The notes: generated by a model from the sequence alone, not told the origin. DNA of 64,000 nucleotides from Candidatus Saccharimonadales bacterium (GCA_040903985.1 JBBDUI010000002.1:198038-262037), one strand, 5' to 3'; positions 1-64,000 are shown, numbered from the stretch's first letter. A program made the numbers and translations.

Positions 1-820
1 ACTAATCCAGCTCCGAGCAGACCGAGTTTCTCCGCTACCACGGCAAAGATAAAGTCGGTATGCTGGGAGGGCAGAAAGTTTAACGTACTCTGTGTCCCCC
101 CACCTAAACCCCGACCAAACAGTTGGCCACTACCGACGGCTATAATAGCCTGATTAACATTGTAGCCCTGGCCTTGAGGGTCGGCCGCCGGGTTAAAGAA
201 CGTCTCCAGCCGAGCCTGCTGATAGGGCTCCAGTAGCTGAGTCGCGAGTGGCAGCACAGCTAGAGCAACGCCGACAAATAGAACTAAGAAGAGCCGCCGG
301 GTACCACTCATCATCGCCATCAAGAACCAGATAGCCGCCATTACCATCACCGAACCGAGATCGGGCTGCAGCATGATCAGTGCCGCCACCGCTCCTAAGA
401 TTAACAGCGAGCCGACGAAATAACGGATCTTTATGAGATCACGTCGGTTATAGGCAAAATAGCGGGCCAGCATAACTATCAAGCCGAGTTTAGCAATCTC
501 GGTCGGCTGGAACTCAAAAAACCCGACCTCGATCGAGCGAATCGAGCCTGACACCGTCTCCCCGATAAGCAGAACGATAGCGAGTAGGGCCAGTCCGACC
601 CCGTACCAAGCTGGAGCAATCCGCATTAATAAGCGGTAATCGATCCGAGCAGCTACCACAAGACCGATTAAGCCAATCATAGCCGCTACCAACTGTACGG
701 TCGGATTAAAGCCCTGTAGTAAGCTCGGATCACGCACGTTAATGGCATGTAAAACTACGAGACCGATTACAGTTAAGAGCAGCACACTGGCTAGTAAGAT
801 GAGGTCGAATTTCTTCAGCA
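1..820 (-). CDS. SEDS-family cell-division/elongation protein (FtsW/RodA), 5' part only; the gene runs off the window start
   Basis: Minus-strand translation from the ATG whose reverse complement is at 818-820 gives MLKKFDLILLASVLL...QPSEIAKLGLIV...GSGQLFGRGLGGGTQ...LPSQHTDFIFAV, the SEDS signature motifs. It is absent from the ORF track because it is truncated by the window edge. Confidence 0.75.
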
Positions 821-900
821 TAGCTTAAGTATAAAGGTCTTAACTGAAAGTTGTTAGGTTAAATCTGGCTAATTTAACCTAACCAGTCGAACCCACCACT

Positions 901-3801
901 CTACCTCTGCTCGAGCCGTACTTCTAACTCCCTATCCTCAACCTTAACCAGGGTGATATCGCCGCTAATATCGGCTGTCACTAACTCCTCAGCTAAAGTT
1001 TCGGCCTTTATCGTAGCGGTGTGCTCTTCGATGGCTCGGGCAAGTTCTGTATCGGCACTAACCAGCCAAAGTTTAATCCGATCATCTACATTAAACCCGG
1101 AAGTTTTACGCAGTTGCTGCACGTGGCGCACCACCTCCCGCATCATTCCTTCCCGTCTTAGCTCCGGTGTAAGCTTAGTATCTATTCGCACTACTAACTG
1201 CTCACCACCGGTAGTCAAGGTGTGGGCTTTAACGTTCAGCTCATCGTAGAGAATCGCCAAATAGTCGCTCACATCTTCATTTTGGGTCAGCCCCACCGGA
1301 GCCCCACTTATCTCCACCCTCGCCAACGGCTGCCGCACTTTAAGCCCAGCATTAGCCCGTTGGGCCAGTCCCTCCTTTACTACCTCGCGCAGTAGATTCA
1401 TTCGCTCTAGAGTCGACTCATCTACCTTACCGACCACTGGCCAGTCCAGCAGGTGCACGCTCTCTCCTCCAGTCAACTTACGGTATAGTTCTTCGGCTAG
1501 AAACGGCGTAAAGGGGGCCATTATCAGACTTAGCTGAGTTAAGCTGTAGTGCAGGGTCCGATAGGCCGCCGCCTTATCCCCGTCATCTTCACTCTTCCAA
1601 AAGCGCTTGCGAGAACGACGTACATACCAGTTACTCATATCCTCAATTAGTTCCAACAGCGGCTTCACCGCATTCGGCAGATCATACTCGTCCATTCGGG
1701 CGTCTACCGTCTGTATGGTGGCGTGAACCCGACTTAATATCCAGCCATCTAACGGATGAGCTACTGCGGCCGATGGATCGTCTAAGCTGCCATCCCACTC
1801 CCAGCCATCGACTTCAGCATACATCGTGAAGAAGTCATACATATTCCAGATCATATTCAACTTACGCTGTACATCGCCCACATCTTTCTCGATCAGGGCA
1901 AAGTCCTCCCCTGCTAGAACTGGAGATGAGAGCAGTAGGAGACGCAAAGCATCGGCACTAAACTGGTCCATCAAATCGTTGGGGTCGGTAAAGTTGTTAA
2001 AACTTTTACTCATCTTACGTCCATCGTTACCAGCCAAGGTACCGGTCACGATGACGTTACTGAAGGCTTTTTCATCAAATAGACCAACCGAAACGGCATG
2101 CAGATAGTAGAACCAGGCCCGAACTTGGCCGACATACTCGGCGATGAAATCGCCCGGGAAACTGTCCTCAAACTTCTGCTTGTTCTCAAACGGATAGTGA
2201 AACTGCGCAAACGGCATCGAGCCGGATTCAAACCAGCAGTCGAGCACCTTATCGATCCGCTTATACTCTACGCCGTCTAGCTCAAACGTCACTGCATCGA
2301 CCCAAGGCCGGTGATAATCCTCCAACTCTACTCCGCTCAGCTCCTTTAACTCCGCATAGCTACCGACCACCTTAACCTGTTCTTGACCATCAGCGTTAAT
2401 ACCTTTCCAGACCGGCATTGCCGTTGCCCAGAAGCGATCACGGGAAATGTTCCAGTCCGGTGCGCTCTCTACGGTCTTAGTGAAACGACCGTGTTTGATA
2501 TGAGCGGGAAACCAGTTGATGTCCTCGTTCTGCTCCAGCATCCGCTGGCGCTGACCATCGATATCAATGAACCAGCTAGGATGAGCTCGATACATTAGCT
2601 TAGTACCACAGCGATGACAGTGGGGGTAGGAGTGACGGATATAATCTATCTTCCATACTATACCGCGCTCATGAAGTTCACGAGCGATCGACTTATTGGC
2701 CTCCCAGACCTGCTGACCCTCCCATTCACCATTCATATAGAAACCGTTCTCATCGATGTTTGAGACCAGCGGGAAACCTTCCGTTTGGGCTAATTCAAAG
2801 TCTTCTTCACCGTAGGCGGGCGCTAAATGCACGATACCCGTACCGTCTTCGGTACCGACATAATCGGCGTGCCAAATTTGCTGGGCTCGCTCCCCTCTAT
2901 CCTCAAACAGCGGCTCGTAGTGACTACCCACCAACTCGCTACCCTTAAAGGTAGCGACTTTCTGATACGCTAACGTCTCGTGTTTTTCATTTGTCAGCAC
3001 CTTATCCACTAAATCGCTCGCCAGTATCAAATGCTGGCCATCGACCTCAACTTCCGTGTACTCGACGTCCCGGTGCACAGCTACGGCCGTGTTAGCCGGC
3101 AGTGTCCAAGGAGTGGTAGTCCAGGCCAGTAAATAAGCCTCCCGATCGGTTAGCTTAAATTTAACGTATACACTGGGATCGGTTACCTCTTGATAGGAGT
3201 TATCCATTGCGACTTCGGCTTTAGATATCGGTGTCGCGTCCCGCGTACAGTAGAGCAGCACCCGTTCACCCTCATAGATCTTGCCTTTATCGTGCAGGGT
3301 CTTAAAGGCCCACCAGACCGACTCCATATAGTCTCGATCCATCGTCTTGTACGCGCCACGGAAGTCGACCCAACGACCGATCCGCTCAATCGTCGACTCC
3401 CACAAGTCTCCGGTCGCTACCATATTATCCCTACAGGTCACGATATACTCTTCTAAAGATATCTTGGTCCCGATATCCCGCTTATCGACAATGCCCAGTT
3501 TTTGCTCGGTAAAGACTTCCGCCGGTAAACCGTGACAGTCCCAGCCCCATTTACGCTCTACCCGCCGGCCTTTCATCGTCTGATAGCGTGGCACGGCGTC
3601 TTTAACGATCGAGCTCAGTAGAGTCCCGTGGTGTGGCACGCCGGTAATAAACGGCGGTCCGTCATAGAAAACATAGGCATCTTCCTTTGGTCGTTGAGCG
3701 ACAGACTTCGCAAATATATTAGCCTCCCGCCAGTAGGCGACAAGGTCACGTTCGTACTCGACTGCTGGACGTCGGCTGCCCGATTGAAACTGCATTAACA
3801 T
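901..3801 (-). CDS. ileS: isoleucyl-tRNA synthetase
   Basis: 966-aa class I aminoacyl-tRNA synthetase. HIGH-type motif (PHHGTLLSS), KMSKS, CP1 editing domain and a C-terminal Zn-binding region are present. Confidence 0.9.
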   Translation of the reverse strand: MLMQFQSGSRRPAVEYERDLVAYWREANIFAKSVAQRPKEDAYVFYDGPPFITGVPHHGTLLSSIVKDAVPRYQTMKGRRVERKWGWDCHGLPAEVFTEQKLGIVDKRDIGTKISLEEYIVTCRDNMVATGDLWESTIERIGRWVDFRGAYKTMDRDYMESVWWAFKTLHDKGKIYEGERVLLYCTRDATPISKAEVAMDNSYQEVTDPSVYVKFKLTDREAYLLAWTTTPWTLPANTAVAVHRDVEYTEVEVDGQHLILASDLVDKVLTNEKHETLAYQKVATFKGSELVGSHYEPLFEDRGERAQQIWHADYVGTEDGTGIVHLAPAYGEEDFELAQTEGFPLVSNIDENGFYMNGEWEGQQVWEANKSIARELHERGIVWKIDYIRHSYPHCHRCGTKLMYRAHPSWFIDIDGQRQRMLEQNEDINWFPAHIKHGRFTKTVESAPDWNISRDRFWATAMPVWKGINADGQEQVKVVGSYAELKELSGVELEDYHRPWVDAVTFELDGVEYKRIDKVLDCWFESGSMPFAQFHYPFENKQKFEDSFPGDFIAEYVGQVRAWFYYLHAVSVGLFDEKAFSNVIVTGTLAGNDGRKMSKSFNNFTDPNDLMDQFSADALRLLLLSSPVLAGEDFALIEKDVGDVQRKLNMIWNMYDFFTMYAEVDGWEWDGSLDDPSAAVAHPLDGWILSRVHATIQTVDARMDEYDLPNAVKPLLELIEDMSNWYVRRSRKRFWKSEDDGDKAAAYRTLHYSLTQLSLIMAPFTPFLAEELYRKLTGGESVHLLDWPVVGKVDESTLERMNLLREVVKEGLAQRANAGLKVRQPLARVEISGAPVGLTQNEDVSDYLAILYDELNVKAHTLTTGGEQLVVRIDTKLTPELRREGMMREVVRHVQQLRKTSGFNVDDRIKLWLVSADTELARAIEEHTATIKAETLAEELVTADISGDITLVKVEDRELEVRLEQR

Positions 3802-3804
3802 CTC

Positions 3805-4110
3805 CTTTATAAAATAAGAAAGCCCACAACAAATATGGTTGCAGGACCCCCCGCCATTGGCGGAGGAGGTACCATCCTTGCTGAGGACTTAATTTAGGTG
3901 CGGTCTCACGGGCCACGCCGTCGAGGTCTACTCGCCCCGCACCTGAAGCTTGTAACACGGCTTCAGGTGCGGGGCTTTCTGCTCGCTCCCTTCCCCCGCC
4001 CGGGCGGTAGGACACGCGGTTGATAGCCGCTTGATAGGGATTTACTCATGTAAACGTTCACTCTCTATTGTAGGTAAGACTCGCCCCTAATGCAACGGAT
4101 TTGCCCTGCG
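3805..4110 (-). promoter_or_regulatory. putative T-box riboswitch leader (Ile specifier AUC) upstream of ileS, probably acting by SD sequestration
   Basis: The minus-strand sense sequence contains an AGAGA box, a specifier-like loop ...CCCUAUCAAGCGG (AUC plus a purine), and a T-box-like AAUUAAGUCC...GGAUGGUACCUCCUCCGCC with a UGGU bulge. A CCUCC tract can pair with the AAAGGAGA SD located 7 nt before the ileS AUG. No clean U-run terminator was seen. Confidence 0.5.
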
Positions 4111-4380
4111 CTAAACACTACTCCAGGCGTAGTACTCTACCTCCGAAACGGTCGGTAAGGTCGCCGACCAAGTCTGCAGCGCTTGACCATCACTGGTTTT
4201 AACCGCTAGGACGGCCGGATAAGCGGTGATGCCATAACTCTGCACCTTAGCCGCTCCATCCCGGCTATCAACGTCAACTAGGTCGTGCTCGATACGCCGT
4301 TTCTCCAGCTCGCGAGTAAACTCCTCAACCGCCCGGCTATGCTCAGAACTGGGTCGGTACAGAATATAAATCATACCCAT
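4111..4380 (-). CDS. small thioredoxin/glutaredoxin-fold-like protein lacking the CxxC cysteines
   Basis: 89 aa. The fold-like pattern IYILYRPSSEHSRAVEEF places PSSEHS where Trx/NrdH proteins carry CPxC. The protein has no Cys at all. It lies next to nrdJ. Confidence 0.35.
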   Translation of the reverse strand: MGMIYILYRPSSEHSRAVEEFTRELEKRRIEHDLVDVDSRDGAAKVQSYGITAYPAVLAVKTSDGQALQTWSATLPTVSEVEYYAWSSV

Positions 4381-4640
4381 ATCTTATTACCTTAAGCACA
4401 AACCGTAAAGCTTCCCCACCTAAACTACCTTAAAATTTGTAGCAAATTTTTTAACGATCGCAAACAAATTTATTACAAAAATTAGTCCATTAGTTGTAAC
4501 TTCCGTCGTTGTTAACTCCGTATCTGCTACCGATAAATCGGTCTAAGATCTCATTAAAATAAAACCAGAGAGTAATCCTGAGAAAGTAACTGCACCCCGT
4601 TACGGGGTGCAGTTGGGCTCACCTAGCTAGTGTAGTAGGT

Positions 4641-7517
4641 CTAGCTGCAGCCGGTAGTGGTACCGCAAGCGGTACAGACGTGACAGCTGCCAGAACGAAC
4701 TGTGACGTTACCACAGTTGTAACACAGCGGTGCATCGTTGGTCGCACCTTTAACCTGAACCGGATTTGCCTGCGTGCGGCTGCTCTCTTGAGCGATCGGG
4801 TTACCGGCCGGTGTACCGGCGCCATAAGCTCCTTCGCTAACACTGGGGGATTCCGGCGCGACCACTGGCACTTCATCGGCCGGCTCGTCCACAGCTAGAG
4901 TAGTTTGAGCCTCCACTTCGGCCGCTTCGACGTTAAAGCCCAGCTCCTTACGGTCTTCCCAGGGTAGGTACTCGAGCCCTAGGCGACGGAAGATGTAGTC
5001 CATCACTGAGCTAGCCATCGGTACTTCTGGGTCATCCGTCATGCCGCTCGGTGCAAAGCTCATACTCATATACTTACGCACATAGAACTTCAGTGGCACA
5101 CCATACTGTAAGCCGTTACTGATCGAGATAGCGAAAGCATCCATCAGTCCGCTCATGGTCGAGCCTTGCTTAGCCATGCTAATGAACAGCTCTCCAACTT
5201 TACCATCCTCATACTCACCAACCGTGAAGAAGCCTTTGGAGCCACCGACACTAAACTCAAAAGTACGAGCCGCTCGTGAACGAGGTAGTTTACGGCGGAC
5301 CGGAGTTTTTACTACGAACCCTTCACTACTCTTCTCGTTCTTCTCAGCCTCTGCGGCCGGAGTAGTCGCACTCGGTCCATTCGCCGGCTTCTCCTCTTTC
5401 TTAGCCATCGAAAGCGGCTGAGCTACCTTACAGTTATCCCGGTAGATCGCTACCGCCTTGAGGCCGAGCTTCCAAGAGAGCATGTGCATCTCAGCTACAT
5501 CCTCCACACTGGCCTCTTCTGGCATATTAACCGTCTTCGAGATGGCTCCGCTGATAAACGGCTGAACCGCCCCCATCATCCGAATGTGACCCTCGTAGTG
5601 GATAGTGTTGTCCCCCATTGAGCAGGCAAATACCGGTAGGTGCTCCGGTCGAATATGCGGCGCGCCGATAATCGACTTGTTCTCATCGATGTAGGCGATA
5701 ATATCCTCGACCTGAGTCGGATTGAAACCGAGATTTTTCAGGGCGCGCGGTACCGTCTGATTGACGATACTCATCGTTCCACCACCAACTAACTTCTTCA
5801 GCTTAACCAGACCTAGATCTGGCTCAACTCCGGTAGTATCACAGTCCATCATGAAACCGATCGTACCGGTCGGGGCCAGTACTGTAGCCTGGGAGTTACG
5901 CACGCCGTGTAGTTTACCCTGCTCGACCGCTTCATCCCAGACAGCCTGAGCACTACTGTGTAGCTCTTCCGGTACGAGGCTAGGGTTAATCTTCATCACC
6001 TCTTCCCGGTGCTGCTGCAACACCTTCAGCATCGGCTCACGGTTCTTCTCATAGCCGGCGAATGGACCGACCCGACGAGCTAACCGTGCGCTGGTTGCAT
6101 AGGCGTGACCGGTCATAATACCGGTTAACGTAGCGGCCCAAGCACGACCTTCCTCAGAATCGTATGGTAGACCGAGTGCCATCAGTAGGGCACCGAGGTT
6201 AGCATAGCCTAAGCCCAGCTGGCGGAAGTCGTAAGCGGTCTGGGCGATACTATCGGTCGGATAGCTAGAGTAGCCAACTAGGATTTCCTGAGCAGTAAAG
6301 AGGATTTCGATCGCTTGCTTATAGCTAGCGACATCGAAAGCTTCGCCCTCCGGCTGGAACTTCAAGAGGTTAAGGCTGGCTAAGTTACAGGCCGAGTTAT
6401 CAAGGTGCATGTACTCACTACATGGGTTAGAGCCGTTAATACGGCCGGTGTTACTGGCAGTATGCCAGTGGTTAATAGTGGTATCGAACTGCAGCCCTGG
6501 GTCGGCACATTCCCATGCCGCTTGAGCGGTCGACTGCCAGAGTTCCCGAGCTTTAACCGTCTTAACCGTCTGACCGTCTTTGACAGCTTTCAGTTCCCAG
6601 TCGCCGTCTGCTTCCACAGCACGCATGAAGTCATCAGAAACGCGCACCGAGTTGTTGGCGTTCTGATACTGAATCGATACGGTATCACGACCGTCAAAGT
6701 CGACGTCGAAACCGGCCTCTCGCAACGCCCGAATCTTGTCTTCCTCACGAGCTTTTAGGGTGATGAACTCTTCTACATCCGGGTGGTCGACGTTCAGTAT
6801 CACCATCTTGGCGGCACGGCGAGTCTTACCGCCTGATTTAATCGTACCGGCAATCGAGTCGGCCCCACGCATGAAACTGACCGGACCGGAGGCCTTACCA
6901 CCACTGGAGCTCAGACCTTCTTCACTGGAGCGAATCGAGCTGATATTAATCCCGGCGCCCGAACCACCCTTAAAGATCATGCCCTCTTCGGTATACCAGT
7001 TCAGAATCGACTCCATCGTATCCTCGACAGCGAGGATAAAGCAGGCGCTGGCCTGCTGTGAGCGATTCTTCACTCCGATATTAAACCAAACCGGTGAGTT
7101 AAAAGCCGCTTTCTGATGAACTAACAGGTGCTTTAGCTCATGGTTGAAGACCTCAGACTCCTCCTCGTCGGTAAAGTAGTGCTTCTCTAGGCCGTGCGTA
7201 GTTATGGTGTCAGCCACCCGGTCGATCAGCTGTCGCAAGGAGTTTTCTCGGTCGCTCTCGCCTGGTGTACCGGAAAAATATTTCTGTGCCACGATGTTAG
7301 TGGCGTTCTGACTCCAACTGACGGGAAATTCAACGTCTTTCTGTTCGAAAGCCACCTTGCCATCGATGTAACTCGTAATCCGAGCGTCACGGCGGTCCCA
7401 CTCCACCTCCGTATAAGGGTGTACGCCCTTAGTTGTAAAATGTCGTTTGAGCCCGAGCCCAGTGTCGATAGAGTCCATCGATCCCTCCTTTGTTGTTTTT
7501 ATTAGATAACTCTTCAC
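4641..7517 (-). CDS. nrdJ: class II (adenosylcobalamin-dependent) ribonucleotide reductase
   Basis: 958-aa RNR catalytic-barrel protein of the NrdJ type. It has a C-terminal Cys-rich tail (CYNCGNVTVRSGSCHVCTACG) and sits downstream of nrdR. Confidence 0.85.
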   Translation of the reverse strand: MKSYLIKTTKEGSMDSIDTGLGLKRHFTTKGVHPYTEVEWDRRDARITSYIDGKVAFEQKDVEFPVSWSQNATNIVAQKYFSGTPGESDRENSLRQLIDRVADTITTHGLEKHYFTDEEESEVFNHELKHLLVHQKAAFNSPVWFNIGVKNRSQQASACFILAVEDTMESILNWYTEEGMIFKGGSGAGINISSIRSSEEGLSSSGGKASGPVSFMRGADSIAGTIKSGGKTRRAAKMVILNVDHPDVEEFITLKAREEDKIRALREAGFDVDFDGRDTVSIQYQNANNSVRVSDDFMRAVEADGDWELKAVKDGQTVKTVKARELWQSTAQAAWECADPGLQFDTTINHWHTASNTGRINGSNPCSEYMHLDNSACNLASLNLLKFQPEGEAFDVASYKQAIEILFTAQEILVGYSSYPTDSIAQTAYDFRQLGLGYANLGALLMALGLPYDSEEGRAWAATLTGIMTGHAYATSARLARRVGPFAGYEKNREPMLKVLQQHREEVMKINPSLVPEELHSSAQAVWDEAVEQGKLHGVRNSQATVLAPTGTIGFMMDCDTTGVEPDLGLVKLKKLVGGGTMSIVNQTVPRALKNLGFNPTQVEDIIAYIDENKSIIGAPHIRPEHLPVFACSMGDNTIHYEGHIRMMGAVQPFISGAISKTVNMPEEASVEDVAEMHMLSWKLGLKAVAIYRDNCKVAQPLSMAKKEEKPANGPSATTPAAEAEKNEKSSEGFVVKTPVRRKLPRSRAARTFEFSVGGSKGFFTVGEYEDGKVGELFISMAKQGSTMSGLMDAFAISISNGLQYGVPLKFYVRKYMSMSFAPSGMTDDPEVPMASSVMDYIFRRLGLEYLPWEDRKELGFNVEAAEVEAQTTLAVDEPADEVPVVAPESPSVSEGAYGAGTPAGNPIAQESSRTQANPVQVKGATNDAPLCYNCGNVTVRSGSCHVCTACGTTTGCS

Positions 7518-7568
7518 CTCACTCCGCTAACCATTTGCATAAACGGAGTAAGTCAAAGGGTCAGCCCT

Positions 7569-8033
7569 TTAGTAGGTCCTAGAACCCCCCTTCAGCCGCC
7601 GCAGCTCCTCCTCAAAACTAGCTATATCGGCAAAACTACGGTAAACACTAGCGAAACGAACATAGGCCACCTGATCCAGCTCCATTAGCCGCTCCATCAC
7701 CATCTCTCCAACCAAGGTCGAAGCTACTTCGGTTTCGCCACCCTCGTGAATAGCCCGTTCGACATTATCCACCAGCTCTTCCAGTTGCTGCGGGCTGACC
7801 GGCCGTTTCTGAATCGCCTTATTTAGACCTGAGAGCAATTTCGTGCGGTCAAACAGCTGCGAAGTACCGTCTTTCTTCACCACCATTAGATAAGGTACCT
7901 CGACTCGTTCATAGGTAGTAAAGCGGTGATCGCACTTTAAACACTGGCGGCGGCGGCGAATCGATGAACCATCGCCAATATCGCGGGACTCTACTACCTT
8001 GGAATCGAGATGAGCACACTTGACACATTTCAT
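7569..8033 (-). CDS. nrdR: transcriptional repressor NrdR
   Basis: 154 aa. N-terminal Zn-ribbon MKCVKCAHLDSKVVESRD...CLKCDHRFTTYE followed by an ATP-cone. Confidence 0.88.
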   Translation of the reverse strand: MKCVKCAHLDSKVVESRDIGDGSSIRRRRQCLKCDHRFTTYERVEVPYLMVVKKDGTSQLFDRTKLLSGLNKAIQKRPVSPQQLEELVDNVERAIHEGGETEVASTLVGEMVMERLMELDQVAYVRFASVYRSFADIASFEEELRRLKGGSRTY

Positions 8034-8051
8034 AACGTTGTCTATTTTCCT

Positions 8052-8095
8052 ACATTTAGCGTATGTTCCTGACAGTATAGCACTAGGTATAGTGT
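8052..8095. promoter_or_regulatory. candidate tandem NrdR boxes upstream of nrdR-nrdJ
   Basis: CACTAGGTATAGTGT (8081-8095) and ACATTTAGCGTATGT (8052-8066) are imperfect palindromes resembling the NrdR-box consensus acacwatatatwgtgt. They are spaced about 29 bp apart and lie about 45-80 bp upstream of the nrdR start. Confidence 0.4.
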
Positions 8096-8240
8096 CTGTG
8101 TCAAATCAAGCTGTCTGGGGTGGGAGAAAATTAATTCTCAAATTTGGCAAGATTAGCTATGATTCCCGGGCGCAGTTGAGCTACTAAAAACCGGTCGCGC
8201 TGGTGTCCGACCGGTTTAAGGGAAAAGCTTATTTATAGGA

Positions 8241-9452
8241 CTACTTAGCTTTGTCGTCCTTATCGTCCTTGCGCTTTTTCTTCCGGTTACGTACGAAGGC
8301 CGGAACGTCGAAATCATCGTCCTCTTCCGAGAAAGACCAGACATCCGCCGCGGGTGTATCAGGCGTTGACGTAGACTCGTTCTCCTCGTCGTCCTCATCA
8401 TCCAGGCTGATATCGGCACTAGCGATATCAGCGTCACTAACGATACCTTCGTTTGGCTTATTAAAGTAGGCCAGTCCACTGACGTCGCGTGATTCAGGCG
8501 GAGTGTCGAAGCCAGTAGCGATCACGGTAATGCGCAGTTCACCATCCAGTGCCTCATCAATAGTGGCTCCAAAGATGATGTTGGCGTCTGGGTCGACAGC
8601 GGCGGTGATAGTTTCAGCTGCTTCGTTAATCTCATGCATTGCCATATCGCGGCCACCAGTGACATTGAAGAGCACACCACGAGCCCCGTCGATTGACACC
8701 TCAAGTAGTGGTGACTCGATAGCTTCGCGAGCCGCGACAGTTGCTCTATCCTCCCCGCTAGCCCGCCCGATACCCATTAGCGCCGAGCCGGCATTACTCA
8801 TGATTGCCTTCACATCAGCAAAATCGAGGTTAATCAATCCGTGAACGGTAATAAGATCGGAGATTCCCTGTACTCCCTGCCGCAAAACATCATCGACGAC
8901 GGAAAAGGCATCCAGTAGTGGTGTCTTGCGATCGATCGTCTGTAGTAAGCGATCGTTGGGGATCGTAATCAAGGTATCGACATGTTTACGCAAGCGCTCG
9001 ATGGCCCCATCGGCATTGGCTCGCCGCTTCTCACCCTCAAAAGCAAACGGACGAGTGGCGAAACCGACGGTGAGAATACCCATCTCACGAGCTACTTCGG
9101 CCACGATCGGCCCGGCACCACTCCCAGTCCCACCACCCATGCAGGTCATGACAAACACCATGTCTGCCCCCTGTAAGGCGGCCTGTATCTCTTCTTTCGA
9201 TTCCTGAGCGGCACTTAGACCGACTTCTGGGTCGGCGCCAGCTCCGAGACCACGAGTAGTGGATTTACCGATATGCAGCTTAGTCACAGCCTGTGAATTA
9301 TCCAGCGCCTGAGCGTCGGTGTTAACCGCCACAAACTCGACATTATCTACTCCCGAGGCAATCATCCGGTTTAAAGCCGAACCGCCACCTCCGCCGATAC
9401 CCATTACCTTAATCCGGGCAAAAGTCTCTACATTTGGTACTACTTCTGGCAT
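8241..9452 (-). CDS. ftsZ: cell division GTPase FtsZ
   Basis: GGGTGSG tubulin signature, GGGGGSA, and an acidic C-terminal tail. Confidence 0.95.
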
Positions 9453-9610
9453 ACAATTCCCTCACTTCAGATTTGCAGTCTAGTATAGCTTAATTAATGC
9501 CTAGCCACAAACATTTTGTTCAAGGTTAAAACAGTTTAGTAATTCTTGTACCCGCCCGTATAGAGCCTAAATCGATAGTAATAAAATGTGTTCAATAGTA
9601 AAGTTTATCT

Positions 9611-10930
9611 CTAGCGAAAACGATCGAAGATATCGTGCCAGCGCCCCTGTAAATTACCCACTATTGAGCTCAGGTTTAGAGTGGAATGTGCTGCATGGTC
9701 GGTCTGCATATCCTCAAGCATTAGGCCGATGACGGTAGCGAATTCCGGATTCTGAATCTTATCAACTATGCCGGAAAAGCCGCGTGGAGACTTTATGTGT
9801 ACGGGCAGACGCAACTGCTGTTTAGCTAGCTCAGCTATACCGGTAAGGTTAGCACCACCTCCACAGAGTAAGGCGCCGCCCGGTAACATCCCGTCTCGCT
9901 TAACCTTACCTAACTCGCGATTGATTAAATCAAACAGTTCCTGCAGTCGGGCTTGAGCGATTTCGTTCACCTCCGCTCGAGTCACATTTAACATCTCGCC
10001 GTTAAGTTCTTTAACCATGAAGCCTTCATTCGCATGGGCTGTTCTGGGGTCGGCGTCGACATGTTCCAGCTTAATCGCCTCAGCGGTCTCGATCTCCGTG
10101 CGCAAACCGATCGCGATGTCATTCGTGACATGAGCAGCACCGACCGGTATCACCGCCGCGTGCAACACCTCCCCCTCCTCGTAAACTGCCACACCGGTCG
10201 TATTGGTTCCGATATCTATCACTGTGCAGCCGATCTCCTTATCCTGAGCGTTAGCTACCGTCCGAGCCGCCGCTAGCACAGTAGCACTGTGCAGGTTAAC
10301 GGTTACACCGGCCTGGTTAACGCTGCGGGTAGTGTTCTTCAAGAAAGGTGTAGCTGCCGTCACCAAGCAAGTATCAACTTCGAGCCGCATACCGCTCATA
10401 CCAATCGGATCCTTCACGTGCTCCTGACCATCGACGGTATAATTACGGGGAAAAATCTGAATAATCTCGCGATTTGGTGGCAGCTGCATCACGGTGGCTG
10501 CCTCTTCGACTCGGGCGATATCTTCCTGAGTAATCTCGCGATTAGCACTACCGACAGCCACTATGCCTCGAGAGCTAGCGGTTATTAAATGTTGCCCGTT
10601 TACCCCCACCGTAGCCCCGGATATGGTAACCCCGGATATGCGCTCCGCTTCATCGATAGCAGCGGTGATAGCACTAACTGTGTTAGCCACATCGTGCACC
10701 ACCCCTTTACGTATACCGTTAGTCGGAGCTACCCCGACACCGATGATACTCGGCGCTGGCGCCTCCTCTTCGTGAACTCCGATGACACAGCGCACCGCAC
10801 TACTACCGAGATCGATGCCAACTGCTACTGGTGAAGTCTTGTTTTGCGCCATAAATTTATCTGCATTATACGTGGGTTTCGGCCGTTCGTACAGGTTATG
10901 CTTGCGCCAGCGCCAGTATCGACTGAGCAT
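9611..10930 (-). CDS. ftsA: cell division protein FtsA
   Basis: Actin-like ATPase fold (VGIDLGSS...). It lies upstream of ftsZ. The true start is probably the internal Met (MAQNKTS, about 10852). Confidence 0.88.
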   Translation of the reverse strand: MLSRYWRWRKHNLYERPKPTYNADKFMAQNKTSPVAVGIDLGSSAVRCVIGVHEEEAPAPSIIGVGVAPTNGIRKGVVHDVANTVSAITAAIDEAERISGVTISGATVGVNGQHLITASSRGIVAVGSANREITQEDIARVEEAATVMQLPPNREIIQIFPRNYTVDGQEHVKDPIGMSGMRLEVDTCLVTAATPFLKNTTRSVNQAGVTVNLHSATVLAAARTVANAQDKEIGCTVIDIGTNTTGVAVYEEGEVLHAAVIPVGAAHVTNDIAIGLRTEIETAEAIKLEHVDADPRTAHANEGFMVKELNGEMLNVTRAEVNEIAQARLQELFDLINRELGKVKRDGMLPGGALLCGGGANLTGIAELAKQQLRLPVHIKSPRGFSGIVDKIQNPEFATVIGLMLEDMQTDHAAHSTLNLSSIVGNLQGRWHDIFDRFR

Positions 10931-10962
10931 CTCGCCGCTGATGGTTAGAAACGAACGGCCCG

Positions 10963-11712
10963 TTACCCTGTTAAGACTTCGTAGCCGGTCGGGGTGACCA
11001 ACACAGTATGCTCAAAATGCATACTCAGTGAACGATCTTGCGTACTGATAGTCCAACCGTCTGACTCCAACTGCACTTCCTTGCCTCCTAGCGTCGCCAT
11101 CGGCTCAATAGCGACCGTCATACCACTCTTGAGCGTTGGGCCTGCCCCGGCCCGCCCGTAGTTAGGAATCTCCGGATCCTCATGAACCGCATGGCCAACC
11201 CCATGGCCAACCAGATCCTCAACCACCCCAAGTCCATCGCGCAGTAAACGTCTCTGGATCGCCTGACTAATATCACCGATATGCACCCCGGGTCTCACCT
11301 GCTCGATACCGGCAAATAAGGCCTCCTCGGTGGCTCGCAGTCCCCGGCGCACTCGAGAACTAGCCTTATCGACTCCTCCCACTACCGTAGTAAAAGCACT
11401 ATCGGTAATCATCCCCTGGTAACCGACACAGAGATCGAGACTAACTAAATCATCCGCCTGCAGCTGGTAAGCTCCGGGGATGCCGTGGACTACCTGCTGG
11501 TTCACTGAGATACAGACCACGTCAGGAAAGCCATGATAGCCCAGCAGTACCGGCTCAGCATCCCGAGCGGCAATCTCTCGCCGCACGACTGCAGCCAACT
11601 CCTGAGTCGTCATCCCTGACTTTAGTTCACGCCGGGTGGCGGCAAACACCTCGTTGAGGATACGACCACTTTGACGAATAGCCTTAATCTCTTTATCTGT
11701 CTTCGGATGCAC
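10963..11712 (-). CDS. map: methionine aminopeptidase type I
   Basis: 249-aa pita-bread fold with metal ligands (D..D..H..E..E pattern, HGVGHAVHE). Confidence 0.85.
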   Translation of the reverse strand: MHPKTDKEIKAIRQSGRILNEVFAATRRELKSGMTTQELAAVVRREIAARDAEPVLLGYHGFPDVVCISVNQQVVHGIPGAYQLQADDLVSLDLCVGYQGMITDSAFTTVVGGVDKASSRVRRGLRATEEALFAGIEQVRPGVHIGDISQAIQRRLLRDGLGVVEDLVGHGVGHAVHEDPEIPNYGRAGAGPTLKSGMTVAIEPMATLGGKEVQLESDGWTISTQDRSLSMHFEHTVLVTPTGYEVLTG

Positions 11713-12244
11713 GTACTGCCTCCTCGACTAATTCGGCTACCGTAGGGATATCGCCGCTCCCATCCACCTCGATCAAGTTGGCGCTACTTTTATAAAATGC
11801 CACGGCCGGCAAAGTTTTAGCAGTATACTCTTCCCAGCGTCGCTCCCAGACCACTCGGGCATCATCGACCCTGCCACGAGAAATCAGACGATTCCATGAC
11901 TCCTCAGCCGTAATGTAGAGATGAATTACTAAGGGAACCTGATAACCGAGTCGGGCGCGCGTCACCTCAAACTCCTGGGCTTGATCCAGCCGACGAGGGA
12001 AGCCGTCCACGATCACTGGCCCACTACTGCTAGCTAGCTGATCGAACACCAGCTGCACTACCTCTTTAGCAGGGAGAAGCTGGCCGCTCTCAACCATAGT
12101 TCGAATCTCACCGCTAACTGTCTCTCTCAGCAGCTGACCGATAGAAAAGTTATCCCAGCCCCGTCGAGCAGCCAAGAGTTCGGCTTGCGTACCTTTGCCG
12201 GCTCCAGGCGGACCGGTCAGTAGAACTATTCTTTTGCTATTCAT
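11693..12244 (-). CDS. adk: adenylate kinase
   Basis: P-loop GPPGAGKGTQA and an NMP-binding region. 183 aa. Confidence 0.85.
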   Translation of the reverse strand: MNSKRIVLLTGPPGAGKGTQAELLAARRGWDNFSIGQLLRETVSGEIRTMVESGQLLPAKEVVQLVFDQLASSSGPVIVDGFPRRLDQAQEFEVTRARLGYQVPLVIHLYITAEESWNRLISRGRVDDARVVWERRWEEYTAKTLPAVAFYKSSANLIEVDGSGDIPTVAELVEEAVRASEDR

Positions 12245-12248
12245 CTTA

Positions 12249-12734
12249 TTAAGTTACCATGTCGGCCGACTTCCAGCCAAAATCACGATAGCTCAGGCCA
12301 AGTGCCGTCATAATCTCAGCCTGCAGGTGATCCATTTCCTCCCGCTGCCGCAGCGTCGCATGATCATAGCCCAATAGGTGTAGACTACCGTGCAGCAGTA
12401 GTAAAAGTAGCTCCGTCTCCTCGTCCGTGCCGGCAGCAGAGGCCTGTCGGCTGACGTGTTGACGTGAGATGACGACATCTCCAAGCTCCGGTAACTCGTC
12501 ACCGAAAGCTGAGATCGGTTGATCAACGTCTACTTCTGTCGTCTCACGATAGTTAAAGCTCAAGACATCGGTCGCATTATCCTCTCCGGCATAGTCCCGG
12601 TTTAGCCGCCGGACTTCGGTTGCGTCACTCAGGCGCGCATTGATTCGGCCTTGAACTGTAGTACGTTCACTGATTAGCTCGGCAAGTCGATCTAGCTGGT
12701 CGGAGCTTGCTCCCGACAAGCTGAGATTGATCAT
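12249..12734 (-). CDS. ybeY: rRNA maturation endoribonuclease YbeY
   Basis: HGSLHLLGYDH metal-binding motif. Confidence 0.8.
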   Translation of the reverse strand: MINLSLSGASSDQLDRLAELISERTTVQGRINARLSDATEVRRLNRDYAGEDNATDVLSFNYRETTEVDVDQPISAFGDELPELGDVVISRQHVSRQASAAGTDEETELLLLLLHGSLHLLGYDHATLRQREEMDHLQAEIMTALGLSYRDFGWKSADMVT

Positions 12735-13168
12735 TGCAGCTGGGCACGTACCTTAGCTGCCACCTCAGCCCCATCGGCACGACCGGCCACTTGCGGCTGA
12801 ACTATGCGCATCACCTGACCCATGTCGGTCGATGAAGTGGCATCGGAATCAGCTATAGCCTGAGCAATAACTGCGTCCAGTTCCGCTTCCGGCATAGCAT
12901 CCGGTAAATAGCCCTCGATTATACCCAGCTCGACTCGCTCGGCTTCGGCTTGATCCATGCGCCCACCAGCAACGAAACTGTCGATCGACTCGCGACGTTG
13001 CTTAGCCTCTTTCTGTAGAACCCGCATGATATCAGCCTCATCGAGATCCTCGCCTTTAGCAATGCGAGCGTTAGCCAAGGCACTCTTCAGAGAGCGCAAA
13101 GTAGTAGCAGACGACTTATCGCCGCTTAAAAGCGCCTTTTTAATGTCGGCATCGAGTCTCTCTAGCAT
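12731..13168 (-). CDS. GatB/YqeY domain protein
   Basis: The C-terminal ...RDAVIAQAIADSDATSSTDMGQVMRIVQPQVAGRADGAEVAAKVRAQL resembles YqeY. The start was moved to the internal Met (MLERLDADIKK) to avoid overlapping rpsU. Confidence 0.6.
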   Translation of the reverse strand: MLERLDADIKKALLSGDKSSATTLRSLKSALANARIAKGEDLDEADIMRVLQKEAKQRRESIDSFVAGGRMDQAEAERVELGIIEGYLPDAMPEAELDAVIAQAIADSDATSSTDMGQVMRIVQPQVAGRADGAEVAAKVRAQLQ

Positions 13169-13172
13169 CTCG

Positions 13173-13385
13173 CTAGCGACCAAAGTAGATTTTGCGCATC
13201 TTCTCGTCGCGGCGGGCTTGCTTAGCGATAGCTGCCTCACGCTGCTGCTGTTTAGATAACGGCTTCTCAAAGCGTTGTTTACGCTTGGCATTGCTCAGCG
13301 TACCCGACTGCTGCACCTTTCGGTTAAAGCGGCGGATTAAACTCTCTAGGCCTTCTCGATCGTCTTTGCGAGTAACTTGTGTCAT
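13173..13385 (-). CDS. rpsU: 30S ribosomal protein S21
   Basis: 70-aa basic protein (MTQVTRKDDREGLESLIRRFNRKV...). Confidence 0.85.
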   Translation of the reverse strand: MTQVTRKDDREGLESLIRRFNRKVQQSGTLSNAKRKQRFEKPLSKQQQREAAIAKQARRDEKMRKIYFGR

Positions 13386-13442
13386 ATCAAGAAGTCATTG
13401 TACAGAGGTTGCAGTGGCGATGCAAGACTCCCCCGCTTGCGG

Positions 13443-14897
13443 CTAACGCCAACTGCAAGCTACCACACGCTCCTCCTCGCCGCTAAGCTGACGGCAGCTC
13501 TTCACATGGACCGTGATCCCCAAACTACGCGTAATAAACCCGATAATCGGAGCTGGTGGCTGCGGATGGCAACACTCTGCCAGACGGTACTGAAGCCCGG
13601 ACATACCGGCTACTACTACCTGGCCGCTAGCCTGCGAAGCAGCCAAGGGTGACTCAACAGTAGGCTCAGGCGGGTAAAGTTTACGCTTGATTGCCTGAGC
13701 GCTGACCTGACCGGTACCGACGGCCACTAATAGATCGTCGACCGTCTCGCAGCGGTACTCCTTAAGTAACGTAGTTAACTCGCTGGGCAACTTACCCTTA
13801 AACTGCTCCAGTAAAAGCTCTCGGCCGACCGCTACATAACGGTCGCGCTCAGCTCGTTTGAGCCAAGCCCGAATGCGCTGAGTCGCCTTACGCGAGACGG
13901 CAAAACGCAACCAATCCCGCTTCGGACTGGCAGCTTTGCCAGTCAACACCTCGACCTGATCCCCTTGCTGTAGACGACTGTTCAGTGGAGCGATAGCGCC
14001 GTTGACTTTTACACTAGTCGTGCGCATCCCGACCCCGGTATGAATAGCGAAGGCGAAATCAAGCAAAGTGGCACCGTTCTTCAAGCGATAGATGTCACCA
14101 GTCGGAGAAAAGGCATAGACGTATTTATCCTCACTGATAGTTTTAGCCTGGGAGGCCGCCCCCTTCAGGTAGCCCTTAGTGTGCTTGTGCTCGTCATACT
14201 GCCAGTGTGCCGCCTCTCCACCTTCGGCATGTTCATGCATAGCTCGAGTACGAATCTGTATCTCAAGCCGTTTTTTACCGATCGTCAATGTCGTATGTAA
14301 CGACTGATAGCCGTTAGGCTTGGGCCGTTTGATGTAGTCCTTGAAGCGCTCCAGGCTAGGCTGAAACTCTTGGTTGATCACATCCAGCACGCGATAGCAA
14401 TCCGACTCATTAGCCACTATAACCCGTACGGCCAGTAGATCGTGAACGTCGTGAATGCTGCCGCTTTTGCGCAGCTTCTTATACAGACTGTAGGGTTGTT
14501 TCGTCCGTCCACTCACCTCGATACCATCTACCCCGACTTGCGCTAGCTTGTCTTCCAAAGCTTTAATGAACTTCAGTAGTGGCTTCTGCGTATCAGCGGC
14601 ATTCTGACGCAGTAACTTACAAGTTAAGTTGTACTGTTCGGGGTGAATGATCTTAAAGGCCGTATCTTCCAGCTCATGCTTCAACGCCTGAAAGTTAAGT
14701 TGATTTGCCAGCGGGGCCAATACCGTCAGGGCTACCGCCGCATCACTAACACCCGGCTCCAATCGCAGCCGGGCCAGCCGGGCCTGTAAAAAGTCCGGCA
14801 CCGCCTCCGGCTCTACTGCTAAGAGTAAGGCCCGCATATACTCTGGATGAGCCGACTGCGGATTATAGCGCTCCAGTAGCTGGTTTAATCTTTGCAC
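13443..14897 (-). CDS. RelA/SpoT-homologue (p)ppGpp synthetase with TGS and C-terminal CC/ACT region; the N-terminal HD hydrolase domain appears truncated
   Basis: Synthetase-domain motifs (GRTKQPYSLYKK, RVIV...DCY, YQSLHTTL), a TGS domain (YAFSPTGDIYRLKNGATLLDFAFAIH) and a conserved CCHP. Only about 130 aa precede the synthetase domain. Confidence 0.8.
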   Translation of the reverse strand: MQRLNQLLERYNPQSAHPEYMRALLLAVEPEAVPDFLQARLARLRLEPGVSDAAVALTVLAPLANQLNFQALKHELEDTAFKIIHPEQYNLTCKLLRQNAADTQKPLLKFIKALEDKLAQVGVDGIEVSGRTKQPYSLYKKLRKSGSIHDVHDLLAVRVIVANESDCYRVLDVINQEFQPSLERFKDYIKRPKPNGYQSLHTTLTIGKKRLEIQIRTRAMHEHAEGGEAAHWQYDEHKHTKGYLKGAASQAKTISEDKYVYAFSPTGDIYRLKNGATLLDFAFAIHTGVGMRTTSVKVNGAIAPLNSRLQQGDQVEVLTGKAASPKRDWLRFAVSRKATQRIRAWLKRAERDRYVAVGRELLLEQFKGKLPSELTTLLKEYRCETVDDLLVAVGTGQVSAQAIKRKLYPPEPTVESPLAASQASGQVVVAGMSGLQYRLAECCHPQPPAPIIGFITRSLGITVHVKSCRQLSGEEERVVACSWR

Positions 14898-16516
14898 GAC
14901 TGTACCGCCTTGATCAGTGCCTGTAGATTGCGCTGACCCCGAAACTCATTCTCATCCAGCTCGAACCAAACGTCGGCCTGTTCACCGATCTCGCCCACCG
15001 CTTCTGCCAGCCCAAAACCAATCCCGTCTAGATAACGCTCTCCATCACTCAACTGCAATTTAACGTGGCGGCGGTCACTACCCACCGTCTGCACTCGGAG
15101 CAGTCTAGCCGCCGGCAGGTGCAGTTGAGGTTTAGGGTTGCCCATGCCAAACGGAGCTAGTTGCTCTAGCTCCTGTCGCATTGACTCACTCATCATACTT
15201 AGATCGCTTAAGCTGACATCGGTCCGGGGTTGGGGCCTAAGATCACCATACTCACCAGCCCGGAAAAAGTCGTTCAGCTGCTGGCGAAAGGCAGCTACAT
15301 CGGTCGTTTTCAAACTACAACCGGCAGCTACGTGATGGCCACCGTACTTAAGCAACAGCTTATCTGCACTCCGCATACCCTCAACTACGCTAAAGCTTCC
15401 TAGCGAACGAGCCGAGCCTTTGGTCTCCTCGCCCATCTCCTGCATCACGATAGTCGGTTTAGCGAAACGCTCCATTAACTTAGCGGCCACGATGCCGACG
15501 ATGCCGTGATTCCAGTCCGGGTGAGACAGCACCAACACCGGATCGTCACGGTACTTCTCCGCCTCCACTAAAGCTAAAGCCATAATCTCATCCTGTTGGC
15601 GCCGGCGCTCGGCATTTAGTCGATCTAATCGCTCGGCGATCTCCCGTGCCTCACCCTTATCGGTGGCCATAAGTAAGCTTAAAGCTAGCTTGGCATGCTC
15701 CAGTCGACCGGCAGCATTCATGCGCGGGCCAAGGACGAAACCGAAATGGTAGGTGTCGACCCGATCCCGTTCCACCCCAGCTACCGCCAGCAGTGCCTGC
15801 AACCCCATCCGCGGCGTCTGGGCGAAAACCTTTAGCCCGTAACTGACTAAGATACGATTCTCACCTACCAACCCCACTACATCACAAACCGTACCTAGAG
15901 CTACTAAATCGAGTAGCCACTTCTCCCGTCCTTCCGGTAGTAGCCCCCGCTGCTGTAGCCCTTGGACCAGTTTGAAGGCCACCCCCACTCCGGCTAGATC
16001 GGTGAAGGGATAGCGGTTGTCGGCCCGTTTCGGATTTATCATAGCTACCGCCGGGGGCAGAGTATCGGTGAGGGTGTGATGGTCGGTCACGATTACCTCG
16101 AGATTATGCGCCGCTGCCCACTCTAATGGTGCATGCGAGGTACTACCACAATCGACGGTAATGATTAGATCAGCCCCTTGGCGTTGCAGCTTTTTCAGAG
16201 CGGCAGTATTAATGCCATACCCTTCTTCGAACCGGTCGGGAATATAGGCCGATATCTTCGCCCCCATAGCACCTAGGCCGTCCAGCAGTAGTGTCGTGGC
16301 CGTTAAACCGTCGATGTCGTAATCTCCATAGACTACGATCGACTCTTCTTTCTCAATCGCCTGCTGAATGCGCTCAACTGCCGTCGCCATGTCAGCCAAC
16401 AGAAAAGGATCGTGCAGATCCGTATATGCCGGCTGCAAAAAGCGGGCCTGTGCCGCTGCATCGGTAATACCGCGCTGTACTAGGATATCGGCCACAAGAC
16501 TTGCTATCTTCATCAC
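14885..16516 (-). CDS. recJ: single-stranded-DNA-specific exonuclease RecJ
   Basis: DHH-family motifs (VYGDYDIDG, VTDHH, GGH). Confidence 0.85.
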   Translation of the reverse strand: MMKIASLVADILVQRGITDAAAQARFLQPAYTDLHDPFLLADMATAVERIQQAIEKEESIVVYGDYDIDGLTATTLLLDGLGAMGAKISAYIPDRFEEGYGINTAALKKLQRQGADLIITVDCGSTSHAPLEWAAAHNLEVIVTDHHTLTDTLPPAVAMINPKRADNRYPFTDLAGVGVAFKLVQGLQQRGLLPEGREKWLLDLVALGTVCDVVGLVGENRILVSYGLKVFAQTPRMGLQALLAVAGVERDRVDTYHFGFVLGPRMNAAGRLEHAKLALSLLMATDKGEAREIAERLDRLNAERRRQQDEIMALALVEAEKYRDDPVLVLSHPDWNHGIVGIVAAKLMERFAKPTIVMQEMGEETKGSARSLGSFSVVEGMRSADKLLLKYGGHHVAAGCSLKTTDVAAFRQQLNDFFRAGEYGDLRPQPRTDVSLSDLSMMSESMRQELEQLAPFGMGNPKPQLHLPAARLLRVQTVGSDRRHVKLQLSDGERYLDGIGFGLAEAVGEIGEQADVWFELDENEFRGQRNLQALIKAVQSCKD

Positions 16517-16583
16517 CCTCTAGCATACAGGTTTTAGAGGTAAGGTATTAGCCGTGTCAGCTACACCCCTAAATACCTAGACC

Positions 16584-16853
16584 CTACTTATGGTGTTGGC
16601 TCTTTAGTACCATGCTCTGCAGCTCTTTGAAAAGAGGGAAGCGTTGATCGACACTGTAAATCTTCGTATTGCTTCGTTTGCGTGACTTTAAAAAGCCGAC
16701 GCCCTCTAGCTTACGCAACTCGCGCTGGATGTTACCGGCATCCTCATGAATCAGCTTAGCCATCCCCCGGATATGGGTCTGATAGTCCGGATATTTGGAG
16801 AAAAGAATGATGATCTTCCGCCGGGTCTTAGATGTGATAAAAACGTCTAGCAT
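16584..16853 (-). CDS. small winged-helix-type DNA-binding protein (putative regulator)
   Basis: 89-aa basic protein. The fold call is weak. Confidence 0.35.
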   Translation of the reverse strand: MLDVFITSKTRRKIIILFSKYPDYQTHIRGMAKLIHEDAGNIQRELRKLEGVGFLKSRKRSNTKIYSVDQRFPLFKELQSMVLKSQHHK

Positions 16854-16919
16854 AGTGATTTCCTCATGGTGTTATTTTAACAACACAAACTACGAAAGTC
16901 TACCCCGCCGGGAGTAGAA

Positions 16920-17786
16920 CTAAGTGGCGTTAGAGTTGCGCTTAGCTTGAAAATTCTGCCAGCTAACGAGCAAGGGAGCGGCGATAAAGATCGAAGAATA
17001 AGTCCCCGAGAGCATACCCAGCAGCAAGGCCAAGATAAAGTTAGAAGTACTACTACCGCCCAGCAAGAAAAGCGCCAGCAGCACTAAGATAGTAGTGATT
17101 GAAGTGTTGAGAGACCGCCCCATCACCTCGTTAATACTAGTGTTGACGATATCGATAAACTCCCCTTGTTTACGGAGCAGATTCTCCCGAATCCGATCGA
17201 AGACAACAATCGTATCGTGCACCGAGAAGCCGATCACCGTCAGCACTGCCGTTACGATAAATGAGTCGACCTCGACTCCAAAGAGGCGGCCGAAGACCGA
17301 AAACAGCACTAGGACGAAAAGCGCATCGTGCAGCAGGGCTACGATCGCCATCGCCCCGTAGCGAATCGGATGTTCCAACTTACGAAAAGCGAAGGCCACA
17401 TAAAGCGTAATCGCTACGGAGACCGCCAGCAGACTCAGCAGGGCGTTCTTAACTAGAGTGCTGCTAACGGAAGGACCGACTTGCTCCAGACGTTCGACCA
17501 CTATTCCCTCGGCCGCTTCCAGCGTCGGCTCGATGGCTACTTCATCGACAAAGCGAATCTGAAAGCCGCTCTCCCCAGTCTCAATCAGCTGAGGGTCATC
17601 GACGCCGGCTGCAGTTACGACCGCCGTCACTTCTTCCCGGCTGAGCTCGGTTACGACCGAGACTACCGTACCACCGGTAAAATCGATACCGAGCTTAAGA
17701 CCGAAAACGGCCAGGAAGATAAGACCAGGTAGCAGAATCGCAGCCGAGATACCGTAGTAGAATTTGCGCCGACCGATAATATCCAT
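16920..17786 (-). CDS. secF: protein translocase subunit SecF
   Basis: Six-TM SecD/F family protein immediately downstream of secD. Confidence 0.85.
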   Translation of the reverse strand: MDIIGRRKFYYGISAAILLPGLIFLAVFGLKLGIDFTGGTVVSVVTELSREEVTAVVTAAGVDDPQLIETGESGFQIRFVDEVAIEPTLEAAEGIVVERLEQVGPSVSSTLVKNALLSLLAVSVAITLYVAFAFRKLEHPIRYGAMAIVALLHDALFVLVLFSVFGRLFGVEVDSFIVTAVLTVIGFSVHDTIVVFDRIRENLLRKQGEFIDIVNTSINEVMGRSLNTSITTILVLLALFLLGGSSTSNFILALLLGMLSGTYSSIFIAAPLLVSWQNFQAKRNSNAT

Positions 17787-19091
17787 CTACAGCCTCCCCG
17801 CCAGTTTAGTGCGAGCCACCCCGCGTAACAAAGTGCGGGTTACCACTGCTACCGCCAGCACGTTCATAATCACACCGATACCGAGAACCAAAGCAAACCC
17901 CTGGATAGCCGGTTCCGTGGCCAGTTGATAAAGCAAGACACAGATAATCAAAGTGGCCGTCGAAGCGTCCCTGATGCTGCTCCAAGCATGATTAAAGCCG
18001 GCCTCAACCGCCTTAACCGGTGCTAATCCGCTCGAACGCTCCTCCCGCAGTCGTTCTAACACGAGAATGTTAGCATCGGCCGCCACCGCAATACTCATGA
18101 TAAAACCGGCGATTCCGGCCAAAGTCAGCACGATAGCACTACCCCCAAAGATCGGCAGAACCGAGAGTTTGAACACTGTGATCATACTGGCCGCATACAA
18201 GCCAATCATCGCTACCGCTACCGCCCCACCCAGCCGGTAGATGACAAGCATGAACAACACTAAGGCCAGCAAGCCGACCGCCCCGGCCACTAGACTAGCC
18301 TGTAGAGCGTTTGCGCCTAAGCTCGGACCGATGGTTTGCTGAGCCACTAACTCGATCGGTGCTGGTAGGGCACCGGAGTTTAGTAGAGTGGCGGTCTCCT
18401 GCGCCTCTTGGATGCTTTCACTACCAGTGAGCTGAGACTCACCAGTTAGGATCGGCTGCTGAAACGGCACTGGACCGAAAATCGGCAAGCCATCTAGCAT
18501 AGCTAACACTTGAGTACCACTGTTATAAATCCGCGTCGACATCTCAGCAAACTTCTGGGTCGACTCGCCACTCTCAAACTGCAAGCTTACCACTGGTCGG
18601 CCAAACTGATCAAAGACGGCCTCGGCCTCGGCTACATCCTCACCGCTCACCTCGGTCGGAACCAGCTGAGTCTCGACCGACTCACCACCGGAGACAAACT
18701 CAAAAAACTCCAATTGAGCCGTCTGACCGATCAGTTCGATAACGGCCTGGGGGTCATCTTCATCGGGGATCTGAACTGTCACTTGATCGTTCTGCGCCGC
18801 CCGCACCACTGCCTCACTAGCACCGGTCGGGTTAACCCGATTTTGGATCCGCGCTACCGTCTCACTCAACACCGCTTCCGTATCTCGTCCCTCTGGTATG
18901 TCGGCCTGATAAACTAGATAAACTCCTCCGCGCAGATCCAGTCCGCGCTGCACGCTGAGGTCGGTATTGATACCCAGCGGCCGCAACAGCTGCATCTCAT
19001 TGGGATAGCTCAGTCCGCCTACGATCAACGCGAAGAGGCCGAGACCGATCAACTGCCAGCGTAGTTTCCGTCTTATCTGCATTACTCCCAC
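17787..19091 (-). CDS. secD: protein translocase subunit SecD
   Basis: SecD/F family with a periplasmic domain and C-terminal TM bundle. Confidence 0.85.
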   Translation of the reverse strand: MGVMQIRRKLRWQLIGLGLFALIVGGLSYPNEMQLLRPLGINTDLSVQRGLDLRGGVYLVYQADIPEGRDTEAVLSETVARIQNRVNPTGASEAVVRAAQNDQVTVQIPDEDDPQAVIELIGQTAQLEFFEFVSGGESVETQLVPTEVSGEDVAEAEAVFDQFGRPVVSLQFESGESTQKFAEMSTRIYNSGTQVLAMLDGLPIFGPVPFQQPILTGESQLTGSESIQEAQETATLLNSGALPAPIELVAQQTIGPSLGANALQASLVAGAVGLLALVLFMLVIYRLGGAVAVAMIGLYAASMITVFKLSVLPIFGGSAIVLTLAGIAGFIMSIAVAADANILVLERLREERSSGLAPVKAVEAGFNHAWSSIRDASTATLIICVLLYQLATEPAIQGFALVLGIGVIMNVLAVAVVTRTLLRGVARTKLAGRL

Positions 19092-19735
19092 TTGTGGATT
19101 ATCTCGTTCATGAGCTGCTGAATATCTGGTAAGGTATTATCCTCGAAATAGTGGTCGGTATCAAGGTAGTTAGCCACCACATCACTGACGTAGATCTCAT
19201 CCGCCGCGATATGTAGCCGGTCGATCGCTCTAACCGAAGCGTTAGGGGCAACCGCGATCAGCTTACCGGTGTTAATCGGTTTAAGATAGTTAACCGCTGC
19301 ATCGAAAGACAGCCCGTTCTTAAAGCCGTCACTAACGATGATGACGTGATGCCCGTAGAACTGACTGGGGTCGATTAGCCCCTCCTCGTTCATAATTCGG
19401 GATAACTTATGTAGTTTCAGCAGCTTTTCCGACTCGATATAGCTGTGCATCTCACTCACCAGCTCCGTCAGCAGTCCGGTCGGTATCATACTGTTATAGG
19501 TGAAATGTCCCTCTTGATCGATTAGGCCGATCACCTCACTCTCGGCCACGCCCGGCATTGGGATCGGCTCGGTTAGCAGTAAACTAAGCCGAGCGTGCAG
19601 AGCTTTAGCTATCTCGTACCCTACTACCACTCCGCCCGGCGACAGTGCCAAGATTACCGTATCCTCAAAACGGTACTTTTCTACTAAAGAGGCCGCCAGT
19701 AGTCTTCCGGCCTCCTGCCGATCATGCAGGTACAT
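19082..19735 (-). CDS. predicted phosphoribosyltransferase-fold protein
   Basis: PRT-type fold (VILALSPGGVVVGYEIA...). Confidence 0.55.
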   Translation of the reverse strand: MYLHDRQEAGRLLAASLVEKYRFEDTVILALSPGGVVVGYEIAKALHARLSLLLTEPIPMPGVAESEVIGLIDQEGHFTYNSMIPTGLLTELVSEMHSYIESEKLLKLHKLSRIMNEEGLIDPSQFYGHHVIIVSDGFKNGLSFDAAVNYLKPINTGKLIAVAPNASVRAIDRLHIAADEIYVSDVVANYLDTDHYFEDNTLPDIQQLMNEIIHKWE

Positions 19736-19837
19736 CTACTTACCCGTATCGTATTTATAGTTTTGCAAAACTCGCATCTCACTTAGTGTACCGATAAACT
19801 TAACATCTATCCATACCGAGACAAATGCTAGCAGCGG

Positions 19838-21766
19838 GTGCGTATAATAGAGACCATGAGTAAGGTTTATCTGGAAGTCACCCCTATCGGGAAAAAGGGC
19901 AAATCGACCCTGACCTACCACGCGGATAGTGCGGTAGCTGAGAACAGCTTGGTCAAAATCCCTTTTGGCAGCACTACAGCCTACGGTATGGTTACTGGCC
20001 GCACAGCTGCGCCGAACTTCACTACTAAGGCGATTACCGCTCTCATCGACCTGCCCCCTATCCCCGACCATACCCTACCGCTAGCTAAGTGGATCGCCAA
20101 CTACTACGCCAGCGAGTTAAGTGATGCGCTCCGCCTGCTAGTGCCGTCTCGTCCTGACATCACTAGCCGAACCACCGAGCTACAAACTGCCACTGACTCA
20201 CAGAATCACCACTTAACTACTGCCCAGTCACGAGTGATCAAAACAATCCTAGGTGGTAGCGAACGCTCCTGGCTATTGCACGGTGTCACTGGCTCCGGCA
20301 AGACGGCCGTCTACATCGAACTCTGTCGGCAGATGCTAGCGCAGGGCCAGTCGGCCATCGTGCTAGTACCAGAGATCGCTCTAGCTACTCAGGTCATAGC
20401 CGAGTTCGAACGTGAACTCGGTGGCCAAATCCTGATCACTCACTCCCGAATGACAGCCGCTCAGCGCCGCGCCGTCTGGCGTCAAGCCTTAACTGCTAAC
20501 GAACCGGTCACCATCATCGGTCCCCGCTCCAGCCTCTTTCTACCTCGCGCCGACCTCGGTCTAGTTATCATCGATGAATGCCACGAAAGCAGTTACAAAC
20601 AGGAGCAGTCACCCAACTATCACGCTCGAGATGTAGCCGCCAAGCTCTGTGAGCTAGTTGGAGCCAAGCTGGTACTCGGCTCGGCCACTCCCTCGACCCA
20701 AGACATCTTTCTCTCTCGGGCCGGACGACTACAGCTACTCGAGCTACCGGCTCCAATCCACTCTAACCCCCGCTATGTCGACATTATCGATATGCGCCAC
20801 CAAAACGCCATCCTCTCGCCGACCCTAGTAAGTGCTCTACGTGACAGCCTAAATAATCAACAGCAAAGTCTACTTTTCTTAAACCGACGCGGTAGTGCTT
20901 CTCAGGTACTCTGTGCCGACTGTGGCTCCGTGGCCACCTGTCCCGATTGCGCCGTACCTCAGACTTGGCACGGAGACAGCGGTACTCTGCAGTGTCACTG
21001 GTGTGGCCGGACCAATCAACTACCCGCCAGCTGCCCCGACTGTCGCAGCTTGCACTGGCGCTTTGTCGGCTTTGGTACTAAGCGAGTCGAAACCGAAGTT
21101 AAAAAACTTTTTCCCTCGGCCCGCGTCCTCAGGCTCGATCGTGATAGCTTCTCTCATAAGACGATTAAAGATACGATTAAGCTGCTGCGCCAAGGGGAGA
21201 TCGACATCCTAATCGGTACCCAGATGATTGCTAAGGGTCTCGATCTACCTCAAGTAGCCTTAGTCGGAGTGGTGTTAGCCGACACTCTACTGCACATCCC
21301 GGATATCTACTCTGGCGAGCGCACCTATCAGCTCCTGCACCAAGTCATCGGCCGGGCCGGCCGTCGGGCCGATCAACCGGCCCGGGTCGTCATCCAGACC
21401 TACTCCCCGGAGCACCCAGCTATCAAGCTAGCCTCTACCCAGCAATTCGACGAATTTATCGCTGGCGAACTGGTCGACCGCAAAAGCCTCGGCTACCCGC
21501 CCTATCGTTATGTCTTAAAGTTAACTTGCAAACGTAAGACTAGGGCCGGGGCTAAGAGTGCCGCTACCAAACTGGCCCGCACAATCGCCGCCGCTCATCC
21601 TAAAGTAGTTATCCGCGGGCCGGCCCCTTCCTGGCAGGAGACGGCCGGCGGCCACTGGTACTGGCATCTAATCATAACCAGCCCCCAGCGCCGCCAACTG
21701 AGCCAGATCGTCCCTACCCTACCTAGTAATTGGCGCGCCGACCTCGACCCCATCGACCTGCTCTAA
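19838..21766 (+). CDS. priA: primosomal protein N' (replication restart helicase PriA)
   Basis: Walker A GVTGSGKT, DEAH-like IIDECHE, and a 2xCxxC Zn-binding region (CADCG...CPDC...CHWCG...CPDC). Confidence 0.9.
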   Translation: MRIIETMSKVYLEVTPIGKKGKSTLTYHADSAVAENSLVKIPFGSTTAYGMVTGRTAAPNFTTKAITALIDLPPIPDHTLPLAKWIANYYASELSDALRLLVPSRPDITSRTTELQTATDSQNHHLTTAQSRVIKTILGGSERSWLLHGVTGSGKTAVYIELCRQMLAQGQSAIVLVPEIALATQVIAEFERELGGQILITHSRMTAAQRRAVWRQALTANEPVTIIGPRSSLFLPRADLGLVIIDECHESSYKQEQSPNYHARDVAAKLCELVGAKLVLGSATPSTQDIFLSRAGRLQLLELPAPIHSNPRYVDIIDMRHQNAILSPTLVSALRDSLNNQQQSLLFLNRRGSASQVLCADCGSVATCPDCAVPQTWHGDSGTLQCHWCGRTNQLPASCPDCRSLHWRFVGFGTKRVETEVKKLFPSARVLRLDRDSFSHKTIKDTIKLLRQGEIDILIGTQMIAKGLDLPQVALVGVVLADTLLHIPDIYSGERTYQLLHQVIGRAGRRADQPARVVIQTYSPEHPAIKLASTQQFDEFIAGELVDRKSLGYPPYRYVLKLTCKRKTRAGAKSAATKLARTIAAAHPKVVIRGPAPSWQETAGGHWYWHLIITSPQRRQLSQIVPTLPSNWRADLDPIDLL

Positions 21767-21796
21767 TCCTCACTTAGATATCCTTTTTTCCTAGCT

Positions 21797-21838
21797 GTAT
21801 TTTTATATTTACGATCGTAAATATAAAAATACAGTACA
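21797..21838. repeat. perfect palindrome GTATTTTTATATTTACGATCGTAAATATAAAAATAC (core TTACGATCGTAA) between priA and def
   Basis: The sequence is self-complementary. A related copy lies at 23463-23499. Confidence 0.7.
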
Positions 21839-22004
21839 TCGAGATGAAGTCCGAGTCTCTTGATCTACCACATAAATAGATTACCAGCCCTTGTAATTTA
21901 GAGTTGGGTTAAGATGGAGGTAGGTTTACTATTTGCGGTTAAGGCCGGTCTTACGGCTAAAGCACGGGCTTAACTCTCCGCCGCACCTCGGTTATACTTA
22001 ATCC

Positions 22005-22574
22005 ATGTCGAAGAGTGAAATCATCAGTGTACCAGATCCACGCCTACGGCAGCGCTCTAGCCGGGTCGGGGTTATCACCTCGGAAACGCTAGAAGTTATC
22101 GCTCGCATGGAGCACGCTACTCTAGAGTGGGAGGCCACTCGGAGCAGTGAGGTTGGGGTGGCTTTAGCGGCCGTACAGATTGGTGAATGTGAACGTATCG
22201 TCATCGTACGCCTCAATCCGGAAGATAAGCGCAGTCGGGAGTTTGAGGTCTTTATCAACCCTGAAATCACCAAGCGTGAAGGCGAAATCATCAGCGAAGC
22301 TGAAGGTTGCCTCAGTATTCCTGATACCTACGGACTGGTCCCCAGACACGAAATCGTACGAATTCGTGCCATCGGTGTCGACGGGCAGCCGGTCCGGCTG
22401 AAGGCCACCGGCTTTCTAGCCCGCGTCTTCCAGCATGAGATCGATCACCTTCACGGCAAACTATTCGTCGATCACGTAGCCCCCGATAATTTTTATAGGA
22501 TATTAGATGATGGCAAACTCGAACCGCTCCCGCCCGAGCAAGTCGACACCGCTCGCCTTCTTTGGCACCGCTGA
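22005..22574 (+). CDS. def: peptide deformylase
   Basis: GCLS, EGCLS-type and HEIDH motifs (EAEGCLSIP, QHEIDHLHG). Confidence 0.9.
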   Translation: MSKSEIISVPDPRLRQRSSRVGVITSETLEVIARMEHATLEWEATRSSEVGVALAAVQIGECERIVIVRLNPEDKRSREFEVFINPEITKREGEIISEAEGCLSIPDTYGLVPRHEIVRIRAIGVDGQPVRLKATGFLARVFQHEIDHLHGKLFVDHVAPDNFYRILDDGKLEPLPPEQVDTARLLWHR

Positions 22575-23454
22575 CTTCAGCGCCCCCAGCTTACGCGGCT
22601 TAATCACGGCCGGCTTTAACATAGCCGTAGTTATCACCAAGCCCGATACTCGCCAGGGCCGCGGACGTAGCTTAAGCCCACCGGCAGTTAAGACTATCGC
22701 ACTGGAGCATGACCTACCCCTCATCCAGCCACCTGATAAGGCAGCCCTCTCCGCTGCTCTCACCGATTTCACCGGTGTTACTACCGGCATAGTGGTCGCC
22801 TACGGTATGATATTGCCCCCGATCGTGCTCGACCACTTCTCTTCCGGTCTAGTCAATGTGCACGCCTCCTTGCTGCCGCGTTGGCGTGGCCCTTCACCGA
22901 TCGAAGCAGCCATCCTAGAGGGTGATACAGAGACCGGCGTCACCTTAATGAGCCTTGCTCCCGCCATGGACAGCGGGCCCATCTATACGCAAGCACATCT
23001 ACCGCTCAGTGACGCTGAGACCAAGCCCGAACTCTATAAATCACTAGCTGAACTCGGCAGCCAAGTCCTCACCCAAGCCTTACCAGACATTCTCGAGGGC
23101 GAACTTACCCCTGAACCCCAAGATGAAGCAGCCGTCACTTACTGTCCGTTAATACAAAAAAACGACGGTCTGATCGATTGGCAGCAACCGGCCGAACAAA
23201 TCGCTCGTCAGATCAGAGCTTACTTAGGCTGGCCCGGTAGCCGGACCGAGATCAATGCCACGACCGTAACTATTACGACCGCCCATCCCATAAACTTGAG
23301 CGGTGCGCCCGGTGAGTTCTTAGTGACGGAGACCGGAGAGCTACTCGTTTACTGCCAGACCGGTGCACTTATCATCGACCGTCTCATTCCGGCCGGTAAG
23401 CGCGAGATGAGCGGCCAGGACTTCGCCCGTGGTCACCTCACCCGCCCTATCTAA
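22507..23454 (+). CDS. fmt: methionyl-tRNA formyltransferase
   Basis: Formyltransferase N-terminal domain (FFGTADFS..., SLLPRWRGPSPI) and a C-terminal domain. The start may be a non-ATG codon downstream of the listed Met, because the listed ORF overlaps def. Confidence 0.85.
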   Translation: MMANSNRSRPSKSTPLAFFGTADFSAPSLRGLITAGFNIAVVITKPDTRQGRGRSLSPPAVKTIALEHDLPLIQPPDKAALSAALTDFTGVTTGIVVAYGMILPPIVLDHFSSGLVNVHASLLPRWRGPSPIEAAILEGDTETGVTLMSLAPAMDSGPIYTQAHLPLSDAETKPELYKSLAELGSQVLTQALPDILEGELTPEPQDEAAVTYCPLIQKNDGLIDWQQPAEQIARQIRAYLGWPGSRTEINATTVTITTAHPINLSGAPGEFLVTETGELLVYCQTGALIIDRLIPAGKREMSGQDFARGHLTRPI

Positions 23455-23462
23455 TCACTGCA

Positions 23463-23499
23463 CTCTACTCTTTTACTTACGATCGTAAATAAAAGAGTA
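23463..23499. repeat. near-perfect palindrome TACTCTTTTACTTACGATCGTAAATAAAAGAGTA (same TTACGATCGTAA core) downstream of fmt
   Basis: An inverted repeat with one mismatch. It shares its core with the 21797-21838 element and lies between convergent genes. Confidence 0.65.
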
Positions 23500-23564
23500 C
23501 TGAGCTTATGGCTTGTGTAAGTGATAATAGAGATGGAGTGGCCGTACTGGAGGACGAGGGCTAA

Positions 23565-23900
23565 CTACTGGGATGGCTTGTTAGCGTCGCTCTCGATAAC
23601 TTGCTTGATCTGCGCCGACTGCTGTTTCAATTCGCCCTTCAACTGCTCCAGTTCGCCCTGAACTACCTTAGGATAGTCAGGAAAGTTCTGACTCAGCCAC
23701 TGCAGCGCACCTTGCTCATCTTCCGAGTCGATAAATTGTTCAAACTCGTCCAGCTGGGCATCGCTCATCGCGTCAGCTAAGCGGGTACCGACTCGTAGCT
23801 CCAACTGTTCCCGAATCTGAGTAATCAGCAGATCTTTCTCCTCGAACGGTAGCTGCCCCAGACCGACCTCTTCTAATAATGCGTAATCGATTTTAAGCAT
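23565..23900 (-). CDS. hypothetical acidic coiled-coil-like protein
   Basis: 111-aa ORF with a good coding pattern and no recognisable motif. Confidence 0.4.
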   Translation of the reverse strand: MLKIDYALLEEVGLGQLPFEEKDLLITQIREQLELRVGTRLADAMSDAQLDEFEQFIDSEDEQGALQWLSQNFPDYPKVVQGELEQLKGELKQQSAQIKQVIESDANKPSQ

Positions 23901-23956
23901 AAGATACCCTTATATGAATTTAGTATAGCATTTTAACGCGTCAGGGCTAGAGAAAA

Positions 23957-24286
23957 CTAAGCGCTATCACCACGAGTTAAGCGATCAAGCTCCTGGGCGC
24001 GCTGGGCGCGTCGATCATGCCGTAGCTCGATCTGCGGTACTCGACGCAGTTCAGCCTCCTTCGTGACAGCACTACGCAGTCGACCCTGATGGGCGATGAC
24101 ACGGGCAAACAGCTGCTCGGACTCCGCGTCGTTTAAGATCGATATCCAGATCACGGCAAATTTGCCGTCACTGGTAATCTCGACCTCACTCACGGTGACA
24201 TGTTCCCGGGGAAACAGCTGTTGCAACTCACGGGCTACGCCACGGTGAATGCTCGAACTTAGCCGTTCGGCCCGTCGGCTCGACAC
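23957..24286 (-). CDS. rbfA: ribosome-binding factor A
   Basis: About 110-aa KH-like RbfA, directly downstream of infB in the conserved infB-rbfA order. Confidence 0.75.
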   Translation of the reverse strand: MSSRRAERLSSSIHRGVARELQQLFPREHVTVSEVEITSDGKFAVIWISILNDAESEQLFARVIAHQGRLRSAVTKEAELRRVPQIELRHDRRAQRAQELDRLTRGDSA

Positions 24287-26040
24287 TACAAGCTCCGCTG
24301 GTGTGAAGTCCGGGTGAAGAACTCGAGCACATCGCCCTCGGCTAGTTTAACCTTCTGTCGAGTAGCGATACTGACTCCGCACATCTCACCTTGCACGATC
24401 TCCTTAGCCGCCTGTTGTTCTCGCTGCAGAGCCGAAACCGTACCGATCTCTTCCCCGTCAGCAATCCGTACCAGTAGATCAGGCGTCAGCTTGCCACGGG
24501 TCACTTCCCCACCGCAGATAGTCTCTTTCTGAGCCGTCTTAAACACGCCTTTAACCTTCAGCGCACCCATCTCTTCTTCAATAATCTCCGGTGCCAGGAG
24601 AGCGGTTAGATCCTCTCGCAGATCATCTAATAGTTCATAGATCACAGAATAAAGCTTGATCTCGACCCCGGCCTGCAGCGCTAACTGCTTGATACGGTTC
24701 GGTACACTGACATTAAAACCGAGAATACGTGCGCCTGAAGATTCAGCCAAAGTTACATCTGACTCGGAGATCGGACCGACTCCGGTACTCACGATCTCTG
24801 GCCGCACCTCGGCCGTCTTCAGCAGCTCAATACTCTGCCGTACCGAGGATAAGCTCCCATCGACATCGGCTTTGAGTAAGATCGGAATCGTACTGGCTTG
24901 ACCGGCCGTCATCGCCGCTGTCATCGCATCGGCCTGAGTAATGCTACTGGTACTGGCCAGGCTGCTACTGGCAGCATCTGCTGCTGTCCGGGCGGCCTTC
25001 TCATCGCTCACCTCATATACAAAAGCGCCTAAATGCGGTGGCGTCTTCCAGCCCGAAACCGCTACCGGCTGCGAGGGAGTGGCGCGCTTAATACGCGTAC
25101 CGGTGTAATCTTCCAGACTACGCACCTTACCATAAACATCGCCAGCCACGATAAAGTCACCGATATCGAGCTGACCGTGCTGGACTAAAACGGTCGCCAC
25201 CGCTCCTTTACCGGTAATCATCTGTGCCTCGATCACAGTACCCTCCATCGGCCCCTTACCGCGGGCCCTTAGATCTTCCATGTCCGCGACCAAGATCACC
25301 ATATCTAATAATTTATCCAGGTTCTGTTTGCGTTCGGCCGAGATGTCGACCACTACGGTTTCGCCGCCCCACTCCTCCGGAATCAAGTTTTTGTCGGCCA
25401 GCTGCTGGCGGATTCGCGCTGGATCGGCCTCTGGTTTGTCAATCTTATTGACCGCTACTACTATCCGTACTCCGGCCTCTTGGGCATAACGGATCGCCTC
25501 TTCGGTCTGGGGCTTTATGCCGTCATCGGCCGCGATAACGATGATCGCTACATCGGTCAATCTAGCTCCATGCTCTCGTAAGATCGAGAAGGCTTCATGC
25601 CCGGGTGTATCGAGAAAGGTGAGCGTCCGGTCGTTATGTACCGTCTGATAAGCACTGATGTGCTGCGTAATGCCGCCAGCCTCACCGGCTGCGACATTAC
25701 TGTTGCGCAAGCCGTCAAGCAGAGTGGTTTTGCCGTGGTCGACATGACCCATCACCGCTATTACTGGCGGACGGGGCTCACCTACACCGGCCTCGAGTAC
25801 GCTTAACTGCGGACCGGCTGGCTCCCGCTTACTAGGTGCTGTATCGCTCGAATCCTCACTCAGCTCCACCCCAAGCTCGCTAGCTACGATTTCGGCCGTC
25901 TCAAAATCAAGCGTGTCGTTAAGCTGCGCTAAAATGCCGCTCTTCATTAGTTCGCCGACTACTGTCGCGGGCTCCACACCGATAGCGGTAGCTAACTCAC
26001 TAACTGTAATCGGAGTTGAAATTGCTACTGTCTTATCCAT
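24286..26040 (-). CDS. infB: translation initiation factor IF-2 (short form lacking the N-terminal extension)
   Basis: G-domain motifs [15 protein letters not shown] and NKID, and a C-terminal fMet-tRNA-binding domain. 584 aa. Confidence 0.9.
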
Positions 26041-26139
26041 GGTGGTTACCTCTTAATCGTTAAACTACTGCTGGCGGCCGCTCGACCAGGCTGGCCATCC
26101 GAGCTGTATCCTGGCTATCGGGATACAGCTCAGCTCTCG

Positions 26140-27186
26140 CTACTTGGGAGTACTTAAAGAGATCTTCCGTAAGTCGGTGTCGATATCGATGATGCGGAAC
26201 TTTTGGCTCTCGCCCACCTTAAAGTGCTCGGCTGGATCGGCTCCTTCACCGAGCTCGGAGACGTGGACTAACGCCTCGATCGCCGGAGCGATCTGGATGA
26301 AGGCTCCAAACGGAGTTACCCGTGTAATCGTGCCCTCCACCTCTTGACCGGGCTTATAGTCCTTGATCTGCTCCAGCCATGGGTCTTCTTGGAGCTGCTT
26401 CATCGAAAGGCTTAGCTTCTCACCATCAATAGCGATGACTTTAGCCTCAACCTCGTCACCCTGACTAACGTAATCGGCCGGGTTAGCTACTCGATCCCAA
26501 GAAATCTCAGAGATGTGGATCAAACCTTCGATGCCCTCGGTACTGACGAAGATACCGAAATCGACTGTGCCGGTCACAGTACCTTTCACGACATCTCCAA
26601 CGTTAAGCTTCTCTAGCCGCTGCTTAGTCTCTTCCCGTTTGGCAGCTTTCTCAGACAGAATCAGCTTGTTCTCCTCCCGGTTTAGGTCGAGAATACGCAC
26701 GTTCAGCGTCTCCCGAGTCAACTCGTTTAACTTCTGCAGTATCTGGTCCTTGTCGGCATTACTAACCCGTGGATAGTGTTTAGCTGACAGTTGCGATACT
26801 GGCAGGAAGCCCCGAATACCTTCCACCTCGACCAGTAGACCGCCGCGGTTAGCGTCGTAGGCGCTTACCTCAAACATCTCCCCGTCGTCGAAGTATTTTT
26901 GCAGGATATCCCAGCCCTTTTCTTTTGCTACCTTCTTAAGGCTCAGAATAGCGAAGCCATAGTCTGAGTCGGGCTCGATCACGCTTGCGCTGATCGTATC
27001 CCCTTCTTTGAGGCCGTGATTCGGGTTTAACTCCCGTCGCGCCACCAGCCCCAGACCGTAAGGTCCCATATCGAGCCAGATCTCGCGTTTGTGCGCCGTT
27101 ACTACGGTGCCTTCTATGATCGCACCGGCCTCCAGTGCTATAAGCGGATGAGCCTCTAGCAGCTCGTCCATCGTTAGTTTAGACAT
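26140..27186 (-). CDS. rpsA: 30S ribosomal protein S1-like protein (four S1 domains)
   Basis: Repeated S1 OB-fold motifs (G.V.G.V..I...G.FV.I). Confidence 0.7.
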   Translation of the reverse strand: MSKLTMDELLEAHPLIALEAGAIIEGTVVTAHKREIWLDMGPYGLGLVARRELNPNHGLKEGDTISASVIEPDSDYGFAILSLKKVAKEKGWDILQKYFDDGEMFEVSAYDANRGGLLVEVEGIRGFLPVSQLSAKHYPRVSNADKDQILQKLNELTRETLNVRILDLNREENKLILSEKAAKREETKQRLEKLNVGDVVKGTVTGTVDFGIFVSTEGIEGLIHISEISWDRVANPADYVSQGDEVEAKVIAIDGEKLSLSMKQLQEDPWLEQIKDYKPGQEVEGTITRVTPFGAFIQIAPAIEALVHVSELGEGADPAEHFKVGESQKFRIIDIDTDLRKISLSTPK

Positions 27187-27463
27187 TATAAATGTCCTCC
27201 TTCATGTCGTATCGATTTCCTATTGCTGCTGGAGTAGTTGTGCTAGTAGTTTAGACTCACGCGAACGCTTAAATCAGTCATCGCTACTGAGTCGTCTCAT
27301 CACACACAACCGCCCGTTAACGGCAAAGGATTACCCTTATTTATAAAGCAATTCACTCAAGGAGTAAAGGGGTGAGCTAAATAGCTACAGCTAAGAGCGG
27401 GCGATTACGGCTACTTAGGCATAAATCGTCTGCAGCTGCTTGCGTCTGGCAGGAGTAGAGCCC

Positions 27464-27958
27464 CTATACCTGCAGACGAACGGCTACCATCTCTCGGCGA
27501 CTGCGACGGTAGAGATAAGCACTAGCTCCGAGTAGACCCAGGGCGATGGCCGGTGTAGCCGGGCCAGTCTGGGCTAATTCATTTGGAAGCGCATCGGCCG
27601 TTTCAGTTGTACTCTCGCCGACAGTTTCATCTTCATCAGCAGCTACCGTAGCTTCACTGTTTTCGTTGTTATTCTCTGCACCTTCGCCGGTGGCTGCCAC
27701 CGGATCCGAAGTGTTCGGTGCGGTCTCTTGCGTAATCTGCGTACCGTTAGTGTCGGTATCACCATCCTCAGTCTCACCATAGACAAAGACAGCTGCGATG
27801 AGACCCGCGATTAAAACTAGCCCGATAGCCAGTAAAACACTGCGGTTCACGCTGTTTAAGTAGTTGCGTACATTACTGAATCTATCCATATCTATCTCCT
27901 CACTGATTGAATTGCTTACCTTGATTATAGTACGGTAGCGCCAGACGAGCAATACCAT
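27464..27958 (-). CDS. small acidic surface protein with a C-terminal LAxTG-type sortase sorting signal
   Basis: An N-terminal TM or signal segment (likely start MDRFSNVRNYL...LLAIGLVLIAGLIAAVFV), an acidic Thr/Glu/Asp-rich middle, and a C-terminal LAQTG followed by a hydrophobic stretch and an RRSRRE tail. Confidence 0.5.
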   Translation of the reverse strand: MVLLVWRYRTIIKVSNSISEEIDMDRFSNVRNYLNSVNRSVLLAIGLVLIAGLIAAVFVYGETEDGDTDTNGTQITQETAPNTSDPVAATGEGAENNNENSEATVAADEDETVGESTTETADALPNELAQTGPATPAIALGLLGASAYLYRRSRREMVAVRLQV

Positions 27959-28010
27959 AAACTTGTCAGGAGTTGAAATTAACTGTCCTATGTAGCATTA
28001 ACTTGCGACC

Positions 28011-28841
28011 GTGAGCCCGATGCTTGATACTAGTCATATGTATATCGGCGTAGACATCGGAGCCAGCAAGACCCTAGTAGCCAGTTTTTCCGCGCCCGAG
28101 AGTATGCTTGAGTCGGAAAAGTTTAAGACTCCAACCGAGCCGGGTCAGCTCATAACTAGTGTCTTTGAAACTATCGCTAAGTTAGCTGGCGGAACCGCCG
28201 TAAATGGTCTCGGTATCGCTGTGCCTGGCTACTACCATGATGGGTTGTTCACTAACACCACCACACTTAACTGGCAGTCCGTGCCTCTGCACGATATGGT
28301 CAAATCTCACTGTAGCTACCCCTTTAAAATTGCCAACGACGCCGTTCTCGGTGGCCTAGCTGAAGCCCGAATCGGTCACGGTCAGGATTGCATAAATCTG
28401 TTATACATTACCATCAGCACCGGCGTCGGTACCAGTATCATTATCGACGGGCAGATCCCGGAGTTCATACCCGGCAGTGAAGGTGGCCACATGATAGCTA
28501 ATCGTGGTGAAAAGCCCCAAACTTGGGAGGAACTTATCAGCGGTACCGCCTTCAAGCGACGTTTCGGTAAGTTTGGCTACGAAGTTAGCGATCCTGCTAT
28601 CTGGGACACTTACGCTAGTGATCTAGCTAGCTGTATCTACAATATGGCCGCTCTCATCGAGCCCAATCGAGTAGTCCTAAGCGGCGGCATGGCCGTCCAC
28701 TTCGACCGCTTCCAGGCAGCGCTGAACACTCATCTAGCCGCTCTGCACGACGGCGTCTTCCCTCTACCCGAAGTTAAAGTCGCTAAGTACCCTGAGCTAG
28801 CACCGGTTTACGGATGCGCTATAATAGCAGGAGAGGCCTAA
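28011..28841 (+). CDS. ROK-family sugar kinase (glucokinase-like)
   Basis: N-terminal ATP-binding motif IGVDIGASKT, the ROK signature, and an actin-like fold. Confidence 0.75.
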   Translation: MSPMLDTSHMYIGVDIGASKTLVASFSAPESMLESEKFKTPTEPGQLITSVFETIAKLAGGTAVNGLGIAVPGYYHDGLFTNTTTLNWQSVPLHDMVKSHCSYPFKIANDAVLGGLAEARIGHGQDCINLLYITISTGVGTSIIIDGQIPEFIPGSEGGHMIANRGEKPQTWEELISGTAFKRRFGKFGYEVSDPAIWDTYASDLASCIYNMAALIEPNRVVLSGGMAVHFDRFQAALNTHLAALHDGVFPLPEVKVAKYPELAPVYGCAIIAGEA

Positions 28842-28847
28842 CACCCA

Positions 28848-29315
28848 ATGAACGAGATCATACTCCACTACCCCAGACTTACCTTCACTAGCGGTAACCA
28901 GTTTGTCTGGTCGCCGGGGCGCCGTACCGTGTTCTATGACGAGACCGAGTTTGACACCGCCCGCGGTCGCCTCGCCTTGCTGCACGAGATCGGCCACGCC
29001 GAACTCGACCACCAGGACTACCACTCAGATCTAAACCTACTCAATATGGAGATGGAGGCATGGGAATACGCCGTCTCTAAAGCCATCGAATTCGGCGTAG
29101 CGGTAGATGAGGCCCACATCGACCGTTGTCTAGAGACCTACCGGGTCTGGCTCTACAAGCGCTCCCGCTGTCCAGAGTGTGACTTTCACGGCATTCAGCT
29201 CGACCCCAAGCATTACCGCTGCTTTATGTGTCGACACACTTGGCAGGTCGCCCGCACTCTCAGCCTGCAACCTAACCGCTCCCACTGCCGCCCCTGTCAA
29301 GTTCCAGCGCTTTAA
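28848..29315 (+). CDS. HExxH zinc-metallopeptidase-like protein (ImmA/IrrE-like) with a C-terminal double CxxC zinc ribbon
   Basis: LLHEIGHAELDH, and C-terminally CPECDFHG...CFMCRH...CRPC. Confidence 0.5.
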   Translation: MNEIILHYPRLTFTSGNQFVWSPGRRTVFYDETEFDTARGRLALLHEIGHAELDHQDYHSDLNLLNMEMEAWEYAVSKAIEFGVAVDEAHIDRCLETYRVWLYKRSRCPECDFHGIQLDPKHYRCFMCRHTWQVARTLSLQPNRSHCRPCQVPAL

Positions 29316-29518
29316 CCACTGCTCACTTCTCCGATCGGTCTTAGTCAGACTCGCCAATTTATCCAGCTAACTACCATTACTAATAATTATGTACTCAACC
29401 GCAGTTCAAGCTAATAGCCTGAACTACTATTTAGACCAGCTCAAACACTAGGCTCGCCCTAGCAAAGAAAACGACCCCGAAATTCGGGGTCGTTTCTCTA
29501 AGCTATCAGGAACTGCGC

Positions 29519-29722
29519 TTAGGCAGCGACCTTAGCTTTACCACGCCGTGAGCGCTTACCGCCCAGGGCTCCGGCCTTACGGGCCAGTTCGCGGTTAGCG
29601 GCAAATCCGCCGCCGCGACTGATACGACCACCAGCCTGTCCGATCCGGGCGTAAAAGTCCGCTCCATGTCGTTGCTTGTTAGTTTGGGCAGCGCGTACGC
29701 CGCCGTTTTTAGTTCCTGCCAT
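29519..29722 (-). CDS. KGG-repeat general stress protein-like small basic protein
   Basis: 67-aa Gly/Arg/Lys-rich protein with repeated ...GG..R...GGK/RGG... motifs, like YciG/KGG stress proteins. Confidence 0.45.
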
Positions 29723-30485
29723 AACTCACTCCTCACTGGCCCATACTTTTTCAAGTAGTTATCTAGGCCCATTATTTAATTATACCTCATGTGTCGCTTG
29801 TGTTTATTATTAACATAACTATGATTTGTTGTCAAGCTTATGGTAGAGAGTATAATTATACTAATTGTGCGACCTATAGCTAATCCCGCTTCATCTAGTT
29901 GGATAGGAGCTACAACCAGCTGGAAAAATAGACCCTTATTGTACCCAGGCAACACAAGAGAACTAAGACATAAGCCAGGTATCCGGGCCCTCTAAAGCAA
30001 ACACTTCTACCTGCATCTACCTAGTGGAAACTAATTACTTAGACTAGCTTTTCTTACTAAGTAACTTTAACCGATGTATATAGCTGCTCTCCCCAGTCTA
30101 ATTAATAGTCTCTCAAAAAGCAGAGATATTAGCAGTAGAATGGCTAGGTCTACATCATTAGTGATAGCTCAGTAGTTTATCCTCAACCACTCTAATCTAA
30201 CTGATCGAGTCAGCCATATTGATCACCCCTAGCTTATACCTTCAAATTTTTAATAATTAAAGTGTTGTTATTGCATACATTGTAAAAAATACATTAAATA
30301 AATAGTAGTAGATAACTCTACGTTTATCCTTACCACGGAGTTTATTCTCATTGCCACTGAATCTATCGCTCTCACTGCCGGCAGTGAGAGCGATAGGGCT
30401 AAATCATTCAAACTCTACTACTGTGCATATATTAAGTAGCTCTTCTTTACCAATAATGTAGCCTACTAAATAAGTGTCTTACTAA

Positions 30486-30515
30486 AAGAAAAACCCTGGG
30501 TGTTAAACCCAGGGT
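30486..30515 (-). terminator. intrinsic terminator at the end of the rRNA operon (after 5S)
   Basis: On the minus strand ACCCTGGGTTTAACACCCAGGGTTTTTCTTTT is a GC-rich hairpin followed by a U-run, directly downstream of 5S. Confidence 0.8.
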
Positions 30516-30519
30516 CAAT

Positions 30520-30635
<116 letters not shown>

Positions 30636-31029
30636 AATGTTGTTACAAAGACAGCACTAACATCGGTGCCTGAACTTGCAGGCCGAAAATAGCTGTAGTA
30701 ATTACTAATTAAGTTGGACGTGAATCAAAACACAAAAGACGTTGACCTATTAGTACACCTCGGCTAAACACGTTGCCGTGCGTACACCTAGTGCCTATCA
30801 AACAGGTGGTCTACCTGTGGTCTCAAACGAAACCTAGTCTTGTGGGGGGCTTCGTGCTTATATGCTTTCAGCACTTATCCCTGCCGAACGTAGCTACCCG
30901 ACACTGCCGCTGGCGCGACAATCGGTACACCAGAGGTTCGTTCACTCCGGTCCTCTCGTACTAGGAGTGACTCCGCTCAAGTTTCATCGCCCACACCGGA
31001 TATAAACCGAACTGTCTCACGACGTTCTA

Positions 31030-31078
<49 letters not shown>

Positions 31079-31088
31079 GATGCTCCTC

Positions 31089-31125
<37 letters not shown>

Positions 31126-31157
31126 AGCGCCGTCTATGTGGACTATTGGGCGCGATA

Positions 31158-31192
<35 letters not shown>

Positions 31193-31833
31193 GCGCTGCC
31201 GATACCACATTCATGTGTGTACCACGAAGGTACTAAAAACAGCGGATCACTAACTCCGACTTTCGTCCCTGTTCGGCTTGTATGCCTCACAGTCAAGCTG
31301 GCTTATGCGTTTGCACTATCATCTCGATTTCCATCCGAGACTAGCCAACCTTTGAACGCCTCCGTTACTCTTTAGGAGGCAACCGCCCCAGTTAAACTAC
31401 CCACCAGACACTGTCTCTCAGCCAGAAGCTAAGAACGATCTAATGTAAGTAATTACTAGTTTGTTGAAGTTAGGACATTTTACTCCGTATGTGTTGCTGT
31501 TTCTACATCAAAAATGTCACTAAATTCATAGTAATCACTTGATCATTCTCACCTTGTGGCTGAGATTAGAACAAAGATACACTGAGGGTGGTATTTCACT
31601 GGTGACTCCGCTCAAGCTAGCGCCTGAGCTTCAAAGTCTCCCACCTATACTGCACAAAGTGTACCCCAATCCAATGTCAAGCTGTAGTAAAGCTCCACGG
31701 GGTCTTTTCGTCCTGGTGTGGGTAGCCGGCATCTTTACCGGCAATGCAAATTCGCCGAGTCCTTCGTTGAGACAGTATTCAAATCGTTGCGCCATTCGTG
31801 CGGGTCAGAACTTACCTGACAAGGAATTTCGCT

Positions 31834-32607
31834 CAAATCTTAAGTTATATTTACTTTAGATACGCATGTTTTCTAGTGGCACGATTTCTCGCCACACCCT
31901 ATATCGCTATAGGGATCGGACTATATCTTCTCCATCTGGAGTCCGGCGTATAGTCTCTGAGGGTTCTAGTTCCGTATTTTTCGCCGATTCGTATTCGCCG
32001 CTAGTCGTCGTATCTGAACGAGACCCTCTATACTCAGATGTTCCTTTCTAGCTATCATTGCTATTACTTCACAGAAGATAATAAAATCTTGCTGTTTAGC
32101 AGTTTGTAATGGATAGACTTCAAAGAATGGAATTATCCTTTCCTGAATATCTCTAATAGATCTGACGCAGTAGCGATACAGTGGCTCACGATGGTTATCG
32201 TATCTCGTATTGACGTATATATTACCACAGCCAAAGAAAGATTGAATACTTTCTAAGACCGACAGGCTCTTAGCGCCTTGGGTTACTACAAACTCTGGAA
32301 ATACTGGATATCCAGAAAGAGTAGTAGCGTTTTTAAATACGCTGACTGCAAAACAGCCCTCCCCATCAACGAAACCGTTTATCCACCACGGATCTAGCCT
32401 TCCCTGCTGATTGTCCGCACCTGTCGCATTATTAGTTACCATATATTCAGTATACCGAACAGTATACGAACATACAATTACTAGCGCAGGATACTACAGT
32501 CCTTTTAGGACACGGGGTTTCCAGCATATAGCCAGATTTTCTTCTCGAAACCTCACACGAGAGGAAAAACGAGAAGAGGGTCATTCACCCTACTAAGGCA
32601 GCATTCT
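31834..32607 (-). mobile_element. group I-type intron in 23S rRNA (insertion between exon sequences ...GAATTTCGCT and ACCTTAGGACGG..., near E. coli position 1917), carrying a homing endonuclease ORF
   Basis: Conserved 23S exon sequence is contiguous except for about 775 nt inserted at a classical intron site. The insert encodes a LAGLIDADG protein in the rRNA sense orientation. The boundaries are ambiguous by about 2 nt. Confidence 0.8.
31966..32442 (-). CDS. LAGLIDADG homing endonuclease (single-motif, I-CreI-like size, 158 aa)
   Basis: ...LDPWWINGFVDGEGCFAVSV... is the LAGLIDADG motif. The ORF is embedded in the intron on the rRNA strand. Confidence 0.85.
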   Translation of the reverse strand: MVTNNATGADNQQGRLDPWWINGFVDGEGCFAVSVFKNATTLSGYPVFPEFVVTQGAKSLSVLESIQSFFGCGNIYVNTRYDNHREPLYRYCVRSIRDIQERIIPFFEVYPLQTAKQQDFIIFCEVIAMIARKEHLSIEGLVQIRRLAANTNRRKIRN

Positions 32608-34158
32608 ACCTTAGGACGGTTATAGTTACCGCCGCCGTTTACTGGGGCTTCAGTTCAGAGCTTGCACTCGTTCCCTTAACCTTCCAGCACTGGGCAGGCG
32701 TCAGCCCGTATACATCCACTTTCGTGTTAGCACGGACCTGTGTTTTTAGTAAACAGTCGCTTGAGTTCTTTTACTGCGGCCCTACACCCTAAAAGGGTGC
32801 GGGGCAGGCCTTATCCCGAAGTTACGGCCGTTATTTTGCCGAGTTCCTTAACGAAGGTTCTCTCGTACACCTTGGTCTACTCGACCTGAGCACCTGTGTT
32901 GGTTTGCGGTACGGTTAGCTATGTTTATACGTATCGCGTCTTTTCCGGTCGGTTTGGCTTGCGCAACTCTCCCGTAATCGGGATCGCATTCGTGCTTCAC
33001 CTCCACAAAAGTGGAAACTAGACACTTAGACAGTTATAGCCAAAAAACTGCTTGCGCTACCATACCGCACAACGCGATACAACAACATCACTAGTACGGG
33101 AATATTAACCCGTTGTCCATCGCCTACGCACTACGCCTGGGCTTAGGACCGACTAACCCTGAGATGATTACCATGGCTCAGGAAACCTTGCTCTTTCGGT
33201 GGAAAAGATTCTCACTTTTCTTATGGCTACTAATTCCAGCATTCTCACTTCCTTGCGCTCCAGCTGGCCTTCCGGCTCACCTTCAACGCTGCAAGGAACG
33301 CTCCTCTACCACTCCAGTATGAGACAAAACCTACGGTTTCATCTCAAGTTCACTTACGTTCACTGCTCTTTTTCCCTGATAGTGTATTTCACTTCGAATT
33401 TATGCGAAAATTATTCGTTCATATCTTAATCAGAAATCAATAAGCACAACTATAAGCTTAGTCTCATACTAGAGTCCGCGATTTCGGTACCAAACTTAGC
33501 CCCGTTACATTTTCCGCGCAGAATCACAATCGATTAGTGAGCTGTTACGCACTCTTTAAATGAATGGCTGCTTCTAAGCCAACATCCTAATTGTCTTTGC
33601 GACTCTACCTCGTTTCCCACTTAGTTTGGATTTAGGGACCTTAATCGGCGGTCTGGGCTGTTTCCCTTTCGAGCGCGGAGCTTAGCCCCCGCGTTCTAAC
33701 TGCTGTGCTTCCACGATCGGTATTCGTAGTTTGACAGGGATGGATACGGTTGCCCGCTCCAGACCCAATCAGAGCTCTACCTCCAACTGCTACCACACAA
33801 CGCTAGCCCTAAAGCTATTTCGAGGAGAACCAGCTATCTCCAGGTTCGATTAGCATTTCACCGCTATCCACAGGTCATCCAAACACGTTGCATTGTGTCC
33901 TGGTGCGGCCCTCCACGAACTGTTACGTCCGCTTCAGCCTGCCCATGGATAGGTCACCTGGTTTCGGGTCTACTTCATAAAACTAATTTCGCCCTATTAA
34001 GGCTCGCTTTCACTACGCCTACTCCGCTTATGCGGATTAAGCTAGCTTTATAAAGTAACTCGCTGGATCGTTCTACAAAAAGCACGCCGTCACCCCGATA
34101 AATCGGAGCTCCGACTCCTTGTAGGCACACAGTTTCAGGTCTATTTCACTCCCCTTAC

Positions 34159-34201
<43 letters not shown>

Positions 34202-34980
34202 ATCATACATCATATTTAGTCTTGGAAGGTGGACCTCCCAGATTCAGTCAGAGTTTCACGTGTTCCGACCTACTCGAGATAAAAAACATAAGGTTGCTAC
34301 GTTTTCGGATACGAGGCTTTCACTCTCTTTGGCAGTCCTTTCCAGAACTTTCTCCTAACCCAGCAATTTGTAACCTTACAGATCTATGACAGTCGATCTT
34401 CATCTCGATATCATCTCTAGCGATAACTATTTATCAACCAGAGATGATATCGAGAGTCGTCTAATATCTCACAACCCGATACAAGTATTCGCCTGTCAGC
34501 TTATTCGTGTAAGTTAATACTCGAAAACTTATATCGTTTAGACTGTTTCCCTTTCGCTCGCCACTACTGAGGAAATCGCATATGCTTTCTATTCCACCGG
34601 GTACTAAGATGTTTCAGTTCCCCAGGTTCCCTCGCACTATCCTATATATTCAGATAGCGGTGACTCTGTATTACCAGAGCCGGGTTTCCCCATTCGGACA
34701 CCCCCGGATTATAGCTCGTTTGGCAGCTCCCCGAGGCTTATCGCAGCCTACTACGTCCTTCGTCGGTGAATGTATGTCAAGGCATCCGCTGTGCGCCCTT
34801 TCTCGTCTTTTGCATTACCAAGAACTGTTGAAGTTCTTGGATTTCACACCAACTTAATTAGCAAATAGTACAGCTATTTGCTAAATGTTTGTTAACGTTC
34901 TAAGCTCCCTAAAAATGCAAAGCCTAAATGACTGCTGACCCCTATAATCGGCAATCACTTAAGCTCATAGCGCAAGCTGG

Positions 34981-35010
34981 ATTGTATCACAGGAAAATAA
35001 CGCCTGTAAA
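34981..35010 (-). promoter_or_regulatory. candidate sigma70-type promoter for 23S-5S transcription
   Basis: On the minus strand: TTTACA, an 18-nt spacer, then TACAAT. This sits about 150 nt upstream of the 23S 5' end and immediately downstream of the NOX-like gene stop. Confidence 0.5.
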
Positions 35011-35077
35011 TACCTCTGATACTTTGGTTTTTATCTTTCCCCTCATTATAGAGTGGATAGCCCTAGCCGTCCAGTAG

Positions 35078-36394
35078 CTAGAAAGAGAACTCTTCGTAGT
35101 GCAGACGATCCTCGTCGATTCCAGCAGCAACGAACTGCTTACGCAGACCGTTTAACATCGGTGGTGGACCACAGATAAAGATAGCGGCGGCCTGGATGTC
35201 CGCTCGCTGCTGTAGCAACTCTAAATTCATGAATCCCTCCCGCTCCTCACAGATGTGGTGCATTCGAAAGCCGGCATGGCGCTTAGCCACTGCGGTTAGC
35301 TCCGTATGAAATAAGGCGTCGGTGTCTGACTTAGTACAGTAGAAGAAGTCGATATCGTACCGCAGCTTATCCGGAAAACTCCGCACCATACTGAGGAACG
35401 GCGTGATACCGATGCCACCGGCGATCCAGATCTGACGACGACTAGTTGAGTTGAGATAACTAAAATTGCCATATGGGCCGTCGACAATAGCTCGGACGCC
35501 AGGATGCACCTCCCCGATCTTAGCCGTGTAATCCCCCAAATTTTTAACGACGAAGCCAAGCTGACGATCGTGACGGCTCGAGCTAAAGGAGAACGGATGC
35601 GCCTCTCGTTGTACCGCAGCATCCCGCATACTCAAGTAGCCGAACTGACCCGGTCGAAAACTGACCGGATGCCAGCTCGGCTGCAGAATAATCTCAGTGA
35701 TGTCTTCCCCCAGATGGTTAACCGCCTCTACCCGGTAAGGGTACTTTTTAGTTAACCATTCTCCCAGAACCGAATGATACAGATAACTGAGAGCACCGAT
35801 GAATGTCACGATCAGCATATACCGCCGTAAAGCCGGGTTATCCAGAAGATGACCGCTAGCTAGGAAGGTGTGCAGGGCGGCCGGTACCAACAACAGCCCC
35901 AGTAAACGGTGAACCGTCAAAAAGGTTTGATATGGTAGTTTATACAACACTGTCGCTGTTAAGAGAGCGGCCATGCCCAAGAAAGCGATTACTCCCCATG
36001 TAACCACCGCGTCGACCCCCGGTACCCACATTCGCAGTGCTCCCAGTGGAGCGCTCATAGCGATAGCCGCTGTGATCGCTACAGCGTGTACGGCAATGGC
36101 GATAAAGCTATAGCTACCAAAGATACGATGTGCCTTATAGGCCTTATCTAAACCAAGAAAGAGCTTATCAATCGATTTCAGTCGCGCCCCCAACACCAAC
36201 GACCACATAAAGCTAGCGAAACCGGTAAATGCCCCCACTTTAGCCACGACAGTTAAGCCATGGCGGAGAGTTGACACCTCACCGATTAGCTCGGGCAGCC
36301 TAAGCCACAGGTAAAGCGGTATGATAAGGGCGACGCTCAGACTGACACTCCAGCCCAGGCTACGTCGCAATCGATTCCGTATATCTTCTCTCAT
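35078..36394 (-). CDS. ferric reductase/NADPH-oxidase-like (NOX/FRE family) flavocytochrome: 6-TM ferric-reductase domain fused to FAD- and NAD(P)H-binding domains
   Basis: His-containing TM helices, an FAD-binding HPFSFSS motif, NADPH-binding GGIGITPF, and CGPPPM. Confidence 0.7.
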   Translation of the reverse strand: MREDIRNRLRRSLGWSVSLSVALIIPLYLWLRLPELIGEVSTLRHGLTVVAKVGAFTGFASFMWSLVLGARLKSIDKLFLGLDKAYKAHRIFGSYSFIAIAVHAVAITAAIAMSAPLGALRMWVPGVDAVVTWGVIAFLGMAALLTATVLYKLPYQTFLTVHRLLGLLLVPAALHTFLASGHLLDNPALRRYMLIVTFIGALSYLYHSVLGEWLTKKYPYRVEAVNHLGEDITEIILQPSWHPVSFRPGQFGYLSMRDAAVQREAHPFSFSSSRHDRQLGFVVKNLGDYTAKIGEVHPGVRAIVDGPYGNFSYLNSTSRRQIWIAGGIGITPFLSMVRSFPDKLRYDIDFFYCTKSDTDALFHTELTAVAKRHAGFRMHHICEEREGFMNLELLQQRADIQAAAIFICGPPPMLNGLRKQFVAAGIDEDRLHYEEFSF

Positions 36395-36415
36395 TAAGCT
36401 GTATTATGGCATATC

Positions 36416-36445
36416 ATAACGCCTGTCGCTAGCGACAGGCGTTAT
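36416..36445. terminator. perfect palindromic hairpin (CATAACGCCTGTCGC-TAGC-GACAGGCGTTATG) between convergent or adjacent genes, probably a terminator
   Basis: 14-bp perfect arms located between the 36473 stop and the 36394 start. Confidence 0.5.
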
Positions 36446-36472
36446 GATGCTTTGACCGAATCCAAACTGATA

Positions 36473-37327
36473 CTAGGCGGGACCGGTAGTTGGCAGCTGC
36501 TCTGGACCGGTGGTTGGAATCGCTTCCGGTTCAGGCTCTGGTTCTGGCACCGGCTCAGGCTCGGGCTCGGGTTCCGGTTCAGGCTGAGCTGCGACTATTA
36601 CTAGCTCGCTAGAGCTATCGTTTTGCCCCTGCAGCACTCCGTTATCGGCTGTGGCCGTCACATTATACGTGCCGGCTGCCAGTTCCTGCGTTATCTCTAC
36701 GGACCATGTACCATCAACCGCTAATTCGGCTTCATACTCTTCGCCATCTACCAAAACTGTCACAGTAGCCTCTGGGTCATCTACTGTACCGGTTACTGTC
36801 GGAGTAGCATCCTCAGTCTCAATCCCGTCAACCTCTACCTCGATCACCTCTGGCTCTGAGTCTGGAGTGGCTACCGGCTCTTGGACAGTCGGCCCCTCTG
36901 AGCTAGCATCACTCCAAAAGAAGTACCAGCCCGCACCGCCCAACGCTACTAATAAGATAAGAGCACTAAGCGCAATTAAGATCCACTTGTGCGACTGAGA
37001 TGGCTGCTCCATATAAGCACCCGTATTATTAGCTCCAGTTTGGAGTGGAAAGCTCGAGGACTGAGATTGATCTAGGCGGGATGAAACGTCACCATTAGCA
37101 GATGAGGCGCCATATGCTGCCGGGTCACCCATGGTTTGATCTGTGCTTGACTCGGCAAAGCGATCTGGACCAGCTAAATTAACTTCGGCTGGATTAGCCG
37201 CCGGAAGTGGGCTGGTGTCAAAGCTGGTATCGACCGGTGGTGTTACTCCTGGAGACGGGGGCGACGTATTAGGAACATCCGGGGTGGCTGCTGCTGGTTG
37301 TGGCAAATCTGGTTTTTCTTCTGGCAT
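36473..37327 (-). CDS. membrane-anchored low-complexity protein: Pro-rich N-terminus, single TM, Ig-like/acidic domain, (PE)n repeat, C-terminus ...LPTTGPA
   Basis: TM segment WILIALSALILLVALGGAGWYFFW, PEPEPEPEPEPVPEPEPEPE, and a terminal LPTTG with no following hydrophobic tail. Confidence 0.5.
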   Translation of the reverse strand: MPEEKPDLPQPAAATPDVPNTSPPSPGVTPPVDTSFDTSPLPAANPAEVNLAGPDRFAESSTDQTMGDPAAYGASSANGDVSSRLDQSQSSSFPLQTGANNTGAYMEQPSQSHKWILIALSALILLVALGGAGWYFFWSDASSEGPTVQEPVATPDSEPEVIEVEVDGIETEDATPTVTGTVDDPEATVTVLVDGEEYEAELAVDGTWSVEITQELAAGTYNVTATADNGVLQGQNDSSSELVIVAAQPEPEPEPEPEPVPEPEPEPEAIPTTGPEQLPTTGPA

Positions 37328-37472
37328 ATTGAACTCTTTTTATATTATTAGTTTTTATTTCTAACTTCTATACTTACGTTCAACTATATACGTAAGCGGA
37401 TTGCCTTGTCAAGCTCTAGGTCGCTATCGCCACGAGTTGGCGACATTTTTTGTTTTGTGGGACAATAACAGC

Positions 37473-38015
37473 ATGAGAAAGCTAACCACCTACTTCATTA
37501 AAGGGCTGCTCTTCCTTCTGCCGATCTTACTGGTTATTACCCTAGTGCGAGAACTGTTCTCCATCGTCTTGCCTACAGGGGTGGGATTCATAAGCGGCGT
37601 AACTACTCTCGGCATAGCTATCCTAATTACTACTCTCGTCGGAGCTGTAATAACTGGCGGACTTCAGCCTTACTTTAAACGCAGAGCTCTCCGTGGCCTG
37701 GGCAAGTTCCCCTTTCTGAACCAGATATTTACCTCAATGAAACGGTTTGTACTAATCCTCAACTTCTCCCGGGAAATATTTGAAAACCCGGTTATAGTAA
37801 CCCGCGAGGAAGGTCGTGAGATAAAATTCGGCTTTGTAACTCGCTCAGGTCTGGAGCAGTTTGGTCTCAGCCAGCACTCTAGTGTCTATCTGCCCGATCC
37901 ATTCTCCTTCTTAGGCGAGATGGTAGTGGTAGCTAACAAAGACTTGAGGCCAGTAGAAGGGAAACGATCAGAGGTATCGAACTTCATCTTATCCGGGGGA
38001 CTAGTACAGAAATAA
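37473..38015 (+). CDS. DUF502-family membrane protein
   Basis: About 180 aa from the internal Met (MRKLTTYFIKGLLFLLPILLVITLV...), with two N-terminal TM segments and a conserved C-terminal domain typical of COG2928/DUF502. Confidence 0.55.
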   Translation: MRKLTTYFIKGLLFLLPILLVITLVRELFSIVLPTGVGFISGVTTLGIAILITTLVGAVITGGLQPYFKRRALRGLGKFPFLNQIFTSMKRFVLILNFSREIFENPVIVTREEGREIKFGFVTRSGLEQFGLSQHSSVYLPDPFSFLGEMVVVANKDLRPVEGKRSEVSNFILSGGLVQK

Positions 38016-38110
38016 AGACGCATTTGCGCCTGCACCATACAGATGCGCCCGAGGAGTAGGGCTTCGAAGGTCTACCGCCTGGGTCTGATCTGGTCGGTTC
38101 TCAAGTATAT

Positions 38111-38162
38111 TCTCCACCAAGAAAAGAGTCCGGCTGACGCCGAGACTCTTTTCTTGGTGGAG
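38111..38162. repeat. 20-bp perfect inverted repeat (TCTCCACCAAGAAAAGAGTC ... GACTCTTTTCTTGGTGGAGA) overlapping the 3' CCA end of tRNA-Ala
   Basis: It can form a long hairpin incorporating the tRNA 3' terminus. This may be a processing or termination element. Confidence 0.6.
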
Positions 38163-38231
38163 ATGGAGGGACTCGAACCCTCGACCCCCTGCTTGCAAAG
38201 CAGGTGCTCTAGCCAACTGAGCTACATCCCC
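38155..38231 (-). tRNA. tRNA-Ala (anticodon TGC), CCA encoded
   Basis: Sense sequence GGGGATGTAGCTCAGTTGGCTAGAGCACCTGCTTTGCAAGCAGGGGGTCGAGGGTTCGAGTCCCTCCATCTCCACCA gives a cloverleaf with a CTTTGCAAG anticodon loop. Confidence 0.92.
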
Positions 38232-38304
38232 ATGCTTGAGTAATTTTAAAGGTATGGCTACCCCTAAGCACGTACCAGAGTATACAATAAATATAATCGT
38301 AAAA

Positions 38305-38541
38305 CTATATTCTCGGCTCTAGCTTTTCCCAGAAAGCCTCGGCCCGTACTTGATAGCCGCGACTATTAGGATGAAACCAATCAGCTGCATAATCAAGCAG
38401 GGGGTTAAGCTTGCCCCTAGTCGCCTCATATAGCGGAACGAAGACCAGGCCATTTTCAGCGGCAGCAAGTCTTATTATCCGGCTAGCTGATTCTGCCTTC
38501 TGATTAGTCTTACTGCTGCCGAAGCTAGGCACACCAGCCAT
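38305..38541 (-). CDS. short ORF resembling the C-terminal block of an SGNH/GDSL hydrolase (DxxH motif); possible gene fragment
   Basis: ...DYAADWFHPNSRGYQVRAEAFW... resembles SGNH block V. It is only 78 aa long. Confidence 0.35.
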   Translation of the reverse strand: MAGVPSFGSSKTNQKAESASRIIRLAAAENGLVFVPLYEATRGKLNPLLDYAADWFHPNSRGYQVRAEAFWEKLEPRI

Positions 38542-38801
38542 TACAAGATGTCGCTGGCAAGCGTCGACTGGCCGTCGCCCTTGATCGCCGCCTTGAGTTC
38601 GTCCAGTGTCGTGGCGGCCTCGACGGCGGCGAGGAGCTCAGCTCGTGGGTCTGGTCGCGTGGCGATCGCCTCGTCATAGGCAGCCTGCAACGTAGTTTCG
38701 TCCGGCTCGTCGCCGTGGACGGTCAACGTCTCACCTACCTTTGTGTAGGCGATGCCGAGATGGGCTAGGGCGCACTTGCGCTGTGTGGTGTCCAATGCCA
38801 T
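38541..38801 (-). CDS. hypothetical protein, very G+C-rich, translationally coupled to the upstream tail-fibre-like gene
   Basis: 86-aa ORF whose start overlaps the stop of the 38801-40129 gene. G+C is far above the window average. Confidence 0.45.
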   Translation of the reverse strand: MALDTTQRKCALAHLGIAYTKVGETLTVHGDEPDETTLQAAYDEAIATRPDPRAELLAAVEAATTLDELKAAIKGDGQSTLASDIL

Positions 38802-40129
38802 CAGGAACGTACCTCCGTGAGTGTCATCAGCGCCCCCGCTATGATAGATGACTCCACATTTGGTGACCCGGTCGGCCAGGGGCCGTGCTCTAGACGGTAG
38901 GTACGGGTGGCCGTCGATCCCGGTTCGTGCTCGCCTTCGAGCGCAATCGGGGAGTAGAACGTGGCCGTTTCGCTGGACGATGCAAGCAGACGGTGACCAC
39001 GACGCTCGTTGGTGACCACCTCGTCGCCAGTCGTGTCGCGGATTTGCACGACACCGTTGCGGTTAATCGAGCTACCGGACACCACCGAGTAAGTAACCTG
39101 TCCCGAAACGCGGGCGAGGATGATCGAATCGGCGTACGCTGGCATGATCGTGGCTTCGAGACCGGAGTCTTGCGGCGTGTCGGCGGTAGTGTCCGAGTCG
39201 CTACCCAAGGTCGCAGTGACGACCTGCACCACAGACGCACTACTCCCAATCGCCTGATCATGCTCGGTGATGGCTTGTTGGACATTTACGGCTGTGGTGT
39301 GTTCCAGGCCGGTCGGGTCAAACTCGATGTTGGTAGCTGGGTGGGCGTCTGCTACGGCCTCATGATTAGTGATAGCTGTAGTAGCGGTACCGGCAGGATC
39401 AGCTCCTACATCACTGGCATCCAGAGAAACAATACCGGTATCACCGTTGACAGACTGGACGGGGGCTTCGGCTGCTGTGATGAAGGTAGCGGAGTGAGCT
39501 TCATTACCATGCTCGGTTGGAGTACGGGTAGCACTGGCATCATCTAGGGTGGCATCACTAATCTTGGCGTTGAGGGCAGCTAGGGTGGTAGCACTGTGTT
39601 CGATACCACCTAGTGAGTGACCTTTCGGTACTTGGGGGTCGGCTAGTTCGCCGGAGAGGCCATCGACGTTCAGTTCATCAGTTCCGCCGGATTGGTGGGT
39701 GGTGGTGTGGTTAGCTACATCACTAGCATCTAGAGTTACTGCTCCGGTCTTAGAGTTGATGCTTAGTACGGGGGCAATAGCAGCTACCCAGGTGCTAGTG
39801 CCACTATCGTAGGTTAAGACATCTTGATCACTGGCAGTATCGGTATCGGTATCATCTAGGGCGGCTAGAGAGGAGCCGACACCTGGGAGTCCATCAACAT
39901 AGGCTTTAGTGACGGCGTCTTGAGGGGTGGTAGGGTTGGCTAGTCCGACAATCTTGTTTCCGCCTAGGGATAGCTCTCCGCCCATAGTATCGCCACTGCG
40001 GTTGAGCTTCTGAGTTAGCTCAGTACCACGTTTGAGGGAGCCATCACTAGCTAGTTCGACACTGAGGTATTCGTTGAGGATGTCTCCCCATGTTCCTTCG
40101 TCTGATCCGGGGATTGGTAGTCGTGGCAT
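38801..40129 (-). CDS. phage tail-fibre-like protein
   Basis: The N-terminus has the classical tail-fibre motif ...SGDTMGGELSLGGNKIVGLANPTTPQDAVTKAYVDG.... Repeats SINSKTGAVTLDASDV and SVNGDTGIVSLDASDVGA follow. The 3' half and the downstream ORF are much more G+C-rich than the window, which suggests a chimeric or foreign origin. Confidence 0.65.
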   Translation of the reverse strand: MPRLPIPGSDEGTWGDILNEYLSVELASDGSLKRGTELTQKLNRSGDTMGGELSLGGNKIVGLANPTTPQDAVTKAYVDGLPGVGSSLAALDDTDTDTASDQDVLTYDSGTSTWVAAIAPVLSINSKTGAVTLDASDVANHTTTHQSGGTDELNVDGLSGELADPQVPKGHSLGGIEHSATTLAALNAKISDATLDDASATRTPTEHGNEAHSATFITAAEAPVQSVNGDTGIVSLDASDVGADPAGTATTAITNHEAVADAHPATNIEFDPTGLEHTTAVNVQQAITEHDQAIGSSASVVQVVTATLGSDSDTTADTPQDSGLEATIMPAYADSIILARVSGQVTYSVVSGSSINRNGVVQIRDTTGDEVVTNERRGHRLLASSSETATFYSPIALEGEHEPGSTATRTYRLEHGPWPTGSPNVESSIIAGALMTLTEVRS

Positions 40130-40231
40130 TATACTTTAGCTTCAATGTTTAGTTGCTATGTACCCAATATAGAGTGGTTGTGGTTATCTGGCAACTGGTG
40201 GGAGGTGGGAGTTATTATCGATTGGGGTCAT

Positions 40232-40262
40232 CCGGGACTCGAACCTGAGGCCTCGTCATTAG
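40232..40262 (-). pseudogene. degenerate partial copy of a tRNA 3' half (T-arm GGTTCGAGTCC plus part of the anticodon stem)
   Basis: GGGACTCGAACCTGAGGCCTCGTCATTAG parallels GTGGACTCGAACCACGGACCTCGTCATTATCAG of the adjacent tRNA-Ile. It cannot fold into a full tRNA. Confidence 0.6.
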
Positions 40263-40305
40263 GTCTCGCTTTGCTCGATAAAGCATAATAATTTTTCAAT
40301 CCAAA

Positions 40306-40383
40306 TGGTGGGGCTGCGTGGACTCGAACCACGGACCTCGTCATTATCAGTGACGCGCTCTAACCAGACTGAGCTACAGCCCC
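40306..40383 (-). tRNA. tRNA-Ile (anticodon GAT), CCA encoded
   Basis: Sense sequence GGGGCTGTAGCTCAGTCTGGTTAGAGCGCGTCACTGATAATGACGAGGTCCGTGGTTCGAGTCCACGCAGCCCCACCA. Confidence 0.92.
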
Positions 40384-40410
40384 TCCATTTGGATTGAATT
40401 ATAAAAGTAC

Positions 40411-40560
40411 GAAACAGTGACGCGCTCTAACCGGGCTGAGCTAATCGCCCTCCAGCTGTATTTTACTATCTTCAGAATACACAGTGACGCACACTAGCTG
40501 GGCAGCTGTGTCCGCCATAGCCCCCAAGCGACGGCGGAAGCTAATCGCCCCTATAAAAGC
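40411..40560 (-). repeat. two tandem, progressively degenerate copies of the tRNA-Ile 5' half plus its upstream flank (remnants)
   Basis: Positions 40414-40460 match the tRNA 5' half: CAGTGACGCGCTCTAACC identical, then ...GCTGAGCTAATCGCCCTCCA. Positions 40478-40560 repeat ACAGTGACGC... and ...GCTAATCGCCCCTATA with an internal insertion. Confidence 0.65.
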
Positions 40561-40718
40561 ACACCTTATTGTAACCAGAAATCACCTCCTGGGGCAAGTC
40601 GGAATTACTGGTATCGATATTATTTATGTTTAGTAGTCATTTAAACAACAATCACCCTGTCATTCGACAGGGTGATTGTTTGTAGCTTTAAGTGCTTAGA
40701 CTGTGCAGCATAACCAAC

Positions 40719-40848
40719 CCCGCACCTGAGATGCAGGCAATAGCATAAGCTATTGCGACTCGGCTAGCCCTAACTTTCTAATGAAATAGCTAGGAACTAG
40801 TTACAGCTAAAGTTCTTGCGAACTTTACTGCATTTCAGGTGCGGGGCC
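40719..40848 (-). ncRNA. structured spacer element downstream of 16S: 19-bp long-range stem enclosing two hairpins (candidate processing element or small RNA)
   Basis: CCCCGCACCTGAGATGCAG at 40719-40737 pairs with CTGCATTTCAGGTGCGGGG at 40830-40848. Internal hairpins are GCAATAGC-ATAA-GCTATTGC and CTAGC...GCTAG. Confidence 0.4.
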
Positions 40849-40959
40849 GACCTTGGGATCTATCACTAACTCGACCCTTCGTTCCCACCAATGGCGGGAC
40901 CTTATCTTCGAGCGTAATAGGTCTAGTTTCGATTATTAATCGAAACGGTTTTCCCTAGA

Positions 40960-42445
<1,486 letters not shown>

Positions 42446-42704
42446 GCTAAGCTCGAGATCACCTTGCGGTTCACTCGGCCACTTAGCTTATTGAATTTGA
42501 TTGCTCAAAAACTAACTAACATTGTTTTTTGTAACGTACAAATGTAAAAACGTTTGTCTCGATGTCACCACCGAGACGGAATTGATCCCCGATAAAATCG
42601 GGGAAAAACGGTTATACTGCACAGTCTAAATTCTTAAAGTACCTCACGTAGTGATAAAAAAAGCTCCCTAAACTCGGGCGCTTGCTCACAAACGTACAAA
42701 TTCT

Positions 42705-42734
42705 ATAATAATCGAGCGGCATAGACAGTGTCAA
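42705..42734 (-). promoter_or_regulatory. strong sigma70-type promoter for 16S rRNA
   Basis: On the minus strand: TTGACA, an 18-nt spacer, then TATTAT. This sits about 255 nt upstream of the mature 16S 5' end. Confidence 0.6.
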
Positions 42735-42866
42735 CCCCAGCTATAAGTTATACTAACTAGAAATAACAACCCCGGTTTTATAAACCAGCTGCTAGCCCCT
42801 ACTCCTCAGCCTTTAGCTAAATGGCTCACCTCGACGAGCGTAATCCTCTCTATTGGTCTCTACTAC

Positions 42867-45800
42867 CTACTCGGTAGCTGTCGGGCTAGAGAAGCCGGCC
42901 CCAATTACGTGGTAGTCAAAGCTGTATTCGGTACCAGCTGTCACCGGGACGGTAGTGACCAGCATGAACCCTGCGGGAGTCGACTTCACATACACCTCCA
43001 AGCTAGTAGCGGCGGCATTTCTAGCCGAAATCGTGACTCGGGGCGGGAAGGTGTAAATTTGAGAGAAGTCGATCCGCGCTAACTCATACTCATTAGTCTC
43101 CACCACGCTCTCTGATACCACCACATTAATAGTTCCGGCTACATCAGTTCCGCTTAAACTAACTGTACCGCCTTCTAGATCAGCCCCGGAACTGGCTTCT
43201 GGGGTGTTACCGGTGCTGAGAAGATGTCCTCCTATACTTAAGTTCATGCTTACTCGTACTGCTGAGACACTAAGAGTACCCCCGATCACCACATCTCCGG
43301 TCACCTCTAAGCTAGCCAGCGTACTAGCACCACTCACGTTCAAGCTTGAGAAGTCAACTTGCTCACCACTATCCTGTACGCTTTCGCTGGCTTGCTGTAA
43401 TTGTGGTATATAGTTCTCAGTCTTCACAAAGACCATCACTGAGCCGACGTCGCTACCACTGTAACTCTCTAGGGCATAGCCGACAATTCGTGCCGGATCA
43501 CTAGCTTTCATTCCGACCCCTGGAGTTTCAGAGAGGGTAATGGGGTCGCCTACAGCTATGCTGCCATTCTCTGTGGTTACATTTACTGGCACCCGACCGA
43601 CTAGGGCAAGCGGTGCGCCCTCGGTCTTCGAAGCTAAGACCAAACCAGGCTCAGTAGAGATAATCCCAGCTAGAGACACGCTCGTGGTAGCTCTCACTAA
43701 CTTGCCTTCGGCGTTAAAGGCCACGATGTCACCGGGCTCAACCGGCTCGGCGGTGGCATAATGCTCAGCAACGTCGGCAGAAGTATCGGTTAGGAAAGCA
43801 TGGGCCCGCACGTTACCGGAAACAGTTAACTTGCTATCGGGAGAGGTGGTGCCGATACCTACATTTCCGCCCTGGATGAGAGTATTGGCGTTAGCGTCAA
43901 TCGTAAAAGCGTTAACCGTAGTCTCTTGGTAGTTGCTGATAGTTTCGCCATGAGAGACCACTGCAGCATAGGGCACGATCGGATTAATTATAGTTGGTAA
44001 CACCGTGCTGTTGGTTGGGCTATGACTGCCTACAGACGGGCTGACTGTAATTGATTCGGGCGAGATGTCAGTCTCCTCAAGCTCAATATCTTCACAAATA
44101 TCACCGCACCCCTCGATGTTAACCAGGCCATGAAATTTAGCCGCCATGAAATCGCTACCACCTGTACCGTAGCTAGACGTAATGCCAGCCACCACATACC
44201 CTCCATCACTAGTCTGGCGAGCAGATCGAATTTGATCGCTACTGGTGCCGCCCACTACCCTAGTCCACTCTTCAGCTCCACTGGAGTTAAACTTAATCAA
44301 CATAAAGCTGTTATTGCCCGGCCCATAGCTGGCGGTATAGCCGCCTAGAATGTAGCCTCCGTCACTAGTCTGCTGTACTGATTGAACGACATCACTACCA
44401 GTTCCACCCGCTACCTTAGTCCACTCATGAGCTCCATCAGAGTCGAGCTTAACCAGCATAAAGTCGTTACTACCGGCACCGTAACCGGAGGTATAGCCTC
44501 CAATGATATAGCCCCCGTCACTAGTCTGCTGTACGGACTGGGCTGTTTCGCTACCGGTGCCACCTATCACTCTTGTCCACTCATGAGCTCCATTGGAGTC
44601 GAGCTTAACCGTCATAAAGTCGCCACTGCCCGCACCATAGCTGGAGGTAGAGCCGGTCAAGATGAAGCCACCGTCACTGGTATAATCCATATCATTCGTC
44701 GTATCACTACTACTTCCTCCGATCGCACGTGTCCAGAGACTCACGCCATTACTATCGAGTTTGGTTATATTAAAATCATTACTACCCCCGGTTGTAAAAG
44801 TAGAGCTATACCAAGAGATGGCATAGCCTCCGTCACTGGTCTGTTTTACAGTAGAAGGCGATGACTCACTACTGGCGCCACCCAGTGTCTTACTCCAGCT
44901 AACCGCTCCATTAGCCGTAAATTTAATAACCATTAGATCGTAACTTCCCGCCCCCAAACCGTTAACTCGTCCCGAAGCGATATATCCCCCATCTGTAGTT
45001 AAATCTACCGAGTAGCCAATGTCACTACTGGTGCTACCCAGTACGGTCGACCATTCCAGCTGACCGAATACGTTAAGCTTAGAAAGCATCCAGTCGCCAC
45101 TACCCGCACCGTATGAGTTAGTCTCTCCCACAACGATATAACCACCATCACCGGTCTGACGGATTGAATAAGCCGAATCACTGCTCGTCCCGCCCCATGC
45201 TGTTATGAAACTCGATGTGCTTGTGCCGATATTTGCCCGAGTAGTCACGCGTAGAGCATCACGACTTAGATCGGTATGATCTATCTCCAGCCGACCTCCT
45301 AAACGAGTGTTGCCTTCTACGCGAAGATCCTCTTGAACAAATAGATCCCGGTCCAGGCGGGTATCGCCACCAACTCGAGCATCGCCCTCAACTAAAAGGT
45401 TACTAGTATGCGTCTGGCCGTTCGTTATCTTTACTACGGTCAGAGCGTCTGCCCCGCTACTTGCGATATATGCATAGCTGTCGGCAACAAATAACCCACT
45501 AGCACCTGCTAAATCGCCATCACTTATGCTGCCCGTCTGAGTCGGTGCAGCTGGGTCGACCACATCGACGACCGCTAACGTGCCCGTAGTGTCACTTGTA
45601 ACATACGCGTAGCCACCGCTGAAGAACACTTCGCTAGCGCCGGTCAATTCGGCCGATGTCACCGTGCCCACCTGGGATACTGCGGCCGGATTAGTAATGT
45701 CAATTACTGTTAACGAACCGGCTGTGGCGCTGGCCACGTAAGCATAGTCTCCACTCACAGCCACGCTTCTAGCCCCATTCAAATCAGTATTAGCTATGCT

Positions 45801-47015
45801 ATCGACTGTGCTTAAGGCGGCCGGATTAGTAATATCGATTACTGTTAACGAACCGGCTGTGGCGCTGGCCACGTAAGCATAGTCTCCATTCACAGCAACT
45901 CCCCGGGCGCCTACCAAATTAGCGGAGCTAAAGCTGCTAACTTGAGTTAAATCATTTGGATCACTGATATCAACAACCGTTAGGCTACCAGCATAATGAC
46001 TAGCGATATATGCATAGTTCCCACTAATAGCGATATCGCTAGCGCCTTCGAGATCAGTATTATTAATGTAAGTATCTACCTTAACAGGAGTAGTAGGATC
46101 GCTAATATCGATCGAGACGACAGAATCCGCATGGAAGCTGGCCACGTAAGCATAATCTCCACTTACGGCTACCCTTCTAGCACCATTAAGCTCGACCGCA
46201 TCCGATACGCTACCGACCTGGGCTAGCTCATCAATATAGCTAACATCAACTATCGTCAACGCATCGGCCTCAGAGCTTGCCACGTAGGCATAAGAGTCCC
46301 TAATAACTACTCCACTTGCCCCGACAAGTCCGGCAGTAGTTAAAGCCCCAGAGGAAGACAAGCTCGAGTTAGTAGCCACTCGCAATATATCCTGTCCGCT
46401 ACTAGTCTTAACAGCCAGAGCACTCGCTACCGGTGCGACTGAACGAACAGATGCCTCTCCATATACATCGAGTGCCACCTGCGGGCTGCTAGTACCAATG
46501 CCGAGACGACTACTAGTATTATCCCAGTGGAAGTTACTATTACCAGTTAAAGAGTCACTCCCATCAAAGAAAGCGATCTGGCCCACACTACCGCTACCCT
46601 GAAGGCCACCACTACCACCACCAGGACAGTTACCAGAGGCATCGCAGACTTGATTGCCATTTTGGAGTAAGCTGGTAGCTGTTATCTGCTGGAAGGTATT
46701 ATTGCCACTAAAAGTATTGTTCGCATTAAGAAAGGCTACATTACTACTTAAAGCTCCGTCAGCTACCGAACCTGCGCTCGAAATTGTCAGATCCTCATCC
46801 ACCTCACTATTCTGAATCGACTGTCCCAATAGCGAGACACTCGCATCAAGCCGAGCGTTAGACAATGTACCAGTACTTATATTACTAGCATTGGTAAAGT
46901 AGGAGCTTGTATTCCCTCCTAAGCTTGCTGCATTAACGTTAGTGAGATTAGCTCCGTCACCCTGGAGACTACCCGCGATCAAGGTACCAGATATATTGAT
47001 ATGCCCTGACTGCAC
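42867..47015 (-). CDS. giant surface protein: Gly-rich N-terminus, about 10 LVIVD-type beta-propeller repeats (SGDYAYVAS...LTVIDI), about 9 SBBP-type repeats (TSDGGYI...YGAG..D), and a C-terminal tail-fibre-like region ([16 protein letters not shown])
   Basis: The repeats are periodic at both protein and DNA level. It probably starts with GTG and is probably the continuation of the upstream collagen-like ORF. Confidence 0.6.
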
Positions 47016-47664
47016 CGTCCTGACCGTCAGCTCCGGCTGGTCCTTGGGAGCCGGTCGGACCCTGAATACCCGCGGGCCCCTGAGGTCCGATAGGCCCTTG
47101 TGAACCAGTTGCCCCTTTTGCGCCGGCTGGACCTGAAGGACCAGTCGGGCCTTGTGGACCAGTGGCTCCCCTAGCTCCGGTCGCGCCTACGCTACCGCTA
47201 GCAATTACTCCATCCGAATCATCCGCTACAGCAGATTCATCGTTATCCTCCTCTACATCGTCAGCAGCTGGGCTGTCAGACTGTGAGGCTACCAGCTCCT
47301 CTGTAGCTTTACTTAAGTTCTCTACTTGAAGTGCTAATTTATCTTGTTGAGCGTCAAGTCTATCTTGCTGTAACGAGATTTCCCGCTCTGATTGCTGGCT
47401 GTTAGCCGCCGGCATAATACTCCTCATAGTCCACATCTGCGAAACAAGTAGTACTACTACCGCGATGCTGACAGCTATAACGGTAGCATGACTGGTGTTA
47501 TGCGGAGTGTAGGGCGGATAGTTATGGGGTGGGTATGGACCTGCGGTGCCCTGGGGATGATACGGCGAACCGACTACCGGTGCAGCCTGATTCGTGGGCA
47601 TATCAGGGGCTGATTGCTGATTATAATCGTCTGGCAAAACTGAGTTTTGTTGCTCGGGATTCAT
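46969..47664 (-). CDS. membrane-anchored collagen-like protein (Pro-rich N-terminus, single TM, coiled coil, about 20 Gly-X-Y triplets); likely the N-terminal part of the giant protein
   Basis: TM segment [17 protein letters not shown] and [58 protein letters not shown]. The last 14 codons are non-collagen and overlap the next ORF in another frame. Confidence 0.65.
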
Positions 47665-47855
47665 TATTTTGTGTTACGTTTATTCTCTATTTTGTATACT
47701 TTTTTTGTACTATTCTCTTGCAGAATAACCTACCCATAACAACTTGTCAACACATCCTATACCCTAAATATGCTCTCTGTAGCAAGAAGCCTGTCTATTT
47801 CTGATTTAACAATATGATACCCACTCAAATCACTAACCTGTGCGTCTAATGACTC

Positions 47856-48674
47856 TTACTTGCGGCGGCGTTTCTTGTTTTTTCGCACTTGTGTACGTGT
47901 CGCTCGATGACGTTCTAGCAATTTTACCTCGTAGCGGTAGTGTGACCCTATAAAACGATAAACGCGCCTCCACAGCACTATATGTAGTATCCCCAAGGCA
48001 GTTGTAATCATTAGTGGCCATAGCCGCCAGCTTCCAGCATGAATAGTCTGAAACTGTAATAACGACATAAACAGTCCGATAGCAGCCGGTAAGACGAGAC
48101 TCCACCAGATGATCAGCTTAAGTCGATGCGTTGTTCTCACCCGACGATACCGCTGTAGTATTAGTCGCGCCGCTAACGCGGTAAAGAATAATAAAGCAAA
48201 GAACAATAAGTAGGCACTCCTCTCCAGCGCTGGAGGAGACATTACTAACCATTCTAACTGATGGTCCCAATCAGAAGAAGTAAACAAAAGAGCCACTATA
48301 GCGCCAGCTATAGCGCCAGCGCCAACTTCAACCGGGGTATGGCCCATAATCTCTTTTACGAGCTTAGTGTTGCCTGATGTCTTCAATAGTACATTCATCA
48401 TGACCGATTGTTCCCCGCTGGAACGGCGAATACCTAGGGAGTCGTAGATGACAATAGCAGCTAGAACAGCTGCTATCCCAAAAATGGGACTCTGCAGCCC
48501 TTCAATTGCTAGAGCCGCAATAGCGACTGCAACTACGGTTGCACTATGAGCGCTCGGCATTCCGCCGGACTGATAAAACAACTTGAAATCAGGCGTCGCA
48601 ACTAGCGCTTTAAGGGAGAACTTAATTAGCTGAGCTACGAACCAAGCACTGAAAGCTATCAGCAGCAACTGCAT
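47856..48674 (-). CDS. divergent PAP2 (DUF212/YuiD-like) domain fused to a C-terminal 4-TM extension and a basic tail
   Basis: GGMPSAHSATVVAV is the DUF212 signature. Confidence 0.6.
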   Translation of the reverse strand: MQLLLIAFSAWFVAQLIKFSLKALVATPDFKLFYQSGGMPSAHSATVVAVAIAALAIEGLQSPIFGIAAVLAAIVIYDSLGIRRSSGEQSVMMNVLLKTSGNTKLVKEIMGHTPVEVGAGAIAGAIVALLFTSSDWDHQLEWLVMSPPALERSAYLLFFALLFFTALAARLILQRYRRVRTTHRLKLIIWWSLVLPAAIGLFMSLLQFQTIHAGSWRLWPLMITTALGILHIVLWRRVYRFIGSHYRYEVKLLERHRATRTQVRKNKKRRRK

Positions 48675-51154
48675 TACTCTTGTTCCGCCCCAGTATCAGA
48701 GATAAGAGCGACCGAAACGATCTCATCATCTTTGTTCAAGCGCATAATGCGCACCCCTTGGGTCACCCGACCGATGATCGATATCTCTTTCGTTCGCAAG
48801 CGGATGATCTGACCCCGGCGCGAGATGAGTAAGACCTCATCCTCTTCCGGAATGGTGCGAACTACGTTAATCACCGGGCCGGTCTTCTTGCTAATAACGC
48901 CGGCCTTAATACCTAAGCCGCCTCGCTTATGTACGGCGAACAATTTCACCTTGGTACGCTTACCGTAACCGTTAGCGTGGACCACCATCACCTGAGCATC
49001 ATCATTGACGACATCGAAACCAACCACTTTGTCGCCCTTGCGCAGGCGGATGCCTCGTACGCCGCGTGCACTACGGCCCATCGGACGCACATCGGTCTCC
49101 TCGAAACGCAGCGCCTGACCGTTAGCGGTTGAGATGAGGATCTGATCTTGGCCGGTTGTAATACGGACCCACTGCAAGAGGTCATCGTCATCGAGCCGAA
49201 TAGCGATAATACCGTTAGTGCGAATGTTAGAGAACTGTTCTAGTGATGTCTTTTTGACTACACCTTCACAAGTCGCCATGAGGAGATAAGTCTCTTTAGC
49301 CTCTTTCTCTTGGGGCAGCTTGATGATGGCACTGATGCCTTCATCGGGGTGCAACTGCAGGATATTAACGATGGCCTGCCCCTTGGCAGTTCGAGAGGCG
49401 ACCGGAATCTCATAGGCCTTAATCCTAAAGACACGACCTATAGTGGTGAAGAACAGGATGTAGTCGTGAGTATTCGCAAACACCATGTGGGCGATCACAT
49501 CCTCTTCCTTAGTACCCATCCCGACGACTCCCTTGCCACCGCGACCTTGGCTCCGGTAGGTGTCGAGTGTGGTCCGCTTGATGTAGCTACCCTTGGTGAA
49601 GGTAATGACTACCTGTTCGTTCGGGATCAGCTCCTCTTCGGAGAACTTGCCCAGCTCGTGCTCGACGATACTGGTCCGACGCTCGTCACCATATTTATCT
49701 TTCATCTCGACTAATTCGGCCTTAATAATCTTTAGAATCTCGGCCTCACTAGAGAGAATCTTCTCTAGCTTCTTAATCAGTACCAGAACTTCTTTCAGCT
49801 CGTCCTCTACCTTCTGGCGCTCGAGACCGGCCAGAGTACGTAGCTGCATACTTAAGATAGCGTTGGCTTGGAGCTCGCTGAACTTAAACTGCTTCATCAA
49901 GTTATCCCGGGCCGCATCGGTGCTCTCACTCGCACGAATCGTCTTGATCACCTCATCGATATGATCAAGCGCTATCTTCAGTCCTTCCAGAATGTGAGCG
50001 CGAGCCTTCGCCTTACGCAGATCAAACTCACTGCGACGGCGCACTACTAGCTGACGATGCTTCAGATACTCACTTAAGATGGCCTCGAGGTTAAGGACCT
50101 TAGGCTGGATACCGTCTACCAGAGCGAGCATATTCAAGTGAAACTTAGTCTGCATTGGGGTCAGCTTGTAGAGCTGGTTAAGAATCTTCTTCGGATAGGC
50201 ATCTTTCTTCAAATCGACAACGATGCGTACGCTTCCGCGCGAGCTCTCGTCCCGCAAATCGGCGATACCGGTTATCTTCTTGTCCTTCACCAGGTCGGCA
50301 ATCTTCTCGATGAGGGTGGCCTTGTTCTGACCATAGGGGATCTCAGTAACTAAAATCTGGTGCGCATTCTTACTCTCGACGATTTCCGCTACAGCCCGGA
50401 CGGTAACGCCGCCGCGACCACTACCATAAGCGTGGCGAATCGACTCCTGGCCATAGATGATACCACCGGTTGGGAAGTCGGGACCTTTCACAAAGTTGAG
50501 CAAATCATCGGTCGTCACGTCATCGTTCTCGATCATAAATACTAGCGCGTCTACTAATTCGCCTAGGTTATGTGGCGGGATGTTGGTGGCCATACCGACA
50601 GCGATACCCATCTGACCGTTGAGCAGTAAGTTCGGTACCTTAGCCGGGAGAACGGACGGCTGCTGCTCCGAACCATCGAAGTTAGGTACGAAATCGACTG
50701 TCTCTTTATCGATGTCGGCTAACATCTCACCGGCGATGGCCGTCATCCGAGCCTCGGTGTAACGCATGGCAGCAGCGGAGTCACCATCCATCGAACCGAA
50801 GTTACCCTGACCGTCCACCATCATATAGCGCATAGACCATGGCTGAGCCATACGAGCTAAGGAGTCATAGATTGCCGAGTCACCATGAGGGTGGTACTTA
50901 CCCATAACTTGACCGACAATGGTGGCACTTTTACGATGCTTAGTGTTGTGACGGATGCCGTTCTCGTGCATTGAGTAGAGAATGCGGCGGTGGACCGGCT
51001 TCATACCGTCCCTAACGTCAGGCAGGGCCCGGGCGACGATCACGCTCATCGAATACTCGAGATAGCTCTTCTCCATCTCATCAACGAGGTTCTTACTGTG
51101 AACCATACCTCGGTTGTCTTTTACGCTCTCTGGTAGTGTTGTATTATCTGCCAC
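48674..51154 (-). CDS. gyrA: DNA gyrase subunit A
   Basis: Catalytic [10 protein letters not shown], the GyrA box SQGRGGKG, a C-terminal beta-pinwheel, and the gyrB-gyrA arrangement. Confidence 0.92.
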
Positions 51155-51155
51155 G

Positions 51156-53165
<2,010 letters not shown>

Positions 53166-53236
53166 TTATTTACCCTCAAATATAGCTCAATTATACTGCT
53201 GAATCGGCCTACTAGCAAGAGCGAGCGGGTCGAGCG

Positions 53237-56200
53237 CTAACCTTGATGGACCTTACCTTCATCGTCGATATATATCTCACCCGGTTGCAGCTTGGGAACG
53301 GCTGACTCGGTAGGGTTACTCTCAGCAGCTTCGGGCTTAAGCGGTTTTTGCTCCGGCATCACTACCCCGGTACCAAACGGCGAGACTAACGGCTCACTAC
53401 TATCATCGGGGGTAGACTCTTCCGGCGGCACTGGCTGAGGCTGTACCACGTTTGCCTCCGGAGCTTCCGACTGTTGTAGGCCTGCCTCAGCCGTTTCGCT
53501 AGACTCAGGCCTCGCCTGAGCAGCTGTAGCGGCCGACTCAGCCGGCTCTACATGGGGCTCATCCCCTGCCGGCACTAATGGAAGAACACTACTATCCGTC
53601 TGCTCCACGTCGGAACTCGCGGACGCAGTAGAGATGTCACCCTCCACTTGAGCCGGCAGCTCGGGCAAATCAGGTGACTTAGGCGTAGATTGATCTGCGT
53701 CCTCTTCCTGCTGCAGCGCGGCTGAGGGTGGCGCTGGGAAAGATAGTGGAGACGGGGGTGTAAAAGTCTGGGAGTCACCGCTAGGAGGGGATGAAGCCGG
53801 GGCAGAACTGAATGATATAGGCTCAGGAGTAGATAGGTTCGGCGACTCAGACGGTGCGGGCGGCTGAGTCTGAGCCGATTCAGATACACCGCTACTCTTA
53901 GGAGCTGCCTGGTCGGCGTAGGTGGATGTCTGCTTAGGTGAGTGATCGGTTGGTTCAAGCTGAGGTCTAGGGGCAGACTGAGAAGCCGCTTGCTGCAATG
54001 TGGCACGACGTTTATCAAGCCACTCGTCTAAGAACGAAGCTGAAGCAGCCCCCCCGCTAGCTCCTGGACTGGCGGATGGCCCGGAACCACTCCCCAATGG
54101 CGGACCGGTCGACTCCCGGGAGTTGGTGGCTAAACTCTCAAACGGACTTGGAGCCGGTTGTGAGGCTACCCGATCGAATATCTCCTTCTCTACTTCAGCC
54201 CGAGGACGACCGTACTTAGCGGCCGAAAGCTTCTTCAGCGCCTGAGCTAACTGCGGCTTAGACGAAGCTAGCGGCGGCAAGGCAGCAATGTTAAACGGCT
54301 GAGTCGGTAACCCACCGCTCATCAATCGAATCGCAGCGTTAAAGTTAGGCAGGTTGACTAGATCACGCTCGTTAAAGGCCGGAGCAAACTGCTTCACTAG
54401 AAAGTCGGCATCGGCCGGACCGGTGCGGTAGCTAATAATAGTACCGACATTACCGAAGACCGCATCGCGAATCTCATCGCTCAACTGGGAGATAAACTGG
54501 TTAGCTACGATCAGGTTCATCCGGTACTTCCGTGCCTCGGACAGAATGAAAGCAAATGACTCGGTCGAAAAGTTCTGGAACTCATCGACGTAGAGAGAGA
54601 AATCTTTTCGCTCATCTTCCGGTACATTAGCCCGGCTCATAGCGGCAGCCTGGAATTTCATAACGAAAATCATACCGAGCAGCTGAGAGTTAAGTTCACC
54701 TAGGCGCCCCTTACTAAGGTTAGCGATTAGGATCTTATTACTATCCATCAGCTCACGCAGATCGAAAGCGCTCTTAGTCTGACCGATAGTGTTACGCATC
54801 AACTGGTTACTTAAGAAGGCACCAAACTTAGAGACGAACCAACTCACCACTTCACCAAAATCGTTAGAGCGCTGAGATTGTGGCATCTCCTTTTGCCAGA
54901 ACTCGCGGACCGACTGGTCCGTCACGTGCTTGAGCTTTTGCCGCACAAACTGCGGATCGCGGAACAGCTTCGGAATATCGACGAAGGTACCGCCGGCCGG
55001 ATCGGCCATGACCGTTAATGCGGCATTACGGAACAAGTGTTCATAGCGCGGACCGATGATACCGGTATGCTGCGGGTCATACAGGCGATAAAGCATATTA
55101 ATAGCTTCCTGAATCAAGAAGTCTTTCTGATCCTCCGTCCGGTATTCAAAGATGTTCAGTCCCATCGGGGTATCCATGTTGCCGGGATCGAAATAAATAA
55201 CGTCCTCACTCCGTTCCGGTGGCACCATGCCGAGCAAACGTTCGGCCTCATCACCATGCGGATCGACGAAGGCGAAGCCCTTACCATCCATCATATCCTG
55301 CACCATCATGTTTGATAGCGCCGTCGTCTTACCGGTCCCGGTCTGCCCCACGATATAGACATGACGCCGACGGTCTTCATCGCTGAGACGAATCTCCTTC
55401 TTTACACCATGGTAGGAATTGTGGCCCAGCATCACTCCATCTTTACTGAGCCGGGTCGGTCCTTCCACCTGCTTGGAAAACTGCCGCTGCAGCTGAGTCG
55501 TCTTAGTAAACTGATCGTCCGGCAGGTGGAATAGGGTGGCTAGCTCCACGCTGTTGAGTACCATCTTAGCTCGCTCTGGCGGGAAGAAACGGAAGATAAA
55601 ATCGGTCACAAACTTCTCGATACTCTTCGCCGGCTCGAACTTGAAGCCGTTTAGTCCCGGCGCATCGAAGAGGGAGAAGGCCGAGATGACGTTATGAGTG
55701 ATCGACTGGGCTCGCGTAGCCGTGCCAGAAGAGGCGATCACTCGAATTAAAACTTCATAGCCGGAAGACTTGGTCTTCTCCTCGATCGCATCTAGCATCG
55801 ACTGCTCTAAGCTAGTTAGCTGTTTAGGAGGCTTCGGACCGCTGTCCTTGTCCCCGCTCTCTGGCGCCTTAAAGGGAGCTTGCAATAGCGACTTAGCTGA
55901 AATGCCGGACGAGCCCTTATCGTCTCGCTTCTGCTTCACGATGTGCTCGGACGACTTTGTCCAACCTTCCCGCGCCGGCCGCACCAGTATCTGCAGACTA
56001 GCTCCATCCCCCTGCTCCAAACTGGTGAGAGACTTAATCACGGCCTGCATAGCATCCCGTTTCAACTGATTAACCGTAGCGATCGGATAGGAATAAGCCT
56101 GTTTTAGCTTAATCTCACCGCCGTAGGTACCTGTAATCTTACCGGTAGCCGAAAAGATATTATGGTCTTCGACCTCTTCCAGCTGAGCGCCCGGATAGGC

Positions 56201-56590
56201 CGTCAGTATAGCCTGTTTAATCACCGCTACTAGAGCGACCGGAACCGCCGTATAGAGACGTATAACCCCGTCGATAGCTACGATCTCAAACGCTAAGTGG
56301 CGTTGGCCGAAGAACTTACTCTTGAACCCCTTCGTCGCCGTACTGGCGATCAAGTTAAACAACACCTCGGCCTGAGATATGCGCTCCTGGATAACGTCAC
56401 GCACATCGCGACCACCAACCTCTACATCTTCACTGGAGGGCGGCAAATTAATTAAGATCGGCACCATTTTAATACCGCGTTCTACCCCCTTAGCAAAGCG
56501 GAGGCCCTTACGGTAGACGATAAAGCCGGCCCCAGCCAGAGCAAGAATGATAATCAGAACGGTTGAGAAAATGATCAGCGCGTCCATCAC
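53237..56590 (-). CDS. type IV secretion coupling-protein-like (TraD/VirD4/TrwB-type) P-loop ATPase with an N-terminal TM, a novel about 400-aa N-domain and an about 350-aa Ser/Pro/Ala/Glu-rich disordered C-terminal tail
   Basis: Walker A YIVGQTGTGKTT is followed 20 aa later by FVDPHGDEAE (the DPKGD-like motif). Walker B is LYVDEFQNF. This is an orphan: no other T4SS genes are nearby. Confidence 0.45.
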   Translation of the reverse strand: MMDALIIFSTVLIIILALAGAGFIVYRKGLRFAKGVERGIKMVPILINLPPSSEDVEVGGRDVRDVIQERISQAEVLFNLIASTATKGFKSKFFGQRHLAFEIVAIDGVIRLYTAVPVALVAVIKQAILTAYPGAQLEEVEDHNIFSATGKITGTYGGEIKLKQAYSYPIATVNQLKRDAMQAVIKSLTSLEQGDGASLQILVRPAREGWTKSSEHIVKQKRDDKGSSGISAKSLLQAPFKAPESGDKDSGPKPPKQLTSLEQSMLDAIEEKTKSSGYEVLIRVIASSGTATRAQSITHNVISAFSLFDAPGLNGFKFEPAKSIEKFVTDFIFRFFPPERAKMVLNSVELATLFHLPDDQFTKTTQLQRQFSKQVEGPTRLSKDGVMLGHNSYHGVKKEIRLSDEDRRRHVYIVGQTGTGKTTALSNMMVQDMMDGKGFAFVDPHGDEAERLLGMVPPERSEDVIYFDPGNMDTPMGLNIFEYRTEDQKDFLIQEAINMLYRLYDPQHTGIIGPRYEHLFRNAALTVMADPAGGTFVDIPKLFRDPQFVRQKLKHVTDQSVREFWQKEMPQSQRSNDFGEVVSWFVSKFGAFLSNQLMRNTIGQTKSAFDLRELMDSNKILIANLSKGRLGELNSQLLGMIFVMKFQAAAMSRANVPEDERKDFSLYVDEFQNFSTESFAFILSEARKYRMNLIVANQFISQLSDEIRDAVFGNVGTIISYRTGPADADFLVKQFAPAFNERDLVNLPNFNAAIRLMSGGLPTQPFNIAALPPLASSKPQLAQALKKLSAAKYGRPRAEVEKEIFDRVASQPAPSPFESLATNSRESTGPPLGSGSGPSASPGASGGAASASFLDEWLDKRRATLQQAASQSAPRPQLEPTDHSPKQTSTYADQAAPKSSGVSESAQTQPPAPSESPNLSTPEPISFSSAPASSPPSGDSQTFTPPSPLSFPAPPSAALQQEEDADQSTPKSPDLPELPAQVEGDISTASASSDVEQTDSSVLPLVPAGDEPHVEPAESAATAAQARPESSETAEAGLQQSEAPEANVVQPQPVPPEESTPDDSSEPLVSPFGTGVVMPEQKPLKPEAAESNPTESAVPKLQPGEIYIDDEGKVHQG

Positions 56591-56605
56591 CCTAGCTACC
56601 TCCGA

Positions 56606-57064
56606 TTATCGCGTTGCTTTAATATCACGGCCGTAACGCTTCTTGTGGTACTCGATCTGGAGCTGCTCAAACGCTTGCTCCTGCGCCCTAGGATCGTCTT
56701 TCGTCTCCTTGATAATCTGTTTCGCCTTTTCGACCCAAGCCTTCTCTATCACGTCAACATCGTCGGCCGCTGTGGCCGGAGTACTGGCCGGCGGTACAGG
56801 AGTCGGTTGAGTCGGTGTCGGCAGTGGCGCTGGCTGAGCGGTCGGCAGCACTATCTGAGCGTCCGTCACGTCTCGCTCCACCGCCTCTTCAGCCTGACGT
56901 TCGGCCCCATTCGGCAACTGTTCGTCAGCTGTATTGAGCTTTTCGGCTTCTAGCTGAGGAAATATCTGCTCTGATGAAGGTGGAAGCGACTCTGGGGAGT
57001 TCGGTGGTTGATTCATACTGGCCTTAGTATAGCTTGTCGAGTGAGGACTGGACAAGGTCGCCAC
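56606..57064 (-). CDS. hypothetical Pro-rich protein
   Basis: 152-aa ORF with a conserved-looking basic C-terminus (KAWVEKAKQIIKETKDDPRAQEQAFEQLQIEYHKKRYG). No assignment made. Confidence 0.4.
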   Translation of the reverse strand: MATLSSPHSTSYTKASMNQPPNSPESLPPSSEQIFPQLEAEKLNTADEQLPNGAERQAEEAVERDVTDAQIVLPTAQPAPLPTPTQPTPVPPASTPATAADDVDVIEKAWVEKAKQIIKETKDDPRAQEQAFEQLQIEYHKKRYGRDIKATR

Positions 57065-57126
57065 CTCTCACCCTGACAGCTAGCCAAATCTGGTCAGCTG
57101 AAAGATCGGTGAGATAGATGATAACT

Positions 57127-59895
57127 TTAGAGTTCAAGTTCGGCGTCAAGGTCCTGTTTCACCACTGTAGCAATCTGCTGCAACCGCTGCTGGATATCCT
57201 GCTCATTCAAAGTCTTGGCGTGAGCCTGCAGCTCTAGATGAACCGTAATCACTCGACCAGACTCCCGTTGAAACTCGTCCTGATAGGTGACGACCACGTC
57301 CTCTACCTGAGATAGGCTAACAGCCAACTGCTGCCAAGTGACTTTATCTGGCACCATGACGGCTATATCCCGGTAACTGCTTTGATACCGTGGTAACGGC
57401 TCAAACCGCGCCGACTGCCATAGCTCTAGCAGTCGCACCACGTCGAGCTCGACCACTGCTACCGCATTGCGTAATTTCTGATTCTGCATAATTTTTGAAT
57501 GCAGTTCGCCGTAACAGCCGATCGCTACCCCGTCCACCTCAAGTGTCACTTGGCGAGCTGGGTGCAAGCTTGGATTGTCATGGCTGGTAACGAACTGAGG
57601 GGTGATCTGCAGTAAGCGCATAATCTGGTCGATATCACTCTTTACCCGCAGACGAGCCTCATCCTGCTGCCAGGCTAGGGCTAGCATCGTGTGCTCCAGT
57701 GGCAGCATCTCATCTGAGCGCGGCGTATAGGTACGGGCGATTTCAAATACGCCAAAGTTATCCTTATATGTAGTATTATCTACTACGGCTTTCAACAAGG
57801 TAGGTAGTAAACTCTGCCGCAAATAGGCCTGCTCCTGACTACGAGGATTTTTCAACTTCAGGTGGTTTTGGCCGGTAATCTTGTAGTTGGCTAGGTCGAC
57901 CTCGCTGATGAACGGATAGGTCGTCACCTCAAATAGACCCCGACCCCGCAAGAGCTGACGCAACTCATTTAGTCGACTCCAGTAGTGATCGACTAAACCC
58001 TTCTCCTTTGGTCTCCAGGCAGGCAAAGTGGCCTCGAGATTATCCAGTCCGTATAGCTTAATCACCTCTTCAGCGATGTCGGCCTCGTCACGCAAATCAG
58101 GTCGCCACCAAGGAGCTGTCACTTGCACATACTGCTCTAGGTCACCTACATAACGGCGAGCTCCCAAAAACTGGCTATCCTGGCTCATCTGTTCTAGTGA
58201 TAACTCTACTACCTGTTGTTCCTCGACCGGTAGCTCTTCCCACTCATCAGCTTGATTACGCACATTGTTACGGGCATCAATGATCTTACCTTCACCGATA
58301 TAGAGCGCTACATGTGAAACTCCCTCGCGTTCGACCTCATCTAGTTGAACCCAGGGGCCACCCCGGAAGACGAGATCACCAGGACGCAAATCAGCCAGCT
58401 CCACCGCGGTACCACTCGTATACTGAGCATGAGCTGTATGGCCGATCTTAATCCCAATCAACGAGTAGATATAGTCCACTAGATACGAGCAGTCGAAAGC
58501 TTTAACCCCATCGGTCTTAAAGCTGGCACCCAACTTATACGGTTTAGCGAGGTGCTTACGAGCTTCTAGGGCAATATCGAACGGCTCGGCATCGATCTGG
58601 AGATGACGCAGGTAGTCGGACACCTCCTCACGCTCTAACTTCACTCCCAATAGCTGTTGCAGGCGAGGAGACCGGACACCTATATGCTGGACCCAGGGCC
58701 AGATGTTCAATTCATTCTGGTATGCTGTCAGCTCGGCTCCAGCATACTCCTGCAGTAGATGTACCGCGTAACGTAGCGCGGGACGAACGGCCTGTACCGG
58801 TAAACCACGCTCAAACCGAGCACTTGCCTCAGTTCTTAGGCCGTGGCGCTTAGCCGACTTACGTACTAGTACATCCGAGAAAGTAGCGGCCTCGACTAGT
58901 ATCTCCTGCGTATTATCACCGATTTCAGCCGTCTCACCCCCCATAATTCCAGCTAGTGCGACTGGGTGCTTACCACTGGCTACCACTATATCCTCGCTAG
59001 CTAAGGCTCGCTTTACTCCATCCAGAGTCGTTAGTACTTCGCCGTTGGTAGCAAAACGTAGCGTCAGCGGACCCTTCACTTGAGCCGCATCGAAAGCATG
59101 CAGAGGTTGGCCGGTCTCAAGCATCACATAATTTGTAACATCGACTACGACATTAATGGGGCGGACCCCCGCTAGGCGCAGCCGGCGTTGCATCCAGGGT
59201 GGTGAAGCAGCGACTTTTTGCGGAAGCTTAAGCTTAAGTAAGCCATAGCAGGACACTTCCTCTTTAGCTTGATTAGTAAATAAATTAGTAACCCGCTGAC
59301 CGGCAGGTGGCGCCTGGACTATCTGCTCGATTAAATCTGTAGCCGGAGTGTGAGCGGCCACCTCCCGAGCTAAGCCGACATAACTCTGGAGGTCCCAGCG
59401 ATTAGCGGCCGTCTTAATATCGACTACGCTCTGCTCAGCATTAAAAACTTCACGCAAAGGCAGGTCGGCCGCTACCTCAGTACCGAGATCAAGCAGACCC
59501 TCATGACTACCGCCTAGCCCCAGCTCCAACTCACTACATAGCATACCGTAGGAATCGTGACCGCGGATCTTGGCTTGAGTAATCTCAGTTCCGTCAGGCA
59601 GCACAGCCCCTAATTGAGCGAAAACCACTCGCTGCCCTACGTAAAGGTTTGGAGCGCCACATACTACCTGATACTTCTTACTACCCGATTTGACGGTCGC
59701 TACCTGCAACCGATCGGCGTTGGGATGTGGTTTGACCTCTACTACGGTGGCGGTAACGATACGAGAATCAAACTCTGGTGGCTGGATCACCTCCTCTACT
59801 TCTATACCGGCCCGCTCCAGTGCCGCCACCATCTCCGCTACTCCTAACGGCTCACTAAGGTGTTGATTTAGCCATTCACTCACTATCTTCACCAT
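57127..59895 (-). CDS. pheT: phenylalanyl-tRNA synthetase beta subunit carrying an inserted NlpC/P60 (papain-like cysteine peptidase) domain
   Basis: N-terminal tRNA-binding domain, B3/B4 (TAANRWDL...) and B5 (WWRPDL...EEVIKLYGLDNL). Within B5 there is a roughly 150-aa insert: ...KAFDCSYLVDYIYSLIGIKIGHTAHAQY...PGDLVFRGG...VSHVALYIGEGKIIDARN. Confidence 0.9.
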   Translation of the reverse strand: MVKIVSEWLNQHLSEPLGVAEMVAALERAGIEVEEVIQPPEFDSRIVTATVVEVKPHPNADRLQVATVKSGSKKYQVVCGAPNLYVGQRVVFAQLGAVLPDGTEITQAKIRGHDSYGMLCSELELGLGGSHEGLLDLGTEVAADLPLREVFNAEQSVVDIKTAANRWDLQSYVGLAREVAAHTPATDLIEQIVQAPPAGQRVTNLFTNQAKEEVSCYGLLKLKLPQKVAASPPWMQRRLRLAGVRPINVVVDVTNYVMLETGQPLHAFDAAQVKGPLTLRFATNGEVLTTLDGVKRALASEDIVVASGKHPVALAGIMGGETAEIGDNTQEILVEAATFSDVLVRKSAKRHGLRTEASARFERGLPVQAVRPALRYAVHLLQEYAGAELTAYQNELNIWPWVQHIGVRSPRLQQLLGVKLEREEVSDYLRHLQIDAEPFDIALEARKHLAKPYKLGASFKTDGVKAFDCSYLVDYIYSLIGIKIGHTAHAQYTSGTAVELADLRPGDLVFRGGPWVQLDEVEREGVSHVALYIGEGKIIDARNNVRNQADEWEELPVEEQQVVELSLEQMSQDSQFLGARRYVGDLEQYVQVTAPWWRPDLRDEADIAEEVIKLYGLDNLEATLPAWRPKEKGLVDHYWSRLNELRQLLRGRGLFEVTTYPFISEVDLANYKITGQNHLKLKNPRSQEQAYLRQSLLPTLLKAVVDNTTYKDNFGVFEIARTYTPRSDEMLPLEHTMLALAWQQDEARLRVKSDIDQIMRLLQITPQFVTSHDNPSLHPARQVTLEVDGVAIGCYGELHSKIMQNQKLRNAVAVVELDVVRLLELWQSARFEPLPRYQSSYRDIAVMVPDKVTWQQLAVSLSQVEDVVVTYQDEFQRESGRVITVHLELQAHAKTLNEQDIQQRLQQIATVVKQDLDAELEL

Positions 59896-59897
59896 GA

Positions 59898-60920
59898 TTA
59901 GAACTGCTCCAGGAATTTAAGGTTAGGGCGCCACAGGTCTCGTAGGTCTGGTAGCTGGTACTTTATAGCCGCGATCCGTTCCAGACCGAAACCGAAGGCA
60001 AACCCCGTATATATCTCCGGATCGATACCCACATTGCGGAAGACTTGGGCGTGCACCATCCCAGCCCCGCCCAGCTCCACCCAGCCAGTACCTTTGCAGA
60101 CTCGGCAGCCAGCTTGACTAGCTTCATTACAGTTCTGACAACTAGCGTCCATCTCAACGGAAGGTTCAGTGTAAGGAAAATAATTCGGACGCAGTCGCAA
60201 CTCAGTGTCCTCACCGAAGATACCTTTTAGCATATACTCGAGAGTGCCCTTGAGGTCGCCCATACTAATGCCCCTATCGACTACTAAACCTTCCAGCTGG
60301 CGGAAACTCCAGATGTGGGTAGCGTCCTCATCCTCGTTGCGGTAGACCTTGCCTGGGGCGATGATACGAATCGGCGGCTTATGGGTCTCCATGTGGCGAA
60401 TCTGCACACTAGAGGTATGGGTTCGCGGAATCGATCCATTCTCTAAATAAAAAGTATCCTGCATATCGCGGGCTGGATGATGGGGACCGATGTTAAGCGC
60501 CTCGAAGCAGTACCAGTCGGTTTCGATCTCTGGACCCGTTACCGCCTGGAAGCCAAGCTGCCAGAACAGCTCCACCATCTCATGCTGCAGACTCTCCACC
60601 GGGTGCAGGCGACCGATAGCAGGCCCTACACCGGGCCGAGTCATATCGATAAACTCACTACTCTCACTCTCCAGCTGTTTAGCCTGCAGATCATCCAGTC
60701 GCTTATCTAAGGCAATTTGTAAATCCATCTTAAGTTTATTTAGCTGCTGACCAGCTCGCGCCCGTTCCTGCTCCGGTAGCTCACTAATACCACGCAACTC
60801 CGTGGTCACTACCCCTTTACGACCCAAATACTCGACCCGTAGGTCCTCGACCTCAGCTGCGGTCTCGGCTGACTTCAACTTTTTATTTAATTCTTTAAGA
60901 ATATCGCCGGTATGACTCAT
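59898..60920 (-). CDS. pheS: phenylalanyl-tRNA synthetase alpha subunit
   Basis: Class II motifs (FPYTEPS, GAGMVH) and an extra Cys4 cluster (CQNC...CRVC) before motif 3. Confidence 0.9.
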   Translation of the reverse strand: MSHTGDILKELNKKLKSAETAAEVEDLRVEYLGRKGVVTTELRGISELPEQERARAGQQLNKLKMDLQIALDKRLDDLQAKQLESESSEFIDMTRPGVGPAIGRLHPVESLQHEMVELFWQLGFQAVTGPEIETDWYCFEALNIGPHHPARDMQDTFYLENGSIPRTHTSSVQIRHMETHKPPIRIIAPGKVYRNEDEDATHIWSFRQLEGLVVDRGISMGDLKGTLEYMLKGIFGEDTELRLRPNYFPYTEPSVEMDASCQNCNEASQAGCRVCKGTGWVELGGAGMVHAQVFRNVGIDPEIYTGFAFGFGLERIAAIKYQLPDLRDLWRPNLKFLEQF

Positions 60921-61273
60921 CGTTGGACTCGCTGCATATAAAAATCGATTAACACCCCTAAAACTGTTAAGAGAATGATATCTCTAATACTCAGCTGGCG
61001 CAAACTACTGAGCGCCAGTAATGCCACCACCCAGAGACTAGCGAGAAAACTTCGGCGGAGCGCCAGCAGGAAACCGGCCCGACTTCGTTCGTAGCGCCAC
61101 CGCAGTAAACCAAGCATCAGCAAGCCCGTGAATGCCACCAGCAAGGCGCTGAACCAAGCCGTTAACCCGAAAGGACCGAGTGAATCCGGGTTGGTCAAAA
61201 ACAGACTCATTAGCAGACCACCGAAGAGGAGGGCGGTCACGATCCGCACTAGAGCTATCGCCTTATTCAACAT
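60917..61273 (-). CDS. hypothetical membrane protein (4 TM)
   Basis: 118-aa hydrophobic ORF, overlapping by 4 nt and apparently co-transcribed with pheS. Confidence 0.45.
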   Translation of the reverse strand: MLNKAIALVRIVTALLFGGLLMSLFLTNPDSLGPFGLTAWFSALLVAFTGLLMLGLLRWRYERSRAGFLLALRRSFLASLWVVALLALSSLRQLSIRDIILLTVLGVLIDFYMQRVQR

Positions 61274-61330
61274 AACTTTCAGTATACCAGTCTCGACCCT
61301 AGGCGACGACTAAAACTTAGCACCGCGGCA

Positions 61331-61366
61331 ATAAAATAAAATTCCCGGCACTAAGCCGGGATATAG
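61331..61366 (-). terminator. intrinsic terminator (minus strand)
   Basis: The minus strand CCCGGCTTAGTGCCGGG hairpin is followed by AATTTTATTTTATT. Confidence 0.7.
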
Positions 61367-61489
61367 GTTATAAAAATGAATAGACGAGACGACAAAACCG
61401 CCCAAAAACAAAAGTATGTAGCGCTTGTCGCCCCGCCATAATCGGTCGGCCGCTCTCCTATCTTGCGATAAGTGCAGGCCAGACTTCTC

Positions 61490-61690
61490 GCCCTCCAGCA
61501 AGCGAATGCTTTATGGGCGTTGACTCATCGCTATAGTACCCGAAGGTAAGTGAGCGAGGTTGACGTTCGCCCTACCCAAGGGGGTTTGGTAAGGCCAAGC
61601 TGAGCACTAGCTTGGCGCTCAGGTTGACCCTACCTAGGGCGAACGTCCGAAAAGGAGGTGGACTATCCGGCAAAGTTTCCCTTGCTGGAT
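61490..61690. ncRNA. candidate structured non-coding RNA of unknown class
   Basis: Nested long-range pairings: CCAGCAAG (61492) with CTTGCTGG (61685); GACGTTCGCCCTA (61567) with TAGGGCGAACGTC (61645); and an inner hairpin GCCAAGCT-GAGCACT-AGCTTGGC. It contains two related arms AGGTTGAC...CCCTACCNAGGG. There is no ORF, and a minus-strand terminator follows about 120 nt on. Confidence 0.4.
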
Positions 61691-61952
61691 ATTTGTTAAA
61701 GTGGGCTTTTAATTTTTATGTAACTTGTTTGTGTTAACTAAAAGCTTAGGTACAAGTTAGCACAAGGGTTAAGAGTTGTCAATACTCTAAGCCTAAAATA
61801 ATGTAGAATATTTGACTACAGCTAATCTGTTATAAATTAATAAAAGCATTTATTAATTTATCTATAAGACCTAGGATAAAATTCTAGGTATACCAGCAAA
61901 TACTCTTAAAATCGAACGAACAACTAGTTTATAGCTGTGAGTCGATTGCTAC

Positions 61953-63125
61953 CTAAGCCGAGCGGAGACCGAGAGCTCGTTGTACTTGGCTCAGCTTCTC
62001 CTTAGCTACTCTATCCATAGCCACCTCACTCGCTTCAAGCTTGGCAATGAGGGCGGACTCATCGACAGCAGCTAACTTAGCCTGAAAGTCAGTGATAAAC
62101 TCAGCCGTCATCTCAGCTACCCGCGTCTTAAGTGGTCCGTACTGGGGCTGGCCGATAAACTCAGCTGGGTCTCCCCCCAGTAACTTTAGAATATCGAGCA
62201 GATTACTGATCCCGGGTTGAGTCGCATAATCGTAAGCTACTGCCCCAAGACTATCGGTAGTCGCACTCATAATCTTCTTCCGCACAGATTCTGGGGTGTC
62301 TTGAAGGAAAACGACCCCCTTACCGGTCGCATCGCTCTTGCTCATCTTCTTAGTCGGGTCCATCAAGTCACGAATCCGTAATCCTTGATCCTTACCGAAA
62401 AACTCATGCTGCTGCTGTACCGGTAGAGGCAGCTGGAATAGCTCGCCGAATTTATTATTCATCCGCTCTGCGATATCGCGCGTAAACTCAAGGTGCTGGG
62501 TTTGATCATCCCCGACTGGGACGTAGGTAGCTCCATAGAGTAGGATGTCGGCCGCCATTAAGACTGGGTAGTTGAATAAACCAGTAGTAATGTTGCGAAG
62601 CTTTCTATTGTTAAGATGGTGTCGACTGAGTAATCGTTTAAATGATTCTACATCGTGCTTATACTGCTCAAAAAGCTTGTGGATATCATCTGTATCCAGA
62701 ACGTATTTCCCTCCCCTTCTTTTTGCATATAGATAGATCTCTGCTCCAGAACTTCTCGTGAGACCAGCCTTTGACTCAAACTGCTCCATCCTACGCATCT
62801 CACCAAAGCCAGTAAAGCAATCAAGTATCCACGTCAGCTCAGAGTGGGCGGGAATGAAACTCTGGCGGTAGATGTATATATCGGGTTGATCGAGAGGCAG
62901 ACCGGCAGCCACATACATGCGCAGGTTGTTTATCGTCTGCGTATACAGTTGCGAGTGGTCGATCGGCGTAGTGAAGCTGTGCAGGTCAGGCACGAAGAAG
63001 TTAAGCTGGTATTCACCAGCATGGGTCTTCGCCATATCGACCATTGGCAGCATTGCCCCTAGGTAGTTACCGATATGGAGATCGTTGTTGGCTCTCAAGC
63101 CGGTTAGAATTACGGGTTTACTCAT
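61953..63125 (-). CDS. trpS: tryptophanyl-tRNA synthetase (long form with an internal low-GC insertion)
   Basis: HIGH-type LHIGNYLGA and KMSKS. The start was taken at MSKPVIL to limit overlap with rmuC. Confidence 0.85.
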   Translation of the reverse strand: MSKPVILTGLRANNDLHIGNYLGAMLPMVDMAKTHAGEYQLNFFVPDLHSFTTPIDHSQLYTQTINNLRMYVAAGLPLDQPDIYIYRQSFIPAHSELTWILDCFTGFGEMRRMEQFESKAGLTRSSGAEIYLYAKRRGGKYVLDTDDIHKLFEQYKHDVESFKRLLSRHHLNNRKLRNITTGLFNYPVLMAADILLYGATYVPVGDDQTQHLEFTRDIAERMNNKFGELFQLPLPVQQQHEFFGKDQGLRIRDLMDPTKKMSKSDATGKGVVFLQDTPESVRKKIMSATTDSLGAVAYDYATQPGISNLLDILKLLGGDPAEFIGQPQYGPLKTRVAEMTAEFITDFQAKLAAVDESALIAKLEASEVAMDRVAKEKLSQVQRALGLRSA

Positions 63126-63981
63126 CACTCCCTTTCTCTGGCAATAGTTTAGCATCCGAAGTCTGTTCTGTAATCTTATCTACCACCCGTGTCAGCTGAC
63201 GCTGGCGCAGACCCTCAGTATCGTGAAAGGCCTTCTGGGCTGTATCCAAGCTACGGCCTACCTTGCTCAGACTTTCACCAAACATCTCATACTGGCGCTG
63301 GAACTGCTCGATCAAACCGACGATCTCCTGCAACTCCTTCTCATAGTGGAAGTTCTTGTGTGCCTGCAGCACAAGCCGGAGCAAAGCCGTAAAGCCGAAA
63401 GGACCTGTCAGCATCACCTTGCGGTCGCTAGCGTAGCTGACGATGCCTGGCACCTTCTCATAGATAAAGCTGAAGATCATCTCGTTGGGAATAAACATCA
63501 CCACGAAATCAACCGTCTGGTTAGAGGGGTCGATGTAGTCCTTTGAGGTCACCTCTTTCACCTTGGTCTTTACCGAAGTCTCAAACGCCTTAAGCGCCTT
63601 AGCCCGCTGGCTATCATTCTCCGCCTCCTGATAGCGGACTAGGTCGTCGAAGGGGAACTTAGCATCGATATTAACCTTAAAGCCGTCCGGTAGCAGAACG
63701 GTAAAGTCGGGTCGACCCTCGGCAGTCGTCGACTGCTTCTGGTAGTTATGTCCCTCAACAAACCCGGCCGCCAGCAAGAGGTCCTCCGCCACCTGCTCGC
63801 CCCACTCCCCCCGCAGACGGTTGTTTGAGAGCAGACTCTGTAACCCTTCGGTCGAAACTCGCAGCTTCTCGGTCAGCTCGGTCGACTGCTGCAAGTGTTG
63901 TCGGATGCCGGCATTCTGCTCTTTGAGTGCCCGTACCTCGGTCTGGGAGGACTTCAGTTGTTCCTTAAGCTGGCCGATCAT
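63118..63981 (-). CDS. rmuC: DNA recombination protein RmuC (C-terminal part; the gene probably continues past the window end)
   Basis: RmuC-family motifs (...RPDFTVLLPDGFKVNIDAKFP...) after an N-terminal coiled coil. Confidence 0.7.
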   Translation of the reverse strand: MIGQLKEQLKSSQTEVRALKEQNAGIRQHLQQSTELTEKLRVSTEGLQSLLSNNRLRGEWGEQVAEDLLLAAGFVEGHNYQKQSTTAEGRPDFTVLLPDGFKVNIDAKFPFDDLVRYQEAENDSQRAKALKAFETSVKTKVKEVTSKDYIDPSNQTVDFVVMFIPNEMIFSFIYEKVPGIVSYASDRKVMLTGPFGFTALLRLVLQAHKNFHYEKELQEIVGLIEQFQRQYEMFGESLSKVGRSLDTAQKAFHDTEGLRQRQLTRVVDKITEQTSDAKLLPEKGSDE

Positions 63982-64000
63982 CAGATCGAGCTGTTTACGG

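Follow-up and report, generated by a model that had tools for sequence, protein, structure and literature searches.

A deeply conserved type IV coupling protein-type ATPase encoded upstream of gyrB in Saccharimonadia

Gene organization of the locus

We analyzed a 64-kb window (the whole stretch of 64,000 nucleotides) from Candidatus Saccharimonadales bacterium, and found that the open reading frame (ORF) marked by the initial annotation at positions 53237..56590 is real and intact on the minus strand. Read mechanically, it comprises 1117 codons from a GTG at 56590 (ORF list and translation); the start is likely the ATG at 56587, one codon further in, which gives a coding sequence at 53237..56587 (–) for a protein of 1116 aa, with the stop codon at 53237–53239. 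A GGAGG sequence lies approximately 10 nt upstream of the start, and the NCBI and Logan gene calls use the same start. The product is identical to NCBI/Logan protein P0001, which is annotated as a 'type IV secretory system conjugative DNA transfer family protein'; its residues are numbered here from the GTG at 56590. From the N- to the C-terminus, it consists of a transmembrane (TM) anchor, an N-domain (DUF8128), a nucleotide-binding domain that carries the Walker A and B motifs and an all-alpha insertion, and an extended disordered tail; the mean pLDDT of the AF2 model was 81.5.

The gene had been described as wedged between pheT and gyrB. gyrB (51156–53159) does lie directly downstream and pheT (57127–59895) upstream, but an overlooked, conserved 136-aa ORF (56606..57016, –), identified from gene calls and an HMM, separates the ATPase gene from pheT. 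Its stop codon is located 15 nt before the GTG of the ATPase gene (18 nt before the ATG), and its product has a disordered, P/Q/E-rich N-terminal half followed by a conserved C-terminal segment of approximately 55 aa (ADDVDVIEKAWVEKAKQII..DP..QE....LQIEYHKKRYGRDIK). According to the HMM search, this ORF lies directly upstream of the ATPase gene in 84 of 86 loci, and members of its family are always free-standing small proteins; no family match was obtained in Pfam, PHROG or PADLOC. By synteny, it corresponds to SEML1_0141 of S. epibionticum.

A consensus scan of the spacer between pheT and the small ORF detected a promoter-like site, TTGTCC-18-TATACT (57026..57055, –), as a candidate promoter of an operon of the small ORF and the ATPase gene; this is suggestive only, and the number of promoter-like sites in the region was not above the shuffled expectation. 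A further consensus match, TTGCTA-17-TATAAT (10/12; 53190..53218, –), in the 77-nt spacer between the ATPase gene and gyrB suggests that gyrB may have its own promoter. The GC content of the ATPase gene equals that of its flanks except in the tail, where the coding of disordered sequence accounts for a local rise in GC and a flip of the GC skew. No integrase, transposase or tRNA boundary was found flanking the gene. The scan of the 64-kb window covered ORFs of 150 aa or longer, except for two that overlap longer genes. None of the scanned ORFs encoded VirB4, VirB6, a relaxase or another type IV secretion system (T4SS) component, and the earlier statement that no other conjugation or secretion genes are nearby holds for these ORFs. 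Likewise, no T4SS or relaxase gene was present within 6–10 kb of the ATPase gene in the related loci with gene calls that were examined.

Membrane anchor and N-domain

The single N-terminal TM helix, Walker A motif, DPxGD motif and distant Walker B motif noted in the initial annotation were all recovered by motif search of the translation. The TM helix comprises aa 3–26 (56513..56584, –), with Kyte-Doolittle values of up to 2.7 in a 19-aa window and a helix at residues 2–39 in the AF2 model, and a TM-like N-terminus was observed in 116 of 120 close homologs. Basic residues after the helix fit an N-out/C-in topology. The protein thus carries a membrane anchor, as type IV coupling proteins (T4CPs) do, with one strong TM helix in place of the two of classical T4CPs.

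AF2 models show the N-domain (aa 42–353; 55532..56467, –) as an alpha/beta fold that includes a disordered loop at approximately aa 222–258, and the domain matches Pfam PF26449 (DUF8128) in precomputed results for the identical protein P0001 and nearly all homologs. A domain of roughly 400 aa had been proposed before the P-loop; approximately 390 aa do separate the TM helix from the P-loop, but only aa 42–353 folds as a domain. This domain was also thought to set the ATPase apart from T4CPs, a view that could not be upheld, as conjugative plasmids of monoderm bacteria encode coupling proteins with the same domain at the sequence level: the N-domain HMM matched the N-termini of plasmid T4CPs from B. 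subtilis (WP_121549396.1, 7e-32) and Embleya (5e-19). When the N-domain model was compared with the PDB using Foldseek, TrwK/VirB4 chains were the sole significant matches (E 2e-5 to 4e-4, TMq 0.40–0.47), which suggests a resemblance to the VirB4 N-terminal domain by fold alone. No sequence signal accompanied it in an hhalign comparison with the TrwK N-domain profile, where the E-value (0.27) equaled that of the reversed control, and the VirB4 N-domain family CagE_TrbE_VirB (PF03135) matched none of 37 family members at E up to 1.

ATPase domain and family assignment

The T4CP-type nucleotide-binding domain extends over aa 386–808 (54167..55435, –), as indicated by the Pfam families T4SS-DNA_transf, TrwB_AAD_bind, TraG-D_C and DUF87 and by Foldseek matches to TrwB. 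The Walker A motif GQTGTGKT (aa 415–422; 55325..55348, –), located by a regular expression on the translation, has six residues that are invariant among 48 close homologs (G415, Q416, T417, G418, G420 and K421). DPHGD (aa 443–447; 55250..55264, –) is invariant in close-homolog alignment A2, and D669 and E670 of the Walker B motif LYVDE (aa 666–670; 54581..54595, –) are invariant even in a divergent alignment of 37 members. An all-alpha insertion at aa 486–616 (54743..55135, –), modelled by AF2 as helices between strands 464–467 and 620–624, may be the counterpart of the all-alpha domain of TrwB.

Pfam matches, profile searches and fold comparison all identify the ATPase as a coupling protein of the VirD4/TraD/TrwB type. 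The scores of PF02534 (T4SS-DNA_transf, 26–27 bits) and PF10412 (TrwB_AAD_bind, 21.7–22.8 bits) exceeded the respective cut-offs of 20.1 (gathering) and 20.5, and among the 37 divergent members, PF10412 matched 37, PF12696 (TraG-D_C) 36 and PF02534 21 (best E 1e-15); the VirB4-type families AAA_10 and P-loop_TraG matched 8 and 6, respectively. The NCBIfam TraD and VirD4 models matched the P-loop only, far under their cut-offs. A profile search of the PDB yielded TrwB (2e-7) and DotL (9e-7), and Foldseek aligned the model with TrwB-deltaN70 (422–427 aa) at E 3e-12 and TMt 0.59–0.64 over approximately 450 columns, with additional matches to Cag-beta, DotL and HerA. The HMM of the ATPase domain matched TrwB (4.6e-10) and an Embleya VirB4-like protein (9e-6), and did not match TrwK. 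These results bear out the earlier placement of the protein as a T4CP-like ATPase in the FtsK/HerA/T4CP clade; best matches to AAA+ or ABC families, named beforehand as the outcome that would speak against it, were not observed. We also considered a HerA-type helicase or anti-phage HerA (mad8), and rejected this assignment: the matches were partial (DUF87, 23 bits; PADLOC mad8, 2e-16 over aa 398–732), HerA models aligned with short segments only, and no defence or nuclease genes are neighbours.

C-terminal tail

Composition and AF2 pLDDT delimit a disordered tail at aa 809–1117 (53240..54166, –) that is rich in P, A, S, G, Q and E. The residues S/P/A/E/Q/G/T/D/K account for 78–86% of it, with few hydrophobic residues, and the portion modelled by AF2 (aa 809–860) is mostly of low confidence (pLDDT <50 at 822–852). 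The S/P/A/E-rich disordered tail of the initial annotation is therefore present, but its length is approximately 310 aa, not 350 aa, and with two conserved islands it is far from featureless. No tandem repeats were found in it, and the tails of relatives range from 135 to 699 aa with variable sequence.

The first island, SFLDEWLDKRR (aa 852–861; 54008..54037, –), is a short predicted helix in which F853 and W857 are invariant in alignment A2; the motif F[LIMV]xxW occurs in 76 of 79 full-length relatives. The second, GEIYIDDEGKV (aa 1104–1114; 53249..53281, –), lies at the C-terminus and has a family consensus of approximately TI(Y/F)ID(K/R)(D/E)GN(L/F). In 73 of the 79 relatives, the pattern x[IVL][DN]xxGx falls within the C-terminal 70 aa, at a median distance of 14 residues from the end; the remaining six end in a shorter, similar-looking sequence. 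These two short motifs probably recruit partners.

Conservation and the S. epibionticum counterpart

A word-index search with the ATPase gave 6,437 hits, and 5,720 clusters at 50% identity were obtained with E <1e-30. Conservation across related genomes, suggested as a check in the initial annotation, was evident: the gene was present in at least 570 species genomes (recovered with two peptide patterns, one of which was DPHGD), with synteny kept, and many columns are invariant in both the N-domain and the ATPase domain. Gene order (small ORF, ATPase, gyrB, gyrA) is conserved, with gyrB–gyrA downstream in most loci; in 65 of 86 loci, gyrB follows in the same orientation. Most relatives have two opposite-strand genes between the ATPase gene and gyrB. 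The wider neighbourhood (IF3, L35, L20, YifB ... DUF212) is syntenic across relatives. The ATPase gene is accordingly a deeply conserved core gene of Saccharimonadia that resides in housekeeping synteny without a relaxase nearby.

The term 'orphan' fits the gene within the window, but not with regard to the phylum, where T4CP homologues are normally far from virB4 and T4SS clusters are found elsewhere in the genome. Only 148 of 5,713 patescibacterial T4CP homologues are near virB4 (PMC12102498), and this unlinked arrangement has already been published. Such homologues occur in 2,918 of 3,035 patescibacterial genomes, compared with 2,417 of 3,035 for VirB4, and their exaptation was raised by the authors of that study (PMC12102498). 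T4SSs are described in the literature as near-universal in Saccharibacteria.

From gene-for-gene synteny, length, annotation and domain boundaries, we infer that SEML1_0142 of the cultured relative S. epibionticum is the ortholog of the ATPase gene. As in close relatives, its locus runs IF3, YifB, small ORF, ATPase (approximately 1,019 aa), hypothetical (–), DUF11/CLIPPER (–), gyrB, gyrA and PAP2/DUF212, and its P-loop domain spans residues 381–800, compared with 386–808 here. In the window, by contrast, the two opposite-strand genes are missing between the ATPase gene and gyrB, pheS–pheT lie upstream instead, and the tail of our ATPase is longer. Essentiality is known for the S. epibionticum gene only: in Tn-seq, SEML1_0142 was scored ES/ES/ES, i.e. 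class I essential (Wang et al. 2023, PMC10633639, Tables S1 and S2), and its family is core and Patescibacteria-enriched (PMC10633639). The small upstream gene SEML1_0141 was scored GD/ES/ES with 0 insertions, the T4SS genes SEML1_0006–0019 were mostly GD/ES/ES, and SEML1_0293, a second T4CP-like gene, was NE at all three time points (PMC10633639). Wang et al. reported that the T4SS cluster is without a recognizable coupling protein (PMC10633639). Since SEML1_0142 is essential, SEML1_0293 is dispensable and the cluster lacks a recognizable coupling protein, the SEML1_0142 family provides the sole essential T4CP-like ATPase of S. epibionticum.

Proposed role and alternative explanations

On balance, we favor the view that the ATPase is a domesticated chromosomal T4CP, the coupling motor of an essential patescibacterial T4SS encoded elsewhere in the genome. 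It would form a membrane-anchored hexamer that works with this relaxase-less system, and would use ATP to hand substrates to the T4SS channel or pull them through it. The N-domain might dock, like that of VirB4, on the inner-membrane platform, and the tail, which is flexible and carries the FLDEW helix and the C-terminal motif TIYIDxxGN, might recruit adaptors or substrates. The idea of tail recruitment is drawn by analogy, as the end of the C-terminal extension of F TraD binds TraM and the long C-terminal tail of DotL binds the adaptors IcmSW. The small protein encoded upstream is a candidate adaptor or regulator. Because neither the scan of the 64-kb window nor the 6–10 kb around the gene at the related loci examined yielded a T4SS gene, we can only infer the physical or functional link to a T4SS, and the presence of T4CP homologues in more genomes than VirB4 leaves room for a T4SS-independent role. 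Of the roles put forward in the initial annotation, that of a host-interaction translocation motor remains the likeliest. comEC is dispensable in S. epibionticum (PMC12857230), so that DNA uptake for competence is an unlikely reason for the essentiality. If this reading is true, a motor that feeds cargo into a type IV secretion machine is core to the tiny epibiotic Saccharibacteria.

It is rather improbable, but deserves consideration, that the ATPase is an exapted T4CP that no longer cooperates with a T4SS and serves, with its small partner, as a stand-alone membrane-anchored translocase or assembly ATPase for another essential envelope or nucleic-acid process. None of the loci examined had T4SS genes linked to the ATPase gene, full-length homologs occur in Bacillus phages without a T4SS, and both the wider distribution of T4CP homologues than of VirB4 in Patescibacteria and the published suggestion of exaptation (PMC12102498) are consistent with this possibility, as is the essentiality of SEML1_0142 already at T0 (class I); the majority of T4SS genes, by comparison, became essential only after T0. 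However, the distinction between class I and class II is weak evidence, because the T0 read depletion of SEML1_0142 was no stronger than that of the VirB4 gene SEML1_0008. Moreover, all sequence-level family signals are those of conjugative coupling proteins, the plasmid homologs lie inside operons with T4SS and relaxase genes, and no alternative partner machine can be named. The layout of N-domain plus ATPase domain could also indicate a second VirB4-type assembly ATPase, given that the top whole-model Foldseek matches were TrwK/VirB4 (4e-14, approximately 920 aligned columns) and that the N-domain model was significant only against these chains. We regard this as very unlikely in view of the absence of CagE_TrbE_VirB matches (0/37), the hhalign result at the level of the reversed control, and the match of the ATPase-domain HMM to TrwB and not TrwK; in addition, a separate VirB4-like ATPase is encoded in the same operon as the plasmid homologs, and S. 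epibionticum already has a VirB4, SEML1_0008 (PMC10633639).

The adjacency to gyrB–gyrA raised the idea of an FtsK-like chromosome translocase tied to DNA gyrase for segregation or decatenation, with which the same-strand gyrB in 65 of 86 loci and the ECOD placement of SEML1_0142 in the FtsK motor fold (e2iutB2) would agree. This idea is highly doubtful: PF01580 (FtsK_SpoIIIE) matched only the P-loop (aa 403–430; E 0.004–0.0065, below the cut-off), the protein has a single TM helix and neither a gamma domain nor a 4TM region, and S. epibionticum has a canonical essential FtsK, SEML1_0096. The two opposite-strand genes that separate the ATPase gene from gyrB in most relatives are non-essential in S. 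epibionticum (PMC10633639), a promoter-like site precedes gyrB in the window, and the linkage to gyrB looks historical because the whole neighbourhood is syntenic. A decaying, functionless remnant of an integrated conjugative element, one of the earlier suggestions, might be imagined from the failure to find relaxase or T4SS genes nearby and from distant relatives in mobile elements, but it is effectively refuted by the conservation and Tn-seq data. The ORF of 1116 aa is unbroken and its catalytic motifs are invariant, it is maintained with fixed synteny in at least 570 species genomes, its GC content departs from that of the flanks only in the tail, neither an integrase or transposase nor a tRNA boundary borders it, and its syntenic ortholog is essential.

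Comparison with known systems

We compared the ATPase, which we consider to be a domesticated coupling protein, with related proteins. SEML1_0293, which is probably the 'non-essential t4cp' cited without a locus name in PMC12102498, is also a T4CP-type ATPase, with approximately 360 aa before the P-loop domain and a position far from virB4. Unlike the ATPase family described here, it is non-essential and adjoins CRISPR-Cas9 and rpoS-like genes; no essential small upstream partner is on record, and the flanking SEML1_0292 is non-essential. The classical T4CPs TrwB (R388), VirD4 (Ti) and TraD (F) resemble our ATPase in being membrane anchored and in having a Walker A/B domain with an inserted all-alpha domain. 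They differ in having two N-terminal TM helices, in lacking the 300-aa N-domain and in being encoded with a relaxase and a T4SS, and sequence similarity to them is mostly confined to the P-loop region. TrwK/VirB4 (R388) shares the two-domain layout, and its N-domain fold is the one significant PDB match of DUF8128, but it has no TM helix, no disordered tail and no detectable sequence similarity in the N-domain, and the ATPase domain is nearer to T4CPs than to TrwK/VirB4.

By sequence, the ATPase belongs to a clade found in conjugative elements of monoderm bacteria, including plasmids of Bacillus and Streptomycetaceae. In BLASTP, it matched the B. subtilis plasmid protein WP_121549396.1 (NZ_CP032854.1) at 8e-49, colinear over aa 75–783, and both this protein and WP_331738717.1 (Embleya plasmid NZ_CP108778.1) are homologous and colinear with it in the N-domain and the T4CP ATPase domain, although only 25–27% identical; the C-terminus of the Bacillus protein is likewise a charged tail of low complexity. 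A more distant family member adjoins an integrase and a Replic_Relax gene. No lookalike of the small partner was observed among the neighbouring genes listed for the Bacillus and Embleya T4CPs (an incomplete table). Their genes head or sit inside T4SS operons that encode a replication-relaxation (relaxase-type) protein, TcpE, PrgI and VirB4-like ATPases, and are plasmid-borne, whereas the ATPase gene of Saccharimonadia is core and chromosomal.

The ATPase gene and its surroundings

Translation of the minus-strand ORF at positions 53237–56590 confirmed both the gene and the motifs reported for it in the initial annotation, namely Walker A GQTGTGKT (aa 415–422), DPHGD (aa 443–447) and Walker B LYVDE (aa 666–670), where residues are counted from the GTG codon. 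A strongly hydrophobic helix followed by basic residues occupies aa 3–26, and an N-terminal domain corresponding to Pfam DUF8128 (hereafter the N-domain) spans aa 42–353. The start codon was corrected: directly after the GTG at 56590 comes an ATG (56587), situated approximately 10 nt 3′ of GGAGG, and the NCBI and Logan gene calls both begin at this ATG, yielding a protein of 1116 aa. From approximately aa 809 to the C-terminus, S, P, A, E, Q, G, T, D and K account for 78–86% of residues; the disordered S/P/A/E-rich tail described initially was therefore retained, with a length of about 310 aa instead of about 350 aa. Tandem repeats were searched for in this tail, and none were found. An identical protein is encoded by a Candidatus Saccharimonadales metagenome-assembled genome (GCA_040876815.1, JBBDOY010000002.1), where it already bears the name 'type IV secretory system conjugative DNA transfer family protein'. 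Over the tail-coding part (positions 53000–54500), the GC content reaches 0.56–0.57, the GC skew becomes positive, and spurious overlapping ORFs appear (53575–54018, minus; 54000–54245, plus), because the codons are rich in Pro, Ala, Ser and Gly.

Downstream of the gene lie gyrB (51156–53159) and gyrA (48674–51154), and upstream lie pheT (57127–59895, minus) and pheS (59898–60920). The location between pheT and gyrB was thus as initially described, except that a 136-aa ORF on the pheT side (56606–57016, minus) had been overlooked; its stop codon is 15 nt from the GTG and 18 nt from the ATG of the ATPase gene. The remaining scanned ORFs of at least 150 aa in the window were housekeeping or surface-protein genes, in addition to the rRNA genes. 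In agreement with the initial statement that conjugation and secretion genes are absent nearby, the scanned set, which comprised all such ORFs except two that overlap longer genes, contained neither VirB4 or VirB6 nor a relaxase or integrase.

Several other features of the window were observed. In the 922-aa PheT protein, an NlpC/P60 domain of the peptidoglycan-hydrolase type (aa 451–545; Pfam, 3e-15) forms an insertion separating B3_4 from B5; a cytoplasmic tRNA synthetase subunit is an odd place for a cell-wall hydrolase fold. PheT of a 74%-identity relative (locus L007) is of similar length, and those of other Saccharimonadia (loci L003 and L087) are 779–798 aa long without the insertion; L087 has a separate YkuD/PG_binding_4 gene after pheT. 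The 23S rRNA gene (30731–34812, minus) is 4,082 nt long versus a 2,925-nt model and contains a LAGLIDADG_1 homing-endonuclease ORF (31966–32442, minus), presumably reflecting one or more introns. The rRNA genes are unlinked (34813–42443), with the 16S gene (40959–42443) about 6 kb from the 23S gene, and the intervening region contains a ferric-reductase-like protein (35078–36394), a Big_13 protein, a DUF502 protein, two tRNAs and a 442-aa ORF without a Pfam match (38801–40129). Just downstream of gyrA-DUF212, positions 42867–47664 (minus) encode a 1,382-aa LVIVD-repeat/beta-propeller protein and a 231-aa collagen-like (Scl-like Gly-X-Y) protein with an overlapping start, both probably surface adhesins.

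Family assignment of the ATPase

We compared the ATPase with Pfam profiles, and T4SS-DNA_transf (26–27 bits, cut-off 20.1) and TrwB_AAD_bind (21.7–22.8 bits, cut-off 20.5) both scored above their cut-offs. Among 37 divergent family members (29–62% identity), TrwB_AAD_bind was matched by all 37, TraG-D_C by 36 and T4SS-DNA_transf by 21, with a best E-value of 1e-15, and a PDB search with the family profile recovered TrwB (2e-7) and DotL (9e-7). In the AF2 model of aa 1–860 (mean pLDDT 81.5), the core was RecA-like and was interrupted at aa 486–616 by an all-alpha insertion; with Foldseek, this model aligned with almost the whole of TrwB-deltaN70 (E 3e-12, TMt ~0.6) and further matched Cag-beta, DotL and HerA. 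These results support the initial assignment to the coupling-protein (T4CP) clade, and the best profile matches did not fall in AAA+ or ABC families.

In the whole-protein model search, VirB4 ranked first with approximately 920 aligned columns. When the N-domain was modelled separately, the only significant PDB matches were TrwK/VirB4 chains (E 2e-5 to 4e-4, TMq 0.40–0.47), and the next matches had E-values above 0.05. None of the 37 family members tested matched the VirB4 N-domain Pfam, and hhalign of the N-domain against a TrwK N-domain profile gave an E-value of 0.27, equal to that of the reversed control, with a VirB4 profile that was shallow (Neff ~3.4, MPF-T only). Judging from the predicted models, the likeness of DUF8128 to the VirB4 N-domain thus appears to be structural only.

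Other identities were considered for the protein. A second VirB4 was ruled out at the sequence level; the VirB4 likeness concerns the fold of the N-domain only. Sequence matches to FtsK, HerA, AAA and STAND proteins were restricted to the P-loop, and the FtsK Pfam match was weak; a canonical essential FtsK is present in S. epibionticum, which indicates that the ATPase is not an FtsK replacement. For an anti-phage HerA or mad8 role, the PADLOC matches were partial (the ATPase core for mad8, short segments for HerA), and defence neighbours were absent. The initial suggestion of a remnant of an integrated element was likewise abandoned: the scanned ORFs included neither an integrase nor a relaxase, no tRNA marks a boundary, and the composition deviates in the tail only. 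Both tRNAs of the window map to 38–40 kb, within the rRNA region.

Conservation of the gene, its tail motifs and its small partner

A word-index search with the ATPase yielded 6,437 matches, the best 120 of which shared 53–100% identity across the first ~860 aa, and an exhaustive search yielded 21,834 matches among 50%-identity cluster representatives (5,720 at E < 1e-30). Conservation across related genomes, which had been proposed as a check, was examined with two invariant peptides that recovered at least 570 species-representative genomes; nearly all of the best 80 were labelled Saccharibacteria or Saccharimonadales. The family alignments contained very many invariant positions in both domains.

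The small ORF was detected by HMM directly upstream of the ATPase gene in 84 of 86 loci. In 65 of the 86, the gene is followed by gyrB in the same orientation, many of the remaining loci being truncated. In most relatives, a 190-aa hypothetical protein and a CLIPPER/DUF11 surface protein are encoded on the opposite strand between the ATPase gene and gyrB; the window lacks these two genes. The order RmuC, pheS, pheT, small ORF, ATPase, gyrB, gyrA was kept in a 43%-identity relative, and a 35%-identity relative showed a different housekeeping context without the small ORF. The ATPase gene and the small ORF form a pair within a stable core backbone. The linkage to gyrase looks historical, not operonic; in the window, a promoter-like site (consensus match only) is located 5′ of gyrB.

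The tails of relatives range from 135 to 699 aa and are variable in sequence, with two conserved islands. The first is an F(L/I/M/V)xxW helix, observed in 76 of 79 relatives and represented here by SFLDEWL (aa 852–858). The second, with the consensus TI(Y/F)ID(K/R)(D/E)GN(L/F), appears as GEIYIDDEGKV in the window protein and was found in 73 of 79 relatives, where its median distance from the C-terminus is 14 residues. In the small protein, the N-terminal half is disordered, and a C-terminal segment of ~55 aa is conserved, in which W, A, P, E, L, Y, K and R residues are invariant. It matched no known family, and none of the 37 homologs recovered was fused to another domain; a similarity to YoeB-like toxins (NCBIfam E 0.008, PDB E 0.035, across ~35 residues) is probably due to chance.

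Essentiality in S. epibionticum

We consulted the Tn-seq tables for S. epibionticum ML1 (Wang et al. 2023, PMC10633639), in which SEML1_0142 is the inferred ortholog of the ATPase gene on the basis of synteny and architecture. The order of SEML1_0137 (IF3), SEML1_0138 (YifB), SEML1_0141 (a 420-nt hypothetical gene, syntenic with the small ORF), SEML1_0142, SEML1_0143 and SEML1_0144 (DUF11; both on the opposite strand), SEML1_0145 (gyrB), SEML1_0146 (gyrA) and SEML1_0147 (PAP2) agrees gene for gene with the loci of close relatives. SEML1_0142 is flagged as core and Patescibacteria-enriched and was called ES/ES/ES, its insertions numbering 114 in the input but 11, 11 and 9 at the later counts (PMC10633639); it is therefore among just 61 class I essential genes. 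SEML1_0141 was called GD/ES/ES, with 9 insertions in the input and none thereafter, and a second T4CP-like gene, SEML1_0293 (TrwB_AAD_bind), was NE at every time point (PMC10633639). The T4SS cluster SEML1_0006–0019 was essential, and Wang et al. described it as lacking a recognizable coupling protein or relaxase (PMC10633639). Quinonero-Coronel et al. (2025, PMC12102498) reported that, among 3,035 patescibacterial genomes, 2,918 encode VirD4-type homologues, 5,713 in total, only 148 of these homologues being near virB4, and considered 'the' ML1 T4CP homologue to be non-essential and possibly exapted. This statement fits SEML1_0293 but not SEML1_0142; in the literature searched, we found no mention of SEML1_0142 or DUF8128.

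The S. epibionticum T4SS cluster is located after dnaA-dnaN-recF (SEML1_0001–0019), whereas gyrB-gyrA come after the essential T4CP-like gene (SEML1_0141–0146). In the canonical bacterial origin region, the dnaA-dnaN-recF and gyrB flanks are contiguous. The cluster and SEML1_0142 could therefore derive from one ancient element that was inserted in this region and later split, although the gene order within the cluster does not clearly support this idea.

Possible function

The catalytic motifs are intact, and both the small partner and the tail motifs are conserved. We infer that the ATPase most likely serves the essential T4SS, which lacks a relaxase and is encoded elsewhere, as its motor for coupling and recruitment. 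This reading draws on three analogies: docking of the N-domain at the membrane platform would resemble that of the VirB4 N-domain; the tail would recruit partners, like those of TraD and DotL; and the small protein would be an adaptor or a regulator. As the main rival reading, we consider an exapted function independent of the T4SS, which is kept plausible by the fact that the gene was linked to T4SS genes in none of the loci examined, and by the higher frequency of T4CP homologues (96% of genomes) than of VirB4 (80%) in Patescibacteria (PMC12102498). A bolder version of the coupling reading, in which the SEML1_0142-type T4CP and its small partner are the missing motor that drives the T4SS in reverse or bidirectionally, seems improbable to us; as a nucleic-acid translocase descended from conjugation systems, the ATPase would then pull host RNA, DNA or other host macromolecules into the epibiont by way of the pilus-bearing T4SS. 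Host RNA uptake by a Patescibacterium has been reported (bioRxiv 10.64898/2026.06.21.733656), and if import did occur, the protein would offer a molecular handle on that route, and the VirB4-like fold of the N-domain would make the clade a structural link between both T4SS ATPase families.

The gene family and the Tn-seq tables together give a picture different from that in the literature: S. epibionticum has two T4CP-like genes, and the gyrB-linked one is the more conserved, class I essential and accompanied by a tiny essential partner gene. If the ATPase couples to the T4SS, the pair of tail motifs and the small partner would be practical baits for transported cargo; if it does not, an essential conjugation-derived ATPase would have a core role in a very large bacterial radiation. 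The interest lies in the previously unremarked essentiality of this T4CP paralogue and in testable handles on the patescibacterial T4SS.

Comparison with conjugative systems of monoderm bacteria

The initial annotation regarded the domain preceding the P-loop as distinguishing this protein from other coupling proteins. However, the patescibacterial N-domain HMM matched a B. subtilis plasmid protein (WP_121549396.1, 7e-32) and an Embleya plasmid T4CP (WP_331738717.1, 5e-19), and it matched neither the VirB4-like ATPases of those plasmid operons nor TrwK. BLASTP of the ATPase against WP_121549396.1 was colinear at aa 75–783 (8e-49, 25% identity). This homology indicates that the 'extra' domain is no distinction of the ATPase, and the window gene is an ordinary, correctly annotated family member whose 'unusual' features are family traits.

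Full-length homologs were found in 348 plasmids and also in Bacillus-type phages (49 records), whose homologs form PHROG 5156. Those of large Bacillus phages comprise the N-domain and the ATPase at 21–24% identity, for example in JN638751.1 (90937–93117, Bacillus phage G gp156) and the SPO1-like OQ921336.1. A distant metagenomic member, P0199 (1,227 aa; locus L088, 10001–13684), has an integrase/HTH_17 pair on one side and a Replic_Relax gene on the other; it lies in a transposase-rich region and carries the T4CP ATPase domain twice in tandem (HMM 397–762 and 831–1203). For pLS20, the 20–65 kb stretch did not include the T4CP, and its relaxase is annotated as MobP2.

In the Bacillus plasmid, the operon comprises the T4CP, a replication-relaxation protein, a conjugal transfer protein, TcpE and a VirB4-like ATPase, and that of the Embleya plasmid comprises PrgI, a VirB4-like ATPase, the T4CP, a replication-relaxation protein and NlpC/P60. 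The sequence matches mark the N-domain as characteristic of a large clade of coupling proteins found in mobile elements of monoderms, which fits the reported descent of the patescibacterial T4SS from the monoderm MPF-FATA class (PMC12102498). The ATPase is thus a T4CP-type protein of monoderm-conjugative ancestry that is now encoded by a core chromosomal gene of Saccharimonadia.
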